A DNA stretch of 64,000 nucleotides. Source: Flavobacteriales bacterium. GTDB lineage: Bacteria > Bacteroidota > Bacteroidia > Flavobacteriales > JANQLC01. Below are positions 1-64,000 of this stretch, in pieces. The position numbers were made by a program, and so were the translations under genes. The stretch is taken from NCBI GenBank assembly GCA_028280815.1, contig JANQLC010000007.1, positions 81,574 through 145,573 on the forward strand, in the 5' to 3' direction. Numbering within the stretch: the first letter of the stretch is position 1; each line of letters opens with the position of its first letter. The notes below the pieces were generated by a model that was not told the origin of the DNA, did no database searches, and saw only the letters and a list, made by a program, of their open reading frames with translations.

Positions 1-1
1 T

Positions 2-679
2 TTACGACAGTTGAATCAAAAGGCACCGGGTACCCTGCAACACGCACTTCAGGTGGCCAACCTGGCGGAACAAGCGGCTATGGAAGTGGGGGCGAACCCG
101 CTTTTGGTTCGTATTGGCGCCCTGTATCACGATATTGGAAAGATGCACAACCCGACTTACTTCGTCGAAAACCAGAGTGCCATAGCCAATCCGCATGAAA
201 GCCTATCGCCCAAAGAGAGCGCAGCCATCATCATACAGCACGTGATAGACGGTATTGAACTGGCCAAGAAAAACAACATCCCAGATCGCGTTATCGATTT
301 TATCCGCACCCACCACGGTACGAGTCTGGTGTACTACTTCTTTGAAAAATATAAGGAGCGAAATCCCGATGTCGAAATCGATGAAAGCGGTTTCCGTTAC
401 CCGGGGCCCATCCCATTTTCAAAAGAGACTACCATCGTCATGATGGCCGACTCGATCGAAGCCGCTTCGCGTTCACTCAAACGAGCCGATGCCTTGCAGA
501 TCAGCGATCTCGTGGATAGAGTGGTGGATAGACAACTCTCAGGCGGACAGTTTCTCAACGCCGAAATCACCATGAAGGAAATACAGACCGTAAAAAAACT
601 ATTGAAGAAAAACCTCATGAGTATCTATCACCTGCGGATGGCATACTCGGAGCAGAATCTCGATAAAAAAAGTTTGTGA
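2..679 (+). CDS. HD/HDIG-domain metal-dependent phosphohydrolase, C-terminal part (5' end outside window)
   Basis: The frame is open to the window edge. The translation carries the LYHDIGK and IRTHHGTS motifs typical of HD/HDIG hydrolases (7TM-HD / YqfF-like C-terminal domain). Confidence 0.75.
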   Translation, partial: LRQLNQKAPGTLQHALQVANLAEQAAMEVGANPLLVRIGALYHDIGKMHNPTYFVENQSAIANPHESLSPKESAAIIIQHVIDGIELAKKNNIPDRVIDFIRTHHGTSLVYYFFEKYKERNPDVEIDESGFRYPGPIPFSKETTIVMMADSIEAASRSLKRADALQISDLVDRVVDRQLSGGQFLNAEITMKEIQTVKKLLKKNLMSIYHLRMAYSEQNLDKKSL

Positions 680-738
680 GATTGTAAGCCCTGCTTTACA
701 TTTGCAACCCTTTTGGGGTCGGTGCCATCCACGAGCTG

Positions 739-822
739 GGAGAGGTGGCAGAGTGGTAATGCAGCAGATTGCTAATCTGTGATCGCGATAGCGATCCCGG
801 GGTTCGAATCCCCGTCTCTCCG
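739..822 (+). tRNA. tRNA-Ser (anticodon GCU)
   Basis: Cloverleaf folded by eye: acceptor GGAGAGG / TCTCTCC, anticodon stem-loop GCAGA-TTGCTAA-TCTGT, long variable arm, T arm CGGGG-TTCGAAT-CCCCG. Confidence 0.9.
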
Positions 823-1054
823 CTACCTGAGCTGTGGCAGTCCAACCCAGTTTCTCACCTTTTTTGATCTCATACGACTGGCTTGATTCGATCGATTTTG
901 GGCTCGTTTTACAGCTTCTTCCACCTATGATCCCGATGGAAACGGACCGTGGTATCGTTATAGACGGCGTTGTATTCAAAGATAAGTGCAATGTTCGTCA
1001 AAAGCGCTTCTCGATCCGAGCCGCAACGGGTCAGGGCTTGACCTGCTCCAAGCC

Positions 1055-1800
1055 TTTATTTGGGCTGGCTTTGGTGTGAACTGCTGTTTGATTCTGTCGG
1101 TGGGTTGTTTGATCGGGTTGTCTCCTGTGGGGGTGCATTTGTCCTTTCACGATGGGTGTGGTTGGATTTTGGGTTTCTCGTTTTTTCTCTCGCCCCCATT
1201 TGGGCTTTTTGCATTTGTTTTTTTGCGGTTGGCGTATGCGGGTTTTGTGGCTTGTAGGCTGTCGTTCCGCCGCGTTTGCACGGGGGTATGAGGCGCTATC
1301 TCCCGCCGGATCCTTGTATTCTTCTTTCCTGTGGTTGATATAAGCGGTTTGGGGTGCGTTGTTTTGATTGGGTTGTCTCTTATCGGTTTTTTGCATTTGT
1401 TTTTCTGCCATTTGGTGTGAATGGGCTTTGGATTGCATGGGTTGCTCGGTTTGTTCGGTGGGCTGTTGCCTGATTGGTGTATGAGCCTGTCGGCGGGTTG
1501 GGTTGTTTGATCGGGTTGTCTCCTGTCGGGATTTTGCATTTGTTTTCTACGATTGGCGATGCGGATTTTGGGTTGGATTGACTGGGGCGGCTTGTTCAGT
1601 GGCTTGGTTTGTTGTTGTGGTTGATTGGGTTGACGTGACTGTTTCGTTGATTTGATTGGGCTGCTTGGATTCGGTTTGGTTGCTTTGATGCTGGGTTGTG
1701 GCGCCCTTGTGTCGGCTGGGCCATCTCCTGTCGGATCTTTGCATTTGTCTTTCTATGGTTTGGGGTGGTTGGATTGGTTTTTGCCCATGTGGAAGTGAAA
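1055..1800 (+). repeat. G+T-rich non-coding repeat array, locus 1 (TTTTGCATTTG-type units)
   Basis: The motif (T)TTTGCATTTG recurs at 1133, 1206, 1387, 1532 and 1737. Four of the five copies are preceded by CTC(C/T)T(G/A)T(C/G)GG and all are followed by GT-rich GGNTTGG sequence. Segment 1383-1529 is about 85% identical by eye to 34987-35134. No credible ORF. Confidence 0.7.
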
Positions 1801-1811
1801 GGGAGGGTCGT

Positions 1812-1843
1812 TTTGTACACCTGAAAAATTGTCTTTAATTTTG
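1812..1843 (+). promoter_or_regulatory. Bacteroidota sigma-A type promoter (TTTG-N20-TAATTTTG) in front of bamD
   Basis: TTTG at 1812-1815 and TAATTTTG at 1836-1843 match the TTTG / TAnnTTTG consensus and spacing. The -7 box ends only 4 nt before the GTG at 1848. Confidence 0.4.
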
Positions 1844-1847
1844 CGCC

Positions 1848-2717
1848 GTGTGTAAGGGATACAAATCGGCTTTTCTGGCACTTGTCTTGTCGCTTTCCGC
1901 CTGCGCATCGGACTTCGATAAAGCGATGAATCGTACGGATAAGGCGCTGCGTTACCGGGTGGGCGCCGAATATTACGAAAAGGGCAAATACGATAAGGCG
2001 GTCGAGTTGCTGGAGTCCGTTCAAAAGTTGTATGCGGGTAGCCCTCAGTTGGAGCGCATCGATTACCTCATCGCGGATTCTCGTTTTCGAAATCGCGATT
2101 ACGCCTTGGCAGCCTATGGTTTCAAGCGTTTTTACAAATCCTTTCCGAGGAGTGTAAAGGCGGAAAAGGCTACTTACCTCGCCGCCGTATGCGATGATGA
2201 GCAGTCTCCTTACTTCGAGCTGGATCAAACGCCTACGAAAAAGGCGATTGAAGCTTACCAGTACTTTATCGATACCTATCCGAATAGCGATTCAGCCGCA
2301 GTTGCCGATCGGCGGATCGGTGCTTTGAGAGAGAAGTTAGAGCGCAAACGCTTCGCGATTGCCGACTTGTATTTTAAAATGATGAATTATCGGGCGGCCG
2401 AGGTTGCCATTGAGAATTTTTTAGATGATTACCCGGATACCGTCTTTCGGCAAGAGGCGATGGAAAAGCTATTCGAATCTTCCTACGAATTGGCCATGAA
2501 GAGCATTCCCAGCCTCAAAGAAGAGCGCCTAGTCGAATCGCAAACCGCTTATCGCCGTTTGATCAAGCGTTTCCCCCAAACGCCATTGCGAAGAAAAGCC
2601 GATCAAAGAAAGTTGCAAATCGATGCGGAGCTGAGCCGAGTTCGAAGGCAAAAGGCCGAATTGCGAAAGGCAAAACAAAAGGCAAAACAAGCCGATTTGA
2701 ACAGAGATAAAAGGTAA
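1848..2717 (+). CDS. bamD: outer membrane protein assembly factor BamD (TPR lipoprotein)
   Basis: Lipobox LSLSAC followed by TPR-like repeats (YYEKGKYDKAVELLE). The K/R-rich C-terminal tail and the position upstream of rpoZ-coaBC-recN are as in other Bacteroidota. Confidence 0.85.
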   Translation: MCKGYKSAFLALVLSLSACASDFDKAMNRTDKALRYRVGAEYYEKGKYDKAVELLESVQKLYAGSPQLERIDYLIADSRFRNRDYALAAYGFKRFYKSFPRSVKAEKATYLAAVCDDEQSPYFELDQTPTKKAIEAYQYFIDTYPNSDSAAVADRRIGALREKLERKRFAIADLYFKMMNYRAAEVAIENFLDDYPDTVFRQEAMEKLFESSYELAMKSIPSLKEERLVESQTAYRRLIKRFPQTPLRRKADQRKLQIDAELSRVRRQKAELRKAKQKAKQADLNRDKR

Positions 2718-2736
2718 ACCAAAGGTTTTTTGCGAT

Positions 2737-3060
2737 ATGGATTTCAAACGTGTAAAAGCACCTGAAACGACGACGACTATCGACCGCCAAGCGCTTACGG
2801 CCAAAGTTGGCAGTATCTATGCTGCGGTCAATGTCTTGGCCAGGCGAGCCGATCAGATCAATGCGGAACTCAAAGTGGAGCTGATGCAGAAGTTGGATGA
2901 GTTTGCAACCGGCGATGAAAGTTTGGAAGAGGTCTTTGAGAATCGAGAGCAGATCGAGGTTTCCAAATATTATGAGAGCTTGCCCAAACCCACGGCCATT
3001 GCCACACAACAGCTGTTGGATGATGAGATCTACTTTCTCCTTCCCGATGAAAAGGACTGA
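2737..3060 (+). CDS. rpoZ: DNA-directed RNA polymerase subunit omega (Bacteroidota type)
   Basis: A 107-aa protein with SIYAAVNVLARRADQIN. Its position between bamD and coaBC is conserved. Confidence 0.7.
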   Translation: MDFKRVKAPETTTTIDRQALTAKVGSIYAAVNVLARRADQINAELKVELMQKLDEFATGDESLEEVFENREQIEVSKYYESLPKPTAIATQQLLDDEIYFLLPDEKD

Positions 3061-3063
3061 TTC

Positions 3064-4281
3064 GTGCTTCGAGCTAAGAATGTTTTACTCGCCGTCACCG
3101 GAAGTATCGCGGCTTATAAAGCGGCGGAATTAACGCGCTTATTCATCAAGGCAGGCGCTCGGGTAAAGGTTTGCATGACCCCCGAAGCGGCGGAATTCAT
3201 CACGCCACTCACGCTCGCTACGCTATCCAAGAATCCGGTTCACACTGCTTTTACCGAGGGCGAGAAGTCCAGTCGCGTTTGGGACAGCCATGTCGATTTG
3301 GCCGCCTGGGCGGATTGCATGGTCTTTGCCCCCCTCACGGCCAATACCTTGGCAAAAATGGCTCAGGGGCAAAGCGATAATTTTCTGATCGCCACCTACC
3401 TCTCTGCCCGTTGCCCCGTTTTTGTAGCCACTGCCATGGACTTGGATATGTATGCGCATCCCACTACCCAGTCCAACTTGGAGGCCTTGGCTCGCCATGG
3501 CGAGCAAGTGATTCCATCGGGTTTTGGGGACTTGGCCAGTGGCTGGGTCGGTGTGGGAAGGATGGCAGAGCCGCAGCAAATCATCGATCGCATGGAGACC
3601 TTTATGCGTGCGTCTCAGCCTCTGTATGGCAAAAGGGTTTTGCTCACCGCAGGGCCTACCCATGAGCCCATCGATCCCGTGCGCTTCATCGGAAACCACT
3701 CTTCGGGGAAAATGGGCTTTGCCTTGGCGCGAATCGCTTTGGAGCTCGGTGCAGCGGTCACTGTGGTACTGGGGCCTGTAGCACCTCAATTCGAGGAAGA
3801 GGACTTGGTGCTGGTGCCCGTTCAGACCGCTGTGGAAATGCTAGAGGCTGTGCGAGCGCACTTCGCCCAATCCGATATTTTCATCGCCGCTGCAGCGGTT
3901 TCAGATTACCGCCCCAGGGTGGTGTCAGCGCAGAAGGTCAAAAGGGAACAACGGGCTCTTTCCCTGGAGTTGATTGAAACCCCCGATATACTAAGCGTCA
4001 TGGGCGCGCAGAAGAAATCGCAGATCACAGTGGGTTTTGCCTTAGAGACGGAAGACGAAGAGAAAAATGCGCTGAAAAAACTGATCGAGAAGAAAGCCGA
4101 TTGCATGGTGATCAATTCTTTGCGGGATCCGGGATCCGGTTTTTCACACGATACCAACCAGATCAAAATCCTAGCCCGAGACGGGGAGAAAATCGCGTTT
4201 GATTTGAAGTCCAAGCTCGCGGTTGCAGCGGATATTTTTAAATTTATCCTTCGAAAGTACCATGCGCTTCGTGAAGACTGA
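3064..4281 (+). CDS. coaBC: bifunctional phosphopantothenoylcysteine decarboxylase / phosphopantothenate-cysteine ligase
   Basis: N-terminal flavoprotein motif [13 protein letters not shown] and C-terminal CoaB motifs ([21 protein letters not shown]). 405 aa. Confidence 0.95.
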
Positions 4282-4362
4282 GCTCAGTATGTGTGCCCTA
4301 TTCGGTGGACGGGTGTCCCTAAGGGCTCAAATTATCGATGCCGATGCATGGATGAAAACCCG

Positions 4363-6021
4363 ATGCTGCAACAGCTCCACATAGAGAACTACGCGCGTAT
4401 CGACTCGCTCTCCCTGGATTTGAAAGCGGGCATGACGGTTATAACCGGTGAGACCGGTACGGGAAAGTCCATCTTGTTGGGTGCGCTCAGCCTGCTGCTC
4501 GGCAGCCGTGCCGACCGAAGATGCGCAACCGACCGAGAGAAAAAGTCGGTTGTCGAAGGCGTGTTTGCCATAGGCGATTGCGAGCTGCAATCGCGCTTTG
4601 AATCCCTCGACCTGGATTGGGATGCCCAGGTGGTCGTCCGCAGGGAAATATGGCCTTCCGGTCGCAGTCGCGCCTTTGTCAACGACACGCCCACCACGCT
4701 GGAAGTCCTCTGCCAATTGGGTGATCAGCTGTTGGCCATTCACGCACAAGGTGAAACGCAGCGCTTAGACGATCCTGCTTTTCAAATGGAACTGCTCGAC
4801 AGCCTATCTGAGAATCCACAAATACGCTTGCAGTACAAAGAGACCTATCAGGCCTATAAGGCGCTTGAAAAACGCTTGGCACAGGCGGAAGCACAGCAGG
4901 CAAAACGGGTGGAGGCCAGGGATTTCAATCGCTTTCTCCTCGCTGAATTGGATCGTGCCGAGTTGCGGCCAGGGGAAGAGTTAGAATGGGAAACCGAGCA
5001 GAAAAAGCTCGCCCACGTAGCGCAGATCAAGACGGCTTTGGAAGCGGTACGGCATCGTTTGGATGCCGAAGACTGCGGCGTGTTGCCACAACTTCAACAG
5101 GCGAGGAACGCGATTTCACAGCTAACCGATTGGGGGGATTCCTTTGCTGAAGTGGCCGGGCGGCTGGACTCCGCTTTTATCGAATTGCAGGATTTGCTCC
5201 GTGAAGCGGAAGGTCTGCAAGCGGGAACCGAGCACGATCCCCAGCGCTTGCACTGGATCGAAGATCGCTTGCAACGCCTCTTTGATTTAAAGCGGAAACA
5301 CCAGGTGAATTCGGTGGCTGAATTGTGCGAAGTGCAGCGAAAAATCACCTTGGAATTGCGCGAACTCCACGCCGCTGATGCGGCGCTCGACGAGCTGAGA
5401 TCGACCTGTCAAGACTTAAATCGATCGTTGAAACAAATTTCTCAAAAACTTCACTTAGAAAGGATTAAGTCAGCAAATTTAATTGAAAAATCACTGTGTG
5501 ACACCTTGTCAGTCCTCGCCATGCCCGATGCGCGCTTGTCGATTGCAGTCGAGTCGACGGGTGTCTGCAATGCCGGTGGAAGCGATTCGGTGGGTTTTTA
5601 TTTTTCGGCTGATCAAGACGGTGCTTTGCAACCCCTGCAAAACGTGGCTTCCGGGGGGGAGAAATCTCGTTTCATGTTGGCGGTTAAACGCCTCTTGGCG
5701 GATAAACGGCAAATGCCTACCCTGGTTTTTGATGAGATTGACAGCGGCGTTTCCGGCAGGGTGGCCGATCAGATGGGTCGGATTATGAAGGCGATGAGCC
5801 GGTCGAACCAACTCATCACCCTTACCCATTTGCCCCAGGTGGCCGCCAAAGGGGATTGGCACCTAAGGGTTTTTAAAGAGCCGAAAGGCAGCAAAACCCT
5901 TTCGGTGGTAAAGGATTTATCCGAGGCGGAAAGGGTGGAGGAATTGGCTGCCATGCTCAGTGGGCGTTCCGTATCGCAGGCGGCGCTGCGCCAAGCCGAA
6001 GAATTGTTGCAGTCGGATTGA
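4363..6021 (+). CDS. recN: DNA repair protein RecN
   Basis: MLQQLHIENYARID start, Walker A GETGTGKS, long coiled coil, and the C-terminal ABC signature ASGGEKSR followed by LVFDEIDSG. The start is moved to ATG 4363 from the ORF-track M at 4291. Confidence 0.9.
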   Translation: MLQQLHIENYARIDSLSLDLKAGMTVITGETGTGKSILLGALSLLLGSRADRRCATDREKKSVVEGVFAIGDCELQSRFESLDLDWDAQVVVRREIWPSGRSRAFVNDTPTTLEVLCQLGDQLLAIHAQGETQRLDDPAFQMELLDSLSENPQIRLQYKETYQAYKALEKRLAQAEAQQAKRVEARDFNRFLLAELDRAELRPGEELEWETEQKKLAHVAQIKTALEAVRHRLDAEDCGVLPQLQQARNAISQLTDWGDSFAEVAGRLDSAFIELQDLLREAEGLQAGTEHDPQRLHWIEDRLQRLFDLKRKHQVNSVAELCEVQRKITLELRELHAADAALDELRSTCQDLNRSLKQISQKLHLERIKSANLIEKSLCDTLSVLAMPDARLSIAVESTGVCNAGGSDSVGFYFSADQDGALQPLQNVASGGEKSRFMLAVKRLLADKRQMPTLVFDEIDSGVSGRVADQMGRIMKAMSRSNQLITLTHLPQVAAKGDWHLRVFKEPKGSKTLSVVKDLSEAERVEELAAMLSGRSVSQAALRQAEELLQSD

Positions 6022-6270
6022 TTATATTTGTCTTAGCGAAATGGGGCGAGATCAAAAAATAGGGATGGCACGAGAGCGGAAAAATTTCAATGCCTTGCTA
6101 AAAAGTAATCGCTGGCTTCAAGATGCGCTGTTGGTGCTGGAAATTTGAATTTGACTAAATTGTAAGCTTTGGCGAGAACCTTTGGTTATGGTGTGCAGTA
6201 TAAATTGGAACCATCGGCCCATGCGGATTGTTGGATTTGCAAGGCTACCACGGTAGAAAAAATATAAAAC

Positions 6271-7095
6271 ATGGCCTTACTAGCGGGAAAGCGGGGCGTT
6301 CTATTCGGTGCTTTGGACGAACACTCCATCGCATGGCAAGTAGCGGAAGCCGCCCATGCCGAAGGCGCTCGATTCGTATTGACCAATGCGCCTGCGGCTG
6401 TCCGTATGGGAGCTATTGAGGCACTGGCAGCGAAAACCGGCTGCCGGGTTGTGCCCGCTGATGCGACCGATGTGGGAGACTTGGAAAACCTGTTTGATGA
6501 AGCCTGCAACCACTTGGGGGGCAAGCTGGATTTTATCCTGCATTCCGTCGGCATGTCGGTAAACGTTCGCAAGGGAAAGCACTATACCGAATTGAATTAC
6601 GATTGGCTGCAAAAGGGCTGGGATATATCGGCTGTTTCCTTTCACAAGCTCATGCGCGTGGCCTGGGATAAGGCGGCCGTGAACGATTGGGGCTCTATCG
6701 TGGCCTTAACCTATACAGCTGCACAGCGAACATTTCCCGATTATAACGATATGGCCGATCACAAGGCTTATTTGGAATCAATCGCGCGCAGTTTTGGATA
6801 CCATTGGGGTCTGCGCAATAAGGTGCGCGTCAATACCGTCTCGCAGTCACCAACCCGGACGACTGCGGGCAAGGGGGTCAAGGGATTTGATGGATTTATC
6901 GACTTCGCGGAAGCCATGTCTCCGCTCGGCAATGCGAGTGCTCGGGACTGTGCCCATTACGTCTTGACCCTTTTTTCCGATTGGACGAGAAAGGTGACCA
7001 TGCAAAACCTCTTTCACGATGGCGGATTCTCCAGCACAGGGGTGAGCAAAGCCGTGATGGATCGGTTTATGCGGGGTGAACGCCAGACGGACTGA
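6271..7095 (+). CDS. fabI: enoyl-[acyl-carrier-protein] reductase (NADH) FabI
   Basis: SDR-type protein with SIAWQVAEAAHAEGA near the N-terminus, typical FabI length (274 aa) and a Y...K region. Confidence 0.9.
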   Translation: MALLAGKRGVLFGALDEHSIAWQVAEAAHAEGARFVLTNAPAAVRMGAIEALAAKTGCRVVPADATDVGDLENLFDEACNHLGGKLDFILHSVGMSVNVRKGKHYTELNYDWLQKGWDISAVSFHKLMRVAWDKAAVNDWGSIVALTYTAAQRTFPDYNDMADHKAYLESIARSFGYHWGLRNKVRVNTVSQSPTRTTAGKGVKGFDGFIDFAEAMSPLGNASARDCAHYVLTLFSDWTRKVTMQNLFHDGGFSSTGVSKAVMDRFMRGERQTD

Positions 7096-7159
7096 AGCGC
7101 TTGGCGCCTGTGGGAACCGCCTTTGCAACCCAATGGGGTTTTTCCTTTCTTTTCCATAA

Positions 7160-8803
<1,644 letters not shown>

Positions 8804-8987
8804 ATCTGGGCGATTGTGAGATCATTTTTAGACCGAGTGAATGTCCTTGGCGCGATCTGTCTATGGGGTTTGATAAAAACGCAAAACGGACCTTGGGCTG
8901 TGGTGATTTGGAACGGATTTGCGTACGGATTTTTTGAATCGCATTTTAAATCGTATACTATATTTTTAAAGGATTGAGGAAAACGCG

Positions 8988-10817
8988 ATGGATGACAAGC
9001 CGAACTATCTCTCTCTTCTCGGCATCGTACTGATGGTGCTGCTCTTTTACCTCTGGCAAAGTCAACTCAAAAGGGAAGGGGTGAACGGTCCCGCTCGGGC
9101 CCAGGCCGAAAAACCCAGTGCAGCTGCCCAAGGGCAAACTGATACCGAACTGCCCAGCGCTGCGGTTGAGCGCATGGGCCATACGGCTGAGGGGAGTGAG
9201 GCGGACGTGCCCGGTACCACGGTATTGGAAAACGATAAGTTAAAGCTGGTGATAGACAACCAAGGGGGGTGGTTCAAACAGGTGATCATCAAGGGGCACC
9301 GCCCTTATGCTGCCTACAAATCGGGAAAGGATGCACCGCTCTATATGATAAACGGTGGCAATGCCTCCTTTGGGCTTCGCTTTGTGGATGAAGCGGGACA
9401 CGAGGTCAATACGAAAGAACTCTTTTTCACCCCTAGCTTGCAGAAGACGGACAGCACACAGACGCTGAGGATGCGTTTGCAATGGGCTGGCGATAAGCAT
9501 CTGGATTACATTTATACCTTGCGGGATGACTATATGATGGATTTTTCCATTCGGTCGGAAGGCATGCGAAGTGAATGGCAGGAGACAGCGCCCCTGCGAT
9601 TGGATTGGCGTACCCAATCCTTTAGTCGGGATAAGAGTTACGCCATGGAAAAGATGGGAAATGAGTTTTACTACACCTATGAAAACGGCCGGACCGACTA
9701 TATGCGAAGTGATGAGTCGAAGGGCAAGACGGAGCGAGAAGTGGGGTGGATAGCGAGCCACCAAGGCTTTTTTACTTCTATTTTATTGCCGGATAAAAAC
9801 TTTGAGACCGCTACCTTTTTCTTGCAATCCCAAAGGGGTGATTCCACTTTTGTAAAGCGTTATCGAGCGGTTGCAGCTCTACAGCGCACCGATGGGGAGC
9901 TGAGTTATCAAATGAATTGGTACTACGGCCCGGTCAAGTATGAGATACTGCGGCAATACCATCGCAAATTGGAGGCGCAAGTACAGTTTGGCTGGGGTAT
10001 TTTCCGATATGTAAACATGTATTTCATCAATCCGGTGTTTCAATTCTTCCACAACCTCGGCTTGGGCTTTGGCTTGATCATCTTTTTGATGACGATCGTG
10101 ATGAAAATCGTCCTCTCGCCCGTTACCTATAGGCAGTATTTACAGAGCGCCAAGATGCGCATCATCCGGCCTGAGATTCAAGCGATCCATGAGAAGCACA
10201 GCGATAATCCGCATAAGAGACAGATGGAAAGCATGCGGGTACAGAACGAAGCCGGTGCGGGCATGTTGAGCGGCTGTTTGCCAGCGCTCTTTCAAATGCC
10301 CATCCTCTATGCGATGTTTCGATTCTATCCCGCGCTGATCGACCTGCGCCAGCAGCGTTTCTTATGGGCAGACGATTTGACAGCTTATGACTCGGTCTTA
10401 GAATTGCCCTTTCACATTCCGATCTATGGCGACCACGTCAGTCTATTCACCTTTTTAATGGCGATTTCCCTATTCTTTTATACGCGCTTAAACGGTATGG
10501 GCACCGCGCAGCAGCCCATGCAGAAGGGCATGCCCAATATGCGGTTTATGATGTACCTCACGCCGGTTTTCATGTTGTTGTTCTTCAACCATTACGCTTC
10601 GGGCCTGACCTATTACTACTTTGTGGCCAACTTGACCACCATCCTTTTAATTTTGCTGATCAAGCGCTTTATTTTGGACGATGAAAAGATCCATGCCAAG
10701 ATTCAAGCGAGCAAGGCCAAGCCCAAAAAGAAGGGTTCCTTTTCTGAGAAGATGGAAGCGGTGATGCGCCAGGCACAGGAACAGCAAGCGCGCAACAGGC
10801 GTCAGAAAATTCGCTGA
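8988..10817 (+). CDS. yidC: membrane protein insertase YidC
   Basis: An N-terminal TM segment, a large periplasmic domain, and a C-terminal 60-kDa insertase core (KMRIIRPEIQAIHEKH...; GCLPALFQMPILYAMF). Confidence 0.93.
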   Translation: MDDKPNYLSLLGIVLMVLLFYLWQSQLKREGVNGPARAQAEKPSAAAQGQTDTELPSAAVERMGHTAEGSEADVPGTTVLENDKLKLVIDNQGGWFKQVIIKGHRPYAAYKSGKDAPLYMINGGNASFGLRFVDEAGHEVNTKELFFTPSLQKTDSTQTLRMRLQWAGDKHLDYIYTLRDDYMMDFSIRSEGMRSEWQETAPLRLDWRTQSFSRDKSYAMEKMGNEFYYTYENGRTDYMRSDESKGKTEREVGWIASHQGFFTSILLPDKNFETATFFLQSQRGDSTFVKRYRAVAALQRTDGELSYQMNWYYGPVKYEILRQYHRKLEAQVQFGWGIFRYVNMYFINPVFQFFHNLGLGFGLIIFLMTIVMKIVLSPVTYRQYLQSAKMRIIRPEIQAIHEKHSDNPHKRQMESMRVQNEAGAGMLSGCLPALFQMPILYAMFRFYPALIDLRQQRFLWADDLTAYDSVLELPFHIPIYGDHVSLFTFLMAISLFFYTRLNGMGTAQQPMQKGMPNMRFMMYLTPVFMLLFFNHYASGLTYYYFVANLTTILLILLIKRFILDDEKIHAKIQASKAKPKKKGSFSEKMEAVMRQAQEQQARNRRQKIR

Positions 10818-10899
10818 GCGGATGATCCAATTCGACACCGTATCGAATTTCTGAGACGGTGGTCCGTGGCCTTTTTGCCCGACTGCTCTATCTCACCGA

Positions 10900-10995
10900 G
10901 GCTTGAGATTAAAAAACTCTTTTCCCCTTTGTTCTCTTCCAACCGTGGGGGTGCTGAAAAACAGTGTATGCAGAGACTGCAGCGCTGGCTTTTTG
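10900..10995 (+). repeat. two GTTTGAAAAG-type repeat units (mini-locus of the GT-rich repeat family)
   Basis: TTGAGATTAAAAAACTCTTTTCCCCTTTGTTCTCTTCC...GTGGGGG followed by TGCTGAAAAACAG... resembles the units of the 38750-40275 array in the same orientation. It lies just 5' of the tRNA-Ser(UGA) locus. Confidence 0.35.
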
Positions 10996-11084
10996 GAGAT
11001 GGGCGGCTCGTGATGAGATCGCTACAAAACCGGCTGTGTGGAAGCCTGTCTCTCTTCTCGAATGCGCTGGTCTCAGGTTTAATT

Positions 11085-11172
<88 letters not shown>

Positions 11173-11276
11173 TGCGGCTGCAAATATAGCGTTTTTAGCC
11201 CTGTCCATCACCTGTGTTGAGGCCTTGTACGCCGGCTTCGACTAAGCGTGGAATTCCACGCCGTTTTTCTGGGGTT

Positions 11277-14200
11277 TTACGCCGTTGCGCGCGCTTTTTT
11301 GCGAAACCGAATCTTTCCCCGCTGCAACAGGTAGAGCATGACCGGTACGATGACCAGCGTGAGGAATGTGGCAAAGGACAGTCCAAATATTACCGTCCAG
11401 GCCAAGGGGCCCCAGAAGACGACATTGTCCCCACCGATGTAAGTGTGTGGATTGTAATCGCTGAAGAGCGAGAAGAAGTCTATGTTTAAGCCCGTAGCCA
11501 GGGGGATCAAACCCAAGATGGCCGTAATCGCGGTGAGCAGTACTGGGCGTAAGCGCGATCGACCCCCCTCTACGATGGCTTCAAAGTAATCCCGCTTTTC
11601 CAATAGCGCTGATTCGTCGAGCCCGCGCTCTGCTTTTTTGCGGTCGATGAGCAGCTGGATATAGCCGACCAAGACGATGGCGTTGTTTACCACGACCCCC
11701 GCCAATGCGATGATTCCCATCATGGCCATGATGATGATAAAGTCCATGTGAAATATCACCAGTCCGAGGAGCACACCGATAAAGCTCATTAAGACGGCCG
11801 TCATGATGATAAGCGGTTTGGAAATCGAGTTGAATTGTGCGACCAAGATCAAGACAATGCCGCCTACGGCCATGAGTAGGGCTTTGATCAAGAAGTTTAA
11901 ATTTTTTGATTGTTCTTCCTGTTCGCCTGTAAATTTATAGCTCATGCCTTTGGGTAGGGGAAAACCCTTCAACTCACGCTTCAGCCGCGCTACGATTTCA
12001 TTGGCGTTGTAGCCTTGTAAAACGTTGGAATAAAGGGTGATGACGCGTTTTAAGTTTTTGCGCTTGATCGCGCTAAACGAAGAAGTGGACACTTTTTTAC
12101 ACACAGTTGATATGGGTACTTGCTTCAATTGGCCATCGGTGATATCCCGGTATGTCACCGGTTGGTTAAAAAGCGCATTTTCATCGTAGCGGTAGTCTTT
12201 GTCGAACCGCACGTTGATATCGTAATCGTCTTTTGGGTCTTTGTAGGTGGATATTTTTTCACCGTACAGGGATCGGCGCAGGGTTAAGCCGATGTTGCTC
12301 GTACTCAAGCCCAGCGCGCCGGCTTTTTTGCGATCTACCCGTATGCGAATGCCGGGCTTAGAACGGTTTACGTCTATTTTTAAGGCTTCGATACCGTCTA
12401 TCTTTTTATCGTTGATAAAGTCGCGAATTTTTTCCACTTCGTCGAGCATAACCGGATAGTCATCGCCTGAGATTTCCAGGTTGATCGGATAACCGATGGG
12501 GGGGCCTACCCAATCTTTTTCCACGCTCATAGAGACGCCTGGATAGCCTTGCACAGCCTTTCGGATCCTTGCTAGCAGTTCTCGGCTGCTCATCCCGCGT
12601 CGGTACTTGTATTCGCGCAACGAAAGGGTGATCTTGGCTTTGTTCGGCATTTCGGATTGATTTCCGCTATCCGTTTGCGGGTTGCCCGCGCCTTCGCCTA
12701 CTTGCGCCACCCCTGACTCCACCATATAGTTGTAGCCGTCTGGGTCTTCGTATTTTTTGATGATATCATAGATGCGCTTTTCAATCGTCTCGGTAAAAGC
12801 GTTGGTCTTTTCGATGTCTGTGCCTTCGGGAAATTCGATATACGCCATGATCTGGTTGGGCAGGGTATCTGGAAAGAAATCCACTTTGGGCTGGGCTATA
12901 CCCACTAAGAAGAAGGACAGCAAGAGCAGCAGTACGGTTCCGAAGAAAAAGTAATATGCGCGCTTGCCGCTGAGGGCAAAGCGCAAAAGTCGTTGATAAG
13001 CGTTTTCCAATCGAGCCAGGAACACATGCTGAAAGTACCGTTCCGCTCGGCTGAGGGCGTATTTGTAAATCCACATCAGCAGGGCAAAGAACAAGATCAG
13101 GTTTCCCAGACCCCTTAAGAAACCGATGTTTTGAGCCCATCCAACGAGTAAAAACGAGGCGCCTACCAGTGCTGAGATAAGGCTTATGCGCACGAGCGCT
13201 TTCTGGCGCATGGTTCTTTCTTTCAATTGCATGAGGTGACTCGTGAGCGTGGCATTGATGACCAAGGCGACGAAGAGCGATGAAAAGAGCACGATGGAGA
13301 GGCTCGTGGGGAAGTAAATCATGAACTTTCCCAAGGTACCCGGCCAAAGTCCCAGTGGAAAGAAGGCTGCCAAGGTGGTCGCCGTAGAGGCGATAACAGG
13401 CCAGGCGAGTTCACCTATGCCCTGGATGGCGGCTTCTTTGCATGACAGGCCCTTTTCATTCATCAGGCTGTGAACGTGTTCAACCACCACGATACCGTTA
13501 TCGACCAACATGCCCAATCCCATCACCAGCCCAAATAACACTATGGTGTTGAGTGTAATGCCCATGCTGTGCAAGATCAGATAGGACATCAGCATGGAGA
13601 TTGGAATGGCAATGCCGACGAAGATGGCATTGCGCAGGCTGAGGAAAAACATCAGCACGCTTACCACGAGAATCACACCCAAAATGATGTTGTTGACCAG
13701 ATCGGCTACTTGGTCTTTAGTCATTTGGGATAGGTCGTTGGTTATGCTGATGTGCAGCGTTTTGGGTAGGTATGTTCGCTGTGCGTCTGCCACGATTGTG
13801 CGAATGCCATTTGTCGCTTCAATCGTGTTTTTGCCGGAGCGCTTTTTCACGTCTAGCATCACGACGGGTTTTCCAAATGCGCGTGCATAGGAGGTGGCGT
13901 CTTTTCCCACAAATGAAATCCGGGCGATATCCCCGAGGTAAACGACTCCGCCTTGCCTTTTGACCACGATGCTTTCCAGTTGTTTTGGGTCGGATATCTC
14001 ACCGACGATTCGGATGTTTTTGCGGATGTCGTTTGCGATGAAATCCCCACCGGAAATGGTTCTGTTTTCCAGCCGGATGCTGTTGACAATGTCGTCAAAA
14101 CTCACTTTGGCAGCCGCCATCTCGTAGGGGTCTACAGCGATTTTGACCTCTTTATCCGGTGCGCCTCGTATGGCTACCTCTTTGATTTCAGGCAGGCGTT

Positions 14201-14738
14201 CGATTTCGTCTTTCAGCTGTTCGCCGTATCCCTTGAGCTGTTGAATGCTGAAATTCCCCTCCAGGTTGATGTTGAGGATGGGGATTTCTTCCGAAATGTT
14301 GAGGTCGAATACCCTGGGTTCCACCTTTCCACCGTTATCCATCACCGGCCATTCGGCTTTGGCTTTGGCCAGGTCAACCTTGTCCTTTACCTTGGCCTTG
14401 GCTTCTTCCACAGCTATGCCTTCATCGAATTCGACGATGATGATGGAGTAGTCCTGCAAGGTGGTAGAGGTGATTTTGTTTACCCCGTTGATTTGTTTGA
14501 ACTCTTTTTCAAGTGGCTCTGTGATAAACTTTTCCACATCTTCGGCTGCATTCCCAGGGTTTGCGGTACTCACGTAAATCTTCGTCTCGATGATTTCGGG
14601 AAAAGCTTCGCGCGGCATGGCGTAATAAGAGAACAGACCACCCAGCAAAATAATCGCGATAATCACGTAAACTGTCACGCGGTTGTTAATCGCCCAGGTG
14701 GAGATGGGAAACCGTTTATCTGTTTTTTTATCGCTCAT
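11277..14738 (-). CDS. efflux RND transporter permease subunit (AcrB/HAE1 type)
   Basis: About 1150 aa with the two-fold TM / large-loop architecture of RND pumps, in an operon with the adaptor and TolC-like genes. The start is set at ATG 14738 (MSDKKTDKRF...); the ORF-track M at 14777 would overlap the adaptor gene by 50 nt. Confidence 0.92.
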   Translation of the reverse strand: MSDKKTDKRFPISTWAINNRVTVYVIIAIILLGGLFSYYAMPREAFPEIIETKIYVSTANPGNAAEDVEKFITEPLEKEFKQINGVNKITSTTLQDYSIIIVEFDEGIAVEEAKAKVKDKVDLAKAKAEWPVMDNGGKVEPRVFDLNISEEIPILNINLEGNFSIQQLKGYGEQLKDEIERLPEIKEVAIRGAPDKEVKIAVDPYEMAAAKVSFDDIVNSIRLENRTISGGDFIANDIRKNIRIVGEISDPKQLESIVVKRQGGVVYLGDIARISFVGKDATSYARAFGKPVVMLDVKKRSGKNTIEATNGIRTIVADAQRTYLPKTLHISITNDLSQMTKDQVADLVNNIILGVILVVSVLMFFLSLRNAIFVGIAIPISMLMSYLILHSMGITLNTIVLFGLVMGLGMLVDNGIVVVEHVHSLMNEKGLSCKEAAIQGIGELAWPVIASTATTLAAFFPLGLWPGTLGKFMIYFPTSLSIVLFSSLFVALVINATLTSHLMQLKERTMRQKALVRISLISALVGASFLLVGWAQNIGFLRGLGNLILFFALLMWIYKYALSRAERYFQHVFLARLENAYQRLLRFALSGKRAYYFFFGTVLLLLLSFFLVGIAQPKVDFFPDTLPNQIMAYIEFPEGTDIEKTNAFTETIEKRIYDIIKKYEDPDGYNYMVESGVAQVGEGAGNPQTDSGNQSEMPNKAKITLSLREYKYRRGMSSRELLARIRKAVQGYPGVSMSVEKDWVGPPIGYPINLEISGDDYPVMLDEVEKIRDFINDKKIDGIEALKIDVNRSKPGIRIRVDRKKAGALGLSTSNIGLTLRRSLYGEKISTYKDPKDDYDINVRFDKDYRYDENALFNQPVTYRDITDGQLKQVPISTVCKKVSTSSFSAIKRKNLKRVITLYSNVLQGYNANEIVARLKRELKGFPLPKGMSYKFTGEQEEQSKNLNFLIKALLMAVGGIVLILVAQFNSISKPLIIMTAVLMSFIGVLLGLVIFHMDFIIIMAMMGIIALAGVVVNNAIVLVGYIQLLIDRKKAERGLDESALLEKRDYFEAIVEGGRSRLRPVLLTAITAILGLIPLATGLNIDFFSLFSDYNPHTYIGGDNVVFWGPLAWTVIFGLSFATFLTLVIVPVMLYLLQRGKIRFRKKARATA

Positions 14739-15906
14739 GGCCTTTTGCATTCTCAATCGATACCTCGTCTCCGTCACTTACGTCGGCCGCCCCTGCTGCT
14801 ATCAGGATTTCACCCGGTGATAGCCCACTGCGCACCTCGGTTAGGGAACCCGTGGTCAGTCCGGTGGTGATAATCCTTTGCTCGGCTCGACCCACATTTC
14901 CCTCACGCTTTGTAATGGTGTAAACTATTTCTTGCCCTTTTGCATTTTTGCGGATGACGTTTTGTGGAATCACCAGTGCTTCGGGGTTTTTGTAATCGGT
15001 GATCTCCAATTTGGCGATGAGGTTGGGTTTTACGAGACCGTCTCGGTTTGGGATGTCCACCTGAATGCTAAAAGAGCGGTTGTTGGGGTTGACGAAGTTG
15101 CTCACCTGACGGATTGTACCGTCATAGGTTTTTCCAATGCTCGGTAAATGCACGTTGACGCGATCGCCTAGGGTGATATTTTCTATGTAATTTTCAGGGA
15201 TTTCCGCTTGTACGTACATGTTTTTCAAATTTACGATACGCATGATTCTCGAACCTGGGGCCACTACTTCTCCACGATTGGACAACACTTGTTCAATCGT
15301 ACCGTTGAAAGGGGCGTGGATCTGCGTTTTTGCCAGTTGGGCTTGCAGCTGCTGAACGCTTTGTCGGGCGGTTTCCGCTTGGGTTTTGGCTTGCAAGTAT
15401 TGCATTTCGGAACCTATTTCTTGATCCCACAGCCGCTTTTGTCGCTCGAAAGTGGTCTCTGCCAACCGCGCTTGCGCCTGGGTTTGTAAAAGCCTTTGAG
15501 CCAGGCCGCCGTCGCCAATGCACGCCAAGAGTTCCCCCTTTTTTACCGTGTCGCCCTCTCTCACATACACCCGATTTAAGATGCCGCTGTATTCTGAAAA
15601 GAGGATCAAGTTCTGCTTGGTTTCTACGTTCCCCTGAATGGCTGTAAAATGCTCGAAAGCGGTATCTCTTACCCGGACGGTGGTAACCGGGATTTGGATC
15701 GACTTGGGATTCAATCGAGATAGGGCCTGATCCAATTGCTCAAGCTCGAGCTCTAGTGCGTCGTATTGTTTTAATATGGAATTCTTTTTTGCCTTGATCA
15801 AGTCGACTTTACCCGTGGCGATAACCGATTGGGTGGTCTTATCGGCTGTTTCTTTCCCACAGGAAAAAGCCAGTAGGATGGGCAGCAGGTAGCATAACTC
15901 TTTCAT
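14728..15906 (-). CDS. efflux RND transporter periplasmic adaptor subunit (HlyD/MFP family lipoprotein)
   Basis: Lipobox LLAFSCG, a coiled-coil hairpin (LQAQLAKTQ) and beta-barrel domains, between the TolC-like and RND genes. Confidence 0.9.
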   Translation of the reverse strand: MKELCYLLPILLAFSCGKETADKTTQSVIATGKVDLIKAKKNSILKQYDALELELEQLDQALSRLNPKSIQIPVTTVRVRDTAFEHFTAIQGNVETKQNLILFSEYSGILNRVYVREGDTVKKGELLACIGDGGLAQRLLQTQAQARLAETTFERQKRLWDQEIGSEMQYLQAKTQAETARQSVQQLQAQLAKTQIHAPFNGTIEQVLSNRGEVVAPGSRIMRIVNLKNMYVQAEIPENYIENITLGDRVNVHLPSIGKTYDGTIRQVSNFVNPNNRSFSIQVDIPNRDGLVKPNLIAKLEITDYKNPEALVIPQNVIRKNAKGQEIVYTITKREGNVGRAEQRIITTGLTTGSLTEVRSGLSPGEILIAAGAADVSDGDEVSIENAKGHER

Positions 15907-15910
15907 GGTC

Positions 15911-17272
15911 TCATGGTTTAATGGGTACGTCTAATGCGCTTCCTAGTTTGGCCCTCGCATTGATCACCTCCAATAGGGATTGTAAATATTTTCGCTGGGC
16001 TTGATACAATTGTCGTTGGGCGCTGTTTAGCTCTTGACTGGTACTGATGCCTTCAAAGAACTTGGTTCGTTCTTTTTTCTCTACGTGCTCGGCTAGGCTC
16101 AGATTTTGCTTCGTGGTCTGATACTGATCTAAGGCAAATCGGTAATTGCTCTTGGCGCTTTGCAGGTTTAATAATATGTGCTGTTCGGTTTGTGCCAAAT
16201 GGTTTTCGGCGATTTTCAGATCGACTTTAGCCGCTTGAATGCGGGCCTTTCTCCCCAAACTGCTAAAGATCGGTATGTGTAAATCCACGCCGAGCAGTGC
16301 CGACCCAAACCACTTCTGCCTGTTTTCGAAAAATGAGAATGAATCGGAATAAGCGTTTTGACCATAACTCAAAAAGGCGGACAGGCTCGGTAGCGATTGG
16401 CTCTTCTCGTGCTTCAGCTGTAGCGTCCGGGCTGCTTTGTCGTTTTCAGCGATGCGGTGGTCGATGTGGCGCGATATCGAGAAGGGTTCTTGTAATATGT
16501 TGTCATTCATGGATTCAGCGGCCAGTTGCTCCATTTTTTGGCTGAGGTGAACGGGCGACTCGATATCGCGCCCCAAGGTCATATTGAAGCGTTCATAAGC
16601 GATTTTTTCCTGGCGCCTGGCGCTGCGCAGCTGGTTTTCCATGCTGTGTAGATTGATCGCCAGCTGTTCGGCATTTTCAATTTCCATCAAGCCGTTTTTT
16701 ACGGCGGCATCGGCTTCGCGGAAACTCTGCTGCAAGACGCTTAGGTTCTCTTTGAGGATTTGAATCATCTCTTCGGCCAGCAGCGCATTTCCGTACGCAT
16801 TGACCACCGATTCGCGAATGCGCTGCTCGGTTTTTTCCCTTGTATTTTTTGAGATGAGCAAATAGGTTTTGGCCGATTGTAAGCCGATTAGATAGGAACT
16901 GTTGAATAAGAGTTGGGAAAGCGTTGCCGAGGCGCTCAGGTTTTGTGCTGTGGTAAAGGGCAACATCTCGTAATCCCCTTTTTTGCCACCAGGAAAAAAT
17001 TCTGCCGGTGTGGGTTGTAGGGGTTTTTTTAAAAAATTTTTATAGTCGAGCTCTGCACCGATTTGTGGCAGTCCGATACTCGTGGACTCCCATTTTTTTT
17101 TCCTTGCCTTTTGAATTTCACATGTCGCATCTCGGATGGCATAACTGTGCGCTAAGGCGTATTGTAAAGCCGCTTTCAGGCTGAAGCTCACTGGGATGGT
17201 ATCACCGCGATGTTGTGCGAAGAGAAGACCATGGGTAATGAGACAAAAACAAATGAATAACTGTTTTTTCAT
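15911..17272 (-). CDS. TolC-family outer membrane efflux protein
   Basis: A signal peptide and two OEP-type repeats. It is the first gene of the efflux operon. Confidence 0.88.
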   Translation of the reverse strand: MKKQLFICFCLITHGLLFAQHRGDTIPVSFSLKAALQYALAHSYAIRDATCEIQKARKKKWESTSIGLPQIGAELDYKNFLKKPLQPTPAEFFPGGKKGDYEMLPFTTAQNLSASATLSQLLFNSSYLIGLQSAKTYLLISKNTREKTEQRIRESVVNAYGNALLAEEMIQILKENLSVLQQSFREADAAVKNGLMEIENAEQLAINLHSMENQLRSARRQEKIAYERFNMTLGRDIESPVHLSQKMEQLAAESMNDNILQEPFSISRHIDHRIAENDKAARTLQLKHEKSQSLPSLSAFLSYGQNAYSDSFSFFENRQKWFGSALLGVDLHIPIFSSLGRKARIQAAKVDLKIAENHLAQTEQHILLNLQSAKSNYRFALDQYQTTKQNLSLAEHVEKKERTKFFEGISTSQELNSAQRQLYQAQRKYLQSLLEVINARAKLGSALDVPIKP

Positions 17273-17843
17273 CTATGGTGATTTGATTTTTAAAGCGCGG
17301 GTTTGGTATTTGCCTTTGACCGTGGTGAATGCTGTGCAGCTGGTGTGCCAAGGGTCCGCTCACCCGTCCCCAGTAAATTTTGCGATACATGCGGCAGGTG
17401 GTAGACCGCCTTTGTAGCGATGCGGTAGGTGAATGAGGTGGTGCTCAAAATTTTTTCTTCCATGGGCTTTGCTCAGGTGCAAATGTATGTATAACTCATA
17501 TATCAAGCGTACGGGGAAAAGAAGGCCTTTGGTTTTTGCACTGTTAGTAATCACGATGTTCGCATGGTTTGCCCGATAAATACATCCGGGTTTATCGCGT
17601 AACGAATTTTACGACTCTCTGCTATCCTCGCATAGGGGTTTTCGCCAAAGCGCTTGTTTCACCGTTCTTATTCCATTACTCGGCTTCTTCAGCGATATAC
17701 CTCGCCATCATACCTTTTCGGTTCTTCTTAACGGATTTTTTAAATTTTGGACGTCTTACCTTTCCAAAATCAGGCGATTCCTCTTTCAACCCTTACGTTA
17801 AAAAAACATTAACTACATCTGCCAGACCCTTAAAATCGAAAAT

Positions 17844-17978
17844 ATGAGAAAGACGTTGTTTTTTCTGATCGCAGTCGTTCTCAGCCTTACCACCGGTTGC
17901 AATGAAGATCGAGGAATCGTATCTCAATCGGATACCGGGATAAAACCGGCCGGCTCAATCCCGGAAGCGATAAAATAG
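17844..17978 (+). CDS. small putative lipoprotein (44 aa), possibly the 5' remnant of a disrupted longer gene
   Basis: MRKTLFFLIAVVLSLTTGC has a signal peptide plus lipobox. The TAG at 17976-17978 is in frame with ORF 17982-18185. Too short for the ORF track. Confidence 0.3.
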   Translation: MRKTLFFLIAVVLSLTTGCNEDRGIVSQSDTGIKPAGSIPEAIK

Positions 17979-18334
17979 CCGATGCCATCACCTATCATCA
18001 ATACCATTTTTAGGGGCGATAGCCCAAATACCGAAGAGGCCGGGCAGTCAAGCGGTCTGGAAGGGAGGAAAATCTCCAAAGGGGATAGAGCCGATATCAT
18101 CGATATAAAGGATCGTAAAAAAGAGCACATCTTAAAATGGGTCTGCTTTAAACCCCGTGGTTACGCCTTGATCAGCGCGCTTTGAAAGGCATCCCGAATC
18201 CGGCGGTCTCGTTCTATTCGGAAGGAAAGTTCGATCGAAACCATCCCAACTCCGGGATGGAATATTTTTTATTGTTCAACCCTTCATTGTTTTTTACAAT
18301 ACATTTTAAGTCTGATGCGTATTCGTTTCTCGTT

Positions 18335-20850
18335 TGGTCGCTTGAAAAGGAGAACTCGTTTTGGCGCTCGCCTGTAGGTCAGTAAAAAGCATTTTTTATC
18401 GTCTGACGGTTTAAAGAAGCGGACTTGTCCTTTTGTTTCTGCACTGTGTTTCAGTTGCAAAATGCCGACTGCGGCCTATAATTTGCACGGGCCTGAATCG
18501 CCGGCTCTTATTTTTTTGCTCTTATCCCTGTGGTCAGCTGCGCTGGCCCCGCTACGCAGGTTTGGTAAGAGATGGGCATCTAAGGGGTCAACCCCTTGAT
18601 TCTTTATTGTATGTTCTTCTCAATTGGGTAGGGCCTGAAAGGCTGGTGTTGTTTTCTCGTCTTTGTCCTTTTGTGCGCGTTTGGAGGCTTGGGTCTTGTT
18701 TTCTCGCTGCTGTTTGGCCTTTATAAAACGGCTTGTTTTGCGTTGGGGAGTTCCCGCGTTTTTTGCTTTGTTTCGCCGGTGTTTTGACGAACTGTTTTGT
18801 CGGTTGCCTTGCCGGGTTATTGGGTTGTTGTGTTGCGGTGGGCTGACTGGTTTGAGCTGGCTTGGATTGAGCAGCTGGGTTTGGTTTAGATTGGTTTACA
18901 CAAGGTGTTTAAAAGGCGTTTTTGACAGGGGAAATGAAGGCGGCTCGGTGGTGGCTATGGGTGGGTTGATTTGTTCAGTGGGCAGTGTATGGGTCTATCG
19001 GTTGAATTGGGTGGCTTGGATTGGGTTGTTGGGTTTTGTTGTCGATTGTGTTTGTGGGGCTGGCGAATTGTTAGCTCGGTTGGTTGCCTGACTTTGGTTT
19101 GATTGCTCAGGTGCTGGTTTGTCTTCTTGGTTTTTCTTTTGTGTTGGCTTGATTTCCACCCTTTGGTTTTGTTCTCTTGGGCTTGTTTAAGGGTTTGGGG
19201 CTGTTCTTCCGTTTCTGTTTGTCAGTTTAAAAGGGTTTTTGTCCTCAACCTCTTGAAAAGGGAGGCTTGCCTTTTTGGCTTTGTCGTTTGGGGCGTTTGG
19301 TTGGTTGAATTGGGGTGCGGTGTCGTTGTATTGGCTCGGTTGGGTTGGCACAAAGTGTTTGAAAGGTGTTTTTGCCATTGGGAAAAGGCGGGCCCGTCGG
19401 CGGCTTCGGGTCGGGACTTTTTTATGCTAAGCGGTTTTGAGTCAGCGGCGCTTTCGTATTGATAAAGGTTTGCATTTCACTGGCTTGCTGGGTTTGGGTT
19501 GGTTGAGTTGGGTTAGTCGAATTGCTCTATTGGTTTAGTGGGTTGGTCGGGTGGTGGTTGGTTGACTGGCTTGACTTGGTTGGCTTGGGTTGAGTGGGTT
19601 TGTCGGGTTGGATTGTTTGAGTTGATTGACTCGTTGGGCGTAGTGGGTGCGGTTCGATTGGATTACGTCGGTGCGGTTGGCTTGGATGGGTTACAGTGGA
19701 CTGCGCTCGGTTGGTTTGTTGTGGTTCGTTTGGGTTTGTTTCGGCGTGTTGCGTCGATGTGTTCGTTGGGGTTGGGTGATGGTCTTGTGATGCGGCGGTT
19801 GGATTGGGTTGTGATGCAGGGCGTTGCGTTTGTTTCGTTTGTTTTTTTACCATCCTTGAAAGAAATAAACTACTGCTGTTTTGTATGCTTGTGCTGAGTT
19901 GCTTAGCCCCTACTGGGTTGTTGCGTTGCGGTGGATTGGCTGGCTTGGATTGTCGTAGTGGGTCGGTTTGGGCTAGCCGGCTTGGATGCGCTGATCGATT
20001 GCTTCAGTAGCTTGGTATGGCTGGTTTGTCAGTGTGATTCATCGGGTTGGACTGGGTTGATTTGGATTGGCTCGGTGGATTGGTTTAGTGGATTGGGTTG
20101 CTTCGCACGGGTTGGATGGGTTGTGGTGGTGTCTTTGTGTTGATCGATTGTATTCTTCCTCTTCGATTCCTTTGGTATGGGTTTTTTCTGTGGTCGATAT
20201 AGGTGGATTTTAGACTTCTCGTTTTTTGTCCCTTCTCCTGCAGTTGGTTTTTTTGCGTTTGGCTTTCCGCTGATTGGCTTGGGTGGTTTTGGGCTGGATG
20301 GGCTTGTTTGATGCGTTGTTGCGTTGCTGCATGGCGGTGAGTCGTCGCATTGATTGTGTCGGATTGTTTGATAGGCTTTGAAAGAAGTATGACCCTTGCT
20401 GTTTCGGGTGCTTGGTCTCTCTTGGTTTTGTCGGGTGGGCTGGATTGGCTCGTCGGGCGTAGGGGGGTCGTTTGGATTGGGTTAGGTGTGTGCGATTGGG
20501 TTGGATGGTTTGCGGTTGGTCGGCTCGTTTTCTCGGTTTGGCTCTTTTGTGGTGGCTTGAAGCAGGCGGTTTGTTTTCTCCCTTTTGTGCGCGTTTGAAA
20601 ATTCGCAGCCCTTTCCCCTTTGGCCATTTAAAGAGCGGGGATTATTTTTTGCAAAGGCGTATTGTCTTTCTGGTTTTTCCCTTTTGCGGGCCAAAGCGGG
20701 TGTTCTCGTCTTTGATCGCTGGATTGGGCTTTTCGTCTGAGATGTGTTCTCAGTGCGCTTGGGGTCGAAGGCCTGTCGCCCAATCGGTCTGTTGGAGCTT
20801 TTCGGCTGTCTTTGAAAACATCGGTGTAGCGGTCGAAGTGAGGCTCCAAT
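18335..20850 (+). repeat. G+T-rich non-coding composite repeat block, locus 2 (largest)
   Basis: 2.5 kb without a credible gene. The two lines I counted (19561-19620 and 19741-19800) are 83% and 82% G+T. Contains GGNTTGG simple repeats, GTTTGAAAAG-type units and the conserved box GTGTTT(G/A)AAAGG(C/T)GTTTTTG at 18903 and 19354. Confidence 0.75.
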
Positions 20851-20852
20851 GG

Positions 20853-21941
20853 CTATTTTGTCCCGCCCTGTAGCATCAGGTAAGCCTTGAGAAAGGGGTC
20901 GAGCTCACCGTTCATCACCGCCTCTACCTCAGGGGTTTCTACACCCGTTCGCACATCTTTGACGAGTTTGTAGGGGTGCATGACGTAATTTCGGATCTGG
21001 GAACCCCACTCTATTTTTTTCTTGCTGGACTCGATTTCACTCTGTTTGGCGCGTTTCTTTTCCAATTCGATTTCGTATAGGCGAGAGCGCAGCAATTGCA
21101 TGGCTTTTGCTTTGTTTTCCAATTGCGAGCGCGTTTCGGAATTCTCTATGACGATGCCGGTAGGCCGGTGCTTCAGGCGTACGGCTGTTTCGATTTTATT
21201 GACCGCTTGCCCGCCGGCGCCGCTCGAACGCATGGTTTCCCATTCGACATCGGAGGCGGGAATTTCGATTTCAATCGCATCGTCCACCAAGGGGTAAACA
21301 TATACGGAGGCAAAAGAGGTGTGCCGCTTGGCATTGGCGTCAAAAGGGGAGATACGCACCAGGCGGTGTACACCATTTTCGCCCTTCAGATAGCCAAATG
21401 CATAAGCGCCGGAAAATTCTAAGGTAACGGTTTTTACGCCGGCTACCTCGCCGGCTTGGTAGTTGAGTTCTCTGGTTCTATAGCCGTGCTTTTCGGCGTA
21501 CATCGCGTACATGCGCATGAGCATGGAAGCCCAATCGCAGCTCTCCGTTCCGCCGGCTCCAGCGGTTATTTGAAGCACGGCATCCATCGCATCTGCTTCA
21601 TCTGAAAGCATATTTTTGAACTCCAAGCGCTCCAAGCCTTTTATCGTCTTTTGATACTGTACTTCCACTTCGGCCTCCGCCGCTTCTCCTGCCTTTAAAA
21701 AATCGAAGAGCAGCTCCAAATCCACAAAGTCTGCGACCCGACTCTCGTAATCTGTGATCCAGTTCTTCTCGAGTTTCATCTCCTTCATCACCCTTTGGGC
21801 TGCCTTCGGGTCATCCCAAAAACCGGGCCTGGCCGCGAGCTGTTCCGATTCCGCAACCGCCGCTTTTTTCTCCTCGATTTTGAGGTGTCGCTTCAGCTCG
21901 GTAATGCGTTGACCCACTGCGCTTAACTGTTCTGCCGTCAT
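20853..21941 (-). CDS. prfB: peptide chain release factor 2
   Basis: Contains the SPF motif (RISPFDA) and the GGQ motif ([10 protein letters not shown]). The start is set at ATG 21941 ([20 protein letters not shown]), giving 363 codons including the stop. The frame is continuous, with no programmed +1 frameshift site. Confidence 0.93.
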
Positions 21942-22003
21942 GATTTCGTGCGGTTCAGCTTGTAAATATACGGTGTATTTCAAATGGGTTGGGGATACAC
22001 TGT

Positions 22004-22435
22004 CTATCGCAATTGGATGCCATATCGATAACGGATAAACTGGAAGTAGTTGTAGAGCTTGTAGTTTAACTTTAGACCGTATTCTATATCCGGGCGGTAG
22101 TCGATATAGGTGCTGTAGAAATCCGGGTCGTAGTGCATGGGGTCCTCGTGTCGCCGATTCCATTCGGCCACATAGAATAGGTTTTGCGTTTTGTAAAAGC
22201 TGTTGCTGTGATACCAATCGGGACGGGCGATGGACTTGAGATAGGTTTCATAACTCGGGTCTAAGACGATTAAGTCGTAGCGGTTCCCATCGCTTTTCAC
22301 CAGCTGTAGGGTATCGCTTTTCACCGGTTTTTCAGGTATTTTGACGGCTGCCTGACTTTTGGAAATCGCGTGTATCGTATGGCAGGCGTGGGTCAGCAAG
22401 GCGCTGAGGCTTAGTATGAGAATCACCTTTTTCAT
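22004..22435 (-). CDS. secreted/lipoprotein of unknown function (resembles DUF6146-type Bacteroidota proteins)
   Basis: A signal peptide ([18 protein letters not shown]) followed by [14 protein letters not shown]...YVAEWNRR...YNYFQF, recalled as a conserved Bacteroidota family. Confidence 0.65.
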
Positions 22436-22678
22436 CGGCTTGGGCTTTTTCTAAAAGGTGTAAAAAGCGTGCCAAAATCGAGTACTAAGTTATCAAAAAT
22501 ATCCGTTGCGCGCTGTGCGCTTTCCCATTTGCGCTTTCCACCGCTTTTCTCGGCTCGGGTACTCGGCGCTGGGCTCGGGTAATTTTTATTGCTATGCTGT
22601 GTTCAGGCATACCGATGAGCATAGGGCTCGTTTGTACCTTTGGGTGGCACTTTTGGTTTTAACCCTTAGCTTTGTGGG

Positions 22679-23164
22679 ATGCATACATTTCCAGATCCCG
22701 AAGCGCTCGACAGCGTAGCTGCCTTTCACGACTTGTTCGATTTGCCGGTATTGGAAGAGCCGCACCTGCCCAATGCGGCGCGCACCGCGCTTCGGATCAC
22801 CCTCTTACAGGAGGAATTGGACGAGCTCAAAGAAGCGGTTGCCAACCGGGATTTGGTGGCCGTAGCGGACGCTTTGGCCGATTTGCAATACGTGTTGAGC
22901 GGTGCTGTCCTGGAGTTTGGCCTGGGTAAAAAGTTTAAAGCCCTATTTGACGAGGTGCAGCGTTCCAATATGAGTAAGGCGCCGAAAACCCGGGCGGAAG
23001 CCGAGGCTACCCGCCGCCACTACGAGCGGAAAGAGCGGGTTGAAGCCGAGATCGTCCCACGCGATCCCCATTTTCTGGTCTATCGAAAATCGGATAAAAA
23101 AGTGCTGAAATCCATACACTACAGCCCGGCGGACTTGAAGCCCATCTTAGCGCGATCCGACTGA
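22679..23164 (+). CDS. MazG-like nucleoside triphosphate pyrophosphohydrolase family protein
   Basis: An all-alpha MazG-like core: LLQEELDELKEAV...VAVADALADLQYVLSGAVLEFG...EVQRSNMSK. Confidence 0.7.
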   Translation: MHTFPDPEALDSVAAFHDLFDLPVLEEPHLPNAARTALRITLLQEELDELKEAVANRDLVAVADALADLQYVLSGAVLEFGLGKKFKALFDEVQRSNMSKAPKTRAEAEATRRHYERKERVEAEIVPRDPHFLVYRKSDKKVLKSIHYSPADLKPILARSD

Positions 23165-23232
23165 GCGCTGCAAAATTCTGAAACGAACCTAAGGGAACCC
23201 CGTTGGCTATCTGATTGAAAGGAGGTCGGGGA

Positions 23233-23651
23233 TCAGCTCTCGGAAAGGGTGGTGGTGTGATCCCGTAACTCCTCACCGAGATGGGTTGTGTTTAAAGTGG
23301 GCAAATTAACAGGCGGAAAGCCCGATAGGTTGGTCAATGTGGAAATATAGGCTCTGATATAGGGAAACAGCAGGGCAGGAGCGTTCACATAAAAAAATGT
23401 ATCCAATTCGTCAAGCGCCGTTTTCTTTTTGAAGCTATAATCAGCTGTTGCGTCAATCTCAATGTGAAATGATCCGTTCTCAGCTTCAATCTCTACGCCT
23501 AAGGACAATTGAAACCTACCCTTTTCTTATCTATTACACCTTTGGGAGAAAAGGCTATGGACAGCTCTTTAGGCAGCTCACCTCTCTTAGGGCACTCGAT
23601 TAATGAACGGGTGATGGTATAGCCTTTAAATTGAGATTTTGAATGTTCCAT
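23233..23651 (-). pseudogene. SecB-like chaperone, interrupted by a single-base frameshift
   Basis: The C-terminal ORF carries the SecB signature NAPALLFPYIRAYISTLTNLSGFPPVNLPTLN. The N-terminal part starts at ATG 23651 (MEHSKSQFKGYTITRS...) and runs into a TAG, while the downstream frame opens in the overlap around 23505-23530. The total of 419 nt is one base short of 140 codons. Confidence 0.7.
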
Positions 23652-23656
23652 ATTGC

Positions 23657-24046
23657 TCAAGCGGCCAGTGCATGGACTTCATCGTGCCGTGGGGTCATGG
23701 CTTTAGCATAAGCACTCAGAAATTTGAATTCGGGAATGGGCTTATCAAGGTGAATTTTCTCCCTATACCCCAACTCGTACCCCAACTTGAGGTCGGCATG
23801 TTCTATCTCGGTTAAGGAGTCCTCCGAAATAAATAGGATATCTTCCTGTAGAAACAAGGATTCAAATTCGTCCCATATTTTTTTCTCTTCCAGTATATAA
23901 TCTTCATCGTTTTCAAAAAAACTCAAAGCAATCACTTCGATTGTATGTCTACCAGTACAGAACCGATATTCATATCGAATTCGGATTTGTGGAAACTTTG
24001 CATGTAGCGCCTTCAATTCTTTCGTTACAAATTCGCTCGCTGTCAC
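23657..24046 (-). CDS. hypothetical acidic protein (129 aa), middle gene of the HEPN/SecB-like operon
   Basis: GTG start with a 4-bp GTGA overlap on the upstream stop; its own stop lies 5 nt before the SecB-like ATG. I recognise no domain. Confidence 0.6.
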   Translation of the reverse strand: MTASEFVTKELKALHAKFPQIRIRYEYRFCTGRHTIEVIALSFFENDEDYILEEKKIWDEFESLFLQEDILFISEDSLTEIEHADLKLGYELGYREKIHLDKPIPEFKFLSAYAKAMTPRHDEVHALAA

Positions 24047-24336
24047 AACTCGAATGTTTGGGTTAGATACCTTTTAATCTCTCTCGCTTTGCGCAAAGCG
24101 GTCTCGCCCTTTTCTATATTGATTTCTATATCGCGGTAGTCCGATTCTATCCTATGTTTTTTTAAATCATCAACCTTTCTACGAAAAAGCTCACTTTCTT
24201 TAGGGCCGAATAATTTTTCTAATTGGCGGACAATGTGATCCCTGACATATAGATGAGTTCCTCCCTTAACAGATTTGCTTTCCGTGTCTTGTTTTTTATA
24301 GCTTATACATAAGACGCTTTTTAGGGTATATTTCAT
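24043..24336 (-). CDS. HEPN-like domain protein (97 aa)
   Basis: KKHRIESDYRDIEI followed by the helix GETALRKAREIKRYL resembles the R..(A/S)DY region and last helix of PF05168-type HEPN domains (from memory, not searched). Confidence 0.5.
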   Translation of the reverse strand: MKYTLKSVLCISYKKQDTESKSVKGGTHLYVRDHIVRQLEKLFGPKESELFRRKVDDLKKHRIESDYRDIEINIEKGETALRKAREIKRYLTQTFEL

Positions 24337-24506
24337 CAGTTGAAAACAGCTGTAATAAGAACAGTGCGCAGCAGGGGCATACAGGGATGCGCTAATCAGT
24401 CAGTTCGGCAGCTTCTTCATTCAGCTTGGATTTTTCTCTAAGCCTGCTCATGGATACCGGGGCAAGGGTACGTTTTTTTGAATATGCGTCGGTTTCGCCG
24501 GTGTCC

Positions 24507-25895
24507 TTAGATGTGTATGGCTTCGCCATAGGCATGGGCTGTCGCTTCCATAAGGGCTTCGGAGAGGGTGGGATGGGGGTGTACCGCTTTGAGGATTTCA
24601 CGCCCGGTCGTCTCCAGCTTTCGGGCGGCCACCGCCTCGGCGATCAGTTCGGTCACCCCTTCTCCAATCATGTGGCAACCCAGCCACTCGCCGTATTTCT
24701 TATCGTAGATCACCTTTACGAAGCCTTCGGTAGCCCCATTGGCTGTGGCTTTTCCCGATGCGGAGAACGGGAATTTCCCCACGTTTATGTCGTAGCCCTT
24801 GGTACGGGCTTGGTCTTCGGTAAGCCCGACAGAAGCGATCTGGGGCGAGCAATACGTACAAGCGGGTAGGTTGTCGTAATCCAATGGCGCTGGATTTTTT
24901 CCCGCTATCTTTTCTACACATAGGATGCCTTCGGCGGAAGCGACGTGTGCCAAAGCCGGGCCGGGTATCACATCGCCAATGGCATAGTAGCCCGCTGCGG
25001 TTGTCTCGTAAAAGTCGTTTACGACAATTTTGTCCCCTCGGGTTTGGATGCCCAAATCTTTTAGACCTATATTTTCTATATTGGATTGAAAGCCGACAGC
25101 CGACAGCACGATATCGGATTCCAATTCCCTTTCGCCTTTGGGGGTTTTTAGCTCAGCTTTGACCTGGCTCCCTCGGGTGTTCACCTCGGTTACCGCTGAT
25201 GTGGTCATGACGGCGATGCCTCGCTTCTTAAAACTGCGTTCCAGCTGCTCGGAAATCTCTGCATCTTCTACGGGGACCAAGCGATCTAGGTACTCGACTA
25301 AGGTAACGGCAGTGCCCATCGCGTTGTAAAAATAGGCGAATTCCACACCGAGGGCGCCGGAGCCGACTACGACCACACTTTTGGGCTGTGTCTGTAAGGC
25401 GAGTGCCTGGCGATAGCCGATTATTTTTTTGCCGTCTTGTTTTAACGCGGGGAGCTCCCGTGAGCGCGCACCGGTTGCAATGATGATGTGTTGAGCGCGA
25501 TAATCCCTCGCTTTCCCCGCCTTGTCCACTACGCTTACAACCCGGTTCTCTTTCAGCTGAGCGGTTCCCGAGAGGACTGGGATTCGGTTTTTTTTCATTA
25601 AAAACTCAATCCCTTTGCTCATCTTATCGGCTACGCGGCGACTTCTCTTGATGACTTGTCCAAAGCCCGCATCGAATTTTTCCACTTTTAGACCGTAGTC
25701 TTTAGCGTGTTGCAGATATTGAAAGACGGCGGCGCTCTTCAGCAAGGCTTTCGTGGGAATGCAACCCCAATTTAGGCAGACGCCGCCCAAGCGATCCTTT
25801 TCAACCACAGCGGTCTTGAGTCCCAGTTGGGCAGCGCGAATGGCTGCTACATATCCCCCTGGGCCGCTTCCTATTACCATGATATCGTAGTCCAT
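24507..25895 (-). CDS. lpdA: dihydrolipoyl dehydrogenase
   Basis: MDYDIMVIGSGPGGYVAA FAD motif, redox-active GGVCLNWGCIPTK, and the C-terminal HPHPTLSE dimerisation motif. The start is moved to ATG 25895. Confidence 0.95.
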   Translation of the reverse strand: MDYDIMVIGSGPGGYVAAIRAAQLGLKTAVVEKDRLGGVCLNWGCIPTKALLKSAAVFQYLQHAKDYGLKVEKFDAGFGQVIKRSRRVADKMSKGIEFLMKKNRIPVLSGTAQLKENRVVSVVDKAGKARDYRAQHIIIATGARSRELPALKQDGKKIIGYRQALALQTQPKSVVVVGSGALGVEFAYFYNAMGTAVTLVEYLDRLVPVEDAEISEQLERSFKKRGIAVMTTSAVTEVNTRGSQVKAELKTPKGERELESDIVLSAVGFQSNIENIGLKDLGIQTRGDKIVVNDFYETTAAGYYAIGDVIPGPALAHVASAEGILCVEKIAGKNPAPLDYDNLPACTYCSPQIASVGLTEDQARTKGYDINVGKFPFSASGKATANGATEGFVKVIYDKKYGEWLGCHMIGEGVTELIAEAVAARKLETTGREILKAVHPHPTLSEALMEATAHAYGEAIHI

Positions 25896-25973
25896 CGCTC
25901 GGTTGTGTTTAGAATGTTTGTGCGAATTTAGTGAGTTGTCGGAGATATACACATATCGCAGGGCGTTAGCCCG

Positions 25974-26555
25974 CTATGAGGAAACGTGCTCCCAATTTTC
26001 GCCCTTTTTGATGCGGTAGAGTTGCATTTCCGAGATGCCGAATTGTTTGGCGATCATTTTTAAGCGGGTCTTTCGGTTGGGATCGAAGATCCTTCTCTTC
26101 AAGTACTTCACCCGGGTCTCGGTCAGCTTTTTCCCCGCATAGGGCTTGCGGTTTTTATTTTTGGCCTTTCCCAGTATGACATTGGGATTGCGCTCGTGGT
26201 GTTGAACCAATTCGTCTTTGGACACCCATTTCAAATTGGACCAGTGGTTGTTCAACTTGTTGTAATCGATATGGACTATAAATTTTTGCTCTGCTTTCGG
26301 CTTGGGTAAGAAATACTCGGCCACGAGCTGGTGCAGGTACCTGCTCTGATGCAAGAGCTTATCCCGTTTGCTTTTTAACCATACCCGATATTTGAAGACG
26401 GGGTATCCCTCGGCCAAACAGCCTTTTAAGAGCCTACCCTTTTCCAAGTTGGTCTTAAAGCTCATCAAGCGCCCAAAGTCGGAGATGGCATACCGGAATT
26501 TTAAACGGCATTCTAAGGCTACTTCTCTCCATTCTTCTCCAGGGAAGAATCGCAT
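25974..26555 (-). CDS. NUMOD4-motif HNH endonuclease with C-terminal helix-turn-helix
   Basis: GEEWREV...YAISDFGRLMS (NUMOD4), HIDYNKLNNHWSNLKW (HNH_3-type), and a C-terminal MIAKQFGISEMQLYRIKKG. The start is set at ATG 26555. Confidence 0.8.
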   Translation of the reverse strand: MRFFPGEEWREVALECRLKFRYAISDFGRLMSFKTNLEKGRLLKGCLAEGYPVFKYRVWLKSKRDKLLHQSRYLHQLVAEYFLPKPKAEQKFIVHIDYNKLNNHWSNLKWVSKDELVQHHERNPNVILGKAKNKNRKPYAGKKLTETRVKYLKRRIFDPNRKTRLKMIAKQFGISEMQLYRIKKGENWEHVSS

Positions 26556-26861
26556 TATATGTTTTTTGCAAAGGTAAAAATATCGGGCGATAGATTCACT
26601 TCGTTTAACTTGGATGGAAACCTTTGCACCTGGGCTGAAAATGACGGGATGCATTGAAATTTAGACGAGCGATAACTTCTGCGGGATTCAAAGCTGGGAA
26701 AAATGCGTGGATTTGTCAAGAAAATTTGGCTCTACGTGAAAGCTCAGAAAGGGATTTTTGCCAATCGAACAGCGAGTCCAGGATTCAATGGGCTTGGGTT
26801 TCACAGCGCTTAAAGGAATATCCAATATGGACAGCACGAGTATGAGGAGTGCTCAACCCGC

Positions 26862-27890
26862 CTAGCTGTAGGGGTGGGGCTGCTTTAAAATGCGTTTCAG
26901 TATATGAAATTTACTTTCCGTTTCTGAGCATTCCGCAGCCACTTGGCTTTCCGAGGTGATGCCGCTCCCAGCAAAATAGCGAATGCCATTGGCGTAGATT
27001 TCAGCGCAGCGCAGGTTGACGTACAATTGGGTCGTATCCGGTGTTTTTAAGCCCAAGAAGCCGGTGTAAAAACGGCGTTCATAGTTTTCGTGCTCGAGGA
27101 TAAAGGCTTTGGCTTCGCGCAGCGGCAGGCCGCAAACCGCTGGTGTGGGGTGCAAGCGCTGGGTCACAGCTTCTATTTTGTCTTTGGCGATGCGGGCGCT
27201 CAGCTGGGTTTTCAGGTGGCACAGGTGTCCGGCTCGGACCGTATGCGTCTGCCCGAGTTGTACGTTTTTAGAAAATGCCCGGAGTCTAACTGAGATGTAA
27301 TCGGTTACCAATTGCTGTTCCATGCGCTCCTTCTGATTCCAGGTGGGGGCCTGCGTATGCACCTGGGTACCGGCCAGTGCGACAGTGGTCAATACCCCTT
27401 GCGCCCAGGCGACCAAGAGCTCGGGTGTGGCGCCCAGCCAATAGCCGGTATCCGGGTGATACCAGAGGTAAACCATCGCATGGGGATAAGTGGTACAGAG
27501 CTTTTGAAAAGCTCGAAAAGGATTGATTTTCTGGGCTTGGAATGCATACCTCGAAAACACCACTTTTTTAAACCGCCTTTTCTTTTGTTGTGTGATCAGT
27601 GCGCGCAACACGGCTCGGTACGCCCCTTCATCCAATGGAGCCTCGAGCCCCTTGAAATGTCTTCGGGGTTCGGGCAGTTGCCAGTCCGCTTGAAAGTCCA
27701 CGGCTGCGGCCTTTTCATAGGAGAACTCGTATGGGGTTTGCCCCAAGAAGTCGTGAAATACAAAGCTTTTATCACCCTGGGATTGCGGTGTGATGCAGTG
27801 GGCCTGTGCCGCTCCGGGCAAGCGGTAAAAGGCGAACGGCTCGGCTGCGTTCATTTCCAGCGCGCTATTTTTCAATGGGCAGGATGACAT
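26862..27890 (-). CDS. menF: isochorismate synthase (menaquinone pathway type)
   Basis: Chorismate-binding C-terminal domain (LHPTPAVCG, RFYTGFLG, NLRCAEI, AGSGITSES). The alternative start at ATG 27854 would remove the 26-nt overlap with the upstream gene. Confidence 0.85.
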   Translation of the reverse strand: MSSCPLKNSALEMNAAEPFAFYRLPGAAQAHCITPQSQGDKSFVFHDFLGQTPYEFSYEKAAAVDFQADWQLPEPRRHFKGLEAPLDEGAYRAVLRALITQQKKRRFKKVVFSRYAFQAQKINPFRAFQKLCTTYPHAMVYLWYHPDTGYWLGATPELLVAWAQGVLTTVALAGTQVHTQAPTWNQKERMEQQLVTDYISVRLRAFSKNVQLGQTHTVRAGHLCHLKTQLSARIAKDKIEAVTQRLHPTPAVCGLPLREAKAFILEHENYERRFYTGFLGLKTPDTTQLYVNLRCAEIYANGIRYFAGSGITSESQVAAECSETESKFHILKRILKQPHPYS

Positions 27891-28287
27891 TGGTCATCTT
27901 GATTTGACTGATGCGCTTCTCCCTTTCGTCGCAAACTGTGATCTCAACCAGGTGTGTAGCTCGCCCTTTGTGAATGAAAGAAGCCTTTCCAATTGCATAG
28001 CCTGTGCGCAAGCTGCAGATGTGGTTGGCGGCAATCTCAATTCCCATGACCCGGTATCGCGTTGTATCCACGCTTATAGCAGAGAGCGAGCTGCCCAGGG
28101 TCTCGCCCAGGGCTACTGTAGCGCCGCCGTGCAACAGCCCCATGGGCTGATGTACACGGGGTGTTACCGGCATTTTGGCAATCAGATAGGTGCCGTCAAA
28201 ATGGGTGTATGCGATGGATAGGGTATTCAGTAAGCCGTACTTTTGGGCTCGTTTCAGCTTTTTTAAGATCGCTCTGTCACTTGCCAC
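27865..28287 (-). CDS. PaaI/hotdog-fold thioesterase (probable 1,4-dihydroxy-2-naphthoyl-CoA hydrolase)
   Basis: HQPMGLLHGGATVALGETLGS motif of PaaI-type thioesterases, directly upstream of menF. Confidence 0.8.
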   Translation of the reverse strand: MASDRAILKKLKRAQKYGLLNTLSIAYTHFDGTYLIAKMPVTPRVHQPMGLLHGGATVALGETLGSSLSAISVDTTRYRVMGIEIAANHICSLRTGYAIGKASFIHKGRATHLVEITVCDEREKRISQIKMTNVILPIEK

Positions 28288-28358
28288 CTTGCCTTTTTCT
28301 CCGCTGCTAAGTTATGAAAGGGTGAGAATTTCTTACCTTTGCCATACAAAAGCGCTGA

Positions 28359-28934
28359 ATGATGCTCACCAAATACAGCAAGTTAGCCGTCGCCTTTATC
28401 TCGATCGCAGTATCGGCTTATCTATTTGTCGACCGACAAACGGGAAATGCGATAACCGTCCTTTTGATCGCGCTGCTCATCTCGTTTTTTTACTTTAGAA
28501 ACGAGTTTATCCTGATCGCATTTTTTAAGCTGCGCAGGCAAGACATGAAAGCCGCAAAAAAGTGGTTGAACCGGATCAAACACCCCAAGGCTGTGCTGAT
28601 CAAAAGCCAACGGGCTTATTATTACTTTTTAAATGGGATTGTCGAATCGCAGCACAACCTGACCCAATCGGAGAATTTCTTTAGAAAGGCTTTACAGACC
28701 GGTCTCTTTATGGATCACGACAAGGCCATGGCCAAGTTGAACTTGGCTGGGGCTGCTATGGCCAAGGGGCGAAGGCGCGAAGCGCAATGGCTGTTGAAAG
28801 AAGCCCAGCAACTCGATAAGCGGGGACTGTTGACCGAACAGATCAAAGTGGTAAAAGCACAGTTTAAAAAAGCCCATGTGGGCAGAAATCCGAACGCCAT
28901 GCGGATGCAGCGAAATCGGGGCAGGGGTTTTTAA
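28359..28934 (+). CDS. hypothetical membrane protein with TPR-like C-terminal region
   Basis: Two N-terminal TM helices, then helical-repeat-like sequence and a basic tail. No family recognised. Confidence 0.55.
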   Translation: MMLTKYSKLAVAFISIAVSAYLFVDRQTGNAITVLLIALLISFFYFRNEFILIAFFKLRRQDMKAAKKWLNRIKHPKAVLIKSQRAYYYFLNGIVESQHNLTQSENFFRKALQTGLFMDHDKAMAKLNLAGAAMAKGRRREAQWLLKEAQQLDKRGLLTEQIKVVKAQFKKAHVGRNPNAMRMQRNRGRGF

Positions 28935-28983
28935 ATGGTGCTTTTGTGTAGCCACTGGCTTCCAGGCTTTCTGCAACTGTTCT

Positions 28984-28992
28984 GGGGGGGGG
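28984..28992 (+). repeat. poly-G homopolymer tract (9 G) in a 486-bp non-coding region
   Basis: Read directly: CT GGGGGGGGG TCCGAG. Confidence 0.9.
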
Positions 28993-29420
28993 TCCGAGTT
29001 GCTTTAATCCCCCTCAAATCCTTACACCCGCAAGGCAAAACAGTTCTATGGGTAGCTGTCTTTGCCCACCCGTGTTGGGGTAACCTGGATGTCTAATTTA
29101 TTTTTCTTTGTCTGTTCCAAGTCGTAAGCGCTTTGACTACAAAGCCTTTGGATTGACCGATGTCGTCTGTAAAGCTAGGTGCCAGCTCGGCGTCCAGCCC
29201 AATCCGTCGTAGGCACTGCCGTTCTCACACCTCAGTTTCCAATATCTATGCGTGCGCTGCCGTTATGTCTTGGGTTTGAATGCATCGGCCTTTTTCCCCA
29301 AGTCTCGGTCGGGTATGTCTGCGTGCTCGGGTAAGATGAGTCGGTGGCTTTATCGGCTATATTTTTTATATTTATTCACAGATACGGCTGTCATGCGGTT
29401 TTAATGTAGCGATAGAATTC

Positions 29421-30959
29421 ATGCTGGTAAAGGTTTATGGCGGTTTGGTCTTTGGCATAGAAGCCCTACCGGTAACTGTCGAAGTCAATATAGATAAGGG
29501 TGTTGGCTATTTCCTCGTGGGGCTGCCGGACAACGCCATTAAGGAGAGCTGTCACCGCATTCAAGCGGCTTTGGTCAATCTCGGCTATCGATTTCCCAAG
29601 CGTCAGATCACCATCAATATGGCACCGGCGGGTGTGCGAAAAGAGGGATCTGCCTACGATCTCACCTTGGCCATTGGCATTTTGGCTGCCTCGGGACAGA
29701 TTCCCCACGCTGAGATCGGGGACTACTTCATCATGGGAGAGCTCTCTTTGGATGGGGGTTTACAACCGATTAAAGGCGCATTACCCTTGGCCATCCAGGC
29801 TCGAAAAGCGGGATTCAAAGGCTTTATTTTACCCAAGCAAAACGCGCGCGAAGCGGCTTTAGTAGATGCGTTAGCGGTCTATGGTATCGAAAATCTGTCG
29901 GCTGCCATCGATTTTTTCAAAGGCAAAGAGAGGCCCCAGCCGTTTCTCGTAGATACGCGGGCGGCGTTTTACGCGCGGCGAGACGAGCGTGAATTAGATT
30001 TTTCAGACGTCCGGGGTCAAGAGAACGTCAAGCGGTGTATGGAAATCGCTGCGGCGGGCGGGCACAACGTTATTTTGATCGGCCCGCCGGGTGCCGGAAA
30101 GACCATGTTGGCCAAGCGTTTGCCGTCCATCCTGCCGCCTATGGGCTTGCGAGAAGCGCTGGAGACGACCAAGATTCACAGCGTTTGCGGCCGGTTGAAA
30201 GAAAGCGGTGGTTTGTTGACGAATCGACCCTTTCGCTCCCCCCATCACACCATTTCCGATGTCGCCTTGGTAGGGGGTGGCACCTATCCACAACCGGGCG
30301 AGATTTCCTTAGCCCATAACGGGGTTTTGTTTCTCGATGAATTGCCCGAGTTCAAGCGAAGCGTCTTGGAAGTGATGCGCCAACCCTTGGAAGACCGAGA
30401 GGTGACGATTTCCCGATCCAAGTTCACCGTCACCTATCCCGCCAGCTTTATGTTGGTCGCTTCGATGAATCCCAGTCCTTCGGGCTATTTCAATGATGCA
30501 GCAGCACCGCGGACTTGCTCACCAGAAGAGATGCGGCGTTACCTGAGTAAGATATCGGGCCCCTTGTTAGATCGAATCGACATTCATATCGAGGTGACGC
30601 CGGTTCGCTTTGAGCGACTCAGCGGCGATCGCAGAGGCGAACCCAGTGCCGTCATCCGCCAGCGGGTGGTCTCCGCCCGAAAAACGCAGTGGAATCGGTT
30701 TGCGACTCGTGAAAATCAGCACTACAATGCGCAGATGCAGCGCAAGCAAATCGAAAGGTTTTGCAGCTTGGATCCGGCCGGTTTAGACTTGTTAAAAACC
30801 GCTATGCAACGCTTGGCGCTCTCGGCCCGTGCTTACGACAGAATACTGAAAGTGTCCCGCACCATAGCCGATTTAGCGGGTGCCGAACGCATACAAGCCC
30901 ATCACATCTCAGAAGCCATACAGTATCGCAGCTTAGATCGGGAAGGCTGGTTGCACTGA
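29421..30959 (+). CDS. comM: YifB/ComM family Mg-chelatase-like AAA+ ATPase
   Basis: An N-terminal Lon-protease-like domain, Walker A GPPGAGKT, GVLFLDELPEF, and the C-terminal ARAYDRILKVSRTIADL. Confidence 0.95.
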   Translation: MLVKVYGGLVFGIEALPVTVEVNIDKGVGYFLVGLPDNAIKESCHRIQAALVNLGYRFPKRQITINMAPAGVRKEGSAYDLTLAIGILAASGQIPHAEIGDYFIMGELSLDGGLQPIKGALPLAIQARKAGFKGFILPKQNAREAALVDALAVYGIENLSAAIDFFKGKERPQPFLVDTRAAFYARRDERELDFSDVRGQENVKRCMEIAAAGGHNVILIGPPGAGKTMLAKRLPSILPPMGLREALETTKIHSVCGRLKESGGLLTNRPFRSPHHTISDVALVGGGTYPQPGEISLAHNGVLFLDELPEFKRSVLEVMRQPLEDREVTISRSKFTVTYPASFMLVASMNPSPSGYFNDAAAPRTCSPEEMRRYLSKISGPLLDRIDIHIEVTPVRFERLSGDRRGEPSAVIRQRVVSARKTQWNRFATRENQHYNAQMQRKQIERFCSLDPAGLDLLKTAMQRLALSARAYDRILKVSRTIADLAGAERIQAHHISEAIQYRSLDREGWLH

Positions 30960-31036
30960 TTGATTACCTTTGTAAAATATTTGGGCGGGCGAAAACGAGC
31001 GCTTGTAAAGTTTTGACGGCTATCGCACAGCCTGGG

Positions 31037-32815
31037 ATGAGACCGAAGGCCTCGAAAATATCGGAATACGCCATACGGGGCATTTTCAACTACCCATTGG
31101 TCGTCTTGGACGCGCTGGTGGGGAGTACTTCCCTTTTGATTTACACCCAACTGGTCTTTGGTCGGGTGCGCACCGATGGTGTTTTCTATTTGGTGAACAT
31201 CGCGGTGGCCTGTGCTTTTGGGCTGCCCTTGCTATTCGCGTTCAGCCTATGGGGCAAGCGCATCCGAAACCCGGTATTCAGCTTTTTCTTGCAGATGTCG
31301 GGTTTGTTAGTCGTGATGTGGGTTTACGCTTTGTTGCCCGAGACCGCCGAAGCCTATACGTCGATCACAGTCTATCGTTTGGGCGCCGCCACCCTGTGCG
31401 CCCTACTCCTGTGTAGCTTTATCCTGTTCTTTCAAGTCGATTCGGACAACGGCTTTTGGCAATTCAATCGCTGCTGCTTCGGCGCGGCGCTCTCTTCATC
31501 GCTTTACGCCGCATTGCTCTTTCTCGGTGCCTGTCTCGCCCTGTACTTCTTTCGGTATTTGTTTCAAATTCAAATTGAGAAAAAAGTCTTTATTCAGGTT
31601 TTCATCTTTTTCTTCGGCGTGATTGACATCTGGTACTTTCTGGCCCTTCTGCCCGTGCGCCCCGAGGCTTTGGCATCGGAAAAGAAGTATCCCAATGGCT
31701 TAAAATTCATCGCGCAATACGCCTTGATCCCATTGCTCTCGTTTTACGGACTGGTCTTGTATGCGTACGGATTGAAAATCGTGCTCAAATGGCAGCTGCC
31801 CGAGGGTGGGTTAGCCACACTGGTAAGCGTTTTTAGCGCGATGGGCATGGCCGCCATCGCGCTGGTCTATCCGCTCCGAAAACAAGAGTCCAAACGCTGG
31901 GTTATCTTTTTTAAAAACGCCTTTTACATCGCCCTGCTTCCCTTACTCGCTCTGCTGCTGATCGCCGTGTGCAGGAGAATTGAGTCATACGGCTTTACGG
32001 AAGCGCGTTACTTGCTGTTGGTGCTGGCCGTTTGGTTGGTTGGAATCGCCATCTATTTCATTCGCAAAGAAGACGGAAAACTGATCTATATTCCGATGAG
32101 CCTCTTTGCCCTCATCTGCTTGGCGGCTTTCCTGCCGTATTACAATGCTTTTTCCGTCTCTAAAAAATCACAGCTCGATCGCTTGCACAACCTATTCCAG
32201 CGCGGACACATATCGGTGTCCGATAGCTTGGACGACGAGCCCGTCTCGCCCGATTCCTGGGCGCGGGTTCACAGCATTTTGGCCTATCTCGACGCGCGTG
32301 GCGAGTTGGGTGCCGTTTCGCCGTATTTTGGCCAGCGGGGTGAGGAGATAGTGAAGCCTGGCAGTCCGTACCCCGACAGGGTAAAAGTCGCTGCACTCAT
32401 GGCCTTGCTCCCCCGTCAATCAAATAGCTGGCTCGACAAAACGCTTTGTGTAACCCCCCGAGCGGTGGCGCTAAGTGGTTTTGCCTATCTGATTCCCATC
32501 GATGATACGGATTCCCAAAACCAGCGTTTGGATGAAGGGTTGACTCATTCGTGGATCGATGGCTTATCCCTCTGTGTCCGCTTTCAATCGCATACGATGA
32601 AAATCCCGCTCGCAGACGAGCTACTCCGTGTAAATAGCTGGTCTTTTAAAGGTGTAAACCAACTGGACAGCCTGGTGTTTACCGCTGCGGACTCCCTTTA
32701 TTCAGCTGAGCTCTGGATTGAAAGCGCGCAGCTCAAGTCTTTTGACAGGGATTCCATCGCGATAAAAGCCTTACAGGGTTATTGCCTGCTCAAGAAAAAC
32801 GATTCCATCGACTGA
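31037..32815 (+). CDS. polytopic membrane protein (DUF4153-like)
   Basis: About 10 TM helices followed by a soluble C-terminal domain. The start is set at ATG 31037, after the comM stop; the ORF-track N-terminus overlaps comM. Confidence 0.7.
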   Translation: MRPKASKISEYAIRGIFNYPLVVLDALVGSTSLLIYTQLVFGRVRTDGVFYLVNIAVACAFGLPLLFAFSLWGKRIRNPVFSFFLQMSGLLVVMWVYALLPETAEAYTSITVYRLGAATLCALLLCSFILFFQVDSDNGFWQFNRCCFGAALSSSLYAALLFLGACLALYFFRYLFQIQIEKKVFIQVFIFFFGVIDIWYFLALLPVRPEALASEKKYPNGLKFIAQYALIPLLSFYGLVLYAYGLKIVLKWQLPEGGLATLVSVFSAMGMAAIALVYPLRKQESKRWVIFFKNAFYIALLPLLALLLIAVCRRIESYGFTEARYLLLVLAVWLVGIAIYFIRKEDGKLIYIPMSLFALICLAAFLPYYNAFSVSKKSQLDRLHNLFQRGHISVSDSLDDEPVSPDSWARVHSILAYLDARGELGAVSPYFGQRGEEIVKPGSPYPDRVKVAALMALLPRQSNSWLDKTLCVTPRAVALSGFAYLIPIDDTDSQNQRLDEGLTHSWIDGLSLCVRFQSHTMKIPLADELLRVNSWSFKGVNQLDSLVFTAADSLYSAELWIESAQLKSFDRDSIAIKALQGYCLLKKNDSID

Positions 32816-33430
32816 TCAGGCTTTTAATCGACCTGAAGACAGCCCTTTTTGGATGATGTCCTCGATAAAGCGATCCGTTCGGTCGCCTTTGGGGTCATAG
32901 GTTTTTTTCAGTGAGATATCGAATAGATTGGCTTTCACATTCCACCAAAAAGCCGACCAACCGCTCTTGTATGCCTTGATGATTTCAAAGGGGGTGAGCT
33001 GGGTCTGTCGATAGACCAGCTTGACCAAGATCTGACCGTCTGTCCGCGACAGCGCTTTGAGTTGATTGGCAAAGGCGTCTTTCATATAGCGTTGCAGCTT
33101 TTTCACGATGCGCCGCTTCGCCCGTTTGGACTGCACCAAGTCGAGTTGTCTTTGTAGCTCCAGCAAGCTATCCGAAGCGATTTTAGCGTACTTGAATACG
33201 CGGTACACCTTTCGCTTGAGGTACAGGTATCGAACTCGATCACTGCGGTTTTTTAATCGCAGTGGTGTGAAGTAGGTGAGTTCACGCAAGAGCTGGGTAT
33301 GGACTGTGTCGCCGCCGATGACGATTGTCGTATCCCGCTCAGCCCAGGGGGGTCTCGTGTGTTTGGGCCTATTCTGGGCGGGTGCCAAGACCCAAAAACC
33401 CAGGATAAGACCGGTTAAAAGATGGCGCAT
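32816..33430 (-). CDS. DUF4294-like secreted protein
   Basis: A signal peptide, then TDGQILVKLVYRQTQLTPFEIIKAYKSGWSAFWW...KKTYDP, recalled as the DUF4294 signature. Confidence 0.7.
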   Translation of the reverse strand: MRHLLTGLILGFWVLAPAQNRPKHTRPPWAERDTTIVIGGDTVHTQLLRELTYFTPLRLKNRSDRVRYLYLKRKVYRVFKYAKIASDSLLELQRQLDLVQSKRAKRRIVKKLQRYMKDAFANQLKALSRTDGQILVKLVYRQTQLTPFEIIKAYKSGWSAFWWNVKANLFDISLKKTYDPKGDRTDRFIEDIIQKGLSSGRLKA

Positions 33431-33620
33431 ATCGGCTCGATTTACTCTCGCTTAAAGGCGCGGCTTCAGACTCTATATGAAACTGAAAAATACCATTTTA
33501 ATCCCCTGCTTGTGCGTTACAGGATGCCTTGTAAAACAATTTCTTCGGGTTAGAGTGCAGATGGTTTTCCCATATTGCTATCTTTGCCCACAAAATGGTT
33601 TGCCCCCCAAAAATAACGAA

Positions 33621-34709
33621 ATGGCAAAAGAAGAACTATTAGACGCCCAATCGCTGTCCTTCTTAGAAGAATACCTCGATACGCCTGCGCCTACTGGCTT
33701 TGAATCCGCTGGACAGAAAGTGTGGCTGGACTACATCAAGCCCTATGTCGATGAAACGCTGGTGGACAACTATGGCTCGGCAGCGGCGATCAGCAATCCG
33801 AAGGCCGACTACAAGGTGGTGGTGGAAGCCCATGCGGACGAGATATCTTGGTTTGTCAATCACATCACCGACGAGGGGCTGATTTACGTGATTCGGAATG
33901 GGGGTTCAGATCACCAGATTGCGCCGAGCAAACGCGTGCACATCCACACCCAAAAGGGTATGATTCCCGGCGTATTTGGCTGGCCTGCCATTCACACCCG
34001 CGACCATGCCAAGGAGGAAGCGCCCAAGCTGGAAAACATCTTTATCGACATCGGTGCGACCAGCAAGGCCGAAGTAGCCGACTTGGGGGTGCATGTGGGC
34101 TGTGTGATCACCTATCCGGATTCCTTTATGGTCTTGAATGATAGGTACTACGTCTGTCGCGCCTTGGACAATCGGATCGGCGGTTTCATGATCGCACAGG
34201 TCGCTCGTTTGTTAAAGGAAAATCAGGTGGACTTACCCTTTGCGCTCTACGTGGTCAATTCCGTACAAGAAGAGGTGGGCTTGCGCGGCGCTGAGATGAT
34301 GACACAGCGCATTAAGCCCGATCTAGCCCTCGTGACCGATGTGACGCATGACACCTCTACCCCGATGATCGACAAACGGAAAGAAGGGGATGTGCGCTGT
34401 GGAAAGGGACCGGTATTGGCCTATGCTCCCGCCGTTCAAAACAATTTGCGAGACCTGCTCATCCATACGGCAGAGAAATGTAAAATCCCCTTTCAACGCG
34501 GTGCACTATCGCGTGTTACCGGTACCGATACCGATGCCTTTGCATACAGCAACGGCGGTGTGGTTAGCGCCCTGGTTTCTCTTCCGCTTCGCTATATGCA
34601 CACCACTGTGGAAATGGTGGAAAAGACTGATGTGAATCATTTGATACGACTGCTGTTCGAGGGCTTGAAAAACATAGGGCACAAGCGGGATTTCAGGTAT
34701 TTGCGCTGA
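33621..34709 (+). CDS. M42 family metallopeptidase (glutamyl aminopeptidase / FrvX-like)
   Basis: LDTPAPTGFE, the HADEI motif, DNRIGG and SVQEEVGLRGA are M42 signatures. The start is moved to ATG 33621. Confidence 0.9.
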   Translation: MAKEELLDAQSLSFLEEYLDTPAPTGFESAGQKVWLDYIKPYVDETLVDNYGSAAAISNPKADYKVVVEAHADEISWFVNHITDEGLIYVIRNGGSDHQIAPSKRVHIHTQKGMIPGVFGWPAIHTRDHAKEEAPKLENIFIDIGATSKAEVADLGVHVGCVITYPDSFMVLNDRYYVCRALDNRIGGFMIAQVARLLKENQVDLPFALYVVNSVQEEVGLRGAEMMTQRIKPDLALVTDVTHDTSTPMIDKRKEGDVRCGKGPVLAYAPAVQNNLRDLLIHTAEKCKIPFQRGALSRVTGTDTDAFAYSNGGVVSALVSLPLRYMHTTVEMVEKTDVNHLIRLLFEGLKNIGHKRDFRYLR

Positions 34710-34837
34710 GGTCCCTCACACCGGACCACCTTTGGAATCGGATAAAAATAACCGAGCCTAGCTTGAATCGACGGGGCTATCGGCTTTGTTTTGAAACTTA
34801 CGGGGCTTTGGCGATCAGCAGGGGAGACTCCATTGCG

Positions 34838-35645
34838 GGCGGGTTTCTAAATGGTGTTGCTCCTGTCGATTTTTTGCATTTGCTTTTCTACGGTTGGTGA
34901 TGGTTAGATTTTGAGCTGGGTTGTTTTTTGTCCTTGTGTTCTCCGTCGGGTTTTTGCACTTCTCATCTCTTTGCTTCTTGTACGGGTCGGTTTTTTGCAT
35001 TTTTTCTACCATTTGGTGTGGATGGACTTTGGATTGCATGGGTTGGGTTACTCAATTTGTTCAGTGTGCTGTTGCCTGATTGGCGTGTGAGCCTGTCGGC
35101 TGGTTGGGTTGTTTGATTGGGTGTCTCTTATCGGTTTTTTGCATTTGTTTTTCTCGGGCGGGTTTTGGATCCTGTGGGTTGGATGGGTCTGTTCTTCATC
35201 GAGTTCCTCGCGTGGGTTTTATGCTTGGCGTAGGTGGGTTTTGAGCTGTGTTGCATTTGCAATGGCTGGACGGGATCGGATCTTTTACACGGGTCTTTTC
35301 TGCGATGGGTGTGGGTGGGTTTTGGACTTCTCGCCTTTTCCCCTTTTTCCTGTTCGGATTTTTTGCATGGGCTTTTTCTGTGGCTGGTTTATGCAGTTTT
35401 GCCGGTTGGTGTACGTCATTTCGCTCTCGTTTGTGCGCGAGTGCATTTGTCGGGTTTTTGCATCGGCATTTTTCGGTTGATGTAGTTGAGTCGGCTGGAT
35501 TTCCACCCAGTGTTTGAAAGGCGTTTTTGCCCTTGGGATTAAGGCGGCTTGTCAAGGGTTGCCAGTCGGCGCTTTTTTACCTGAGCCGTTTTGGGTCGAC
35601 GGCGTTTTTGTATGGATCAGGGCTTGCGTTTCGCTTGAGCCTGGT
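34838..35645 (+). repeat. G+T-rich non-coding repeat array, locus 3
   Basis: TTTTGCA(T/C)TT-type motifs at 34870, 34951, 34991, 35135, 35358, 35451 and 35466. Segment 34987-35134 matches 1383-1529, and 35509-35645 matches 19354-19492. Confidence 0.7.
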
Positions 35646-35685
35646 GAATGGATATAGTCGTTAGTCGGCTTTAACCCTATGGCAG

Positions 35686-37392
35686 TCAGTGATCCAATTC
35701 CAATTCCAAATCTGTGAGCAGTTTGGCCACGAGCGGATTTTTCGCTGCGAAATAAGCGTATTTTTCCTGGGGCGTATAGGGCAATTTTTCCATTGCTTCT
35801 TCATCCACTCGGGTCCTTATCGAAAGGGTGTAGTTGTCGAGCTTTTCCCGTAGGAAATCGGTCAGTGCTGTCTGGTGCTTTTTAAAATCGTCTAAGAGCG
35901 ATTGGGTGGGCAGGGTATGAGCAATTACGAAGTCCTTTTCTAGCTGGGGATTGGAAGCGGTTAACGAGAGAAAATAGCTGTGTCGCATTTCTTCTTTTTG
36001 CCTTTTTGCAAAGTCATTCCATTGTTTTTTTAAGTCCGATTCTGCAAACGGGGTTTTGGGCAGCTCGTCGCAACCCACCGCCATTTCTTCAGCGGGTGCT
36101 TCTTCGTTGAGCCGAGCTGTAATGGAAAAGGCAGATCGCCGTTTGGCATTTACGATGGATTGAGTCGCTGAGGGTGCTATACCGGATGGGGGGACTTTTT
36201 GCGCCCGGTCAACCTGCTGTGCAGCCACATCTTTTCCGGGTTCCCTACCCGATTCTCTCGACTGGGTTACAGCGGTTGAATCAAGGCTTTTCGGTGGCGA
36301 CGCCACCAGGGGTGTTGCCTTTTTTTTTGCGCTCTGAAAACCCGATCGAGAGGCCAGTTGCACCAAGGCGATCTCTACGGTAAGGCGTTTGTTTTGACTG
36401 GTTTTGAAATGGCGTTCTGCCGCATTGACAATCGCCAAACCATCGAATAAGAAGGGGACAGGGGTTTGCTGTGCTTGCGCTATATATTTTTTTCGAGCCT
36501 CTTCACCCACTTCCAACAAGGCGTGGGTTTGGGGATCCGTAGCGACGAGCAAATCCCGAAGGTGTTCGCCCATACCGGCCAAGAACGACTCAGTTGGGAA
36601 TCCCCTTGTCAAAATTTCATCGTATTGGAGCAACAATCCCCTGTAGTCCCCCTGTAGCATAAGATCAGTCGCCTCGAAGAAGTATGTGTGGTCTAAGACG
36701 TTTAAATTTTCCGATACGGCAGCCCACGTCAGCTTTTTACCGGTAAAGGAAACCAGGCGGTCAAATAGGGAAAGCGCGTCTCGCAAGGCGCCATCGGCCT
36801 TTTGAGCGATGAGGTGCAAGGCATCACCTTCCACCTCGACCTGTTCTCTATCGGCTATTTTCTCGAGCTGCGCTTTGATGTCGGATACGCTGATCCGCTT
36901 GAAATCATAGATCTGGCAACGCGAGCGTATCGTGGGAATGATCCTGTGCTTCTCCGTAGTGGCCAAGATGAAGACGACGTGTTTGGGTGGCTCTTCGAGA
37001 GTTTTTAAAAAGGCGTTAAAGGCGGCTTGTGAGAGCATGTGCACTTCATCGATGATATACACCTTGTACTTTCCCACCTGAGGGGCGAATCGAACTTGCT
37101 CGCTAAGTGAACGAATGTCATCTACAGAATTGTTTGAAGCCGCATCCAATTCAAAGATGTTAAATGAAAAATCGCTTTTCTGAGCGTCCGAAGTCGATTC
37201 GTTGAGCTTTCGGGCTACAATACGGGCACAGCTGGTTTTACCCACGCCACGCGGACCGCAGAACAACAAGGCCTGTGCCAGCTGATTCGCATCTATGGCT
37301 TGCTGCAAGGCAGTCGCAATGGCGCGCTGGCCGACTAAGTCCTCAAATCGGTCTGGCCGGTATTTTCTGGCCGATACGACGTATTGCTCCAC
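35686..37392 (-). CDS. dnaX: DNA polymerase III subunit gamma/tau
   Basis: VSARKYRPDRFEDLVGQ, Walker A GPRGVGKTS, and IIDEVHMLS. The start is set at GTG 37392 (V-EQYVVSARKYRP); the ORF-track start at 37440 is an alternative. Confidence 0.93.
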   Translation of the reverse strand: MEQYVVSARKYRPDRFEDLVGQRAIATALQQAIDANQLAQALLFCGPRGVGKTSCARIVARKLNESTSDAQKSDFSFNIFELDAASNNSVDDIRSLSEQVRFAPQVGKYKVYIIDEVHMLSQAAFNAFLKTLEEPPKHVVFILATTEKHRIIPTIRSRCQIYDFKRISVSDIKAQLEKIADREQVEVEGDALHLIAQKADGALRDALSLFDRLVSFTGKKLTWAAVSENLNVLDHTYFFEATDLMLQGDYRGLLLQYDEILTRGFPTESFLAGMGEHLRDLLVATDPQTHALLEVGEEARKKYIAQAQQTPVPFLFDGLAIVNAAERHFKTSQNKRLTVEIALVQLASRSGFQSAKKKATPLVASPPKSLDSTAVTQSRESGREPGKDVAAQQVDRAQKVPPSGIAPSATQSIVNAKRRSAFSITARLNEEAPAEEMAVGCDELPKTPFAESDLKKQWNDFAKRQKEEMRHSYFLSLTASNPQLEKDFVIAHTLPTQSLLDDFKKHQTALTDFLREKLDNYTLSIRTRVDEEAMEKLPYTPQEKYAYFAAKNPLVAKLLTDLELELDH

Positions 37393-37445
37393 TGGATTTC
37401 CACTTGTCCACAAAAGTAATATTTCAAAGCCATACAGCAAAGGAC

Positions 37446-37476
37446 TTGTTCAAAGCGGAGAATAGTACTACATTTG
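37446..37476 (+). promoter_or_regulatory. Bacteroidota sigma-A type promoter (TTG-N20-TACATTTG) for rpsF-rpsR-rplI
   Basis: TACATTTG at 37469-37476 matches TAnnTTTG, and TTG at 37446-37448 lies 20 nt upstream. The rpsF ATG is 32 nt downstream. Confidence 0.45.
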
Positions 37477-37508
37477 CGCCCGAATTAAAGATTATCTGAG
37501 CTGTCACT

Positions 37509-37862
37509 ATGAGGCATTATGAGACTGTTTTTATCTTAAGTCCCGTTTTATCTGATGATAAGGTAAAGGAAGCAGTTGAGAAGTACGAGGATCTCATCCG
37601 ATCCAAGGAGGCGAAAATCGTCGCCTCTGAGCATTGGGGCCTCAAAAAATTGGCCTACCCGATCCAGCGCAAAAAAACCGGATTTTACCACTTGTTTGAA
37701 TTCCAGACCCAAAACAGCGGCTTGCTGTCAGCGCTTGAGTTACAGCTCAAACGCGATGAACAGGTCCTGCGCTTTTTAACCGTACGCCTGGATAAGCACG
37801 CCATCGAATGGGCTAGCAAGCGGAGAGAACGACTAAAAATCCAAATAGATGAGGCATCATGA
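37509..37862 (+). CDS. rpsF: 30S ribosomal protein S6
   Basis: [14 protein letters not shown] start, 117 aa, upstream of S18 and L9. Confidence 0.95.
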
Positions 37863-38173
37863 GCAGCAACGATAAGAGTTTGGAGGTATTGGAAAAAAGC
37901 GGAGCGAGCAGCCAGAGTGAAATCCGCTATCTCACCCCTTTGAAAATCGAAACCGGTAAGCGTGATAAATACTGTCGATTTAAACGATCAGGCATTCGTT
38001 ATATAGATTACAAGAATCCCGACTTTTTATTAAAGCTGGTCAATGAGCAGGGCAAAATCTTACCCCGCCGCCTGACCGGTACCTCTTTGAAATACCAGCG
38101 AAAAGTGGCTAAGGCCATCAAGCGCGCGCGCCACTTAGCCCTGTTGCCCTATCAGGGTGATATGTTGAAATGA
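37859..38173 (+). CDS. rpsR: 30S ribosomal protein S18
   Basis: [15 protein letters not shown]...ILPRRLTG...[23 protein letters not shown] overlap with rpsF. Confidence 0.95.
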
Positions 38174-38188
38174 GAGAGATGCGATAAA

Positions 38189-38635
38189 ATGGAAGTGATA
38201 CTGGTGCGAGATATCGAACACCTGGGCCTCAAAGACGAGATCGTCACCGTGCGGGATGGGTACGCCCGAAATTACTTGATTCCAAAACAGCTCGCCATTT
38301 GCGCTTCCCAATCCAATCGAAAGCAACACGACGAGGCACTGAGACAGCGCGCACACCGCGAGCGGGAAGGGGTAAACCAGGCCCGTGAAACAGCGGCTGC
38401 GCTAGCGGATTTGACACTTAAAATCCCAGCCAAGGTGGGTGCTGAAAACAAGCTATTCGGCTCTGTAACCCGTGCAGACTTGGCTGAGGCCTTGCGTCAA
38501 TCGGGATTCGATATCGACAAAAAACGCATCGAGATAAATGGCGGTGTCGTCAAAGCCATAGGAACTCATACGGCATCCATACGCTTGCACCGCTCGCTTA
38601 CGACAGACCTTTGCTTTGAAGTCGTAGCCGGTTAA
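38189..38635 (+). CDS. rplI: 50S ribosomal protein L9
   Basis: MEVILVRDIEHLGLKDEIVTVRDGYARNYLIP start, 148 aa. Confidence 0.95.
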   Translation: MEVILVRDIEHLGLKDEIVTVRDGYARNYLIPKQLAICASQSNRKQHDEALRQRAHREREGVNQARETAAALADLTLKIPAKVGAENKLFGSVTRADLAEALRQSGFDIDKKRIEINGGVVKAIGTHTASIRLHRSLTTDLCFEVVAG

Positions 38636-38749
38636 GCCAACGCGATACAGCACCATAGCCGTGGTGCCCAATTTGCAGAATCCTGCTGTATTTGCGTTTG
38701 AGCGCTGTTGACTCTCATTATAGCTCGAATCCCGACAAACCTGTAAATT

Positions 38750-40275
38750 CAGCCTCAGTTTTTGCATTTATGCGGTGTCTCGTTTGTAAAATCCCAGTGT
38801 CGCATAAATCATATGTTTGGGCTTCAAAGGGGATAAGCTCGTTTTTTTGTTTTATCCCCATAGGGTTGATTTAAAAGTCGGTCTTCCCATTTTGTTTTAG
38901 CCTTGTGAGATCGGCCTGAAAACCCAAGCCTATCTCTCCCCTATGGGTCTATCTGAAAAGCGCCTCTTATTTTTGGCGCTTGTGCATTCCGGTTGTAAAA
39001 TCGCAATCACCTCGTCGGTCAAACCGGATCAACCTCAAGGGTTTTTACCATATAGTTAAACTAAGGGACTGAAGAATAGATTTGTCTTTATCTTGTGAGA
39101 GTGGTTTGAAAGGGGTCTATTTTTTGATCCCATCCCTGTTGTGGGGCCGTTTGAAAGGGAGGCTTATTCTTTGATTTTTGCCTATCTCTGTGGGTCGGTT
39201 TAGAAGGCGAATTGTTTTTCCCTTTCCGTTTGGTAGCTTAAAAATGAGGCTCGTCTTTTGTTTTGCCTTTGTCCTCTCTGGTGCAGGTCCCGATGTTGGC
39301 CTAAATCGAAAGTGTCTAAACAAGGGTTTATTTTTTGTGCTTGTCCCTGTGTGGGATTTGAAGGGGGCTTATTTCTTTGTTGTCGTCCTTGGGATTCGGT
39401 TTAAAAAGTCGGTGCTATCTCTCGCCCTGTGAGGTGGAGCTGAAAAGTGGGCATGCTTTTCTACTTTTGTGTTGATCTGAAGAATCCGCCTTGTCTTTGG
39501 TTTCCGTAGAGCCAGTGCGGCTGGGTTTTGTTGTATTTTCAACTTGGGGGCATTCTGAAAAGCAGGGTTTACGCTTTCACTTTGTCCTTTTGTGGTAACT
39601 CGGTGGGGCAGGGATTTATTTTTTGTTTTTGTCCTGTGCGGCAGTTTAAAAAGGGGGACTCTTGTGCCTACCTCTGTTGTGCCCCGGCTGCAAAATCCCA
39701 ATCGCGTCATCGTGGTCAAATCGGTACAGTACTGCCTTGGGAAACGGCTGAGAAGGGGCTTATCTCTTTTTGTGTTTATCTGTGCAGCAGTTGGAAAGTC
39801 AGATTTGCTCTTTGGTTTTATCTCCGTATGGATATAGCAATGCGAAAATCCAGCTCTGTCTCTTTCTTCTGTGTGACGGTTTGAAAAGCGGCCTTATTCT
39901 TTTGTTTATATGCTTCCAGCTGCAAAAGTCCAATTGCATCGTCGATCAAATCGGAAGGGACTTGTTTTTTGTCCCCGAGGAGCCTGGAAAGCGGGTCTTG
40001 TCTTTATCCGGCGTATCGGTTTTGAAAATGGGGTGGTTTTTTTGCCTTTGTTCTGGTTTGGCAGTTTAAAAAGAGCGCTTTTTTGTCTGATCGGCAATCG
40101 ATTTGGGTTGGCTCCACTGGTTTTATCAGGTGTTTATCCCGGCGTGCTTTGGTCTGAAAAAGCGGCTTTATCCGCTGTGAGGAGTCTGAGTCTCCAACTC
40201 TATTTTTGCCCTTTTGCGCGGGTTTGAAAGAGATCGTCCTATTTCTTTGCGTTTGCCTCTACGCGCTTTGGGTGT
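38750..40275 (+). repeat. tandem array of roughly two dozen degenerate 36-60 bp units (GTTTGAAAAG...CTTATTCTTTTGTTT...CTGTG), locus 4 of the GT-rich family
   Basis: Unit starts read at 39103, 39149, 39198, 39237 and so on (periods 46, 49, 39). A sub-repeat CTGCAAAA(T/G)(C)CCAAT.GC.TC.TCG..(G/A)TCAAA(T/C)CGG occurs at 38992, 39687 and 39918. A TTTTTGCATTT motif lies at 38758. Confidence 0.75.
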
Positions 40276-40388
40276 GGTAGCCGCCTAGTGAAAACCCTTT
40301 GTAAGCCTGGCACGGCGAGAGGAGAGAAACGCGCAAAAGTTGAGGCATCGGGATAGAACCGATTGGTGTATGAAGCGTCCCAACGCAT

Positions 40389-41591
40389 TTATGCTTTTGC
40401 CGTCAGTGCTTTTCCCACCTTGTCTGAGGCCGCTTGCAAACTCACCGCTGCATGCACGGATAGACCGCTTTTGTCGATCATCTCTTCAGCCAGCTCAGCA
40501 TGGGTTCCTTGCAGGCGCACGATGATCGGCACGGGGATGGTATCCCCCATATTTTTACAGGCATCGATGATGCCCTGCGCCACCCGATCGCAGCGCACGA
40601 TCCCCCCAAATATGTTGATCAGGATGGCTTTCACGTTTGAGTCTGCCAAGATGATTCGAAAGCCTTTTTCCACGCGCTTCGCGTCGGCTGTGCCCCCTAT
40701 GTCCAAAAAATTGGCTGGGTTTCCACCCGAGAGCTTGATGATGTCCATGGTAGCCATCGCCAAGCCCGCACCGTTGACCATGCAGCCCACATTTCCATCG
40801 AGTTTGATGAAGTTGAGTCCCGCCCGCCCTGCCTCCACTTCGGTCGGGTCTTCTTCTCGCGTATCGCGTAGATTCGCATAGTCTTTGTGACGAAACAGGG
40901 CGCTGTTGTCCAAGGTGACCTTCGCATCCACAGCTGTGATTTTGTCGTCCGAAGTCTTTAAGACCGGATTGATTTCAAAGAGTGAAGCATCGGATTTTTC
41001 ATAGGCTTGGCAAAGAGCTGTCACGAACCCGACCAGCTCCTTAAAAGCCTGACCGCGCAACCCCAAGGTAAAGGCGATTTGACGCGCCTGAAAGGGCAAA
41101 ATACCCATTCCGGGCGCTAAGGTTTGGCTGTATATTTTGTTCGGTGTGTGCGTGGCTACGGTTTCGATGTCCACGCCGCCTTCAGGCGAATACACGACCA
41201 TGGGCTTGCCCTCGGCGCGGTTGAGCAAGACGGATATATAGTACTCTTGGATGTCCGATTCGCCGGGGTAATACACATCCTCGGCCACCAGTACTTGGTT
41301 CACCCGCTTTCCTTCCTTTGTAGTCTGGGGTGTGATCAGTCGCATACCCAAGATTTGTCCGGCCAGGGTTTTTACCTCACCCAGCGATTTGGCGAGCTTG
41401 ACACCGCCGCCCTTGCCGCGGCCGCCCGCGTGTACCTGTGCCTTGATCACCCACCACCGCGTACCGGTTTCCACAGAAAGCCTCTGGGCTGCTGCTACAG
41501 CCTTTTCGGCTGTGTCTGCTACGATGCCCCGTTGTACGCGTACCCCGAATGCGCTTAAAATGTCTTTTCCTTGGTATTCGTGTAGATTCAT
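40389..41591 (-). CDS. sucC: ADP-forming succinate-CoA ligase subunit beta
   Basis: MNLHEYQGKDIL start, ATP-grasp motifs and the C-terminal ligase-CoA domain (INIFGGIVRCD). The start is moved to ATG 41591. Confidence 0.96.
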   Translation of the reverse strand: MNLHEYQGKDILSAFGVRVQRGIVADTAEKAVAAAQRLSVETGTRWWVIKAQVHAGGRGKGGGVKLAKSLGEVKTLAGQILGMRLITPQTTKEGKRVNQVLVAEDVYYPGESDIQEYYISVLLNRAEGKPMVVYSPEGGVDIETVATHTPNKIYSQTLAPGMGILPFQARQIAFTLGLRGQAFKELVGFVTALCQAYEKSDASLFEINPVLKTSDDKITAVDAKVTLDNSALFRHKDYANLRDTREEDPTEVEAGRAGLNFIKLDGNVGCMVNGAGLAMATMDIIKLSGGNPANFLDIGGTADAKRVEKGFRIILADSNVKAILINIFGGIVRCDRVAQGIIDACKNMGDTIPVPIIVRLQGTHAELAEEMIDKSGLSVHAAVSLQAASDKVGKALTAKA

Positions 41592-41702
41592 AATCCCTTT
41601 TTTGCCCCTGCACAAATGTAGCGATCTATTGCCAGACCGACTGGCCGGTCCGGGCGACCGCCTTACGCCTCGCTAGAATTTTAGAATGACTAACTTGCAC
41701 GG

Positions 41703-42398
41703 GTGACGAACGCTGTGATCAAAGGGGCAAACATCTATAAAACCTTTGCGGGTGTAAGGGTGCTGAAAGGCATAGACATTGCGGTGCAGTCGAGAGAAAT
41801 CGTCAGTATCACAGGCGAATCCGGCGCTGGTAAAACCACCTTGCTTCAGATATTGGGTACGCTAGCCAAACCGGACAGGGAGCCCGAGGCAGAAATTTTG
41901 ATCGACAACAGCAAATTGAGTGCGCTCAACGATCGCAAGTTGTCCCGGTTTCGAAATCGAAACATCGGGTTTGTCTTTCAGTTTCACCGGTTGCTGCCCG
42001 AGTTTAACGCTTGGGAAAACATCGCGTTACCCGCACTCATCGCTGGGGATTCCAGAAGTGATGCGCGTAAAAAAACACGGGAGTTGTTGCGGTTTTTGAA
42101 ACTCGAAGACCGCAGCCAACACAAGCCCAATCAACTCTCCGGTGGTGAGCAGCAACGCGTGGCCGTGGCCCGAGCCCTGATCAATCGACCCAAGGCCGTG
42201 CTTGCGGATGAGCCTTCCGGGAATCTCGACAGCAGGCGCGCAGCAGAACTGCACCAATTGTTTTTTGACTTGCGAATCGAATTTGACCAAACCTTTGTCA
42301 TCGTAACACACAACAAGGAATTGGCTGAAATGGCAGACCGAAGGCTCGAAATGGCGGATGGTCTCATGAGAGACGTGTCATGCGTTTCCAGTGCTTAG
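41703..42398 (+). CDS. lolD: ABC transporter ATP-binding protein (LolD-like)
   Basis: Walker A GESGAGKTT, signature LSGGEQQRVAVARAL, Walker B VLADEPSGNLD. GTG start. Confidence 0.85.
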   Translation: MTNAVIKGANIYKTFAGVRVLKGIDIAVQSREIVSITGESGAGKTTLLQILGTLAKPDREPEAEILIDNSKLSALNDRKLSRFRNRNIGFVFQFHRLLPEFNAWENIALPALIAGDSRSDARKKTRELLRFLKLEDRSQHKPNQLSGGEQQRVAVARALINRPKAVLADEPSGNLDSRRAAELHQLFFDLRIEFDQTFVIVTHNKELAEMADRRLEMADGLMRDVSCVSSA

Positions 42399-42453
42399 CC
42401 CAATGGACTGCGATTGGATGACGGGTGTAAAAAGATCACTTCCCCTTTGCGCG

Positions 42454-43218
42454 ATGAACCTCGAAGCCTTGCGATCATTTCTCGACCACAAGGCCGAAAT
42501 GTATCAGAATCCGAGATTCATCAGCGATGACCCCATTCAAGTCCCCCATCGATTCTCAAAGAGACAAGACGTTGAAATCGCGGCCTTTTTCAGTGCAACC
42601 CTCGCTTGGGGCAACCGCAAAGCGATCGTTAAAAACGCCTCGAGAATGATGACATTGCTGGATGAGACGCCTTATGACTTCATCAAAAACCATACGGCAA
42701 AGGATTTGGAGAGATTGCCCTCTTTCACACACCGTACCTTCCACTCGGCAGACCTCAGATTTTTTATCCGAAGGCTGCGCGTCCTATACGATCGATCCGA
42801 TACCTTGGAAACCTACTTTAGGCCCCAGGGGACGGAAAGCGGTTTAAAGTGTGGAATCAGCTGGTTTCGGAATTGCTTTTTGGGCGACCAGCCGGGGCAT
42901 CACGCGGCCAAGCACATTTCCGATCCCTGGAAGAACAGCGCAGCCAAGCGGCTCAACCTGTTTTTACGCTGGATGGTGCGCAGTGCATCGAGGGGCGTGG
43001 ATTTCGGCCTGTGGAAAGGCATTCAACCCCGATACCTATGCATGCCATTGGATGTGCACAGCGGCCGCGTAGCGCGAAGGCTGGGCTTGCTCAAGCGACC
43101 GCAAGACGATTGGAAGGCCGTTGAAGAATTGACTCAAAGGCTCAGAAAATGGGATGCCTCGGATCCGGTAAAGTACGATTTCGCACTATTTGGGCTAGGC
43201 GCTTTTGAGGGATTTTGA
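42454..43218 (+). CDS. TIGR02757 (DUF2400) family protein
   Basis: ATLAWGNRKAI, AAKRLNLFLRWMVR, PLDVHSGRVARRLGL and DPVKYDFALFGLG are recalled family hallmarks. The start is set at ATG 42454. Confidence 0.8.
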   Translation: MNLEALRSFLDHKAEMYQNPRFISDDPIQVPHRFSKRQDVEIAAFFSATLAWGNRKAIVKNASRMMTLLDETPYDFIKNHTAKDLERLPSFTHRTFHSADLRFFIRRLRVLYDRSDTLETYFRPQGTESGLKCGISWFRNCFLGDQPGHHAAKHISDPWKNSAAKRLNLFLRWMVRSASRGVDFGLWKGIQPRYLCMPLDVHSGRVARRLGLLKRPQDDWKAVEELTQRLRKWDASDPVKYDFALFGLGAFEGF

Positions 43219-43298
43219 GACGGTAAAGCCCGGGATTCGACACCGCCTCATTTTGGAATTAAATAGTAACTTTGTGCTTCACCAACAATCTAAATCGT

Positions 43299-44103
43299 AT
43301 GGATATCTCTGCTATAGATTGGGGCCGAGTCGCAGCCGGATCAGTTGAATACGGTATAAAGGCTATCAAGTTTATCCTCATCGTAGGGGTCGGCTTTTGG
43401 CTGGTCAACTGGGTGGGTAGATTGACCGAGGGCCTCATGCAGAAAAGGCGGGTGGATATCGCCCTGCGCAAATTCATACACAACCTAGGTGTCGTGCCGC
43501 TCAAAACGATCGTGGTGATCGCTGCGCTCGCTACGGCGGGCATTGAAACCGCTTCTTTTGTCGCCGTACTCGGAGCCATCGGCTTGGCGCTGCAAGGCAG
43601 CCTGAGCAATTTTGCCGGTGGAATCCTGATCCTGTTGTTTAGACCTTTTCGAGTGGGTGACTTTGTCACTACGCAAGACTACAGTGGAACGGTGGATGAT
43701 ATCGGAATCCTATACACGGTAATGACCACGCCGAAAAATACCGTCATCCTGCCCAATGGATTGGCGGCCAATAACTCCATCGTCAATTTCAGCAAGCTGG
43801 GTTACCGCCGCGTCGACGTAACGGTGGGCATTGCCTATGACGCAGATATCGATCGAGCTAAGAAAATCATTCGTGAAGTCATTCAAGCCAATCCCAATAG
43901 TGTTGCGCGATCGGGAAATCACCGTAGCGGTTTTGGCACTGAGCGAGAGCAGCGTGGACTTAGCGGTGCGTTGCTTTGTCGAAAATGAGCTGTATTGGGA
44001 GACCTACTTTAAACTCCATGAAAATGTGAAAAAAGCCTTAGACCGAGCCGGTGTCCAAATTCCATTCTCGCAGCGCGATGTCCACCTTTATCAGTCGGGC
44101 TAA
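43299..44103 (+). pseudogene. small-conductance mechanosensitive channel (MscS family), frameshifted
   Basis: Frame 1 gives the TM3/beta domain (FRVGDFV...GTVDDIGILYTVMTTPKNTVILPN...VDVTVGIAYDADIDRAKKIIREVIQANP). Frame 2 continues with the expected IVLRDREITVAVLALSESSVDLAVRCFV...IPFSQRDVHL. The shift lies near 43885-43905, and the 805-nt length implies one extra base. Confidence 0.8.
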
Positions 44104-44168
44104 ACCCTCCGATCTGCACAGTTGTCAATCGACATACCCTGAGACCTGTCCGCTGTTGACTTTCCAAT

Positions 44169-44816
44169 ATGCTACAGACCGATTTGACGTTTGATTACCT
44201 ATATCGGGAAAACGCTTCTCCAAATGCTTCCCTGCTGCTACTCTTACACGGCTATGGCAGTGATGAACGGGATTTATTCCACTTTGCAGCGCGCCTACCT
44301 GCGCCTTATTTCGTAGCCTCCCTTCGGGCGCCCCATCGTTTGCCCTTCGGGGGTTACGCCTGGTATGCTTTAAGGGTTGATTCAGCTGGAAAGACGAGTC
44401 CAGATAACGCCCAGGCCCTGGAATCGCAGCGCGACTTGTCTCGGTTTGTCGATGCGGTCAGGGTAAAGCACCGGCTGTCCGGTGAAAGGGCTGCGGTAAT
44501 CGGGTTTAGTCAAGGGGCTGCAATGGGTTATAGCCTAGCGTTAAGCCACCCCGATAGAATAGGGAAAATCGCTGCGATGAGCGGCTGTTTAAACCCGAAT
44601 GACGTACCCAGCCCGCCCAAGGACTGGCGTGATTTGAAAGTTTTTATCTCCCACGGTACAGCCGATGCTGTCGTGCCCTTCCATTTGGGGTTGAAAGCCT
44701 GTGCGTGTTTGCAGGGGCTCGGCATCGAACCCGAATTCAAATCCTATGAACACATGGGACACCACATCGGTGCGGCGAGTTTTGCCGATATGCTCAGGTT
44801 TTTGAAAACCGCCTAG
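44169..44816 (+). CDS. alpha/beta hydrolase (phospholipase/carboxylesterase family)
   Basis: LLLLLHGYGSDERD, the nucleophile elbow GFSQGAAM, and a late HGTAD...H triad arrangement. Confidence 0.85.
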   Translation: MLQTDLTFDYLYRENASPNASLLLLLHGYGSDERDLFHFAARLPAPYFVASLRAPHRLPFGGYAWYALRVDSAGKTSPDNAQALESQRDLSRFVDAVRVKHRLSGERAAVIGFSQGAAMGYSLALSHPDRIGKIAAMSGCLNPNDVPSPPKDWRDLKVFISHGTADAVVPFHLGLKACACLQGLGIEPEFKSYEHMGHHIGAASFADMLRFLKTA

Positions 44817-44892
44817 GTTCGTACAGCACAAAGCCTTTCGGCTCGGTTAAAGATTCTATATTTGCAGCTGGCTTTGGAAAGATAGAAACAAC

Positions 44893-45048
44893 ATGAAGAG
44901 AACCTATCAACCCGCCCGGCGAAAACGGCGGAATAAGCACGGTTTTAGGGCGCGTATGGCAGCTGTGGCGGGCAGAAGGGTGCTGGCGAAAAGACGCGCC
45001 AAGGGGCGACAAAAGCTCAGTGTGAGTGTGGCGCGAGCCAAGCGATGA
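44893..45048 (+). CDS. rpmH: 50S ribosomal protein L34
   Basis: Translated by hand as [51 protein letters not shown]. Too short for the ORF track. Confidence 0.9.
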
Positions 45049-45059
45049 GAAAGCCTATT

Positions 45060-47861
45060 TCAGTGCTGTGCGGTCTCGTACTTCCGCCTTAAATACCGGG
45101 CGGTGTACGAGTTTTTCAAATCCGAGATGTCCTCGGTTGTACCTTCATAGATCAAGTGCCCCCCCTTTTGCCCCCCTTCGGGGCCCAGATCGACCAACCA
45201 ATCCGCCGCTTTGACAATATCCAAATTGTGTTCGATGACGATCAGGGTATTTCCGCCTTCCAACAAAGCCTGAAAGCCGCCCAATAGCTTTTTCACATCG
45301 TGAAAATGCAAGCCTGTAGCGGGTTCATCAAAGATGAAAAGGGCGTGTTCTCCGATTCTCGCTTTGCTTAAAAAGGAAGCCAGCTTCAGGCGCTGGGCTT
45401 CGCCGCCGCTCAGTGTGCTGACCGATTGGCCCAATTTGACATAACCCAAGCCGATGTCTTGAAGCGGCTGCAATCGCCTTGCGATCTGCGCTGCACCATG
45501 GGCGTTGAAAAACGCGATGGCAGCGTCAGTGGTCAGCTCCAGTATGTCGTAAATATTTTTTCCGGCGAAACAGACCTCCAATATTTCCCTTTTGAATCGC
45601 TTCCCATCGCAAGCCTCACAGACGAGGTGTACGTCGGCCATGAACTGCATTTCAACGCGTACCTCACCTGTCCCTTCACAGCTGTCACAACGCCCGCCGT
45701 TCACGTTAAAGGAAAAGTGCTTGGGCTTGTAACCCCTTATTTTGGCACCTTTTTGAACGGCAAATAAATTTCGGATATCGTCGTAAGCCTTGACGTAGGT
45801 GACCGGATTGGAACGCGAATTCTTTCCAATGGCATTTTGATCGATGAGCGCGATGCTATCTATCGCCTTTGGCGGCATTTCTACCGCTTGGTGTTCGCCC
45901 ACCCTCCCAATGTACAAGCCCAATTTCTTTTGTAGGGCGGGGTACAGGATTCCCTTTAACAGCGTGGTCTTGCCCGATCCGCTCACGCCGGTGACCACTG
46001 AGAGTGCGTGCGATGGAAAGCGTACATCGATGTTTTTCAAATTGTGTTCTCGGGCGCCGATCACTTTGAAAAAGCCGTCGATAATCCGCGCCTTTTGGGG
46101 GGTTGATACCGTCTTTCTCCCGGTTATGTACTGCGCGGTTAGCGTCTCGGATGCGCGCAATTCTCTCGGTTCGCCGGCAAAGACCACTTCACCACCCAAG
46201 TCAGCGGATTCAGGTCCCATGTCGATAAGGTAATCGGCTGCTTTTATGATTTCTTCATCGTGTTCTACCACGATGACGGTATTTCCCAAATCGCGTAAAC
46301 GCTGGAGTATTTTTATCAGGCTATCGGTATCTCGCGGATGGAGGCCAATGCTGGGCTCGTCCAAGATATAGGTAGCGCCCACCAAACTGCTGCCCAGGGC
46401 AGTAGCCAGGTGGATTCGTTGGGATTCACCACCGGAGAGGCTTGACGACGTCCGGTTTAGGGTGAGATAGTTCAGGCCCAAGTCCAGTAGGTATTGCAAA
46501 CGCCTCTCAATTTCGATGAGAAGCCGCTTGGCCACCCGTTGGTCAAAGGGGGATAGTTTCAGACTCTTAAAAAAGTCCAGGAGTGCGTCTAATGCTAGGT
46601 CGATCAATTCGGTCAATGCCTTTCCACCGATCTTTACGTAGCTCGCTTCGGTGCGCAAACGCTTGCCCCCACAGTTCGGGCAACGGGTTTTTCCGCGGTA
46701 GCGCGAGAGCATTACGCGATTCTGCACCTTGTAGCTCTTCTGCTCCAATCGCTCGAAGAATTCGTTTATCCCTCTAAAATGTTCATTACCCGTCCAGAGC
46801 AAGCGGCGTTCACCTTCGCTGAGTTGGTAAATGGGACGGTGGATGGGAAAATTGAATCGCTCGGCGGTTTCTATGAGTCGATCCTGCCACTTAGACACTT
46901 TTTCGCCATGCCAACAAGCGATAGCCCCTTCATACACCGAAAGTTCCTTATTGGGAATCACCCGATCTGCATCGATGCCTATGATACGCCCGTAGCCTTT
47001 ACATATCGGGCATGCACCATAGGGGTTGTTAAAGCTGAAAAGCGCCGTCGAGGGCTCGGTGAAATCCATGCCGTCCAATGCAAAGCGATTGGAAAAGGCC
47101 ATGCGTTTTTGCGCGGTCACATCTTCAACTAAGGCACGGCCCTTGCCTTCGTAAAAAGCGGTTTGTACAGAGTCGGATAGGCGGTTGTAGAAATCTGAAT
47201 CGGCGCGCACGGAAAGCCGATCGACCACCAAGAAAAGCCTTTCCGGCTTTCGGCTGTCCCGTGGGTCGATCGCATCCAAGCGCAAAAGCGCGCCGTCCAA
47301 TTGAATGCGGGCATAACCCTGTTGGATGAGAATCTGGGCCTGTGATCCCAATGTCCTATTTTCGAGCTGAATCGGGGCGAGTATCTGCAGCTGGGTACCC
47401 CCTGGCATTTGTTTGACCGCCGCCATCACATCGGCTACCGTTTGCTTTTTCACCTCAGTTCCGGAAATGGGGGAAAAGGTCTTACCGATGCGAGCATATA
47501 AAATCCTCAGGTAGTCGTATAGCTCTGTAGCGGCTCCCACCGTGGCGCGCGGATTGGTGGCGTGAACCCGTTGCTCGATGGCAATCGCGGGTGTCAGCCC
47601 GTAGATGGCATCCACCTTGGGCTTGTCCAACCGGCTCAGGAATTGACGCGCATAGGCGGAGAGGCTTTCCACATAGCGCCGCTGGCCCGCTGCGTAAAGG
47701 GTGTCGAAGACCAAGGAGGATTTTCCAGAGCCCGATAAGCCGGTGCATACGACCAATTTATTTTTTGGGATCGAAACGGAAACGCTTTTCAGGTTGTGGA
47801 GCGCAGCTCCCTTTATTGCGATGTATTTCTTGGGATCGAGCCCTTCTAAGTCCGCTGACAT
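45060..47861 (-). CDS. uvrA: excinuclease ABC subunit A
   Basis: Two ABC modules (GLSGSGKSS, GVSGSGKTT; LSGGESQR, LSGGEAQR) and zinc-finger cysteines. The start is set at ATG 47861. Confidence 0.97.
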   Translation of the reverse strand: MSADLEGLDPKKYIAIKGAALHNLKSVSVSIPKNKLVVCTGLSGSGKSSLVFDTLYAAGQRRYVESLSAYARQFLSRLDKPKVDAIYGLTPAIAIEQRVHATNPRATVGAATELYDYLRILYARIGKTFSPISGTEVKKQTVADVMAAVKQMPGGTQLQILAPIQLENRTLGSQAQILIQQGYARIQLDGALLRLDAIDPRDSRKPERLFLVVDRLSVRADSDFYNRLSDSVQTAFYEGKGRALVEDVTAQKRMAFSNRFALDGMDFTEPSTALFSFNNPYGACPICKGYGRIIGIDADRVIPNKELSVYEGAIACWHGEKVSKWQDRLIETAERFNFPIHRPIYQLSEGERRLLWTGNEHFRGINEFFERLEQKSYKVQNRVMLSRYRGKTRCPNCGGKRLRTEASYVKIGGKALTELIDLALDALLDFFKSLKLSPFDQRVAKRLLIEIERRLQYLLDLGLNYLTLNRTSSSLSGGESQRIHLATALGSSLVGATYILDEPSIGLHPRDTDSLIKILQRLRDLGNTVIVVEHDEEIIKAADYLIDMGPESADLGGEVVFAGEPRELRASETLTAQYITGRKTVSTPQKARIIDGFFKVIGAREHNLKNIDVRFPSHALSVVTGVSGSGKTTLLKGILYPALQKKLGLYIGRVGEHQAVEMPPKAIDSIALIDQNAIGKNSRSNPVTYVKAYDDIRNLFAVQKGAKIRGYKPKHFSFNVNGGRCDSCEGTGEVRVEMQFMADVHLVCEACDGKRFKREILEVCFAGKNIYDILELTTDAAIAFFNAHGAAQIARRLQPLQDIGLGYVKLGQSVSTLSGGEAQRLKLASFLSKARIGEHALFIFDEPATGLHFHDVKKLLGGFQALLEGGNTLIVIEHNLDIVKAADWLVDLGPEGGQKGGHLIYEGTTEDISDLKNSYTARYLRRKYETAQH

Positions 47862-48314
47862 GGTCGAAATTCGGTCTGCAAAGCTACGAAAAACCAAAAG
47901 CCTTAGAGCAGAAGGCGCCTCGGGCTACTCGGAGGAATTTGTAAGACCTTGCTTTTATTTTATGGGGTATTGTCCTTCTCGGGTATCAGAAAGCCCGTAT
48001 GGAAAATTTGGTCTTTTGTCCCGCATTTCGCTCCATTCGCCTGCATCCCAAACCACTGCTGAGCGGCATGCGCTTTTTACAGCTTTTTTTAATGGAGCAC
48101 TTCGCTTTAGACCCTCTCATCGTTGTTTTTTTGTTATATTTGGCATTGGGTTGACTGCTGCGCCAAAGGCTGTGCTGCGCGCTGGGGAAGCCTGTTCAGC
48201 GGGTAGAGAGAAATAGGGGGCCGGTGCACTTTTGGTTTAACAGTCTCGGGTATCCAAAGTCGGCCAAGCTGAAAACAGCGACTTTAAAAACTGCATTTCG
48301 GGGGTAACTCGAGT

Positions 48315-48644
48315 ATGCTTGCCATGAAAAGAGGTGTTTTAATGGCAGTGCTAAGCGCGGGAATCTTGGCTGTGTTTTCGTTTAGAGGGGTAAAAAACAC
48401 CGGTGTGTCGCCCCGCCTGGCAGAGGTTGGAGCCTGTTCGATAGGGTCCGGTGACTGTGATAACTTTACGGAAACCTGCAGGACATCCTCGGATAAGTTT
48501 ACGGAATGGCGTCGGACCTGGAGTAAGTATTCTCCTACCACTATCCCCACTGCTAAGAAGACAGAATCGAGTAAAGAGGTGGATAAAGCGAAAAAAGAAG
48601 CGGAAAAGGTGAGTGAGATTAGCCATGCATTAGAGCGGTTTTGA
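48315..48644 (+). CDS. small secreted/membrane-anchored Cys-containing peptide (109 aa), unknown family
   Basis: An N-terminal hydrophobic segment, a core with three Cys (GACSIGSGDCDNFTETC), then DKFTEWRRTW and a K/E-rich tail ending SEISHALERF. The coding frame is supported by protein-level similarity to the decayed copy at 49055-49331. Confidence 0.5.
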   Translation: MLAMKRGVLMAVLSAGILAVFSFRGVKNTGVSPRLAEVGACSIGSGDCDNFTETCRTSSDKFTEWRRTWSKYSPTTIPTAKKTESSKEVDKAKKEAEKVSEISHALERF

Positions 48645-49054
48645 TCCAGTAGGCATCTTTTTAAAGGCGAGAAATATATTTATGCCTGCCCAGGCCTGCT
48701 ATTCTACCCGTTTTGCGACCAATCCGATTGATCGGTCTTACTCCGTGTGTATCGGAAACCACATCGGCTACAGCTTTTGCGAAATGAACCCAGTTGCTTC
48801 ATTCAAAGATTGATGAATACGAGAAAAAATATAAGGCCGAAAAGGGCAAAGACGAGATAAAGGAATCCTTTTTTTAGTCCAAAAAGCCGGCTTGGTGAAA
48901 CGGTTAAAGAGAATGTCACAAGAGGCTAATAAGGTGTTGGTCAATCGGTCTTTTGTGGCATACAGATCTGAGCTAATTATATTGCCCATTATGGATGCTT
49001 TTCAAAACCTTTTTTTGGTTTATTGTTGAATTACATAATTCAAATATACCTGTG

Positions 49055-49331
49055 GTGAAAAAGTACTTTTAATCGGCGTGCTCGGCCTGGGAATCTCAAT
49101 CTTGGCTTCATTTAGAAACGTAAAAACAACGATGTGGTGCCCACTCTGACAAAGGTCTACGCCTATTCGCTAGGCTTTGGTGTATTTGAAGAATCTTATC
49201 ACGTGACACCGGATAAATTTGTGAGTTGGCATAGGCGGTGGGTTGCGTATGCGGATTGTCCGGGGCCGCGTAAAAAATTGGAAGAGGAAGCAAATGCGAG
49301 CGAGATCAGCCGGGCATTAAAGCCGCTTTAA
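49055..49331 (+). pseudogene. decayed paralogue of the 48315-48644 peptide gene (two frameshifts, all Cys lost)
   Basis: Three frames joined by hand give MKK / VLLIGVLGLGISILASFRNVKTTM / VVPTLTKVYAYSLGFGVFEESYHVTPDKFVSWHRRW...ASEISRALKPL. This aligns with the upstream peptide; C to Y substitutions occupy two of the Cys positions. Confidence 0.45.
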
Positions 49332-49365
49332 TGACATCTCTTTTAAAGCCTGAAAGTATACACTT

Positions 49366-49866
49366 ATGCTAGCCAAAGCCCACTACTTGATCCATTTTGG
49401 CGTCATTTTTCTGGTCTCTCTATCCGCTGTGCTGAATTCTTATTTGATGCATAAAAAAATCAAGGCTGGAAACCTATCCGCGCTGAATCACTTCATCGAG
49501 AGAAGCGTTGTCGATAATCCGGTTTATCACGCCTATTCCATATTTACGGGAACCAATAACGGATACGGCTTTTACGGGATTAACGTAGCCACCTATAAGT
49601 ATTTTAGCGTCGAACTATACGACAGGGATAAAAAATGCATTGCGAAGACGCACACATTTGGGTTTAAAAAACAGAACAATCTAGCTCGATTTGAAGTTTT
49701 GGCCTCGAGAATCGCGAATTATATCGCGGATAACGAGGAATTTCCCAAAGAAGGAGATAAAGAATTACTGAAGGCGAGAAAGCTGTACGTCAACGAAATA
49801 TTCAAGCACATCGGCTTGTACGAAAAAGAGGTGGGAATTTATAAAAGCCTTGCGCTTAGCTATTAG
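49366..49866 (+). CDS. N-terminally membrane-anchored protein of unknown function (166 aa)
   Basis: One N-terminal TM helix followed by a soluble domain (NNGYGFYGINVATYKYF). It overlaps or abuts the HTTM gene, in the same position that SdpA occupies next to SdpB in sdpABC-type loci. The similarity to SdpA itself is not established. Confidence 0.55.
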   Translation: MLAKAHYLIHFGVIFLVSLSAVLNSYLMHKKIKAGNLSALNHFIERSVVDNPVYHAYSIFTGTNNGYGFYGINVATYKYFSVELYDRDKKCIAKTHTFGFKKQNNLARFEVLASRIANYIADNEEFPKEGDKELLKARKLYVNEIFKHIGLYEKEVGIYKSLALSY

Positions 49867-50699
49867 ATTCAATGCGCCGAGTCATCAAATGGGCTATTTC
49901 AGCGCCATCGCATGCTTTAGAATCGCTGTTGCCACCTTAGTCTTAATCGATTTCTGTTGCGTTTTTTACGAATTAAAAATCTTTGCCTCCGATCAGGCCA
50001 TCTTACCGTTGGGGCTGGGCCTTATTCAAACCGAGTACCACACCCTGTTGAGTCCGCTCTATACTTTTATGACGGATCACAATCTCAGTATTACGGTTTT
50101 TATGACCGCGGTTTCCATATTGTACCTGTTGGCTTTGGTCTTTTGTATTTTGGGTTTTCACACGCGAAAATCCTTCTTCACCGCCTTGATCTTACAATTG
50201 CTGATATTCCGATCCATCCCGAATTTCAATTACGGTTACGATAGTTTTATCACCATGTCTTTCTTCTATTGCCTGTTGTTTCCCGTTGGGACGGAATACG
50301 CGCTGGACAGTTATCGCAAGGGCGAGAATAGATCGAGGCGAAAAATGCCATCCAGGTATTTTTCATTACCCTTTTACTTAAAAACCCATTTGTGCATCGT
50401 TTATTTCGTATCGGGCCTCTCGAAAGTCTTGGATCCGAATTGGTGGGATGGAAATGCGATTTGGCGTGCCTATGACGATCTGAGTCCTGCTCTTTACGTA
50501 CCGCCTTTCCTTTTGGCTACTCTGTCTTTATCGGTCGTCTCTATCGAGCTGCTCTATTCCTTTTTGGTCTGTACGAAATTCCGCAAAGTTTACGGTAGTC
50601 GATATGGCTCTCATCCATTTGGGCATCGGGATATTTTTGGGGCTGTCTTCCTTTGCAGCAGTTGTGTATAATCCGAAAAACGAAATCAGGTCAGTTTGA
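49850..50699 (+). pseudogene. HTTM-domain (SdpB / vitamin K-dependent gamma-carboxylase-like) polytopic membrane protein, frameshifted near the 3' end
   Basis: FRIAVATLVLIDF..., GFHTRKSFF, IVYFVSGLSKVLDPNWWDGNAIW are HTTM-like. After about 50585-50595 the expected continuation TVVDMALIHLGIGIFLGLSSFAAVV is in the next frame and ends at TGA 50697-50699. The true start may be ATG 49889. Confidence 0.7.
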
Positions 50700-50948
50700 A
50701 AGACAAAATCAGATTTTTTTGAGAAACACACCACTCATCAATAAAAAGCCCCATATCGGAGCTCGATTTAGTGAGTCCGATTCGCTTTAAAGCCTTTATT
50801 TATAGGAGATAGCCCGTTTATGACATTTATACGACGGTTAATGATAAAAGACATGTGCGTACCGTCTCAGAATGACGATTAAATGACGGTTTTATCGGAT
50901 TTCGTTTTTGTTTGGGATTCCATCCTTATTCTCCTGTATTGCCTGTAA

Positions 50949-51560
50949 TTACTGGCGTTTCCGTCCATTTTCACCTTTCTTCAATTCAATGGAATTCGTT
51001 TTACCCCCCTTACTTCTATGTCGATACCGATTAACAGCCTGACGGGCTTGAAACATTTGGTAATTCTGACGAGTAGGCTGACCGCTTCGGCCAGCAAAGC
51101 GGTTATCAACGGACTCAAACCCTTTTTGGGACATCGGTTACAATTGATCGGGCGACAAACCGTAGGAAAGGGCAAAGCGAGTACGGTATTGGTAGATAGG
51201 CCCGAAAGCGATTATTTATACCTTACTGAAGTCAAAATTCCGCTGAGCGAGAAATTTGGTATGCAGCTCATCTTTGCCAGAGGTTTCAATTCGGAGGGAA
51301 CCCCTATCCCTCGGGACGGCTTTCTCCCAGATTTTGAGATGGATGAAGTAGAAGGCTTAATAAGGGAGAAAAAGCCGCTCGGCGATCCCGAAGAGCGATT
51401 GTTGCGTGCAGCCTTAGACCTGATAGCGGGGAAGCGTCCTGTATTGCCGGCGAATTCTGAGTCGGCTGATCGTCTTTTCGGCACGCTGATATACTCGAAT
51501 ATAATGGAAGAGAACACTTTTGGAAAAAACCCTTATAGACAGGCGGTTTCTAAAGTCTAA
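50949..51560 (+). pseudogene. S41 (C-terminal processing) peptidase, C-terminal fragment only
   Basis: HLVILTSRLTASASKAVINGLKPF...IGRQTVGKG matches the Ser/Lys dyad region of S41 peptidases. The upstream frame closes at TAA 50946-50948, and no N-terminal/PDZ part or signal peptide is present. Confidence 0.65.
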
Positions 51561-52024
51561 TTAGGGTGTAGTCCCCTTGCACCAATTGGAAACTCGGTTG
51601 ATAAATTCCTGAACTCAGTCTTTTCCCCGATACTCTCGGAGCGTTCCAAAGCAACTGGGATGCTTATATGCTTAGGGTATCCACGTCCAAGACGCGGGCT
51701 CACAAATCCATATGGGCACTTGCCGATCCTTTTCTCTGGCTTTCCATCTTTCCCGACCCCGACTTGTGCGAGCCTGGATTTTTTGCGTAGTTCAATGGGG
51801 CGTTTCTATGCCGTTTTGGGTCTGCGAAATCGATACATGGGCTAATAAAGAATGACAATCAGCTTTTCTTTGCCCAAAAATAGCGCGTATCTCTTCGCCG
51901 AGCACCCCTCATTCGCTCCATTTTCACACCTCTTTTAATTTATGTGATTTGATTTCTCCTCCTAATCAGTTGCCGTGCTGCGTGCGGGCAAGCACGCGAA
52001 AATGCTCCAGGGTTTTTACCGGTT

Positions 52025-53398
52025 TTAATCTCTATCATCCCAATCGACGGGCTGATACAGATCTTCTACCACTATCGCATTGGGGTTGTACAAACGCTCG
52101 CCTTGCGGGGTGATCAATCGCAAGGGTATCTGCCGAGTTTGGGCAGCCGAGTTGGGTTTTAAGGTCGGAAATCCCGTTCGCCTCCAGTCGTTATAGGGTT
52201 CCAAACTGCCAAATAGGGCGATGTATTTCTGTTTGATAATATTTTCCAGGTCAACGGTTTGCGTAACCCTCTTTATAAAATCCTCATCTGCCGCTTTTCC
52301 GGTCACTTGCTCGACAGATGCGCTTACCGCTTCTCGAAAGGCAGTTTTCGCACCGCCCGTATCGTCGGTTCTAAGTTTGGCTTCGGCTTTTATAAATTGG
52401 GCCTCTACATAGGTAACCATCCCGAGGTTTTTATCGGCTGTAGCCAGCGCCGGGCCGATATTTGACACATCATCCTTATCTTGCTCTTCTGCCTCAGATC
52501 CCGAATATCCATCATAGTCATCTTTTGTCGCAAAAAAGGCCAACCGCGGATCGTTGGGCGCTCTCATCATATTGATAAAGGTAGCCCCCATCTTTAGATA
52601 ATTGGCTCGATTCTTTTGAATCGCATACCATTGATTCGTGCTCGATCCCCCGCCATCAAAAACCGCTTCCATATCGTCTTGACTGCTCGATATGCCAGAA
52701 CGATTGATGTAGTCCAAGGCTTTTTCAGCGGCTTTGTCATCGATCTGCGTAAGCCTCAAAGCGTAACGGGCTTTGAGCACGTAAGCGATCTTTTTCCATT
52801 TGGCTACATCGCCATTGAAGATTAAATCATCTGTGCCGGGTATGCGCGCGTTATCCGAATCGGATTTTTCAAAATCAGCAATCGCCTCACCCAACATCGC
52901 TTGTATCTCGTCGTAAATCGCTCCTTGCTTTTGGTATTTGGGATGGTGATTTCCTTTCAATCCGCCAAATGCATCACTATAGGGTACTGCATTCCAAAGA
53001 TCGGTGGCCGTACTGAGGTTTATCGCCATCAATACCTTGGCCATGCCATCGTAATAGGGGTTGTCCGCTCCATACTGGTCTATGATTAGAAATGCATTTT
53101 CCATGGCATCGTGGTATAAGATTCCCCATTGATTATTGAATGTTTCTTCCGTAATCTTATATCGTCCGGTATTTTCATATTGACCATCATTGCCGGTCAA
53201 GTGTTGGGTAAATATGTTGGCTGTATGGGCCAATTCAGCGGTTTGCGTGCTAAAGGTAGCCACTTCTGAAACCGTTAGCATTACATCGGGCGTAACGGAT
53301 TCTACTTCGTTTGGATTCTTATTGAAGGTATCCAATTCGTGGTTACAAGCGTAAAAGAGTAGAGTCGTGAGCGTTAGAATTGTTATCGCCTTTTTCAT
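52025..53398 (-). CDS. susD: SusD/RagB family nutrient-binding outer membrane lipoprotein
   Basis: Lipobox LLFYAC and TPR-like SusD architecture, immediately downstream of the SusC-like gene. Confidence 0.9.
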   Translation of the reverse strand: MKKAITILTLTTLLFYACNHELDTFNKNPNEVESVTPDVMLTVSEVATFSTQTAELAHTANIFTQHLTGNDGQYENTGRYKITEETFNNQWGILYHDAMENAFLIIDQYGADNPYYDGMAKVLMAINLSTATDLWNAVPYSDAFGGLKGNHHPKYQKQGAIYDEIQAMLGEAIADFEKSDSDNARIPGTDDLIFNGDVAKWKKIAYVLKARYALRLTQIDDKAAEKALDYINRSGISSSQDDMEAVFDGGGSSTNQWYAIQKNRANYLKMGATFINMMRAPNDPRLAFFATKDDYDGYSGSEAEEQDKDDVSNIGPALATADKNLGMVTYVEAQFIKAEAKLRTDDTGGAKTAFREAVSASVEQVTGKAADEDFIKRVTQTVDLENIIKQKYIALFGSLEPYNDWRRTGFPTLKPNSAAQTRQIPLRLITPQGERLYNPNAIVVEDLYQPVDWDDRD

Positions 53399-53409
53399 TT
53401 TTTAAATGC

Positions 53410-56400
53410 TTAAAATCCTACCTTTAACCCAAAAGCAAATGATTTGCTGCCGGGGTTGTTGAAATAGTCGAAGCCGTCTATACGGGATCCTGCGCCCGTC
53501 AGGCTCGTCTCGGGATCCACGCCTTTGTATTGGGTATCCAACCAAAGGTTGCGACCTGAAATGGAGAACTCTACATACTGAATAAAGTTTAACATATTGG
53601 ATTTGCTGAAATCGGAGACTCGGTAAGCCAAAGAAATCTCTCGCAAGCGCACCCAGCCCCCATCCTGGACAAATTGTTCGGCAGCCCCGCTCCACCCGAC
53701 ATACTCTTTAAAATATGTTTGGGCATCGATGGCTTTGTCGTTGGGCGAGCCATCTTCTTTCACACCGGGGATGGTATAAGATTTACCTCTGTCTATCGCC
53801 GATTCTGCCGTGGCACCATAGTAGTTTAATAGTGAATAAGTTCCATTGTGTATATCACCGCCTTTTCTAATGTCTAACAAGGCTGAAAGGCTGATATTTT
53901 TCCATCTAAGCGTGTTTTGAATGCCCGCTGTCCATTGGGGGGCGGGATTTCCGATATTTCCGCTTTCGGGGTCTTTTATGGGAAGCCCGTCAGAACCGAT
54001 CACCAAATTTCCACTCTTGTCTCTTTTCCATTTTGCTCCGAAAAGAGCGCCCAGCGGATACCCCACGATGGCATAGGATCCGATTGATTCAAAGGCTGAT
54101 TCTATAGAAGCCTGGTCCACGCCATCGGCCAACTGAGTGACTTCGTTGTCATTGGTGGCAAAATTGATATGGGTGCCCCAATTCCAATTGCGATTGCGCA
54201 GGACACCCAATCCCAAATCCACTTCAACGCCCTTGTTCACGATTTCAGCTGCATTGGTGTACCGAGTCTCAAGGCCGGTTGAGGCTGCCAAAGGAATGTT
54301 GAGTAAGACATCTTTTGAGGTTTGATAATAATAGGAAGCATCTAAGGTGACCCGCTTTTGCAGAAAAGCCAATTCCAACCCGGCTTCATGGCCGAGCAAA
54401 CGCTCTGGCTCCAAATCGGGATCCCCCAACCCACTGGATATGCCCATTCCAGATCGTTTCATATATGGGAAACTCAAACCCTGGGTATATCCACCGGCAA
54501 TATTAGAAGCTGTGTAAAATGTTTTGTTGGAATACGGTGCGGGCGAAAGACCGGATTCCGAGTAGCCGTAGCGCAATTTGGCAAAGCTCACCCAAGCGGG
54601 TAAATCAAAGGAATTGGAAGCGACCCAAGCTAGTGAGACGGCCGGATAGAAGGGTTTTTTATCGTAGCTGGAAGCCTCGTCCTCCCGGCCCGAAGCGGTT
54701 ACAAATAGTTGATCTTTCCAATCGAGTTCCGCTTGCGCGTAAATGCCGCGATCGATTTTCTTACTTTTATAATTGGAAGCGTATAACTCGGAGGCATTTC
54801 CCAAACTGTAAATCCCTTGTACGGCCAGGTTTCTGCCTCGGGAAAAAACCTCGTCGTAAAAGCTGGCATTGATATCGAGCCCCGTCGTATAATTTAAATT
54901 CAAGATATCTTCGCCGATTAAGGGTACGGCGCCTGAAAGTATCAGATTGACATTGAATTCTTTGTTGAGAATTCTGTCGTAATTCACTTGACCTTTACCC
55001 GAGCTGTTGTCATCTCCGACAGAAGAAATGGCGTAAACTTGTCGCCGATTATCACTGTACACGTCCCAGCCCGAGCGCAGTGTGCTGTGAAACCAATCCT
55101 TTGGCGTATAGGTGATGTAGGCGCTCCCCAGGGTTCGGTTCACCTCATCGGTAAAAGGATCTGCGTAGGCGCTGTAATAAGGGTTATCATGTGAAGCGCG
55201 GTAAGTTTTTTGAAATCCAGTGGCTGGGTCTACGTAATCCCTTAAATCATAAGAAGCAGGTGTTGTCAACAAATCCAACATAATCCCTGAAAGATTACTT
55301 CCGTTTTGCACTTTGGTTCCACCTGTATAGGAATAAGTAGCCGTGGCGCCCATCTTGAGGTTATCCGACAGATCTGTATCCCCCGTCAGCCGGATGCTGG
55401 TTCGCTTTAGCTCGGAGTTGGGGATAATCCCTTCCTGTTCGGTGCGTCCCACTGATAGCCTAAAAGTGGTCTTTTCACTTCCCCCGCTCAGGGCTAAGTC
55501 ATAGCTCTGGGTAACGCCCGTCTGAAAAAAGTTATCGGTATTGTCATATAGGGGTATCCCCGCTTCGGCAGCCCTAGGCCCCCAACTATCACTTGTGCCT
55601 TCAGACACGTCATCTTTGGTGTTATATAACTTATCTGGCCCTGGATCTGCGGCTGCCTTAAATTGACCCCCTGTTCCCGCTGCGTAGGTATGCTGCAGCT
55701 TGGGCAGTTTGCTAACGGTAGCCAGTTCGGTGCTCGTCCTGAAATCGATGCCGATTCCCTTTCTCTTTTTACCACTTTTGGTCGTGTAGATGATCACCCC
55801 GTTTCCAGCTCCTTCTCCGTACAACGCGGCGGCGGCAGGCCCCTTTAGGATGGATACATTTTGTATATCATCGGAATTGAGGTCCAACAAGCGGTTGGAA
55901 GCATTTACTCCTTCCAGATTTTTATTATAGGCGTAGTCTCCAGCTTTGGATTGCACCGTAGCATTGTTCACCCGCACCCCGTCGACGATAATCAAGGGAT
56001 CCGAACCCAGAGAGATGGATTTTTTTCCCCGAATGATGATCTTGCTCGAAGCGCCGGGCGTGCCACCCGAACCGATCACTTGAACGCCGGCGGCCTTGGC
56101 GGCGAGGGCTTCTACCACGTTCCGCTCACCCGATTTTTCTATGTCGTCGGCGGAAACCTCAGAGACACCATATCCCAATGCTTTTTGCTGGCGCTTCACG
56201 CCAAAGGCGGTGACCACCAACTCGCTCAATTGATTTTTAGCTGGGGTCATGGTAATGTTGAGGACCTCTTTTTCACCCACGGTTACAACGACCGCCTCAT
56301 ACCCCACATAGGTAAACCGCAATTTTTCTCCTTTCGACGCGCGAATGGAATACTTACCGTCGAAGTCCGTGGAAGTACCCCGAGGAGCGGTGCCGACCAC

Positions 56401-56526
56401 CACCACATTTACGCCTGGCAGGGGCAAACCTTTTTGATCTGCTACGGTTCCCCCAATCGCCTTTGGCTGTGCATAAACGTCTATCGCGCTGAGTGTGCAA
56501 AGAGTCAATAACAGTATTTTCTTCAT
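53410..56526 (-). CDS. susC: SusC/RagA family TonB-linked outer membrane protein
   Basis: A signal peptide, a carboxypeptidase-regulatory-like domain (GTVADQKGLPLPGVNVVV), a plug domain, and a beta-barrel ending in a terminal F. Confidence 0.95.
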   Translation of the reverse strand: MKKILLLTLCTLSAIDVYAQPKAIGGTVADQKGLPLPGVNVVVVGTAPRGTSTDFDGKYSIRASKGEKLRFTYVGYEAVVVTVGEKEVLNITMTPAKNQLSELVVTAFGVKRQQKALGYGVSEVSADDIEKSGERNVVEALAAKAAGVQVIGSGGTPGASSKIIIRGKKSISLGSDPLIIVDGVRVNNATVQSKAGDYAYNKNLEGVNASNRLLDLNSDDIQNVSILKGPAAAALYGEGAGNGVIIYTTKSGKKRKGIGIDFRTSTELATVSKLPKLQHTYAAGTGGQFKAAADPGPDKLYNTKDDVSEGTSDSWGPRAAEAGIPLYDNTDNFFQTGVTQSYDLALSGGSEKTTFRLSVGRTEQEGIIPNSELKRTSIRLTGDTDLSDNLKMGATATYSYTGGTKVQNGSNLSGIMLDLLTTPASYDLRDYVDPATGFQKTYRASHDNPYYSAYADPFTDEVNRTLGSAYITYTPKDWFHSTLRSGWDVYSDNRRQVYAISSVGDDNSSGKGQVNYDRILNKEFNVNLILSGAVPLIGEDILNLNYTTGLDINASFYDEVFSRGRNLAVQGIYSLGNASELYASNYKSKKIDRGIYAQAELDWKDQLFVTASGREDEASSYDKKPFYPAVSLAWVASNSFDLPAWVSFAKLRYGYSESGLSPAPYSNKTFYTASNIAGGYTQGLSFPYMKRSGMGISSGLGDPDLEPERLLGHEAGLELAFLQKRVTLDASYYYQTSKDVLLNIPLAASTGLETRYTNAAEIVNKGVEVDLGLGVLRNRNWNWGTHINFATNDNEVTQLADGVDQASIESAFESIGSYAIVGYPLGALFGAKWKRDKSGNLVIGSDGLPIKDPESGNIGNPAPQWTAGIQNTLRWKNISLSALLDIRKGGDIHNGTYSLLNYYGATAESAIDRGKSYTIPGVKEDGSPNDKAIDAQTYFKEYVGWSGAAEQFVQDGGWVRLREISLAYRVSDFSKSNMLNFIQYVEFSISGRNLWLDTQYKGVDPETSLTGAGSRIDGFDYFNNPGSKSFAFGLKVGF

Positions 56527-57167
56527 AAAGGTGTGTATATAAGCAAAAATTTTTCCTCTCGTTCTCGGGCTTTTAGTTCATTTTAGTGAGGATATCACGG
56601 CTACATGGAAAAGCGGGTCGGTTTACAGTTGTTGTCACATTTTATTTTCTGGGGCTAAGGTACTTGAATTATTGAAATGGGCAAAAAATTATTTTTAGAC
56701 ACGCGGGTTGAACCGATGGGAATTCCCTTTGGCGTTTGGATACACAATTATTTTTTAAATATTTGTTTATCTGATACGGGTATTTTCTGTTTGCAAGCGG
56801 CTATTTTTATCCCTCGAGCATTACAGCGATTTTAAATGGACATCTTTGATCCGGTGTTGTAAAAATATTTTGGCTGCTCCCGATCGACAGTTGTAAAAGG
56901 CTGGGTTTTCTCTGCATGTAACGATTGGCTCTCTCATAGCGCTCCTTTTCCCTTTTCATTTCTCGACGGGTTAGGCGTTTGGGTTTCTCTTCCGATTCGG
57001 TATGCAGTTGTTCTGCTTTATCACATAGACTTTCTACTGCTGGGTTGAGGTAGTGTAAAAATTTTATACCTGAGGTTGGATTGTTCGAAAAAACAGCTAA
57101 CTTGGGTTCCGTTCTAAAAAACGCAAGAGTGATATAGCATTGTACTGTTGGTATAGAGAGATAGTAT

Positions 57168-58748
57168 ATGGAGCATGCGATTTTCCAAAGAGAGCACCTA
57201 ATCGAACGGCTCGCGGCTGTGGGCGAGTGGGATATCATTGTGATAGGGGGTGGTGCCAGTGGATTGGGTGTGGCCTTGGATGCCTTGAGCCGCGGGTTTA
57301 AGACCCTTTTGTTAGAGGCTGTGGATTTTGCTAAGGGGACCTCGAGTCGGAGTACCAAACTGGTGCATGGGGGTGTGCGCTATATGGCGCAAGGTGACAT
57401 CGCGCTGGTGCACGAAGCGCTTCACGAGCGAGGACTGCTGGTTCAAAACGCCCCTCATCTCGTGGCGGATCTCTCGTTTATCATCCCCAATTATAGCTGC
57501 TGGGGTGGCCCCTTTTACACCCTGGGTATGAAATTATACGATCTGCTCGCCGGTCGGTTGAGCTTGGGAAAATCGACCCATATCGACAGGGCGGAAACCC
57601 TGAGGCGAATTCCTACGCTAAAGCCCAGGAAACTCAAAGGCGGTGTCTGCTACCACGATGCGCAGTTCGATGACGCGCGGCTGGCCGTCAACCTGGCGCA
57701 GACTTGCCTGCAGCTCGGCGGCATTGCGATCAACCACTTTCCGGTTACGGGGTTGATAAAAGATAAAAGCGGAAGGATAGCAGGGGTGAAAGCCTTGGAC
57801 GACGAAACCCAAAAGCCTTACGACTTATACGCCCGATCGACGGTCAATGCCACGGGTGTTTTTGTGGATGATATCCATCGGATGGATCAGCCCCAAGCCC
57901 AGCTCATGGTGAAGCCCAGCCAAGGGGTACACCTGGTATTGGACAGATCTTTTCTACCGGGTCTGGATGCCCTGATGATTCCGAGAACCGAGGATGGCCG
58001 TGTGTTGTTTGCCGTGCCCTGGCACAACCGCGTCCTCGTGGGGACTACGGACACCCCCTTGGACACATGCAGCTATGAGCCGGTAGCCTTAGAGACGGAG
58101 ATCAATTTCATTTTGCGAACCGCCGGCCAATATCTGGTGCATCAGCCCAGGCGCAGCGATGTGCGAAGTGTTTTTGCCGGCCTTCGGCCCCTGGCGGCCC
58201 CACGAGCTGGAGCCCGTCAGACCAAAGAGATCTCCCGAAGCCACAAAGTCTGGGTATCTCCCTCTAAGTTGATCACGCTTATCGGGGGCAAGTGGACGAC
58301 TTTTAGAAAGATGGGTCAGGACGTGGTCGACCGGGCGATTCGAGAAGGTCTTATCCCAGGTCGGGATAGCCAATCGGAAAAACAGCCGATATGGGGCGCG
58401 GCAGCACACTTAGACCGAAGCGATCACCTATATGTATATGGTGCAGACAGGCTGGCGCTTTTGGATTGGGTCGAACGCGATCGGCGCCTAGGCGAAAAAT
58501 TGCACCCGTCCTTGGAGTTCCTCAGGGTGGAAGTGGTCTGGGCGGTGCGGAACGAATTGGCACGCACGCCGGAAGATGTCCTGGCACGAAGGGTGCGCGC
58601 CTTGTTTCTCGATGCGCGAGCCGCGGTAAAAATAGCGCCAGAAGTAGCGGGGATAATCGCTCGTGAACTCGGTCGGGATAAAGAATGGGAAAAGGCTCAG
58701 GTGGCGGATTTTACGAAGACAGCCCAAAATTATATGCTAACTCGATAA
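57168..58748 (+). CDS. glpD: FAD-dependent glycerol-3-phosphate dehydrogenase
   Basis: [21 protein letters not shown] motif, [15 protein letters not shown], and a GlpD C-terminal helical domain. Confidence 0.93.
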
Positions 58749-58758
58749 TACAAATGAC

Positions 58759-60255
58759 GTGAAACGGTATATCTTAGCCATGGACCAGGGGACGACCAGC
58801 TCTCGCGCCATCGTCTTTGACAAGCGCGGACACATCGTCTCTGTAGCGCAAAAGGAGTTTAACCAACGCTTTCCCCAACCGGGCTGGGTGGAGCACGATG
58901 CTTTGGAAATTTGGTCGACCCAGGCGGGTGTGACGGCAGAAGCCACCACAAAGGCGGGGTTGAATGGTAAACATATCGCAGCCATCGGCATTGCCAACCA
59001 ACGCGAAACCGTCGTGGTATGGGACCGGAAAAGCGGCATTCCCATTTACAATGCCATCGTTTGGCAAGACAAGCGAACGGCCGAATATTGTGCGGAATTA
59101 AAGCGCCAAGGCAAAGCCGAAGAGATCAGAGCGAAGACCGGCCTGGTGCTCGACCCTTACTTCTCAGCGACTAAGATAAAATGGATCTTAGACCATGTAG
59201 CCGGGGCCCGAGAAAGGGCGCTGGCCGGTGACTTGCTATGTGGGACGATCGATACCTGGCTCATATGGAATTTAACCCGTGGTGAGCTTCACATCACAGA
59301 CGTCACAAACGCCTCGCGCACCTTGATCTACAATATAAACACCCTGAGTTGGGATGCGGAGCTGCTGGCGCTGTTTGATATACCCAAAAATATATTGCCG
59401 CTCGTCCGGTCGAGCAGTGCGGTATACGGGGAGACGAAAACCACTATTTTCGCCTCAAAAGTCCCCCTTGCAGGCATTGCCGGCGACCAACAAGCCGCGC
59501 TGTTTGGACAGCGGTGCACGGAGTCGGGCATGGTCAAAAACACTTATGGGACCGGTTGCTTTATGCTGATGAATGTGGGGACGAAGCCCGTGATATCCAA
59601 GCGGAATTTGCTCACGACAATCGCCTGGCAAGTCGATGGAGCGACCCATTATGCTTTGGAGGGTAGCATTTTTATCGCTGGCGCCTTGGTGCAGTGGTTG
59701 CGAGATGGTTTGGGAATCATCGACCGGCCTGCGGAAGTGGAAGATTTGGCGGCCCGGGTGGCGGATTCAGGGGGGGTCGTCTTCGTACCCGCTTTTGCCG
59801 GTTTGGGAGCGCCTTACTGGAACTCGCGTGCGAAGGGGACGCTCTTTGGCCTGACGCGAAACGCGACCGCTGCCCATATCGCCAGGGCCTCCCTGGAGGC
59901 CATCGCCTACCAGACTACAGATGTCCTACAAGCCATGGAGGCAGATAGCGGTGTTCCGATAAAGGAGTTGCGCGTGGACGGTGGCGCTACGGTTGACGCG
60001 CTCTTGATGCAATTTCAAGCCGATGTGCTCGATACCCAGGTCATTCGCCCCAAGGTGATTGAAACCACAGCCTTGGGTGCAGCTTATCTCGCCGGCCTAG
60101 CCATCGGATATTGGAAAGGTGGCGATGAAATTGCGGGTTTCTATGCGATCGATCAGACTTTTAGCCCGACTCAAGACCGGGAAAATATAGCGCGCGGACT
60201 CAAAGCATGGCGCCGGGCTGTCCAAGCCTTGGAGAATTGGACGCTTAACGCCTGA
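58759..60255 (+). CDS. glpK: glycerol kinase
   Basis: [40 protein letters not shown] and other FGGY-family motifs. GTG start. Confidence 0.97.
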
Positions 60256-60624
60256 TGCATGGGAATGGGTGGTCGATAATGCGCAAAAGTGCTTATAAAA
60301 CACAAAAGTGATGAATTATATGCATAAGGGAAGCGATAATCGATTCGATTTTTCCTCGTAGGACCACAGCAAAGGCCGTTCAATGGCCATACTGAAACGA
60401 GAGAAGTACGAAGAGATGTATTTACCAAGTGGCTTAATTAGAAAGAACTGAGAAATTGGTGATAAAACCAGTTGTGTGCAGTGAAGTGATGCGGAGTGGG
60501 GAAGGGCAGGTCTCGAAAGCGCCATTGGGGGGCGGTCTAAAACTTTTTAAGTGATTGAATGTTAAATGATAAAATTGTTGCAAATCGTCTATCAAACCGA
60601 GTCCAACGCAAATTTTACGCCACT

Positions 60625-61359
60625 ATGAGTTCATTTATCCCAGAGTATATGGACACCCTATTGCTCTTACTCATCGGAAACAGCGTGGTGGCCAATGTGG
60701 TATTGAAGGGCACCAAGGGAAATGGCAGCGGTTGGATGGTCATTACCACCGGTTGGGCGCTGGGTGTCTTCCTCGGTGTGGTCGTGGCTGGGCACTATAG
60801 CGGTGCCCATCTGAATCCAGCCGTAACGGTGGGTTTGGCCATCGCGGGCTCGTTTAAATGGCAATGGGTATGGCCATACATTTTGGCACAGATGCTCGGT
60901 GCGATGACCGGCGCCCTGCTCACCTGGATGGTGTACAAAGACCATTTTAATCAGACTCCAGACCGAGTTGTTAAACTCGGGGTTTTTGCCACCATACCCG
61001 CCATACGGAATGGGCTGTGCAATTTGCTCAGTGAGATCGTCGCGACCTTTGTGCTCGTCTTTGTCATCTTCTACCTGAGCAGTGGTGAGATCAAATCCCC
61101 GGATGCCCATACGCCCATCGGATTGGGTTCGGTAGGAGCTATTCCCGTCGGATTTTTGGTGTGGGCTATCGGCTTGGCGCTCGGGGGGACTACGGGTTAC
61201 GCCATCAACCCGGCACGCGATTTGGGACCTCGGATTTTTCATGCGCTCGCGCCTATCAAAGACAAGGGGAGCAGCGATTGGGGCTATGCCTGGATACCCG
61301 TTTTCGGCCCTTTGATCGGTGGGAGTCTGGCCGCGGGCTTATATCTAATTTTAAAATGA
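60625..61359 (+). CDS. glpF: MIP/aquaporin family glycerol uptake facilitator
   Basis: Two NPA boxes (HLNPAVT, INPARD). The start is moved to ATG 60625. Confidence 0.9.
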   Translation: MSSFIPEYMDTLLLLLIGNSVVANVVLKGTKGNGSGWMVITTGWALGVFLGVVVAGHYSGAHLNPAVTVGLAIAGSFKWQWVWPYILAQMLGAMTGALLTWMVYKDHFNQTPDRVVKLGVFATIPAIRNGLCNLLSEIVATFVLVFVIFYLSSGEIKSPDAHTPIGLGSVGAIPVGFLVWAIGLALGGTTGYAINPARDLGPRIFHALAPIKDKGSSDWGYAWIPVFGPLIGGSLAAGLYLILK

Positions 61360-61386
61360 TAAAAACCAACTGCAAAAGCTGAAGAG

Positions 61387-62115
61387 ATGAAAAATACTAC
61401 ATGGGTACGCCGACTGCTGATCCTCATCAGCGCCTTGGGTACAGCTACTGTCCTATCAGCACAGAGCGAAAAACAGCCGGTTGCGCTCGAGGTAAAACTG
61501 AAAAACCTGCATTCGTGGCGAGGGGTGGTAGGGTGCAATTCTCCTGTGACTACATTTGAATTGTCTTACCAAACCGCGGATGCTGCGCTCAAGGTGGGTT
61601 CTTGGAGCGCATTCAGCCTCAACGGTCGATGGAGAGGTATCACCTATTATGTGGAATATGCTCGATCGGGATTTAAGCTAAGGCTGACCGACGATCCGAG
61701 TTCCAATGATGTATTTGATACCCACACCGACCACCTCATCTATGCAGATATTTCCTATGCCTTGCCGAATGAGCGGTTTCCACTTAAAATGCTTTGGAGC
61801 TCCATGATTTCAGGCCGAGACACCTATGTGGATAAAAGCGGAAAGGGAAAAAACCGGTACTCCAGCTATGTGGAGCTGTCTATGCCCCTGTGGAAAGCGG
61901 AAGACCAATGCGTCACCTTCGGTGTAGGCGGCGCCTTTTCCCTTGCGGATAGCCGATCGAATTTTTACGGCGATCACGCCAATGCGACTCGGGTTTTCGT
62001 CGAGTATAAATCCGCGATTCAAGTTCTGAATCGGTGCATGCCGCTTTCCATCGAATCCCTTTGGAGCCCCGTGCATAACAATGGCGTCCTACAAGTCGCT
62101 TTTCAGTTGTTGTAA
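61387..62115 (+). CDS. putative outer-membrane beta-barrel protein of unknown function
   Basis: A signal peptide (ALGTATVLSAQS), alternating aromatic/hydrophilic strands and a C-terminal aromatic-rich end, directly after glpF. Confidence 0.55.
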   Translation: MKNTTWVRRLLILISALGTATVLSAQSEKQPVALEVKLKNLHSWRGVVGCNSPVTTFELSYQTADAALKVGSWSAFSLNGRWRGITYYVEYARSGFKLRLTDDPSSNDVFDTHTDHLIYADISYALPNERFPLKMLWSSMISGRDTYVDKSGKGKNRYSSYVELSMPLWKAEDQCVTFGVGGAFSLADSRSNFYGDHANATRVFVEYKSAIQVLNRCMPLSIESLWSPVHNNGVLQVAFQLL

Positions 62116-62188
62116 CCCTTAGCGGCTGTGCTGGATGGCTTTTGCCTACGTTAAAATTTTCTATTTTTGTCCCATCTATCGCCATCAG

Positions 62189-64000
62189 ATGTCGGGACAA
62201 AGCGCCGTCAACTACACCGAAGACCACATCCGATCCCTCGATTGGAAGGCGCACATCCGCATGCGGCCCGGCATGTATATCGGAAAACTGGGTGATGGGT
62301 CTTCCTTAGGTGATGGGATTTACGTCTTGCTCAAGGAGGTTTTAGACAACGCCGTCGACGAATTTGTGATGGGCAGTGGCAAGACCATCGAGATCAGCAT
62401 CCGGAATGAGGGGGTAGCCGTTCGCGATTATGGGCGGGGCATCCCATTGAGCAAGGTGGTCGACGTGGCTTCCAAGATGAATACGGGCGGGAAGTACGAC
62501 AGCCGCGCATTCAAAAAATCGGTCGGATTGAACGGCGTCGGCACCAAGGCCGTGAATGCGCTCTCCCGTCGTTTTGAGGTGCAATCCATCCGCGGCGGTC
62601 AAAGCGTAACCGCCGCATTTGAACGCGGTGAGTTGGAGCGGGTAGTGGAGACCGAGACCTCTTCGCGTACGGGTACGCGCGTGCGCTTCACCCCCGACGA
62701 AGCGATCTTTAAAAATTATCGCTTCCGCCCCGAATATGTGGCGTGCATGCTCAAGAATTACACCTACCTCAACCCCGGTTTAACCCTCGTCTACAACGGG
62801 CAAAAGTTTCGTTCTGAGGGCGGGTTGCGGGATTTGTTGCGGGACCACATCGACACGGATACAGCCTATCCCATCATACACTTGTCGGGCGGGGATATCG
62901 AAATCGCTTTGACGCACAGTCAGGCATCCTATGTGGAGGTTTACTTTTCATTTGTAAATGGACAGCAGACCCCGCAGGGGGGTACCCACCTAAACGCTTT
63001 TCGCGAAGCCCTTGCAAAGGCCATTCGCGAGTTTTTTGGAAAGCATTACGATGCAGCCGACATCCGGAAATCCATCGTTGCAGCCATCAGCCTAAAGGTG
63101 GTGGCACCCGTCTTCGAGTCCCAGACCAAGACCAAGCTGGGTTCCACCGACATGGGAGACGGCTTGCCCAGCATTCGAACTTTTGTCAACGACTTCGTCA
63201 AGAACCATTTGGACAACCACCTCCACAGGGAGCCCAAAACCGCGGCAGCCTTGCAAAAAAAGATTTTACAAGCCGAAAAAGAGCGCAATGAACTCGCCAG
63301 CATACGAAAGCAGGTCCGGGAGCGGGCGAAGCGGGTCAGTCTACACAACAAAAAATTGCGCGATTGCCGCCAGCATTACAACAACCCCAAAGTTAGTCGT
63401 AGCTTGGAGAGCAGCATTTTTATCACCGAAGGCGATTCGGCGAGTGGTTCCATCACCAAATCGCGGGATGTGGAGACACAAGCCGTTTTCAGTCTGCGCG
63501 GCAAACCCCTCAACGCTTATGGGCTCAGCAAGAAAATCGTCTATGAAAACGAAGAGTTCAATCTGCTTCAGTCAGCCCTGAACATCGAGGACGGTCTGGA
63601 TGGTTTGCGCTACAACAACGTGGTGATCGCTACCGATGCCGATGTCGATGGCATGCACATACGCTTGTTGCTGATCACTTTTTTCCTGCAATTCTTTCCC
63701 GAGCTCATTCGGGAGGGGCACCTGTACGTCTTGCAGACCCCGCTCTTTCGGGTTCGAAATAAAAAGGAGACGCATTACTGCTATTCGGAAGCAGAGCGGC
63801 AGCGAGCCCTCCAACGCCTGGGTGCCCACCCTGAGATCACCCGATTCAAAGGCCTGGGTGAGATTTCGCCCGATGAGTTCAAGCGCTTCATAGGGCACGA
63901 CATACGCTTAGAACCCGTCATGCTCAGCAAAGAGACGAAAGTAACGGGCTTGCTCAGCTTTTATATGGGTAAAAACACCCCTGAGCGACAGGCGTTCATC
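62189..64000 (+). CDS. parE: type IIA topoisomerase ATPase subunit, topoisomerase IV subunit B type (3' end outside window)
   Basis: Absent from the ORF track because it runs off the window. Translated by hand from ATG 62189: [42 protein letters not shown]-box [23 protein letters not shown], and [16 protein letters not shown] at about 63422. Confidence 0.9.

Follow-up and report, generated by a model that had tools for sequence, protein, structure and literature searches.

Co-oriented, G+T-rich mosaic repeat arrays in the intergenic DNA of a coral-associated member of the Flavobacteriaceae

The intergenic DNA of an uncultured, coral-associated member of the Flavobacteriaceae contains long arrays of degenerate repeats that all point in the same direction. 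In the window (the whole 64-kb stretch of DNA that was analysed) three G+T-rich tracts (~75% G+T, ~10% A) were found on the + strand, against none on the other, and roughly 8% of the window is taken up by repeat arrays. These have a clear repeat architecture, a single-strand orientation and a restricted occurrence within one lineage, they are absent from orthologous sites, and they lack the signatures of coding sequence, RNA structure and canonical promoters. The reading that we favour, and to which we give about an even chance, is that they represent lineage-specific, non-coding mosaic repeats, confined to one strand, which grow by local duplication and by exchange between arrays. Units, core-to-core blocks of ~145 nt and short TTGGN satellites would then be strung together in constant orientation, forming tracts of 0.7-2 kb with the above composition on one strand. 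Such arrays would expand and turn over fast by local duplication or unequal exchange, blocks would move between distant arrays, and the DNA between genes, frequently that separating convergent genes or lying at a synteny breakpoint, would be where the arrays come to rest and where a host-associated bacterium may tolerate them.

The first array (1022..1826, + strand; 9% A, 17% C, 34% G and 41% T), delimited on basis of composition, nhmmer searches with a unit HMM and direct repeats, is flanked on the left by tRNA-Ser(GCU) (739..823, + strand; ARAGORN and Rfam) and on the right by bamD (1848..2717, + strand), a YfiO/TPR lipoprotein gene according to Pfam and its homologues. It takes up 1022-1826 of the gap between the two (824-1847), which the original prediction had described as wholly filled, and stops just short of the bamD promoter. 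Type-A units were recovered with nhmmer at 1107-1180, 1182-1261, 1293-1367, 1363-1445, 1505-1585 and 1712-1790 (+ strand). The original prediction described five motif copies between 1055 and 1800, and their positions were recovered: exact cores are present at 1207-1217, 1389-1399 and 1532-1542 and a core with one mismatch at 1737-1747, whereas the copy at ~1132-1142 retains GTGCATTTG alone. The reference core TTTTGCATTTG (1532..1542, + strand) is part of a 30-nt module, GGGTTGTCTCCTGTCGGGATTTTGCATTTG (1513-1542). Four of the five cores have a left module in front of them, either CTCCTGTCGG or the variant form CTCTTATCGG, which is absent at the 1207 copy, and the GT-rich right flank that had been described is approximately as claimed (..TTGG..GGATTTTGGG).

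A complete type-A unit measures ~75 nt. It opens with the left module GGGTTGTCTCCTGTCGG, continues with a run of T and GCATTTG, and closes with the right module TTTCTAYGRTTGG..GCGGATTTTGGGTTGG; the alignment of 15 units yields the consensus ..GGGTTGTCTCCTGTCGG-n-TTTTTGCATTTG-yyTTTCTAyrrTTGG-yG..GCGGATTTTGGGTTGG. The unit HMM gave 19 matches in the window, all on the + strand and all within intergenic arrays, plus three units in the sister species (see below), and no match in genes. Copies are 62-93% identical, irregularly spaced and all in direct orientation. The limited identity and the irregular spacing disqualify them as a CRISPR array, and the G-rich strand contains no G-quadruplex motif. 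The distance between cores in arrays 1 and 3 varies from 41 to 205 nt with no fixed period, and in both arrays three or more types of module are intermixed as a mosaic.

Array 3 (34782..35518, + strand) lies between the convergent genes for an M42 peptidase (ending at 34709) and dnaX (ending at 35686), and holds type-A units at 34848-34925, 34926-34968, 34976-35048, 35116-35183, 35219-35255, 35279-35330, 35336-35419 and 35429-35503 (+ strand; nhmmer). The further variants that had been claimed for 34870-35477 are present, as 7-9 variant units. An additional site claimed at 38758 corresponds to a 10/11 core match at 38760, but the unit HMM recognizes no unit there. The largest G+T-rich tract, array 2 (18594..20631, + strand; composition, nhmmer, TRF and autocorrelation), had escaped notice in the original prediction. 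It is mostly a degenerate satellite of the TTGGN / TGG(A/G/C)TTG type with periods of ~5, 9 and 14 nt, and contains type-A units at 20178-20221 and 20224-20306 (+ strand; nhmmer). TRF reported periods of 14 and 28 nt (59-65% matches) in array 2 and left arrays 1 and 3 uncalled; likewise, autocorrelation peaks at 5, 9 and 14 nt were found in array 2 only. A distinct, T-rich repeat family in the same strand orientation, type C, with units GGTTTGAAAAGSGG..TTATTTTTTG..CCCTGTGGG, extends downstream of rplI (38800..40260, + strand), and is also found in the sister species as kb-scale arrays. Some 5 kb past the window, where a short-read contig ends, there is a fourth array, likewise missed before, whose type-A unit points the same way.

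Coral samples that carry the source organism include the Tara samples SAMEA6023884 and SAMEA6029349. Its nearest relative, here referred to as the sister species, is MAG2-Ocu2016 (GCA_036881805.1) from the coral Oculina patagonica (PMC11520598), together with GCA_044670265.1. The BamD and DnaX proteins of the sister species are both 76% identical to those encoded in the window and its four-fold (synonymous) sites 69.5%; DnaX is ~50% identical at best to that of named genera. An exact-pattern scan of 596 Gb of reference genomes recovered one true locus, and a search of JGI metagenomes gave no true unit match, only chance matches in coding DNA. An origin from a plasmid, phage or virus was rejected, as no similarity was found in plasmids, phages or viral contigs.

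The original prediction inferred that the core is a selected site, such as a protein-binding box or an RNA motif, on the basis of its invariance within otherwise drifting sequence. The distribution of the core is indeed far from random. Allowing one mismatch, TTTTGCATTTG occurs 16 times in the window, against 3.9 +/- 1.9 in whole-window shuffles, none of which (0/100) reached 16; 14 of the 16 matches are on the + strand and most are in long intergenic regions. The heptamers TTTGCAT and TGCATTT occur 10-11 times in the G+T-rich tracts, where a first-order model of these tracts predicts ~1.1, and the roughly 10-fold excess over a tract-based expectation implies that the enrichment is no by-product of composition. 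Similarly, TGCATTTG occurs nine times on the + strand, each time within a tract, and twice on the - strand. Since the core is confined to intergenic arrays and is almost wholly one-stranded, neither of the two outcomes that had been named as arguing against selection, a frequency in line with local composition or an equal presence in genes and on both strands, was encountered.

The inference of a selected site nevertheless stands only in part, as the invariance of the core and its conservation at orthologous positions do not hold up. When units were collected by modelling nothing but the right flank, six of the 13 recovered carried the full core, three a part of it, and four had lost it. The 12-mer TTTTTGCATTTG is the best-conserved block in the alignment of 15 units, which had been chosen via the core, and the apparent invariance is partly an ascertainment effect. 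In a gapped alignment, the left module TCTCCTGTCGG is conserved as well as the core (a test of low power, as the random-position control gave 0.69-0.77), and within the youngest pair of copies one core carries a 3-nt deletion. Over the left module plus core, a unit of the sister species agrees with one of the window in 29 of 30 nt, compared with ~65% identity elsewhere. Constraint on the 30-nt module would give this very pattern, but as evidence for selection the identity is suggestive only, because synonymous sites are still 70% identical between the two species and many unit pairs were compared. A further point against the reading we favour is that the core and left module keep C and A despite the very A-poor background. 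According to that reading, the enrichment of the core would stem mostly from the common descent of the copies; the core resembles a -7 box in which the crucial base has been exchanged, and it would have no sequence-specific cellular function.

This resemblance is the starting point for a different explanation, which we consider rather unlikely, namely that the unit is a protein-binding module in which TGCATTTG acts as a -7-like site, or as that of a dedicated DNA-binding protein, and is bound by the primary sigma factor with RNA polymerase or by a regulator. The arrays could then be tandem weak promoters giving rise to RNA rich in G and U, or they could make RNA polymerase pause or serve as its decoys. 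The A of the Bacteroidota -7 consensus TAnnTTTG is essential for promoter function. The window contains three canonical promoters of the form TTG-N20-TA(C/A)(A/T)TTTG, preceding tRNA-Ser (TTG-N20-TACATTTG, 674-704, + strand; found with a promoter regex), rpsF and bamD (TTG-N20-TAATTTTG, 1813..1843, + strand; outside array 1). The -7 box is TACATTTG for the first two, both of them strong promoters, and TAATTTTG for bamD, and the core matches the former at seven of its eight positions. Its enrichment over local composition and its confinement to one strand, the presence of a TA-N3-TTGG box 5-7 nt downstream of it (TATAAT in the sister species), and the fact that the core plus left module is the best-conserved part of the unit across species are all in line with recognition by a protein. 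The one deviating base, however, is precisely the A that is highly conserved in TAnnTTTG (PMC9723704): the core has a G at this second position in 13 of the 15 aligned units. In addition, the nearest upstream TTG, where present, lies at 16 nt, against N20 in the three canonical promoters (19-21 expected), which together with the G rules out a canonical sigma-A promoter; and, unlike such promoters, the units are not placed ahead of genes. A Sigma-54 promoter (TGGCAC-N5-TTGCW) does not fit either: TTGCA is present, but the GG is 4-5 nt too close, so that the GG-N10-GC spacing is not attained, and TGGCAC is absent. A sigma-70 scan returned nothing. Finally, the loss of the core in a third of the units and the absence of the arrays from orthologous loci speak against this explanation.

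The comparison with the sister species makes clear how fast the arrays come and go. In the window the gap between the M42 peptidase gene and dnaX is 976 nt long and holds array 3; its counterpart in the sister species, of 150 nt, contains one degenerate proto-unit at most, and a more distant relative with a 58% identical DnaX has no array there. Upstream of bamD there is no array in the sister species, nor in a more distant relative with a 64% identical BamD, and the bamD promoter is conserved in the sister species despite this absence. Given that they are missing from the orthologous gaps, the arrays are no cis-elements that have been conserved with bamD, dnaX or the M42 peptidase gene; on the reading we favour, they play no cis-regulatory part for the genes beside them. 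The sister species does possess three type-A units, at a non-syntenic locus. Relative to the sister species, the segment M42-dnaX-rpsF-rplI is inverted, and repeat arrays border it. Within the window, a core-to-core block of ~165 nt in array 1 (1383..1546, + strand; identified by blastn of the window against itself and by alignment) aligns over 169 nt and with 86% identity to a segment of array 3 (34987-35151) that lies 34 kb away, and a 55-nt piece common to both arrays is 93% identical. Since this identity of 86-93% exceeds the 70% identity at synonymous sites, the copying between arrays 1 and 3 must postdate the split of the species, and the family has thus multiplied and changed loci in recent times. 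The mechanism behind it would, we infer, be duplication combined with exchange.

These exchanges could also reflect mobility, with the units being non-autonomous elements of the REP/MITE kind that possibly move as single-stranded DNA. Here, the 30-nt module would be the end recognized by a transposase or nickase whose gene lies elsewhere in the genome, and nested insertions would have built the arrays. We hold this to be distinctly unlikely. In its favour are the sharing of blocks by arrays 34 kb apart at an identity above the species divergence, the extent of the block common to arrays 1 and 3, which spans from one core to the next, and the presence of the family at a non-syntenic locus in the sister species. 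Furthermore, no copy departs from the common strand orientation, a behaviour that is known from IS200/IS605-type insertions. The architecture itself argues to the contrary. Inverted repeats are lacking in arrays 1, 2 and 3 (0 found), as are hairpins and terminal inverted repeats in any array, and neither strand shows a folding signal. A REP/BIME would have a palindromic hairpin of 20-40 nt, and it is absent; a MITE would be a discrete element with terminal inverted repeats and target-site duplications, and the copies are irregularly spaced mosaics that lack defined ends. Also, there is no transposase or RAYT (Y1) among the 20 ORFs of the window that were scanned, and plasmids, phages and viral contigs yielded no match.

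The composition and the orientation of the arrays are less easily accounted for. Four-fold sites have a GC content of 66% and an AT skew of -0.14, compared with 50% and ~ -0.6 for the arrays, and the other intergenic regions are unskewed. A genome-wide mutational skew can therefore be dismissed as the cause of the G+T richness, for the four-fold sites and the remaining intergenic DNA show no such skew, and the difference between the arrays and the neutral equilibrium makes their composition a property of the amplified sequence. Despite the inversion, the two species agree in the contig strand on which the type-C repeats beside rplI are rich in T, which indicates that the orientation tracks the chromosome strand and not the neighbouring gene. 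In the window, in L020 and on the contig from the sister species, the G+T-rich strand of the arrays is the one whose GC skew is positive, and the inversion makes no difference to this. Considering this weakly positive skew, the strand of the arrays is probably the leading strand, and their orientation may well be linked to the direction of replication. There is one exception, as the type-A array L006 of the sister species runs counter to the local GC skew, and a replication-linked rule is thus not absolute.

Simple neutral duplication leaves the uniform orientation and the A depletion unexplained, and the combination of a uniform orientation over ~70 kb with an extreme depletion of A hints at a directional mechanism or at selection. 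One could therefore envisage, although we deem it quite improbable, that the arrays are functional polar chromosome elements, where a protein reads either the GT-rich strand in single-stranded form or the module of 30 nt, GGGTTGTCTCCTGTCGGGNTTTTGCATTTG, in a directional manner with respect to replication, and that they act as directional recombination hot spots, as barriers to replication or transcription, or as loading sites. Such a role would fit the data in that the orientation survives the inversion, the A depletion is extreme and the arrays are situated at synteny breakpoints. Within genes, the 7-mers TGGATTG and TTTTGGC are biased 10 to 1 and 15 to 0, respectively; as these were picked from 16,384 7-mers the bias is not significant after correction.

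Regarding a role at the RNA level, the RNA motif put forward in the original prediction received no support from either Rfam or folding. A structured RNA of any Rfam family, including Flavo-1, was discarded: searches of all arrays gave no covariance match at the gathering score or at E <= 5, and the folding z-scores of the two strands were +0.8 and +0.4, thus no better than shuffles. A UUUGCAU-AUGCGGA helix within the unit can be drawn by eye in 2-3 copies, but it was dismissed because a G-G mismatch breaks it in most others. A sponge RNA of the CsrB/RsmZ type was likewise rejected, since the GGA in the GGATTTTGG modules comes without hairpins, promoter or terminator. What would be left is a role based on composition, with a GU-rich, unstructured RNA from the + strand titrating an RNA-binding protein, or an extended Rho-loading site in the - strand transcript, which is poor in G and rich in C and A, turning the array into a one-way barrier to read-through from convergent genes. 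The RNA of the - strand contains 34% C and 17% G and is almost unstructured (-24 kcal/mol for 301 nt), and the - strand genes prfB, dnaX and sucC are immediately followed by array 2, array 3 and the type-C array; several arrays of the sister species also lie downstream of convergent genes, including that for tmRNA. We regard this role as very unlikely all the same: no - strand gene reads into array 1, the orthologous convergent gap functions with 150 nt in the sister species, a terminator could do with much less than 1-2 kb, an sRNA would have no promoter or terminator to delimit it, and the conserved core is left unexplained.

On the - strand the core reads CAAATGCAAAA, and it could in principle provide the start codon of small genes. 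Several copies would begin with M-Q-(K/N)-(P/T)-D-(R/K)-R-Q-P, the first nine codons being alike in these copies and in one copy of the sister species, with GAC/GAT and AGG/AAG variants that look synonymous or conservative. The ATG is moreover preceded by an A-rich context, which is typical of Bacteroidota translation starts. The possibility is effectively refuted by what follows these codons. The blocks of arrays 1 and 3 differ by indels of 3, 5, 1 and 8 nt, and in the closest copies (86% identity) the indels of 1 and 5 nt are found just downstream, so that the reading frames diverge after ~7 codons; the lengths and frames of the ORFs are inconsistent as well. A search among 5.8 billion proteins with the ORF opened by the core ATG on the - strand gave no homologue at E <= 10, nor was the ORF itself present. 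Strands that are poor in A or in T lack stop codons by composition alone.

The closest known kinds of element are mosaic repeats of the BOX/BIME type and minisatellites. Like the BOX elements of Streptococcus pneumoniae, BIME/REP and ERIC, the arrays consist of short non-coding modules in variable number and order, are intergenic, occur at many loci per genome, and are lineage-specific with a fast turnover. Those elements, however, are built on dyad symmetry and stem-loops and often occur in both orientations, whereas the arrays of the window have no inverted repeats, contain ~10% A, keep one orientation across ~70 kb and reach lengths of up to 2 kb. With minisatellites they share the head-to-tail arrangement of degenerate copies and an apparent growth and shrinkage by duplication or unequal exchange, but arrays 1 and 3 are mosaics with no constant period that TRF does not call. 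In short, the absence of dyad symmetry, the A depletion and the uniform orientation set them apart from both. Polar motifs such as Chi and KOPS are similarly G- and T-rich and co-oriented along the chromosome regardless of gene direction; yet these are single 5-8-mers that are spread across genes and over the whole replichore, unlike the kb-scale, intergenic arrays described here. To our knowledge, Chi-like, KOPS-like and Ter-like sequences are essentially unknown in Bacteroidota. If the arrays are merely fast-evolving repeats, they would break short-read assemblies of this coral-associated lineage and mark rearrangement breakpoints, and it would follow that kb-scale, satellite-like DNA that is devoid of hairpins and oriented on one strand is possible in a bacterium. 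Should recognition by a protein be behind the orientation and the 30-nt module, the arrays would represent directional elements of the Bacteroidota chromosome of a kind not described before.

Independent short-read contigs break in or at the arrays, and a second assembly confirms arrays 1 and 3 in part only; for array 2 the sole other contig begins right at its edge. An exact-protein look-up of the BamD and M42 peptidase sequences derived from the longest ORFs found neither on record, because the choice of start codon differs. The L9 protein of the window and the DNA flanking its gene were recovered at 99.6-100% identity in Tara scaffolds and in the Logan assemblies SRR20820732 and SRR20820734.

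A separate T-rich repeat family, type C, forms kb-scale arrays both in the window species and in its sister species, the nearest relative, which is represented by a MAG from the coral Oculina patagonica (GCA_036881805.1) together with GCA_044670265.1. Type-C repeats were found at window 38800-40260 and at three sister-species loci, namely L012 (2700-3960 and 6800-7960), L006 (5900-6260) and L017 (8300-8490), and in every case the T-rich strand is the same contig strand. The unit measures ~45-65 nt and is laid out as GGTTTGAAAAGSGG - TTATTTTTTG - ..CCCTGTGGG. Some units could form a short hairpin, with arms made of a G-run and a C-run or of an A-run and a T-run; the overall folding was not significant and a search of Rfam with the type-C repeats returned no match. 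Within the arrays of both species the motif CTGCAAAATCCCAATCGC is repeated (window 39688-39730 and 39920-39960; L012 ~3088, 7674 and 7795), in the window followed by ..GGTCAAATCGG. When up to 3 mismatches were allowed, the window contained 2 matches to the motif, against 0.15 expected.

An additional array type, with units of ~20-40 nt such as TTTTTGCG(A/T)CTTGGG, occupies L012 1640-2700 and adjoins a gene that is encoded on the other strand and was recognised by eye as tmRNA-like. This array and the core of the ~75-nt type-A units in the window have a 'T-run + GC(A/G)' theme in common.

The largest G+T-rich tract in the window is array 2 (18594-20631), which spans 2 kb and is composed of 10% A, 40% T and 35% G. 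Its sequence is a degenerate satellite of the TTGGN / TGG(A/G/C)TTG type with periods of ~5, 9, 14 and 28 nt, and it lies in a gene-poor gap of 3.6 kb that is bounded by an outer-membrane efflux gene on one side and prfB on the other. A 155-nt block of ordinary composition is found within array 2 (19327-19481) and again at the right-hand margin of the tract next to dnaX, array 3 (35481-35635), with 74.5% identity between the two sites. The block begins with GTGTTTGAAAGGYGTTTTTGCC and carries GC-rich hairpin-like stretches, followed by T-runs.

The assemblies of this lineage are fragmented by repeats. Independent short-read contigs (Logan, Tara) start or stop within the arrays or at their edges, as observed at window 1377, 17287 and 35305 and at the end of L020, a short-read contig that runs past the window (~window coordinate 69500); the full array lengths depend on one assembly only. 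Repeat arrays also occupy the borders of an inversion that distinguishes the two species. The inverted segment extends from a pyridine-nucleotide oxidoreductase gene to rplI (window ~22.2-40.3 kb; L017 8.3-21.7 kb) and takes in the M42 peptidase gene, dnaX and rpsF-rpsR-rplI. A free-standing, homing endonuclease-like gene with NUMOD4 and HNH_3 domains is present at the identical syntenic position in both species (window 25974-26654, - strand; L017 20236-21096).

The bamD promoter, TTG-N20-TAATTTTG, is kept in both species (window 1813-1850; L012 9965-10003). Its end lies 4 nt ahead of the GTG codon at which the signal peptide of the lipoprotein begins, and this spacing suggests that the bamD mRNA is leaderless or nearly so. 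One gene caller placed the start at an ATG 26 codons downstream, whereby the signal peptide is lost.

Strand differences were also seen inside the window genes, where six-T runs number 71 on the + strand versus 33 on the - strand, irrespective of gene direction, and where GCAAAAA occurs in the sense strand 20 times in - strand genes versus only 3 times in + strand genes. Together these counts suggest an asymmetry of homopolymer runs that is tied to replication.

Follow-up and report, generated by a model that had tools for sequence, protein, structure and literature searches.

What is one to make of some two and a half kilobases of bacterial DNA, set between an efflux operon and the gene for release factor 2, that hold no credible gene and consist, on one strand, predominantly of G and T? 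The block (18335-20850) lies in a 64,000-nt stretch of DNA from an uncultured Flavobacteriales bacterium, which is referred to here as the window. Base counting assigns its plus strand 11.7% A, 15.8% C, 33.7% G and 38.8% T, and 500-nt windows across 18501-20750 have 70-77% G+T, against a mean of 54% (sd 6) for the 64-kb window. A first-pass annotation of this DNA had put G+T content at about 80%: the strand bias stands, while the figure comes down to 72.5% overall and 74-77% in the core (its base counts for 19561-19620, 25G/25T/5A/5C, and for 19741-19800, 27G/22T/3A/8C, are exact). Delimited by 100-nt windows with at least 65% G+T, the GT-rich run, designated B2, extends over 18561-20820 (2260 nt, 74.1% G+T on the plus strand); the gene-free zone that contains it, 17273-20852, is larger than first noted. 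The locus reads as follows:

15911-17272, minus strand: TolC-like outer-membrane factor, left flank (ORF; Pfam OEP), which opens the RND efflux operon at 11277-17272
17273-18560, no strand assigned: gene-free spacer of ordinary composition (no Pfam match for its ORFs)
18561-20820, plus strand: GT-rich array B2, 2260 nt, 74% G+T, with five related sub-segments
20085-20627, minus strand: spurious 180-aa ORF, called by gene finders, including in Logan contigs
20853-21941, minus strand: prfB (release factor 2), right flank (362-aa product; Pfam PCRF and RF-1)

The TolC-like gene is followed in its operon by membrane-fusion protein and ACR_tran genes (Pfam). Terminator-like hairpin/T-run sites are found on the plus strand in the spacer and at the start of the array (18241-18275 and 18581-18610; the stretch 18235-18280 folds at -12.7 kcal/mol, z -2.7), and the first GAAAG-type units of the spacer appear at 18340-18440.

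Is the block real, and is it really devoid of genes? It is recovered without gaps and at 100% identity in the Logan assemblies of SRR20820732, SRR20820734 and SRR20820735, which are independent short-read assemblies, though the three runs may sample one population; the length of B2 is likewise the same in all three, with the same proviso. An assembly artefact as the origin of B2 is thereby largely refuted. That the region is abnormal for bacterial intergenic DNA, as had been claimed, is borne out by its rarity: across 81 other Bacteroidota loci, 1.39 Mb in all (80 of them prfB loci among the matches listed, the other a contig of the same genome), no 500-nt window has G+T above 68% or below 32%. 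The alternative that this is a decayed or unusual minus-strand gene for a low-complexity P/T/Q/N/K-rich protein, or else an artefact, can point to minus-strand ORFs of 108 and 180 aa, one of which has been deposited as a predicted protein. It is highly improbable, and largely refuted already: ten ORFs of the gene-free zone have no Pfam match; a search of 5.8 billion protein clusters retrieves for the 180-aa ORF nothing but itself; autocorrelation discloses no 3-nt period in the block (lags 5, 9 and 14 stand out instead); 86%-identical paralogues differ by indels of 1, 5 and 8 nt, which break frame; and the orthologous array in the relative L119 is full of TAA stops. The ORF exists because stop codons are depleted, which is how the first-pass annotation had accounted for long ORFs here; its judgment that the block is non-coding also survives.

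The interior of B2 is made of nested, decayed repeats at three scales: segments of 430-520 nt, GAAAG / G-run / T-run units of about 40 nt, and a core of TTGGN pentamers. The parts are these:

18400-18895, 18896-19346, 19347-19846, 19847-20369 and 20370-20800, plus strand: the five sub-segments, from pairwise alignment
18896-18935, plus strand: degenerate copy of the box, GGTGTTTAAAAGGCGTTTTTGAC (repeat family and alignment)
19347-19380, plus strand: the box AGTGTTTGAAAGGTGTTTTTGCC, a well-preserved GAAAG / G-run / T-run unit
19385-19425, plus strand: A-tract, GC hairpin and T6, resembling a bidirectional intrinsic terminator (homologous stretch at 35540-35580)
19480-20150, plus strand: TTGGN pentamer core (NCCAA on the minus strand), the most extreme part, degenerate simple sequence that contains the run 19541-19564
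20555-20720, plus strand: GAAAG-type units at the prfB end of B2

Nine of the ten pairwise local alignments between sub-segments score above every composition-matched null (z 3.2-11.5). The degenerate short motifs noticed at first reading are there in number (GGGTTG and GGTTGG 17 times each, GGATTGG 9, GGCTTGG 8), GAAAG-type units do lie close to where interspersed units had been reported, and the conserved box noted at 18903 and 19354 is present at both places and has a third copy, at 35510, in another array, B3 (see below). In the TTGGN core the autocorrelation peaks at lags of 5, 9, 14 and 19, the top k-mers are TGGGTT, GGTTGG, GGATTG and GGCTTG, and Tandem Repeats Finder reports periods of 14 and 28 with 59-65% matches. 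As in a minisatellite (VNTR), unit copies are arranged head to tail, though they are strongly degenerate. The hairpin at 19385-19425 has a folding energy of -16.7 kcal/mol with z of -0.2, i.e., it is no stabler than shuffled sequence; among the GAAAG units only some can pair, and A-run/T-run stems are weak.

B2 is not unique. It is one of at least five same-polarity arrays within about 70 kb, all sharing repeat modules and all GT-rich on the plus strand, regardless of which way the neighbouring genes point; together they make up about 8% of that 70-kb stretch. The other four are:

1011-1860, plus strand: B1, in the tRNA-Ser/bamD spacer, with 4-5 units of 143-205 nt, core TCGGnTTTTTGCATTTGTTTTTCT; the bamD promoter is at its 3' edge
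34781-35650, plus strand: B3, between the convergent M42 peptidase gene and dnaX, with TTTGCATTTG units, then the box (35503-35535) and hairpin/T-runs
38800-40300, plus strand: B4, in the rplI/sucC spacer, with about 19 GAAAG / G-run / T-run units, down to 37-45 nt apart in its dense stretches
just beyond the window's right end, plus strand: B5, 74% G+T

Units of B1 are matched by HMM at E 3e-16 to 1e-3, on the plus strand without exception; the TTTGCATTTG units (repeat families, HMM) are 110-205 nt apart, and GAAAG units, where packed, are spaced as closely as 28-45 nt. Matches between arrays are in direct orientation only, and GAAAG/T-run units divide 9:1 between plus and minus strand in four long spacers, 8:8 elsewhere. 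A GAAAG-unit "leader" and a "tail" of box plus hairpin/T-run may constitute an array layout. Module order varies from array to array. Modules are common to loci 33 kb apart, and the 85-93% identity between distant loci needs ectopic conversion or some form of mobility.

How old are these arrays, and how stable? In two sister genomes of about 84% nucleotide identity a same-polarity GAAAG-unit array adjoins the efflux operon: one occupies the prfB-efflux spacer; in the other genome an inversion has placed rplI at the far side. B2 cannot be aligned with the arrays of these two genomes, and in the prfB-efflux spacer no similarity to relatives is found to the right of 17307. The flanking genes of the arrays are 84-94% identical among sister genomes. 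The prfB-TolC spacer measures 3.58 kb in this genome, against 1.49 kb in L119, and the two spacers have no blastn similarity although their flanks are 79-84% identical; the spacer that holds B3 measures 945 nt here and 119 nt in the relative L122; and the spacer that holds B4 measures 1750 nt here, against 240 nt in L124 and 135 nt in L125. Spacer lengths thus differ 2- to 13-fold across genomes. A closer comparison is afforded by L119 and L122, which have coding regions of 88-94% identity: indels of 11, 21, 23, 74 and 130 nt interrupt array sequence that is otherwise about 88% identical, so that the arrays drift at about the rate of neighbouring genes and, in addition, undergo large indels, a number of which span one unit or two. 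Such unit-sized indels between relatives are again what characterizes a VNTR. Taken as wholes, the arrays turn over far more quickly than the flanking genes. In L122 the segment corresponding to 17.3-38.6 kb of the window is inverted, with a junction within an array. The direction of change cannot be read in the substitutions between paralogues or between L119 and L122: transitions dominate, as everywhere, and there is no outgroup. (The nearest named relatives, at about 50% DnaX identity, are Flavobacteriaceae.)

The searches farther afield do not recover the family. No similar block turns up at prfB loci among the matches listed, all of them distant Flavobacteriia at no more than 79% identity; plasmids and phages contain no match to array sequence; a viral scan yields no match to the box and 32 single matches to the T-rich core; and the seven matches to the box in a metagenome scan are taken as chance because none has a GT-rich context. 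Had the block been merely a private simple-sequence expansion it would, according to the first-pass annotation, have been uninteresting; the TTGGN core is indeed private, but the family of arrays recurs, in position and polarity as well, in sister genomes and at other loci.

Can the arrays be assigned to a known kind of repeat? REP and ERIC sequences are imperfect palindromes, and CRISPRs are exact repeats with unique spacers. What the arrays have in common with REP/BIME, ERIC and CRISPR is that they are repeated, non-coding, intergenic and bacterial; unlike REP and ERIC they contain no imperfect palindromes, and unlike CRISPR they have degenerate repeats and "spacers" that are homologous to each other. 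The heptamer TAACTGA direct-repeat arrays of Beggiatoaceae, Cyanobacteria and some Bacteroidetes, with 2-43 exact 7-nt units mostly placed just 5' of start codons (PMC4679880), come nearer: they too are abundant intergenic direct repeats with no predicted RNA structure, patchy distribution and unit-sized strain indels, and a chromosome-wide orientation has been noted for some sets of them (PMC4679880), as the arrays here are of the same polarity. They differ in that the arrays here have no fixed short unit and no link to start codons, are kilobase-scale and have an extreme keto skew. BrickBuilt, the minisatellite-bearing MITE of Porphyromonas gingivalis, with a clean 23-nt repeat and small terminal inverted repeats (PMC4596501), is likewise from the Bacteroidota, strictly intergenic, restricted to a lineage, dispersed in many copies and built of a tandem-repeat core that distinct subunits flank, and it shares the possibility of effects on transcription. 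Unlike BrickBuilt, the units here are degenerate and nested, total up to 2.3 kb, lack inverted ends and are G+T-skewed on one strand in a single polarity.

BrickBuilt is nevertheless the precedent (PMC4596501) for regarding the arrays as non-autonomous mobile elements, MITE-like or rolling-circle, strand-preferring and with an internal minisatellite. Homologous modules at dispersed intergenic loci, the absence of B3 from the orthologous L122 site and the possible leader/tail layout would all fit. Mobile elements are nonetheless a quite improbable explanation: the array ends have no terminal inverted repeats (only chance-level inverted pairs of 10-13 nt are found) and no transposase is nearby; aligning the B3 boundaries with the L122 spacer, which they match poorly, reveals no clear target-site duplication; module order is not constant; and one GAGAAGGG / T-run unit is present even in the "empty" L122 spacer, in keeping with growth in situ.

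Could the arrays instead make an RNA? Three properties speak for a long non-coding transcript (GU-rich from the plus strand or CA-rich from the minus strand) acting as a sponge that titrates an RNA-binding protein: short motifs repeat at spacings of 5 nt and about 40 nt, some arrays are closed on the plus strand by hairpin/T-run modules, and a minus-strand RNA would be single-stranded and accessible. Nevertheless, this too has little probability. The Bacteroidetes promoter TTG-N17-23-TAnnTTTG, which occurs at tRNA-Ser, bamD and dnaX/rpsF, is inside no block; a sigma-70 promoter scan stays at chance level. Rfam 15 has no match at E <= 1 in 15000-24000 and, at the gathering score, finds only tRNAs in the whole window and L119, so that the first-pass statement that the block fits no described repeat or RNA family continues to hold after Rfam, plasmid and phage searches. 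Folds of the box regions on both strands (z +1.4, +1.5, 0.0 and -0.3) are no stabler than shuffles, which, with the lack of promoters, goes against the long structured RNA suggested earlier; genomes of 84% identity do not conserve the unit sequences, and the box is not found in other metagenomes.

The G-quadruplex or aptamer reading of the GGTTGG runs fares no better: three-tetrad motifs (four G-runs of at least 3, loops 1-7) are absent from 18335-20850, and 23 two-tetrad motifs compare with 15.7 +/- 3.8 in first-order Markov simulations. Two other candidates were considered and set aside. A sigma-54 reading (-24/-12) of TGTCGG...TTGCA has, by eye, the wrong spacing. A replication origin with a cluster of DnaA boxes is rejected, since the arrays hold no cluster: none of B1-B3 has a TTATCCACA-like box, and B4 has just one match, with one mismatch (at 38852), the 19 TTATCCACA-like matches (11.5 expected) being spread over the window.

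The common polarity requires comment. Five arrays of five in one direction have a two-sided chance probability of about 0.06. Third-codon positions, read on the plus strand, have T > A in genes of both orientations and G > C only in minus-strand genes, the average of both orientation classes being positive; from these skews, within the 64-kb window, we infer that the G+T-rich strand of the arrays is the leading strand. One may therefore ask whether the arrays are selected, replication-oriented DNA elements, comparable to Chi, to FtsK-orienting KOPS islands or to the GT tracts preferred by RecA, that would act on the fork's single-stranded strand to stimulate or direct recombination or repair. 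Polarity that is independent of gene orientation and agrees with the apparent leading strand, its retention in the efflux-side array of three genomes despite sequence turnover, the inversion breakpoint inside an array, and the preferential binding of RecA to TGG-type GT-rich DNA reported in PMC3763553 would favor the idea. The likeness to Chi and RecA-preferred sequences consists of GT-richness on one strand, polarity tied to the apparent leading strand and one array at a breakpoint. The differences are substantial: Chi-type signals are single dispersed octamers read by a nuclease-helicase, and known Chi and KOPS sites are 7-8-mers rather than kilobase arrays; the arrays, known from sequence alone, have no defined motif; no single short motif has been shown to be enriched outside them, 64 kb being too small for genome-wide motif skew; and array sequence drifts at roughly the rate of neighbouring genes, with large indels besides. 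Such selected elements seem unlikely, and it is distinctly unlikely that this lineage keeps kilobase-scale GT tracts on the leading strand (the lagging-strand template) for loading recombination or repair proteins or for steering a DNA translocase. If it did, one would expect ori and ter to be the exact points at which polarity switches, and rearrangements to be concentrated in the arrays.

What explanation, then, is preferred? It is somewhat probable that B2 is one of a family of repeat arrays, specific to this lineage, non-coding and strand-polar, whose growth and decay proceed by local duplication and whose insulating effect would be passive and Rho-dependent. Among the three origins first envisaged, an expansion product fits best, with its nested repeats, its indels and the shorter or unalignable spacers of relatives; purely strand-specific mutation does not fit, because third-codon positions and the other spacers of the window have only 46-60% G+T. 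A seed unit combining a G-run with a T-run may be the source of the G+T richness, with TTGGN slippage amplifying it. The constant polarity, in agreement with the inferred leading strand, suggests that expansion is governed by how an array lies relative to the direction of replication.

The arrays would, on the preferred reading, have no sequence-specific product and would act mainly in a passive way. Transcription running on past prfB, dnaX or sucC would generate a long, untranslated, unstructured, C-rich and G-poor minus-strand RNA, an ideal substrate for Rho loading; at B2 it would enter from prfB as CA-rich RNA. Judged by the criterion for 78-nt windows taken from PMC6407284, the minus-strand RNA has a C/G ratio that exceeds 1 in 98% of windows and 2 in 60% (median 2.3; elsewhere 3%), and its fold is weak (-20 kcal/mol for 201 nt, z +1.5). 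Having C > G, little structure and no translation, it has the composition of a rut region and, like rut regions (PMC6407284), stands behind genes that lack an intrinsic terminator: no terminator-like site is found on the minus strand after prfB. Unlike rut sites, which are about 70-80 nt long, non-repetitive and oriented with the terminated gene (PMC6407284), the arrays are 10-30 times longer, repetitive and of one chromosomal polarity even behind plus-strand genes. The plus strand would contribute T-runs and a few hairpin/T-run terminators, and the two strands combined would make the arrays transcriptional insulators, B2, for example, standing as one between prfB and the efflux operon. Insulation is a likely side effect of the arrays, given how long, C-rich and unstructured a Rho substrate the minus-strand RNA would be. 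Three observations sit less easily: an insulator role leaves B1 and B5, which are 3' of plus-strand genes, unexplained; 2.3 kb far exceeds what a Rho loading site needs; and selection, instead of neutral turnover, could account for the retention of a same-polarity array next to the efflux operon in three genomes. Fragility or proneness to recombination may be further properties of the arrays.

Kilobase-scale non-coding DNA of low complexity is rare in bacteria, so that these arrays, which also sit at an inversion breakpoint, are an unusual load. For annotation they are a hazard twice over: they break short-read assemblies, and their depletion of stop codons yields spurious proteins, the public 180-aa ORF being an example. 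If their polarity does track replication, they would offer, in bacteria, a model of repeat expansion that depends on orientation, and likewise of GT-rich DNA prone to recombination. If they serve as insulators by loading Rho, they would illustrate how junk-like arrays come to be tolerated, or even used, between operons.

The block (array B2), a GT-rich array in the spacer between prfB and a TolC-like gene, is real and unusual, and the first-pass annotation described it correctly. Its + strand across 18335-20850 has G at 33.7%, T at 38.8%, A at 11.7% and C at 15.8%: the strand-skewed composition claimed for the block is borne out, at 72.5% G+T rather than the proposed ~80%. Two 60-nt base counts offered in support are exact on recount, and the hexamers and heptamers singled out are indeed abundant. 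G+T stays at 70-77% in 500-nt windows across 18501-20750 (window mean 54%, sd 6), and the GT-rich run proper is 18561-20820. As had been stated, no credible gene is found here; the gene-free zone is wider than proposed, bounded on one side by the TolC-like gene start (17272) and on the other by the prfB stop codon (20853). This composition is seldom met: in 1.39 Mb taken from 81 other Bacteroidota loci (80 of them prfB loci among the matches listed, the remaining one a contig of this genome), no 500-nt window exceeds 68% G+T or falls below 32%.

Two explanations of the block, a decayed protein-coding sequence and a faulty assembly, are largely refuted. Logan assemblies from three different runs (SRR20820732, -34, -35) each span window 17261 onward and the entire block, gapless and at 100% identity, which argues against misassembly. 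Coding is rejected on four grounds: 1) block ORFs have no Pfam match; 2) a 180-aa ORF finds only itself among 5.8 billion clusters; 3) no 3-nt periodicity was found; 4) array paralogues with 86% identity are separated by indels of 1, 5 and 8 nt. Long ORFs follow, as the earlier reading held, from stop-codon depletion; protein collections derived from NCBI and Logan carry this 180-aa ORF (20085-20627, minus strand) as a prediction, which is very likely a false gene call.

Two observations concern the TolC end of the spacer. Four Logan contigs (three runs) end at window 17261-17287, three from the right stopping at 17261 and one from the left at 17287, a pattern suggesting that a k-mer is repeated, or that strains vary, immediately upstream of the TolC-like gene. 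The adjoining ~1 kb (17300-18300) is of ordinary composition with no called gene and no match in Pfam or Rfam; it closes with a + strand hairpin/T-run terminator (18241-18275, z -2.7) and may hold an unannotated small gene or RNA on the + strand, oriented divergently to the efflux operon.

The block is one of at least five such arrays; the others seen are:

Further GT-rich arrays (B1, B3 and B4 from a G+T scan)
~1011-1860, GT-rich on +: B1, between tRNA-Ser and bamD
34781-35650, GT-rich on +: B3, where the M42 peptidase and dnaX genes converge
~38800-40300, GT-rich on +, milder: B4, between rplI and sucC
L133 (the contig running past the window's right end) 11930-12294, GT-rich on +, 74% G+T: B5, ~5.1 kb beyond that end, following a + strand M20 peptidase gene

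The Logan contig that reaches 5.5 kb past the window terminates inside B5, whose modules recur at 35283-35325 and 1490-1518. Other arrays also share modules, in direct orientation only: B1 and B3 at 86% identity (1383-1546 versus 34987-35151) and 93% (1352-1406 versus 35102-35154), the block and B3 at 75% (19327-19481 versus 35481-35635). Coding density in the window is low by bacterial standards, with ~45 kb of the 64 kb (~70%) in ORFs of 150 aa or more and a few further kb in small genes, and the arrays account for part of the shortfall; a further 1.5-kb gap (47898-49365) is of ordinary composition.

Repetition in the arrays is nested at three levels. The block comprises five segments of 430-520 nt; when these are compared by local alignment, nine of the ten pairs exceed every composition-matched null (z 3.2-11.5; the tenth, 2.2). 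A ~40-nt GAAAG / G-run / T-run unit (consensus TTTG-AAAAG-GGGG-cTTaTTTTTTG...CCTGTGG) fills B4 and also occupies the block's edges; the conserved box that had been flagged is confirmed at both 18903 and 19354, recurs at 35510, and is nothing more than a well-preserved copy of this unit. A second unit type (110-205 nt, core TCGGnTTTTTGCATTTGTTTTTCT) gives a profile HMM with eight copies at E up to ~1e-3 (seven of them training copies) and three weaker, all of + orientation and located in B1 and B3, apart from one marginal match in the block. Autocorrelation peaks at lags 5, 9, 14 and 19 mark the block core (19480-20150) as a decayed TTGGN pentamer simple sequence.

Is the block a known or folded element? 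The earlier statement that it matches no described RNA family holds: Rfam finds none in the block, which excludes a known family. A stably folded RNA is rejected by z-scores of zero or above on both strands, the minus-strand RNA reaching only -20 kcal/mol across 201 nt. The G-quadruplex reading was overdrawn: there are zero three-tetrad motifs, which excludes a canonical tract, and 23 two-tetrad motifs against 15.7 +/- 3.8 expected by composition. A replication origin is excluded by the lack of a DnaA-box cluster.

Hairpin sites
19385-19425: A-tract, GC hairpin and T6, bidirectional-terminator-like, -16.7 kcal/mol, no more stable than shuffled sequence
18241-18275 and 18581-18610: better hairpin/T-run sites

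The Bacteroidetes promoter pattern (TTG-N17-23-TAnnTTTG) is absent from all block interiors; textbook examples at 674-704, 1813-1843, 37411-37440 (-) and 37446-37476 (+) precede tRNA-Ser, bamD (adjoining the 3' edge of B1) and the divergent dnaX / rpsF-rpsR-rplI genes. A rival reading would make the arrays a sponge-like long non-coding RNA.

All five arrays have one polarity despite flanking genes oriented +/+, -/-, +/-, +/- and +/unknown, and the scan found no GT array of opposite polarity within the window. GAAAG/T-run units favour the + strand 9:1 in the four long spacers and stand at 8:8 elsewhere.

Third-codon skew (+ strand letters)
+ strand genes: TA +0.13, GC -0.02
minus-strand genes: TA +0.11, GC +0.15

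Since T exceeds A in both gene orientations and mean GC skew is positive, the + strand is probably the leading strand. General mutation bias cannot explain 74% G+T, ordinary spacers having 46-60% and third-codon positions 52-57%. A rival explanation is a DNA signal under selection and oriented with replication, comparable to Chi, KOPS or RecA-loading sites; RecA is noted in PMC3763553 to prefer TGG-rich DNA.

Two sister genomes were reached through homologues of two flanking proteins: L119 (ENA ERZ23496374) and L122 (NCBI GCA_044670265.1), whose genes are ~79-88% identical to the window's and 88-94% to each other's. Two further contigs, L121 and L124/L125, are more distant, and the nearest named relatives are Flavobacteriaceae (DnaX identity ~50%). 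L119 keeps the order prfB - spacer - TolC, its 1.49-kb spacer filled by ~17 GAAAG / G-run / T-run units in the window's polarity and without detectable similarity to the window's 3.58-kb spacer. The arrays of L119 and L122 are mutually homologous, with 11-130-nt indels, several equal to one or two units. B3 is 945 nt in the window and 119 nt in L122, where one GAGAAGGG / T-run unit is already present; B4 is 1750 nt against 240 (L124) and 135 nt (L125). Array family, positions and polarity are thus common at genus level, and the TTGGN core and the TTTGCATTTG units seem to have expanded in this genome alone.

L122 carries an inversion of the segment corresponding to window 17.3-38.6 kb, which places TolC next to rplI; the junction (L122 7840-8757, versus window 17273 and 38638) lies inside a repeat array, GT-rich on the TolC side up to ~8620 and CA-rich thereafter on the rplI side. 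L124 and L125 show the window's sucC-rplI adjacency to be ancestral. A homing-endonuclease-like NUMOD4 + HNH_3 gene sits among housekeeping genes in all three sister genomes (window 25974-26654, minus strand; L119 5171-5761; L122 20236-21096) and varies in length (226, 196 and 286 aa). A strand-specific non-autonomous mobile element is a further rival, with BrickBuilt as precedent (PMC4596501); judged by their ends the arrays are not a MITE, as they lack terminal inverted repeats. Array sequence had no match in plasmids or phages, and the box had none in viral contigs and none with GT-rich surroundings in JGI metagenomes.

We favour a reading in which a G-run/T-run seed unit expanded into arrays through slippage or unequal exchange, and in which the extent of expansion depends on how the array is oriented with respect to replication; their single polarity would follow from this. 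Minus-strand transcripts entering arrays (prfB into the block, dnaX into B3, sucC into B4) would be long, untranslated, unstructured and C-rich. Among 78-nt windows of the minus-strand RNA, 98% have C/G above 1 and 60% have it above 2 (3% elsewhere), which fits the composition that PMC6407284 describes for Rho loading sites. There are no intrinsic terminator-like sites after prfB on the minus strand, and the block would shield the co-directional efflux operon from prfB read-through. Insulation leaves B1 and B5 unexplained and is therefore treated as a probable side effect rather than the cause of the arrays' existence. As to prfB itself, many bacteria have a programmed +1 frameshift in the RF2 gene; here (20853-22217, minus strand) the frame continues without a stop well beyond the start of the called 362-aa product, which is full length, so this prfB seems to lack one.

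The arrays are non-coding, built of nested repeats, fast in turnover, polar and lineage-restricted, and the block is best filed with bacterial intergenic repeat arrays, as a new variant among them.

Follow-up and report, generated by a model that had tools for sequence, protein, structure and literature searches.

We consider it probable that the locus at 23233-24451 (minus strand) of the window, the 64,000-nt stretch of DNA that was analysed, is a pseudogenised copy of a HEPN-based three-gene toxin-antitoxin-chaperone (TAC) module widespread in Bacteroidota, and that its toxin gene was inactivated first. No published description of a HEPN-based TAC was found in the literature searched, and the cassette of a HEPN toxin, a new antitoxin and a SecB-like chaperone is apparently undescribed. 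An earlier note on the same DNA had proposed such a TAC-type module, with a HEPN-like protein and a novel partner, and had known of no description of the combination. The proposal is supported by the profile searches, the gene linkage, and the tail and degron of the middle protein, and by the lack of a HEPN-based TAC in the literature searched. Our analysis showed the identities of the three genes, their architecture and conservation, the tail with its degron, and the decay pattern.

Three minus-strand ORFs are tightly coupled in this region. The TGA of gene 1 and the GTG start of gene 2 overlap as GTGA (24043-24046), and 5 nt (GCAAT) separate the stop codon of gene 2 (23657-23659) from the ATG of gene 3 at 23651, as had been read before. 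The G+C content of the module (0.417) is lower than that of lpdA (0.53), the PRA-PH gene (0.556), and the whole window (0.502), in agreement with the higher A+T content relative to the flanks pointed out earlier, and indicates a horizontal origin. Housekeeping genes, not a defence island, surround the window locus and its syntenic relatives, which counts against the TAC reading. A scan for sigma-70 promoters and terminators scored no better than shuffled sequences, the sigma-70 models being uninformative for Bacteroidota, and no tmRNA was present in the 64,000-nt window.

The HEPN gene, gene 2, and the SecB-like gene are collinear in 28 of 30 species-representative genomes (GTDB), nearly all from Bacteroidota, and the three-gene arrangement is therefore not a matter of chance. 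The same collinear trio is also found at loci L001, L007-L010, and L042-44. The genes of the collinear loci are spaced by 0-25 nt or overlap by 4 nt, with a 65-nt gap at L034 as the exception. In essentially all loci long enough to tell, homologues of gene 2 are flanked by a member of the HEPN family and a SecB-like gene. The HEPN gene leads the module, and the toxin-first order is that of all described TACs (PMC3581621). At some loci the module lies next to genes for type I restriction-modification, McrBC or GmrSD, or for products that fit the GajB (UvrD-type helicase) and DRT models.

Intact copies of gene 1 encode a 135-aa PF05168-type HEPN protein, which is predicted to act as an RNase toxin. 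Among the intact modules are those of Saccharicrinis carchari (FXTB01000007.1) and Draconibacterium (L008). The window holds this gene in two pieces. The 5' fragment (24392-24451, minus strand) starts with the ATG at 24451, encodes codons 1-17 (MSRLREKSKLNEEAAEL), and then runs out of frame to the TAG at 24392-24394; the remainder, codons 18-135, occupies 24043-24399 on the same strand and carries the invariant HCSYYSCFQ helix, H66, and the R-x-ESDY motif. The two pieces are separated by an inserted A at 24400 (GAACTG-A-CTGATT), a +1 frameshift at a position where intact relatives encode E-L-L-I. The 5' fragment agrees with positions 1-17 of the HEPN family model and with the N-termini of the intact L001 and L003 genes. 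The 97-aa ORF at 24043-24336 (minus strand) carries KKHRIESDYRD and ALRKAREIKRYL, and starts at Met39 of the HEPN protein, downstream of the HCSYYSCFQ helix. Because the extra A splits the 135-aa gene, this ORF is a truncated remnant; the earlier note was right about the ORF and its motifs but missed the frameshift at 24400.

The 97-aa ORF scores 24.1 bits against PF05168 (cutoff 22), and the repaired protein scores 28.4 bits end to end, with residues 2-128 aligned to profile positions 2-113 of 117. A search of the PDB with the gene 1 profile identified the HEPN chain of 9xbd as the closest solved structure (E=0.0036), whereas gene 1 as a single sequence gave no match. This chain was deposited with a nucleotidyltransferase chain and has the R-x-x-S-D-Y motif in common with gene 1. 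R100 is invariant and is followed by x-E-S-D-Y, without the His of the canonical Rx4-6H motif; H29, H66, and the Tyr of the ESDY motif are invariant as well. In the HEPN-T variant, the position of H is taken by D and a conserved His is found in another place (PMC3710099), and the gene 1 motif fits this variant. Since Rx4-6H is absent, the RNase activity would depend on the HEPN-T variant logic (PMC3710099) and the invariant H29 and H66.

Gene 3 also lies in two frames. Its 5' part (23499-23651, minus strand) runs from the ATG at 23651 to a premature TAG (23499-23501) past the frameshift, and its 3' part (23233-23526, minus strand) contains NAPALLFPYIRAYISTLTNLSGFPPVNLPTLN. Comparison by blastn with the TARA contig L006 (GATAAGGAAAAGG in L006 versus GATAAGAAAAGG in the window) revealed the loss of one of two adjacent Gs between 23527 and 23526, inside the range of 23505-23530 near which a one-base frameshift had been suspected. 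The repaired protein matches PF02556 (38.3 bits, cutoff 26) and the PADLOC model PD-T4-9_C (CmdC) with E=1e-28, residues 1-134 aligning to profile positions 1-133 of 135, and the L008 chaperone matches PD-T4-9_C over its full length (E=3e-32). Against the NCBIfam equivalog of the housekeeping SecB, gene 3 reaches 40.7 bits, far under the 143-bit cutoff. By these profiles, the repaired gene 3 product is a SecB-family chaperone distinct from the housekeeping export SecB, and both the HEPN and the SecB assignments made from the letters alone hold under profile search. In a tblastn search of the chaperone against plasmids and phages, the only finds were HTH-type TACs of Lactobacillales and a fragment of SecB, and no CmdTAC was among them.

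Gene 2, the candidate antitoxin (23657-24046, minus strand), encodes 129 aa from a GTG start. The protein is acidic (pI 5.0; 26 D+E versus 16 K+R) and lacks the GS and DxD nucleotidyltransferase motifs, just as the earlier note had described, and it has no Pfam match. The family is unannotated. Searching with a profile built from diverse members brought up at least 181 close homologues, and an exhaustive scan gave 1446 clusters at 50% identity; the view of gene 2 as an orphan, from a word-indexed search that gave only 5 relatives, was dropped as a sensitivity artefact. AlphaFold2 with 110 sequences predicted a confidently folded N-terminal domain (residues 1-90, 23777-24046; pLDDT ~71-93 per 10-residue block) of alpha-beta-beta-alpha-beta-beta topology; this run was used in place of one with 5 sequences, which was unusable at a pLDDT of 50.6. 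The C-terminal tail (residues 91-129, 23660-23776) is ChAD-like and predicted to be disordered, with pLDDT <50 for residues 93-124 in the same run. It has conserved aromatic positions (consensus F.V.GF) and is unlike the classical E. coli SecB-binding motifs in not being basic and aromatic, which counts against the TAC reading.

The tail ends in an ssrA-like HALAA in the window (codons 23660-23674). C-terminal ALAA is present in 101 of 120 homologues and YALAA in 90 of them, and 94 of 146 distant representatives end in AA. A subgroup of the gene 2 clusters has SESFF at the C-terminus. Judged by its sequence, the C-terminal (Y)ALAA is an ssrA-like ClpXP degron, presumably shielded by the SecB-like chaperone. 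C-terminal aliphatic ClpXP degrons (LAA, AA or VA) are on record for CmdA and Mtb HigA1; ClpXP degrades CmdA, which has LAA at its C-terminus, and the LAA/AA degron is required for this turnover (PMC11618068; bioRxiv 10.1101/2024.02.24.581848). The tail and degron of gene 2 match the hallmarks that have been reported for antitoxins of TACs, CmdA among them (PMC11618068). At the sequence level, profile, Pfam, PADLOC, and PDB searches gave no significant match of gene 2 to known antitoxins, which counts against the TAC reading. Specifically, Pfam at E<=10 returned no nucleotidyltransferase and no antitoxin family for 110 members, the PDB search with the gene 2 profile gave a chance ribosomal match only, and no DNA-binding domain was detected by the profile searches or by Pfam on the 110 members. 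Weak Pfam matches to MJ1010-like_2nd occur in 21 of the 110 members (E<=10).

Among known systems, CmdTAC (PD-T4-9), an anti-phage system of E. coli, resembles the module in its three genes in toxin-antitoxin-chaperone order, in the full-length fit of the chaperone to the CmdC model (E=1e-28 to 3e-32), and in an antitoxin of ~121-125 aa with an LAA end and without a recognisable domain. However, the CmdTAC toxin is the mRNA ADP-ribosyltransferase CmdT, whereas the module has a 135-aa HEPN protein; PADLOC found no match of genes 1 and 2 to PD-T4-9_A or PD-T4-9_B, with gene 1 tested as truncated, repaired, and intact; and the host range of the module is Bacteroidota. The classical TACs (M. tuberculosis HigBA1-SecB^TA, MqsRAC, and HicAB-SecB) share the toxin-first tricistronic operon with a dedicated SecB-like chaperone, and an antitoxin whose C-terminal extension is disordered (by prediction in the module) and ends in an aliphatic ClpX signal (PMC3581621, PMC5105189). 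In contrast, HigA, MqsA, and HicB are DNA-binding antitoxins of the HTH or RHH type, and the toxins paired with them are RNases (RelE/HigB, MqsR or HicA); neither module partner belongs to those families.

The decay of the window copy can be followed in its relatives. L006 is 99.6% identical to the window (2419/2428, a single gap, and 8 SNPs by blastn); it carries the same +1 frameshift in the HEPN gene and encodes an intact 139-aa SecB-like protein. Gene 1 is lost in all 8 decayed lineages, the lesion of the single-lesion loci (L006, L019, and L023) lies in gene 1 every time, and no locus was found with gene 1 intact and gene 2 or gene 3 broken. This selective loss is what a toxic gene predicts. 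The toxin-gene frameshift, common to the second assembly, would have left the remaining genes dispensable, and the chaperone frameshift at 23526/7 would have been acquired later, in the window only; being confined to the window, it could also be an assembly error. Of the earlier suggestion that the module is decaying or phase-off, the decay stands. Phase variation was rejected, as there are two frameshifts and neither is in a repeat tract. A programmed frameshift within gene 1 was rejected too, as CUG-A-CUG offers no slippery re-pairing and the relatives use one frame.

The three genes might instead form a module that is not a toxin-antitoxin system: the HEPN protein would be a subunit that binds RNA or nucleotides without catalysis, and genes 2 and 3 would make up a regulator or sensor gated by the chaperone, with a different output. 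The missing His of Rx4-6H, the inactive members among PF05168 HEPN domains (PMC3710099), and the position of some loci among housekeeping genes would suit such a role. We nevertheless regard it as unlikely, because the architecture, the degron, and the CmdC-like chaperone repeat the TAC logic point by point, the selective loss of gene 1 is the prediction for a toxic gene, and defence genes are neighbours at several loci. An active HEPN-TAC in the living organism, with the frameshifts as assembly errors or minority variants, is very improbable. Although the gene 3 deletion is absent from L006 and gene 2 of the window is conserved and entirely without lesions, the gene 1 insertion is found in two assemblies that are 8 SNPs apart and thus do not represent one and the same consensus; its context is CTG-A-CTG and not a homopolymer, and lesions of the toxin gene are also common in other lineages.

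The type VII HEPN-MNT systems (HepT/MntA, including PDB 9xbd) resemble the module in having a PF05168 HEPN protein with R-x-x-S-D-Y and in the predicted fold of the partner, which matches MntA best but weakly. The best Foldseek match is MntA 6m6w_A (E=0.012, TM 0.34), a weak hit among generic alpha/beta folds, and four MNT antitoxin structures (6m6w_A, 6m6v_A, 7ae2_B, and 5yep_A) are among the top matches. As to homology with a known two-gene toxin-antitoxin family, the HEPN side matches PF05168, the MNT-associated HEPN family, and the gene 2 side gave this weak Foldseek match and no significant sequence match. To the novel 129-aa partner of the earlier note, which holds as a new family, the models thus add a weak and unproven resemblance to MNT antitoxins. 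The naming of gene 2 as an MNT was dropped, since hhalign of its family against five MNTs gave a non-significant probability of 1.3%. Furthermore, the MNT gene lies upstream of HEPN in type VII systems, whereas in the module HEPN comes first and gene 2 is downstream; the module partner lacks the GS and DxD motifs and significant similarity to MNT profiles; and the module has a ChAD-like tail with a degron and an obligatory third chaperone gene. Because of these differences, the module antitoxin probably neutralises by binding and not by AMPylation. A reading of the gene 2 product as a nucleotidyltransferase that is highly divergent but active and AMPylates HEPN Tyr105 as in type VII, with SecB only aiding folding, is highly improbable: the four MNT structures and the invariant Tyr of ESDY (Phe at the aligned residue of 9xbc) favour it, but YEYR and SHIIE occupy the GS and DxD positions in a collinear hhalign alignment, 0 of 110 members match a nucleotidyltransferase Pfam even at E<=10, and the Foldseek matches are weak.

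For intact copies of the TAC module, toxicity, chaperone dependence, a role of ClpXP, and a phage trigger may be proposed by analogy. The novel N-terminal domain of an intact gene 2 product (~125 aa), with a fold that may derive from MNT without its catalytic motifs, would neutralise the HEPN toxin by binding, and the disordered tail would serve as a chaperone-addiction segment ending in the degron. The CmdC-like SecB chaperone would bind this tail and shield it from ClpXP. As in CmdTAC and HigBAC, the chaperone would be titrated, most likely by a newly made phage structural protein, which would expose the antitoxin to ClpXP; its degradation would free the HEPN toxin and arrest the infected cell. 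Recent work has shown that TAC systems use their chaperone as a sensor of phage capsid or tail proteins.

To our knowledge, the toxin-antitoxin pairs of TACs have so far been limited to HigBA, MqsRA, HicAB, HTH-like, and CmdTA, and most of these TACs come from Proteobacteria, Actinobacteria, and Firmicutes. The finding would add to them a HEPN toxin and a wholly unannotated antitoxin domain, with no Pfam model and the 1446 clusters counted above, and would extend TACs to Bacteroidota; gene 2 is a new family for defence-system annotation tools. NYALAA is a near-perfect mimic of the ssrA tag and would be an unusually clean natural example of such a protein stability switch. The window copy, as a remnant, matters less and illustrates the toxin-first decay of an addiction module. 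More tentatively, modules of this kind may make up a large anti-phage family of TACs in Bacteroidota that has gone unrecognised and was rewired from an ancestral type VII HEPN-MNT pair, with the chaperone as the sensor of a phage protein. The MNT would have lost catalysis and become a stoichiometric antitoxin with a genetically encoded ssrA tag, and the CmdC-like chaperone, by sensing the phage protein, would decide whether ClpXP sees the tag. If true, HEPN-MNT and TAC systems would for the first time be linked in both evolution and mechanism, and an under-studied phylum would have a defence system of its own.

The three window ORFs are collinear on the minus strand and contain all the motifs quoted for them in the earlier note, which had read them as one tightly coupled operon. 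The gene 1 ORF (24043-24336, 97 aa) and the gene 2 ORF (23657-24046, 129 aa) are joined by a GTGA in which the GTG start of gene 2 overlaps the TGA of gene 1, and the gene 3 ATG at 23651 is placed 5 nt beyond the gene 2 stop, both as described. Gene 3 is split into two halves (23499-23651 and 23233-23526). At 0.417, the G+C content of the module is below that of the neighbouring lpdA and PRA-PH genes (0.53-0.56) and of the window overall (0.50), which bears out its reported A+T richness, and the gene 2 protein is indeed acidic (pI 5.0).

The 97-aa gene 1 ORF covers only the C-terminal half of the HEPN family PF05168. Its counterparts in the syntenic loci L001 and L003, where lpdA and PRA-PH are likewise the flanking genes, are 140-145 aa long. 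The missing N-terminus, MSRLREKSKLNEEAAEL, was found upstream in the window from the ATG at 24451, thrown out of frame with the remainder by an extra A at 24400 (GAACTG-A-CTGATT). The repaired protein of 135 aa matches HEPN end to end (28.4 bits). The HCSYYSCFQ helix, invariant in the family, precedes the start of the 97-aa ORF, which is a crippled remnant of a HEPN gene, a point missed in the earlier note. Among solved structures, the HEPN chain of 9xbd is the closest in sequence (E=0.0036); it has an R-x-x-S-D-Y motif in common with gene 1 and was deposited alongside a nucleotidyltransferase chain. Residues H29 and H66 do not vary within the gene 1 family. Anantharaman et al. described HEPN-T (PF05168) as having D in place of the canonical H and a conserved His elsewhere, its genes being often clustered with restriction-modification systems (PMC3710099). 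The gene 1 motif fits this description, and the HEPN side links the gene 1/gene 2 pair to the HEPN-MNT world, in which a minimal nucleotidyltransferase (MNT) is the antitoxin. Separately, 9xbc has SDF where 9xbd has SDY, so that Phe takes the place of a Tyr found throughout the gene 1 family.

The suspected one-base frameshift in gene 3 was located as one G missing between 23527 and 23526 relative to L006, a TARA metagenome contig. After repair, the gene 3 product lies above the Pfam SecB cutoff (38.3 vs 26 bits) and gives a full-length match (E=1e-28) to the PADLOC model PD-T4-9_C, which represents CmdC, the chaperone of the CmdTAC defence system, in keeping with the SecB-like identity proposed for it. 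It does not reach the NCBIfam housekeeping SecB equivalogs (40.7 vs 143 bits). Scores so far below the housekeeping level, together with the SecB and PD-T4-9_C matches, identify it as a TA-type SecB and not the export chaperone. On plasmids, the closest relatives of the chaperone belong to TAC-like (toxin-antitoxin-chaperone) operons of Lactobacillales, composed of a hypothetical protein, an HTH protein and SecB; one of these, on the Pediococcus plasmid NZ_CP104772.1 (L046, record 3230-4577), adjoins a YafQ/RelB-DinJ pair and an integrase.

Only five relatives of gene 2 were returned by the initial word-indexed search, a count that reflects the sensitivity limit of that search. The HEPN family comprises 214 proteins of ~135 aa, and contigs of members from Draconibacterium, Saccharicrinis and other Bacteroidota carry a 135/125/137-aa trio. 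A profile built from diverse middle genes retrieved 181 gene 2 homologues, all annotated 'hypothetical' and none with a Pfam domain, consistent with the earlier failure to recognise one. HMMER, run exhaustively over 1.84 billion representatives, gave 1446 gene 2 clusters at E<=1e-3, of which 769 reached E<=1e-10. Against one genome per GTDB species, the profile identified 30 loci, almost all in Bacteroidota (Prolixibacteraceae, Marinilabiliaceae, Bacteroidales, Flavobacteriales and Sphingobacteriia), with single matches in Thiohalospira, Chlorobiota and a 'Mycoplasma' MAG. In the neighbourhood check suggested earlier, the three family HMMs are collinear on one strand in 28 of the 30 loci, spaced by 0-25 nt (65 nt in L034) or overlapping by 4 nt. 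In divergent subfamilies, the upstream HEPN gene (L041, L045) and a downstream SecB-like gene (L042-44) are retained. Some loci have defence neighbours, namely type I restriction-modification HsdR, GmrSD, McrBC and proteins that match GajB (UvrD-type helicase), DRT and Dpd models; housekeeping genes surround the window's locus and its syntenic relatives.

AlphaFold2 (110 sequences) predicts a confident alpha-beta-beta-alpha-beta-beta domain for gene 2 residues 1-90 and a disordered tail for residues 93-124. The tail ends in ALAA in 101 of 120 close homologues (YALAA in 90), in AA in 94 of 146 distant representatives, and in HALAA in the window's protein; the E. coli ssrA tag ends in NYALAA. 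The antitoxin CmdA, with its LAA terminus, is degraded by ClpXP when CmdC is missing, and it is no longer degraded once AA is changed to DD (PMC11618068; bioRxiv 10.1101/2024.02.24.581848). With a disordered C-terminal extension and a putative ClpX degron, gene 2 bears both sequence hallmarks of a TAC antitoxin. One subgroup of the superfamily (P0322, P0329, P0344, P0369-P0374, P0378, P0386; loci L041, L045) has longer tails in which a conserved KKDSE..SESFF-type motif replaces the terminal ALAA, so its degron or partner may be a different one; the same HEPN family is still upstream, and the short contigs end before the downstream gene. Two proteins, P0241 (215 aa) and P0342 (252 aa), contain two tandem gene 2 N-terminal domains per polypeptide.

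A relationship of gene 2 to MNT antitoxins was also considered. The top Foldseek match in the PDB is MntA of MntA-HepT (6m6w_A, E=0.012, probability 0.97, TM 0.34), and further MNT chains (6m6v_A, 7ae2_B, 5yep_A) and a chain of the HEPN-MNT entry 7ae9 are interspersed among generic alpha/beta folds. No gene 2 member matched the nucleotidyltransferase Pfam families even at E<=10, and hhalign against five MNTs from PDB alignments gave a probability of 1.3%, with a collinear alignment in which YEYR stands opposite GS and SHIIE opposite SDIDL. The MNT catalytic motifs are absent, as the earlier note had remarked, and a catalytically dead, MNT-derived fold is possible, not established.

Several other features were observed around the locus. 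The lpdA-to-HEPN spacer is 800-950 nt in L001 (3754-4566) and L003 (3637-4581), compared with 55 nt in the window (24452-24506). It consists of 5-10 degenerate 30-50-nt repeats (AAAAATAAGCCCCTTTTCAAAC..GTCCCACAGGGAC) with a small hairpin, without an Rfam match or a copy in the window, and may be a REP/MITE-like array or the regulatory region of the module, lost from the lineage of the window. A 226-aa minus-strand ORF (25974-26654) that separates lpdA from an isochorismate-synthase-like gene has a lower G+C of ~0.45; its counterparts at the same position in L001 and L003 contain NUMOD4 and HNH_3 domains, which are typical of homing endonucleases. Directly downstream of prfB, ~2.1 kb (18600-20700) shows extreme plus-strand asymmetry (AT skew -0.47 to -0.66, GC skew +0.32 to +0.60). 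This region is rich in G and T, contains degenerate GGATTGG/GGTTGG-like motifs and only weak tandem repeats, and lacks any ORF >180 aa; the corresponding gap in L001 (8200-9400) has the same bias, weaker.

L006 is identical to the window at 2419 of 2428 positions and has the same extra A in gene 1. The missing G is the sole indel between the two, and gene 3 of L006 is intact (139 aa). Since the gene 1 lesion is common to two assemblies differing by SNPs and lies outside any homopolymer, we treat it as real and fixed in the window's lineage. The window-specific gene 3 lesion is more likely a later mutation than an assembly error. With gene 1 frameshifted as well, the window carries only a pseudogenised remnant of the module; of the earlier 'decaying or phase-off', the first part stands and phase variation does not, neither indel being in a repeat tract.

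Eight decayed lineages were found among all loci, and gene 1 is lost in every one: by frameshift in the window with L006 and in L023, by an in-frame stop in L019 and by 5' truncation in L020. Genes 1 and 3 are fragmented in L026, gene 1 is gone and gene 2 truncated in L040, all three genes are truncated in L004/L005, and only a gene 2 remnant is left in L030. The lesion of the single-lesion loci (L006, L019, L023) is in gene 1 each time, a chance of ~0.04 if lesions fell randomly among three similar-sized genes, and no locus has an intact gene 1 with a broken gene 2 or gene 3. A toxic gene 1 that the cell can survive only with genes 2 and 3 would be expected to leave this pattern. Toxin-first decay explains the window's state, in which the toxin gene died first and the chaperone gene afterwards. 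The truncated module of L004 (4493-6024) and L005 (HEPN 59 aa, gene 2 99 aa, SecB 76 aa) is flanked on both sides by tyrosine-recombinase-like C-terminal fragments and adjoins an EVE/Mrr_N-McrB-McrC system, so this copy is a remnant within a mobile defence island.

The HEPN toxin candidate, the SecB-like gene, the gene 2 tail with its degron and the conserved linkage support the proposed TAC-type module with a HEPN and a new partner. Known TAC pairs comprise HigBA, MqsRA, HicAB, MqsA-like or HTH-like antitoxins, and CmdTA (PMC3581621, PMC5105189, PMC9519451). A HEPN-based TAC was not found in the literature on HEPN/SecB-like/TAC/Bacteroidota, TAC, CmdTAC and HEPN-MNT, most subscription-journal papers being outside this scope. 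PADLOC has no models for genes 1 and 2. A canonical HEPN-MNT pair is rejected because the module has no nucleotidyltransferase, a reversed gene order and an obligatory chaperone, and CmdTAC because its toxin is different. The module fits best among the TAC systems, as a HEPN-containing variant. Beyond the observed gene identities, architecture, tail with degron and decay order, a mechanism can be proposed by analogy with CmdTAC and HigBAC. The SecB-like tetramer would bind the antitoxin tail co-translationally and hide the ALAA end from ClpXP, while the antitoxin N-domain would bind and block the HEPN RNase. The chaperone would be titrated by a competing client, for which a phage structural protein is the likeliest candidate, whereupon ClpXP would remove the antitoxin and the HEPN toxin would stop translation. 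We consider this overall picture probable, the remaining doubt being mostly over HEPN catalysis and the biological trigger. Modular control of diverse toxins by the chaperone-addiction tail (ChAD) and SecB is a concept already established; the family described here is new, sizeable and immediately testable.

Follow-up and report, generated by a model that had tools for sequence, protein, structure and literature searches.

With reference to what has been described in other bacteria, several kinds of sequence come close to the repeats reported here. Chi, KOPS/SRS and 'architecture imparting sequences' are G-rich, leading-strand-biased words of 5-8 nt that are found in genes and spacers, and mobile elements of the IS200/IS605 type come to lie in a single orientation with respect to the direction of the fork. 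Insertion into the lagging-strand template is the known route by which IS200/IS605 elements come to share one fork-relative polarity (PMC5027513, PMC6006769). REP/BIME sequences, which are linked to the processing of single-stranded DNA (ssDNA), are abundant, short, intergenic, non-coding repeats in mosaic arrays, and REPs resemble the subterminal hairpins of IS200/IS605-type elements (PMC3333891). The STRR heptamers of cyanobacteria and the TAACTGA repeats of marine Beggiatoaceae are direct, intergenic and non-coding as well, each confined to one lineage and present there in many copies (PMC4679880). In this study, we investigated a 64-kb stretch of DNA (the window) from a deep-branching, Flavobacteriales-like member of the Bacteroidota, uncultured and known solely from marine metagenomes. 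We observed that the spacer between its M42 peptidase and dnaX genes, hereafter array 4, belongs to a non-coding, mosaic family of repeats that is specific to the lineage; its arrays are built from three unit types (A, B and C) and fit no described repeat family.

Compared with REP/BIME, the arrays are likewise mosaic intergenic repeat clusters, and a few family-C units carry a small hairpin. However, REPs are imperfect palindromes of 20-40 nt, usually in alternating orientation, whereas families A and B lack a palindrome, all copies are direct and the asymmetry of composition between the strands is extreme; moreover, no RAYT gene was detected in the window or in the Pfam-annotated gene calls of the other loci examined. 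A REP/BIME stem-loop unit was therefore rejected on the lack of inverted repeats inside the arrays and a folding z-score of ~0 on array 4, and alternating orientation on 25 plus/plus and no plus/minus matches between arrays. In polarity the arrays may be comparable to IS200/IS605 elements and their non-autonomous PATE derivatives: at all loci of the one replichore sampled, the G+T strand coincides with the leading-strand sequence. The arrays, however, have no transposase and no subterminal hairpins, and neither ends nor a 4-5 nt site of targeting or cleavage could be defined for them. With STRR and TAACTGA repeats they share the lineage-limited, direct, intergenic and non-coding character; those, however, are exact 7-nt tandem units, whereas the units here measure 15-200 nt, are degenerate and of several types, and form arrays of up to 2.5 kb with a G+T content of 0.72-0.76 on one strand. 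Chi/KOPS-type oligomers would be similar in their G-richness and leading-strand bias, but the present arrays are kb-sized and intergenic, and no such word was identified in them.

Array 4 occupies the entire spacer (34712-35685, + strand) between the M42 peptidase gene (+), which ends at 34709, and dnaX (-), which ends at 35686, and its G+T content on the + strand is 0.69-0.73. A copy of the family-A core, TCGATTTTTTGCATTTGCTTTTCT, lies at 34866-34889 (+). It is followed at 34987-35154 (+) by a core, a module of ~100 nt, a pre-core and a second core (cores at 34987-35010 and 35131-35154), which together are a copy of the ~144-nt family-A unit of array 1, 86% identical to 1383-1546; within it, the exact 33-mer at 35122-35154 (+) equals 1374-1406 of array 1. 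Further along, a module at 35293-35400 (+) is common to array 1 (1141-1245, 72%) and array 3 (20179-20266, 74%) and ends in the core-like TTCGGATTTTTTGCATGGGC, while a degenerate core, TCGGGTTTTTGCATCGGCATTTTT, is located at 35450-35473 (+). The last module, 35481-35635 (+), opens with the family-C-like GTGTTTGAAAGGCGTTTTTGCC and is held in common with array 3 (19327-19481, 75%; also 18893-18965). The sole terminator-like hairpin of the spacer, GCCGTTTTGGGTCGACGGC followed by GTTTTTGTAT, is found at 35585-35612 (+). Array 4 was also considered as a terminator array and rejected, as its one terminator-like site is no enrichment but fewer than the 2.9 obtained in shuffles.

At least six such kb-sized, non-coding arrays are dispersed in intergenic spacers across ~75 kb of the chromosome, making up ~10% of the window. 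Family-A units have TCGGnTTTTTGCATTTGTTTTTCT at the head, family B consists of G+T tracts resembling TGGATTGGGTTG, and family C of 40-50 nt units in which GAAAAG, a G-run, a T-run, a C-run, TGTG, a G-run and GTTT succeed one another. Array 1 (1055-1800, +) lies between tRNA-Ser(GCT) and the bamD promoter, with family-A cores at 1201, 1383, 1526 and 1731 and a family-B tract at ~1560-1700. In array 3 (18335-20850, +), which is situated in the spacer separating prfB from an outer-membrane efflux (OEP) gene, a family-B G+T core has family-C units on either flank, and some modules are common to arrays 1, 4 and 5, while array 5 (38750-40275, +), in the rplI-sucC spacer, consists of ~25 family-C units, all on the + strand. 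A weak locus adjoining tRNA-Ser(TGA) (10860-11000, +) displays one or two family-C-like units and gave no match with the family-C profile. The units are 60-92% alike at irregular spacing, and the longest exact repeats measure 28 and 33 nt, with two copies each; on these grounds a CRISPR array was rejected. Tandem Repeats Finder recorded short weak arrays only in the window, such as a 14/28-nt array at 19494-19624. T-tracts recur at 7.5/14 nt in array 4; in the related genome described below, the periods are 7.5, 13.5 and 14.5 nt in a family-A tract and 38-46 nt in family C.

The arrays are mutually homologous. The earlier note had reported a match of about 148 nt at roughly 85% identity between 34987-35134 and 1383-1529, and alignment bore this out with 130 of 152 positions identical (86%), three indels (3, 5 and 1 nt) and a score of 194, where 300 dinucleotide shuffles scored 21.8 +/- 3.4 (z=51). 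For its second match, between 35509-35645 and 19354-19492, the identity of roughly 75% was reproduced (98 of 129, 76%; score 97 against 18.4 +/- 2.9 in dinucleotide shuffles, z=27), but with wider bounds (19327-19481 and 35481-35635) four 1-nt indels were counted in place of two. The identity of both spans is thus far above composition-matched chance. A sensitive blastn among arrays 1, 3, 4 and 5 (E<1e-3) returned 25 plus/plus and no plus/minus matches, compared with 0-1 in 30 dinucleotide-shuffled sets. Together with the shared exact 33-mer, these figures sustain the view that the arrays are related by descent or copying and are not the product of low-complexity drift. Both ends of the high-identity copy shared by arrays 1 and 4 fall at cores. 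The modules follow one another as gamma-beta-delta in array 4, as beta-gamma in array 1 and as delta-beta in array 3, and this unequal order indicates several copy events and not one segmental duplication. Though the arrays are rich in G+T and low in complexity, and assemblies do break in them, a low-complexity by-product or a sequencing or assembly artefact retains virtually no probability: it is refuted by the shuffle controls, within the window and across species, and by independent assemblies from different samples with identical sequence. Independent short-read Logan and Tara assemblies match the arrays at 99.8-100%, reproducing them yet breaking at the exact repeats; one short-read contig (L067) begins at window position 1377, within the array-1 copy of the 33-mer.

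With respect to orientation, the G+T-rich strand had been placed on + at all five loci, and this stood for three of them (0.76 at 1055-1800, 0.725 at 18335-20850 and 0.73 at 34838-35645), whereas 38750-40275 (0.62) and 10900-10995 (0.56) are only weakly G+T-rich, so that their membership of the family follows from their family-C units and not from composition. The gene layout confirmed that the flanking genes run in both directions. Third codon positions, with + and - genes measured separately, gave a mean GC3 skew of +0.06 and a mean TA3 skew of +0.11 on the + strand. These values identify the G+T-rich strand as leading-strand sequence, in other words as the template of the lagging strand. 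The G+T content of 0.72-0.76 far exceeds what this local mutational skew produces at third codon positions, so the composition seems either to be maintained by some constraint or to go back to a founder sequence. At E<=10, the family-C profile matched 30 times on + and six times weakly on - (E>4) in the window, and 45 times on + and once, weakly, on - in contig L064 of the related genome. The sixth array, just outside the window, and three arrays of the related genome have the same polarity. The suggestion that uniform orientation reflects a link to replication or to a strand-specific process is consistent with these data as regards the leading strand and the additional arrays, but it rests on ~75 kb of one syntenic region and hence on one replichore, with six of six loci in one orientation (p ~0.03 under random orientation).

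The comparison with relatives points to a lineage-specific expansion. A relative at 80-87% nucleotide identity in genes harbors the same motifs on the same strand in other spacers; its arrays cannot be aligned with those of the host, yet the short motifs TTTTTGCAT and GAAAAG, G-run, T-run, C-run, TGTG persist between the species despite the turnover of the arrays. Cross-species blastn gave 12 matches, every one of them plus/plus, whereas shuffled sequences gave 0-1. As to whether copies occupy orthologous sites in relatives, which the earlier note had raised, the motifs proved to be shared but the arrays sit in different spacers. The M42-dnaX spacer measures 976 nt in the window and 150 nt in the relative's orthologous spacer, and only the gene ends align, so that the boundaries of the array, on which target duplications or cleavage sites would depend, cannot be drawn. 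A MITE was rejected since terminal inverted repeats are lacking and the filled and short spacers have no alignable boundaries. More distant relatives display short, ordinary spacers without arrays at the orthologous positions, the rplI-sucC spacer being 1753 nt in the window and 135-240 nt in distant relatives, and no arrays were found in relatives whose BamD is 64% identical. Between strains at 99.6-100% identity, no gain or loss of units was observed where two assemblies overlap (array 5 to 40088, and the tail of the relative's array), and near-identical strains differ by three SNPs in 1.45 kb of array 5.

In wider searches, the core TCGGNNTTTTGCATTTGTTTT gave 17 single matches among 185,579 species representatives, all in unrelated taxa and none in a G+T-rich context, and 34 single chance matches in JGI metagenomes. 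Viral contigs yielded no match to the core and six chance matches, in coding regions, to an 18-mer of a shared module; blastn of array 4 against plasmids and phages returned nothing, and a literature search on Bacteroidota returned nothing relevant to intergenic repeats that are polar or rich in G+T.

The arrays do not resemble genes, known or structured RNAs, promoters, CRISPRs, MITEs or REPs. That they encode small proteins, either from the core ATG on the - strand (MQKTD(K/R)R...) or from short + strand ORFs, is close to refuted, and we give it next to no chance. Nine cores do yield - strand ORFs starting MQK, MQN or MQR with AAACAAATG upstream, the start lies in an A-rich context of the kind that serves Bacteroidota instead of a Shine-Dalgarno sequence, and gene callers placed ORFs of 62 and 105 aa in array 5 and of 66-72 aa in the relative's arrays. 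However, the ORFs vary from 10 to 135 aa without a conserved C-terminus, CA-rich DNA is stop-poor from composition alone, and the called ORFs have no Pfam matches. Paralogous copies differ by indels of 5, 1, 1, 1 and 1 nt, which break any reading frame, and their mismatches fall evenly over the three codon phases; transitions account for 58-81% of the substitutions in the three main array pairs. Thirteen concatenated ORF translations from the arrays had no match among 5.8 billion proteins, not even to ORFs called on Logan contigs, and since those ORFs were missed the search says nothing on the copy number of the arrays. At the RNA level, Rfam 15 at the gathering threshold detected two tRNAs and nothing else in the window, and at E<=1 the arrays gave one chance match, to an insect lncRNA model. 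Folding z-scores were 0.28, 0.08 and 0.21; for array 4, either strand gave a value of ~0. Of the two family-C hairpins, that between the G-run and the C-run lacks covariation (z 0.3-1.2), and CCC-TGT-GGG forms unit-specific stems of 6-8 bp with a permutation z of ~3.4 that comes from three units alone, stems of at least 6 bp occurring at 3 of 31 family-C TGT sites. The Bacteroidota sigma-A promoter (TTTG, N17-23, TAnnTTTG) was not found inside arrays 1, 3 and 4, while the -33/-7 pattern is present upstream of tRNA-Ser, bamD and dnaX. Also rejected were the TTGCAT core as a sigma-54 site (GG-to-GC spacing, judged by eye, of 7-8 nt and not 11-12) or as a sigma-70 site (no match in the scan), a G-quadruplex (no G3 motif on +) and phased A/T-tract curvature (no periodicity near 10.5 bp).

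Our best explanation, held tentatively and at somewhat less than an even chance, is that the arrays are selfish or neutral satellite-like DNA. The arrays would have grown by local duplication of units, and segments would have been copied or homogenised between loci by ectopic gene conversion or template switching, with the conserved cores of 25-50 nt serving as homology. The single polarity may have arisen through copying coupled to replication via ssDNA of the lagging-strand template, or through the removal of inverted copies, and the arrays would most likely be tolerated in a genome of low coding density as selfish or neutral DNA rather than as genes or structured RNAs. In common with satellites and VNTRs, the arrays would grow by duplication and turn over between species, with different unit types amplified in different lineages, the relative having tandem periods near 15, 30 and 45 nt (15/16, 28/30 and 43/45 nt at 64-87% matches), whereas the arrays of the window are mosaics of diverged modules common to several loci. 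Against satellite-like DNA, the copying mechanism was not observed, the polarity comes from one replichore, the composition lies far beyond the local skew, motifs that persist across species could equally mean function, and 10% junk would be unusual, as bacteria usually delete useless DNA.

The same persistence of motifs, the extreme composition and the agreement of polarity with the leading strand would also suit functional, replication-polar cis-elements, either kb-sized clusters of a Chi/KOPS-like DNA signal or polar barriers to transcription, which we regard as unlikely. As a barrier, - strand RNA would act like a Rho-loading site and abort head-on transcription, whereas G-rich + strand RNA would escape Rho. 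The - strand RNA (C ~0.30-0.34, G ~0.16-0.19) has a minimum free energy of -85 kcal/mol over 663 nt, compared with -179 for the + strand; rich in C, poor in G and with hardly any structure, it is similar to a Rho-loading site. Four of the five window arrays and two of the three in the relative immediately adjoin the 3' end of a - strand gene, these genes being tRNA-Ser, prfB, dnaX, sucC, tmRNA and rplI. Nevertheless, a - strand gene on the right in 4 of 5 arrays does not reach significance, the baseline being ~40% (p ~0.09), and array 1, the array at 6790-7970 of contig L064 and the sixth array follow + strand genes. Known polar signals, moreover, are motifs of 5-8 nt scattered through genes and not kb-sized intergenic arrays, and close relatives with the same genes lack arrays in the orthologous spacers, so that the arrays are dispensable. 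It is distinctly unlikely that the arrays are chromosome-wide, kb-scale, replication-oriented elements with a polarity-dependent function, such as Rho loading that stops head-on but spares co-directional transcription, or oriented super-clusters of a recombination or translocase signal. Insertion into the lagging-strand template would likewise give a single polarity if the arrays were decayed, non-autonomous derivatives of an ssDNA mobile element, of the IS200/IS605-type PATE or REP/RAYT-like kind; copies at non-orthologous loci in two species and the CCC-TGT-GGG hairpins agree with such an origin. We consider it improbable, given that no Y1 transposase or RAYT was detected in the window or the Pfam-annotated gene calls of the other loci examined, that families A and B show no hairpins or inverted repeats, that the family-C signal comes from so few units, and that the units are tandem and mosaic, not discrete insertions with definable ends or a target sequence. 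In Bacteroidota, RRM-type Rbp proteins replace Hfq and CsrA, and transcription of the arrays might give long non-coding RNAs, GU-rich or CA-rich, which act as sponges or platforms for these or other single-strand RNA-binding proteins. RbpB of B. thetaiotaomicron binds the G/U/A motif GUAGGAUA in vitro (bioRxiv 10.1101/2021.04.27.441718); 8 of the 15 plus-strand copies of UGGAUUGG in the window lie inside array 3, and arrays 1 and 4 are downstream of + genes, no convincing terminator having been found up to the end of either array. A role of this kind is decidedly improbable, as the link to RbpB is drawn from a different genus and a single 8-mer, no -33/-7 promoter was found on + across the 3.6-kb array-3 spacer, the arrays have no Rfam family and no conserved structure, and they are not conserved at orthologous positions.

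If the polarity does follow replication genome-wide, the arrays would offer a clear natural case of kb-sized, non-palindromic, extremely strand-asymmetric arrays oriented by the fork, raising how ssDNA of the lagging-strand template drives the birth of repeats. Should they be functional, they would point to a novel type of polar signal on Bacteroidota chromosomes; if merely junk, they are still useful as a marker of relaxed selection in a possibly host-associated flavobacterial lineage. In practical terms, as the arrays make up ~10% of the region and short-read assemblies break at their exact repeats, they account for the strong fragmentation of the lineage in metagenome assemblies and for the spurious small ORFs that gene callers place in the arrays. 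It was also observed that the coding density is low, with long gene-poor spacers.

The array under study (array 4, in the M42 peptidase-dnaX spacer at 34712-35685) is homologous to other arrays of the window, and two alignments that an earlier note had made by eye, at roughly 85% and 75% identity, were borne out by formal local alignment. Positions 34987-35134 agree with 1383-1529 of array 1 (1055-1800) at 130 of 152 positions (86%), with a score of 194 against 21.8 +/- 3.4 for 300 dinucleotide-preserving shuffles (z=51), and 35509-35645 agree with 19354-19492 of array 3 (18335-20850, OEP-prfB spacer) at 98 of 129 (76%, z=27), both far above shuffled sequence of like composition. The relation among the arrays that the note had proposed was also recovered by sensitive blastn, since arrays 1, 3, 4 and 5 (the last at 38750-40275, rplI-sucC spacer) gave 25 plus/plus and no plus/minus matches among themselves, against 0-1 matches in 30 dinucleotide-shuffled sets, and an exact 33-mer is common to arrays 1 and 4 (1374-1406 = 35122-35154). 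A comparison of the array-bearing spacers with the whole window added 22 further matches, 22/22 plus/plus, so the copies are all direct. The long copy present in both array 1 and array 4 starts exactly at one core, the conserved head of a family-A unit, and ends just past the next (1383-1546 / 34987-35151), and the pre-core and core at 35102-35154 are 93% identical to 1352-1406. A second module of array 4 (35293-35400) is also found in arrays 1 and 3, and a third (35481-35635) in array 3. As module order varies from array to array, copying must have happened several times, not as one segmental duplication. Between paralogues, A/G and C/T exchanges predominate, making up 58-81% of substitutions across the three main pairs.

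We observed that the arrays are mosaics built from three unit types. Family A, with units of ~145-200 nt, is found in arrays 1 and 4, as a single unit in array 3, and in a sixth array beyond the window; its head is the core ...CTCYTRTCGGnTTTTTGCATTTGTTTTTCT, followed by GGTTGG..GGATTTTGG, its T-tracts have a sub-period of ~14-15 nt, and the window has five exact copies of the word TTTTGCATTTG, all on the + strand. Family B is low-complexity G+T sequence of TGGATTGGGTTG type in the centre of array 3 and at 1560-1700. Family C builds array 5 and flanks array 3 on either side; it also covers the final 150 nt of array 4 and recurs weakly at 10860-11000 (array 2). Its units of 40-50 nt read YTGAAAAG, G-run, (C)TTATTTTTTG, C-run, TGTG, G-run, GGTTT. 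A family-C profile made from units of a related genome found 30 + strand matches in the window at E<=10, the minus-strand matches all having E>4 and lying within genes. A separate recurrent module of ~45 nt, CTGCAAAATCCCAATC..CGTCATCG..GGTCAAATCGG, was noticed in family-C arrays of both species (window 38775-38830, 38985-39035, 39685-39735, 39915-39965 and 18455-18500; about 3085, 7670 and 7795 in the relative's locus L064), some copies being flanked by short, copy-specific complementary arms (CCGGTT/AACCGG, CTTCC/GGAAG).

With respect to composition, the G+T-rich + strand that had been claimed for five loci holds for 1055-1800 (G+T 0.76), 18335-20850 (0.725) and 34838-35645 (0.73), the skew being weak at 10900-10995 (0.56) and 38750-40275 (0.62). 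The array sequences are real: across arrays 1, 4 and 5, Logan and Tara assemblies made independently from different samples agree with the window at 99.6-100%. Two short-read contigs begin within arrays, at window 1377 (in the 33-mer) and 35305. A same-strain contig that extends the window rightward carries the sixth array after an M20 peptidase gene (L071 11900-12294, about window +69.1 kb), which is G+T-rich on + and homologous in plus orientation to arrays 1 and 4; this short-read contig stops within the array. The gene at 62135-64000 (+), which runs off the window, is shown by the same contig to encode a gyrB/parE-type topoisomerase subunit, and the gene after it a DNA_topoisoIV-family subunit (parC/gyrA type).

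The arrays are confined to one lineage. Exact protein matches came only from Logan assemblies and Tara metagenome contigs, the nearest MAG carries the NCBI label 'Flavobacteriales bacterium', and the nearest named DnaX relatives are Flavobacteriaceae at ~50% identity. The core motif gave chance singletons only in 185,579 species-representative genomes, JGI metagenomes and IMG/VR, and the homologous region of BamD 64% relatives harbors no arrays. The relative GCA_044670265.1, with genes of 80-87% nucleotide identity, has a contig (JADOBR010000108.1) collinear with window 1848-17272 and, at loci different from those here, large arrays of these families, namely 15/30/45-nt tandem TTTTTGCAT / TTTTTGCGnCTTRG units (L064 1650-2700), very regular family-C units that border the tmRNA gene on its 3' side (L064 2700-3970), and further arrays at L064 6830-7960 and L025 8150-8620. 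All lie on the strand collinear with window +; the cross-species blastn matches were 12/12 plus/plus (shuffled arrays 0-1), and the family-C profile (E<=10) gave 45 + matches and one weak - match in L064.

The arrays turn over between species, as the dnaX-M42 spacer measures 976 nt in the window genome and 150 nt in the relative, where it shows mild G+T richness in the same orientation relative to the genes, and the sucC-rplI spacer measures 1753 nt here against 135-240 nt, with a terminator hairpin only, in distant relatives. Between near-identical strains, no unit gain or loss was detected in the array stretches spanned by two assemblies: array 5 (to 40088) differs by 3 SNPs over 1.45 kb, and a pair of genomes of the relative by 2 gaps in 11.6 kb. 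As to neighbouring genes, the relative's largest array adjoins the tmRNA gene at L064 3987-4384 (-), arrays 1 and 2 adjoin two tRNA-Ser genes (739-823 (+) and 11085-11170 (-)), and several further arrays lie downstream of highly expressed genes (rpsF-rpsR-rplI, prfB, sucC).

Third-codon skews were computed separately for genes of each strand, and for the two gene orientations the + strand showed GC3 skews of -0.02 and +0.14 and TA3 skews of +0.11 and +0.12; the same pattern is seen where the relative's contig is collinear with the window. Enrichment of G and T irrespective of gene orientation is the usual leading-strand signature, and therefore, in all six arrays here and in three of the relative's, the G+T-rich strand has the sequence of the leading strand and so is the template of the lagging strand. 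This co-orientation with the leading strand is consistent with the suggested link between orientation and replication, although all polarity loci fall within one syntenic stretch of ~75 kb and six independent loci give a p of only ~0.03. The skews of the arrays (GC ~0.35, TA ~0.63) exceed those of the neutral-like third positions several-fold, so mutation bias alone is insufficient. The relative also differs from the window by a ~21 kb inversion (window 17273-38638 / L025 7840-21677) whose two ends both fall in spacers that carry arrays (OEP / array 3; rplI / array 5). The sucC-rplI adjacency is retained in distant relatives (DnaX 58-60%), which makes the window order ancestral, and the relative's inverted block still carries its old, now reversed GC3/TA3 skew, indicating a recent inversion.

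The arrays are non-coding, since 5-nt and 1-nt indels separate paralogues and mismatches are even over the three phases; minus-strand ORFs from the core ATG (MQKTD...) vary in length between 10 and 135 codons and share no C-terminus, and array translations found no similar protein among 5.8 billion sequences. They are also without structure: array 4 folds no better than chance against shuffles (z = 0.28 and 0.08 for the two strands), its terminal module gives z = 0.21, and the G-run/C-run pairing of family C is generic rather than unit-specific (permutation z = 0.3-1.2). A family-C CCC-TGT-GGG hairpin gave a weak unit-specific signal (z ~3.4) due to three units in the relative. Rfam at gathering thresholds matched only two tRNA-Ser genes, with nothing meaningful at E<=1, and no G-quadruplex motifs, helical phasing of A/T tracts or inverted repeats were found in the arrays, nor any similarity to plasmid or phage sequences. 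Promoter clusters were rejected because the -33/-7 pattern is absent from arrays 1, 3 and 4. The pattern itself, TTTG-N19-21-TAnnTTTG, stands immediately 5' of tRNA-Ser(GCT) (673-704 (+)), bamD (1812-1843 (+)) and dnaX (37441-37411 (-)), and these textbook examples confirm the phylum-specific Bacteroidota promoter type in an uncultured lineage. The arrays lack defining features of REP/BIME, MITE, CRISPR and PATE elements, as they do of Rfam families, promoters and coding genes.

Our tentative reading is that the arrays are satellite-like DNA, non-coding and specific to this lineage. Arrays would grow by local duplication, and loci would be copied or homogenised at the conserved cores, possibly via ectopic gene conversion or template switching; the single polarity may stem from a replication-coupled single-strand step or from loss of inverted copies. 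The copying mechanism and the cause of the polarity are inferred. Among the main rivals, polar elements with a function appear unlikely; one form of this idea is that the minus-strand RNA, which is C-rich, G-poor and almost without structure, would be a Rho-loading pad acting against head-on transcription. A decayed single-strand transposon family, a kind of element documented to target the lagging-strand template (PMC5027513, PMC6006769, PMC3333891), is quite improbable. The window contains no transposase genes. We consider it very improbable that the arrays yield GU-rich RNA sponges binding RRM-type proteins. In vitro, the G/U/A motif GUAGGAUA is bound by RbpB of B. thetaiotaomicron (bioRxiv 10.1101/2021.04.27.441718). 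Numerous UGGAUUGG / GGAU motifs on the + strand of array 3 (18849-20509) are recorded as a lead only.

We rate the arrays among bacterial intergenic repeat families. They are closest to lineage-specific intergenic direct-repeat systems, such as cyanobacterial STRR and the Beggiatoaceae TAACTGA repeats (PMC4679880), and to tandem satellites, from which they are set apart by unit size, mosaic build, an extreme keto skew and a strictly uniform polarity. No earlier description of the arrays was found in the searchable literature. The arrays take up ~10% of the window, which also has gene-poor stretches at 17273-18330 and 23165-24506, and this low coding density is consistent with relaxed selection. 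These two stretches and 48315-50671 (G+C 0.42 against ~0.51 elsewhere) hold no ORF of at least 100 aa, or only ORFs without Pfam match, suggesting pseudogene remnants or an island, and a low overall coding density. Otherwise the window holds ordinary housekeeping genes, along with one SusC/SusD pair and a single HNH/NUMOD4 ORF. The latter (25974-26654 (-); HNH_3 + NUMOD4) is homing endonuclease-like, lies amid housekeeping genes and also occurs in the relative, at L025 20236-21096.
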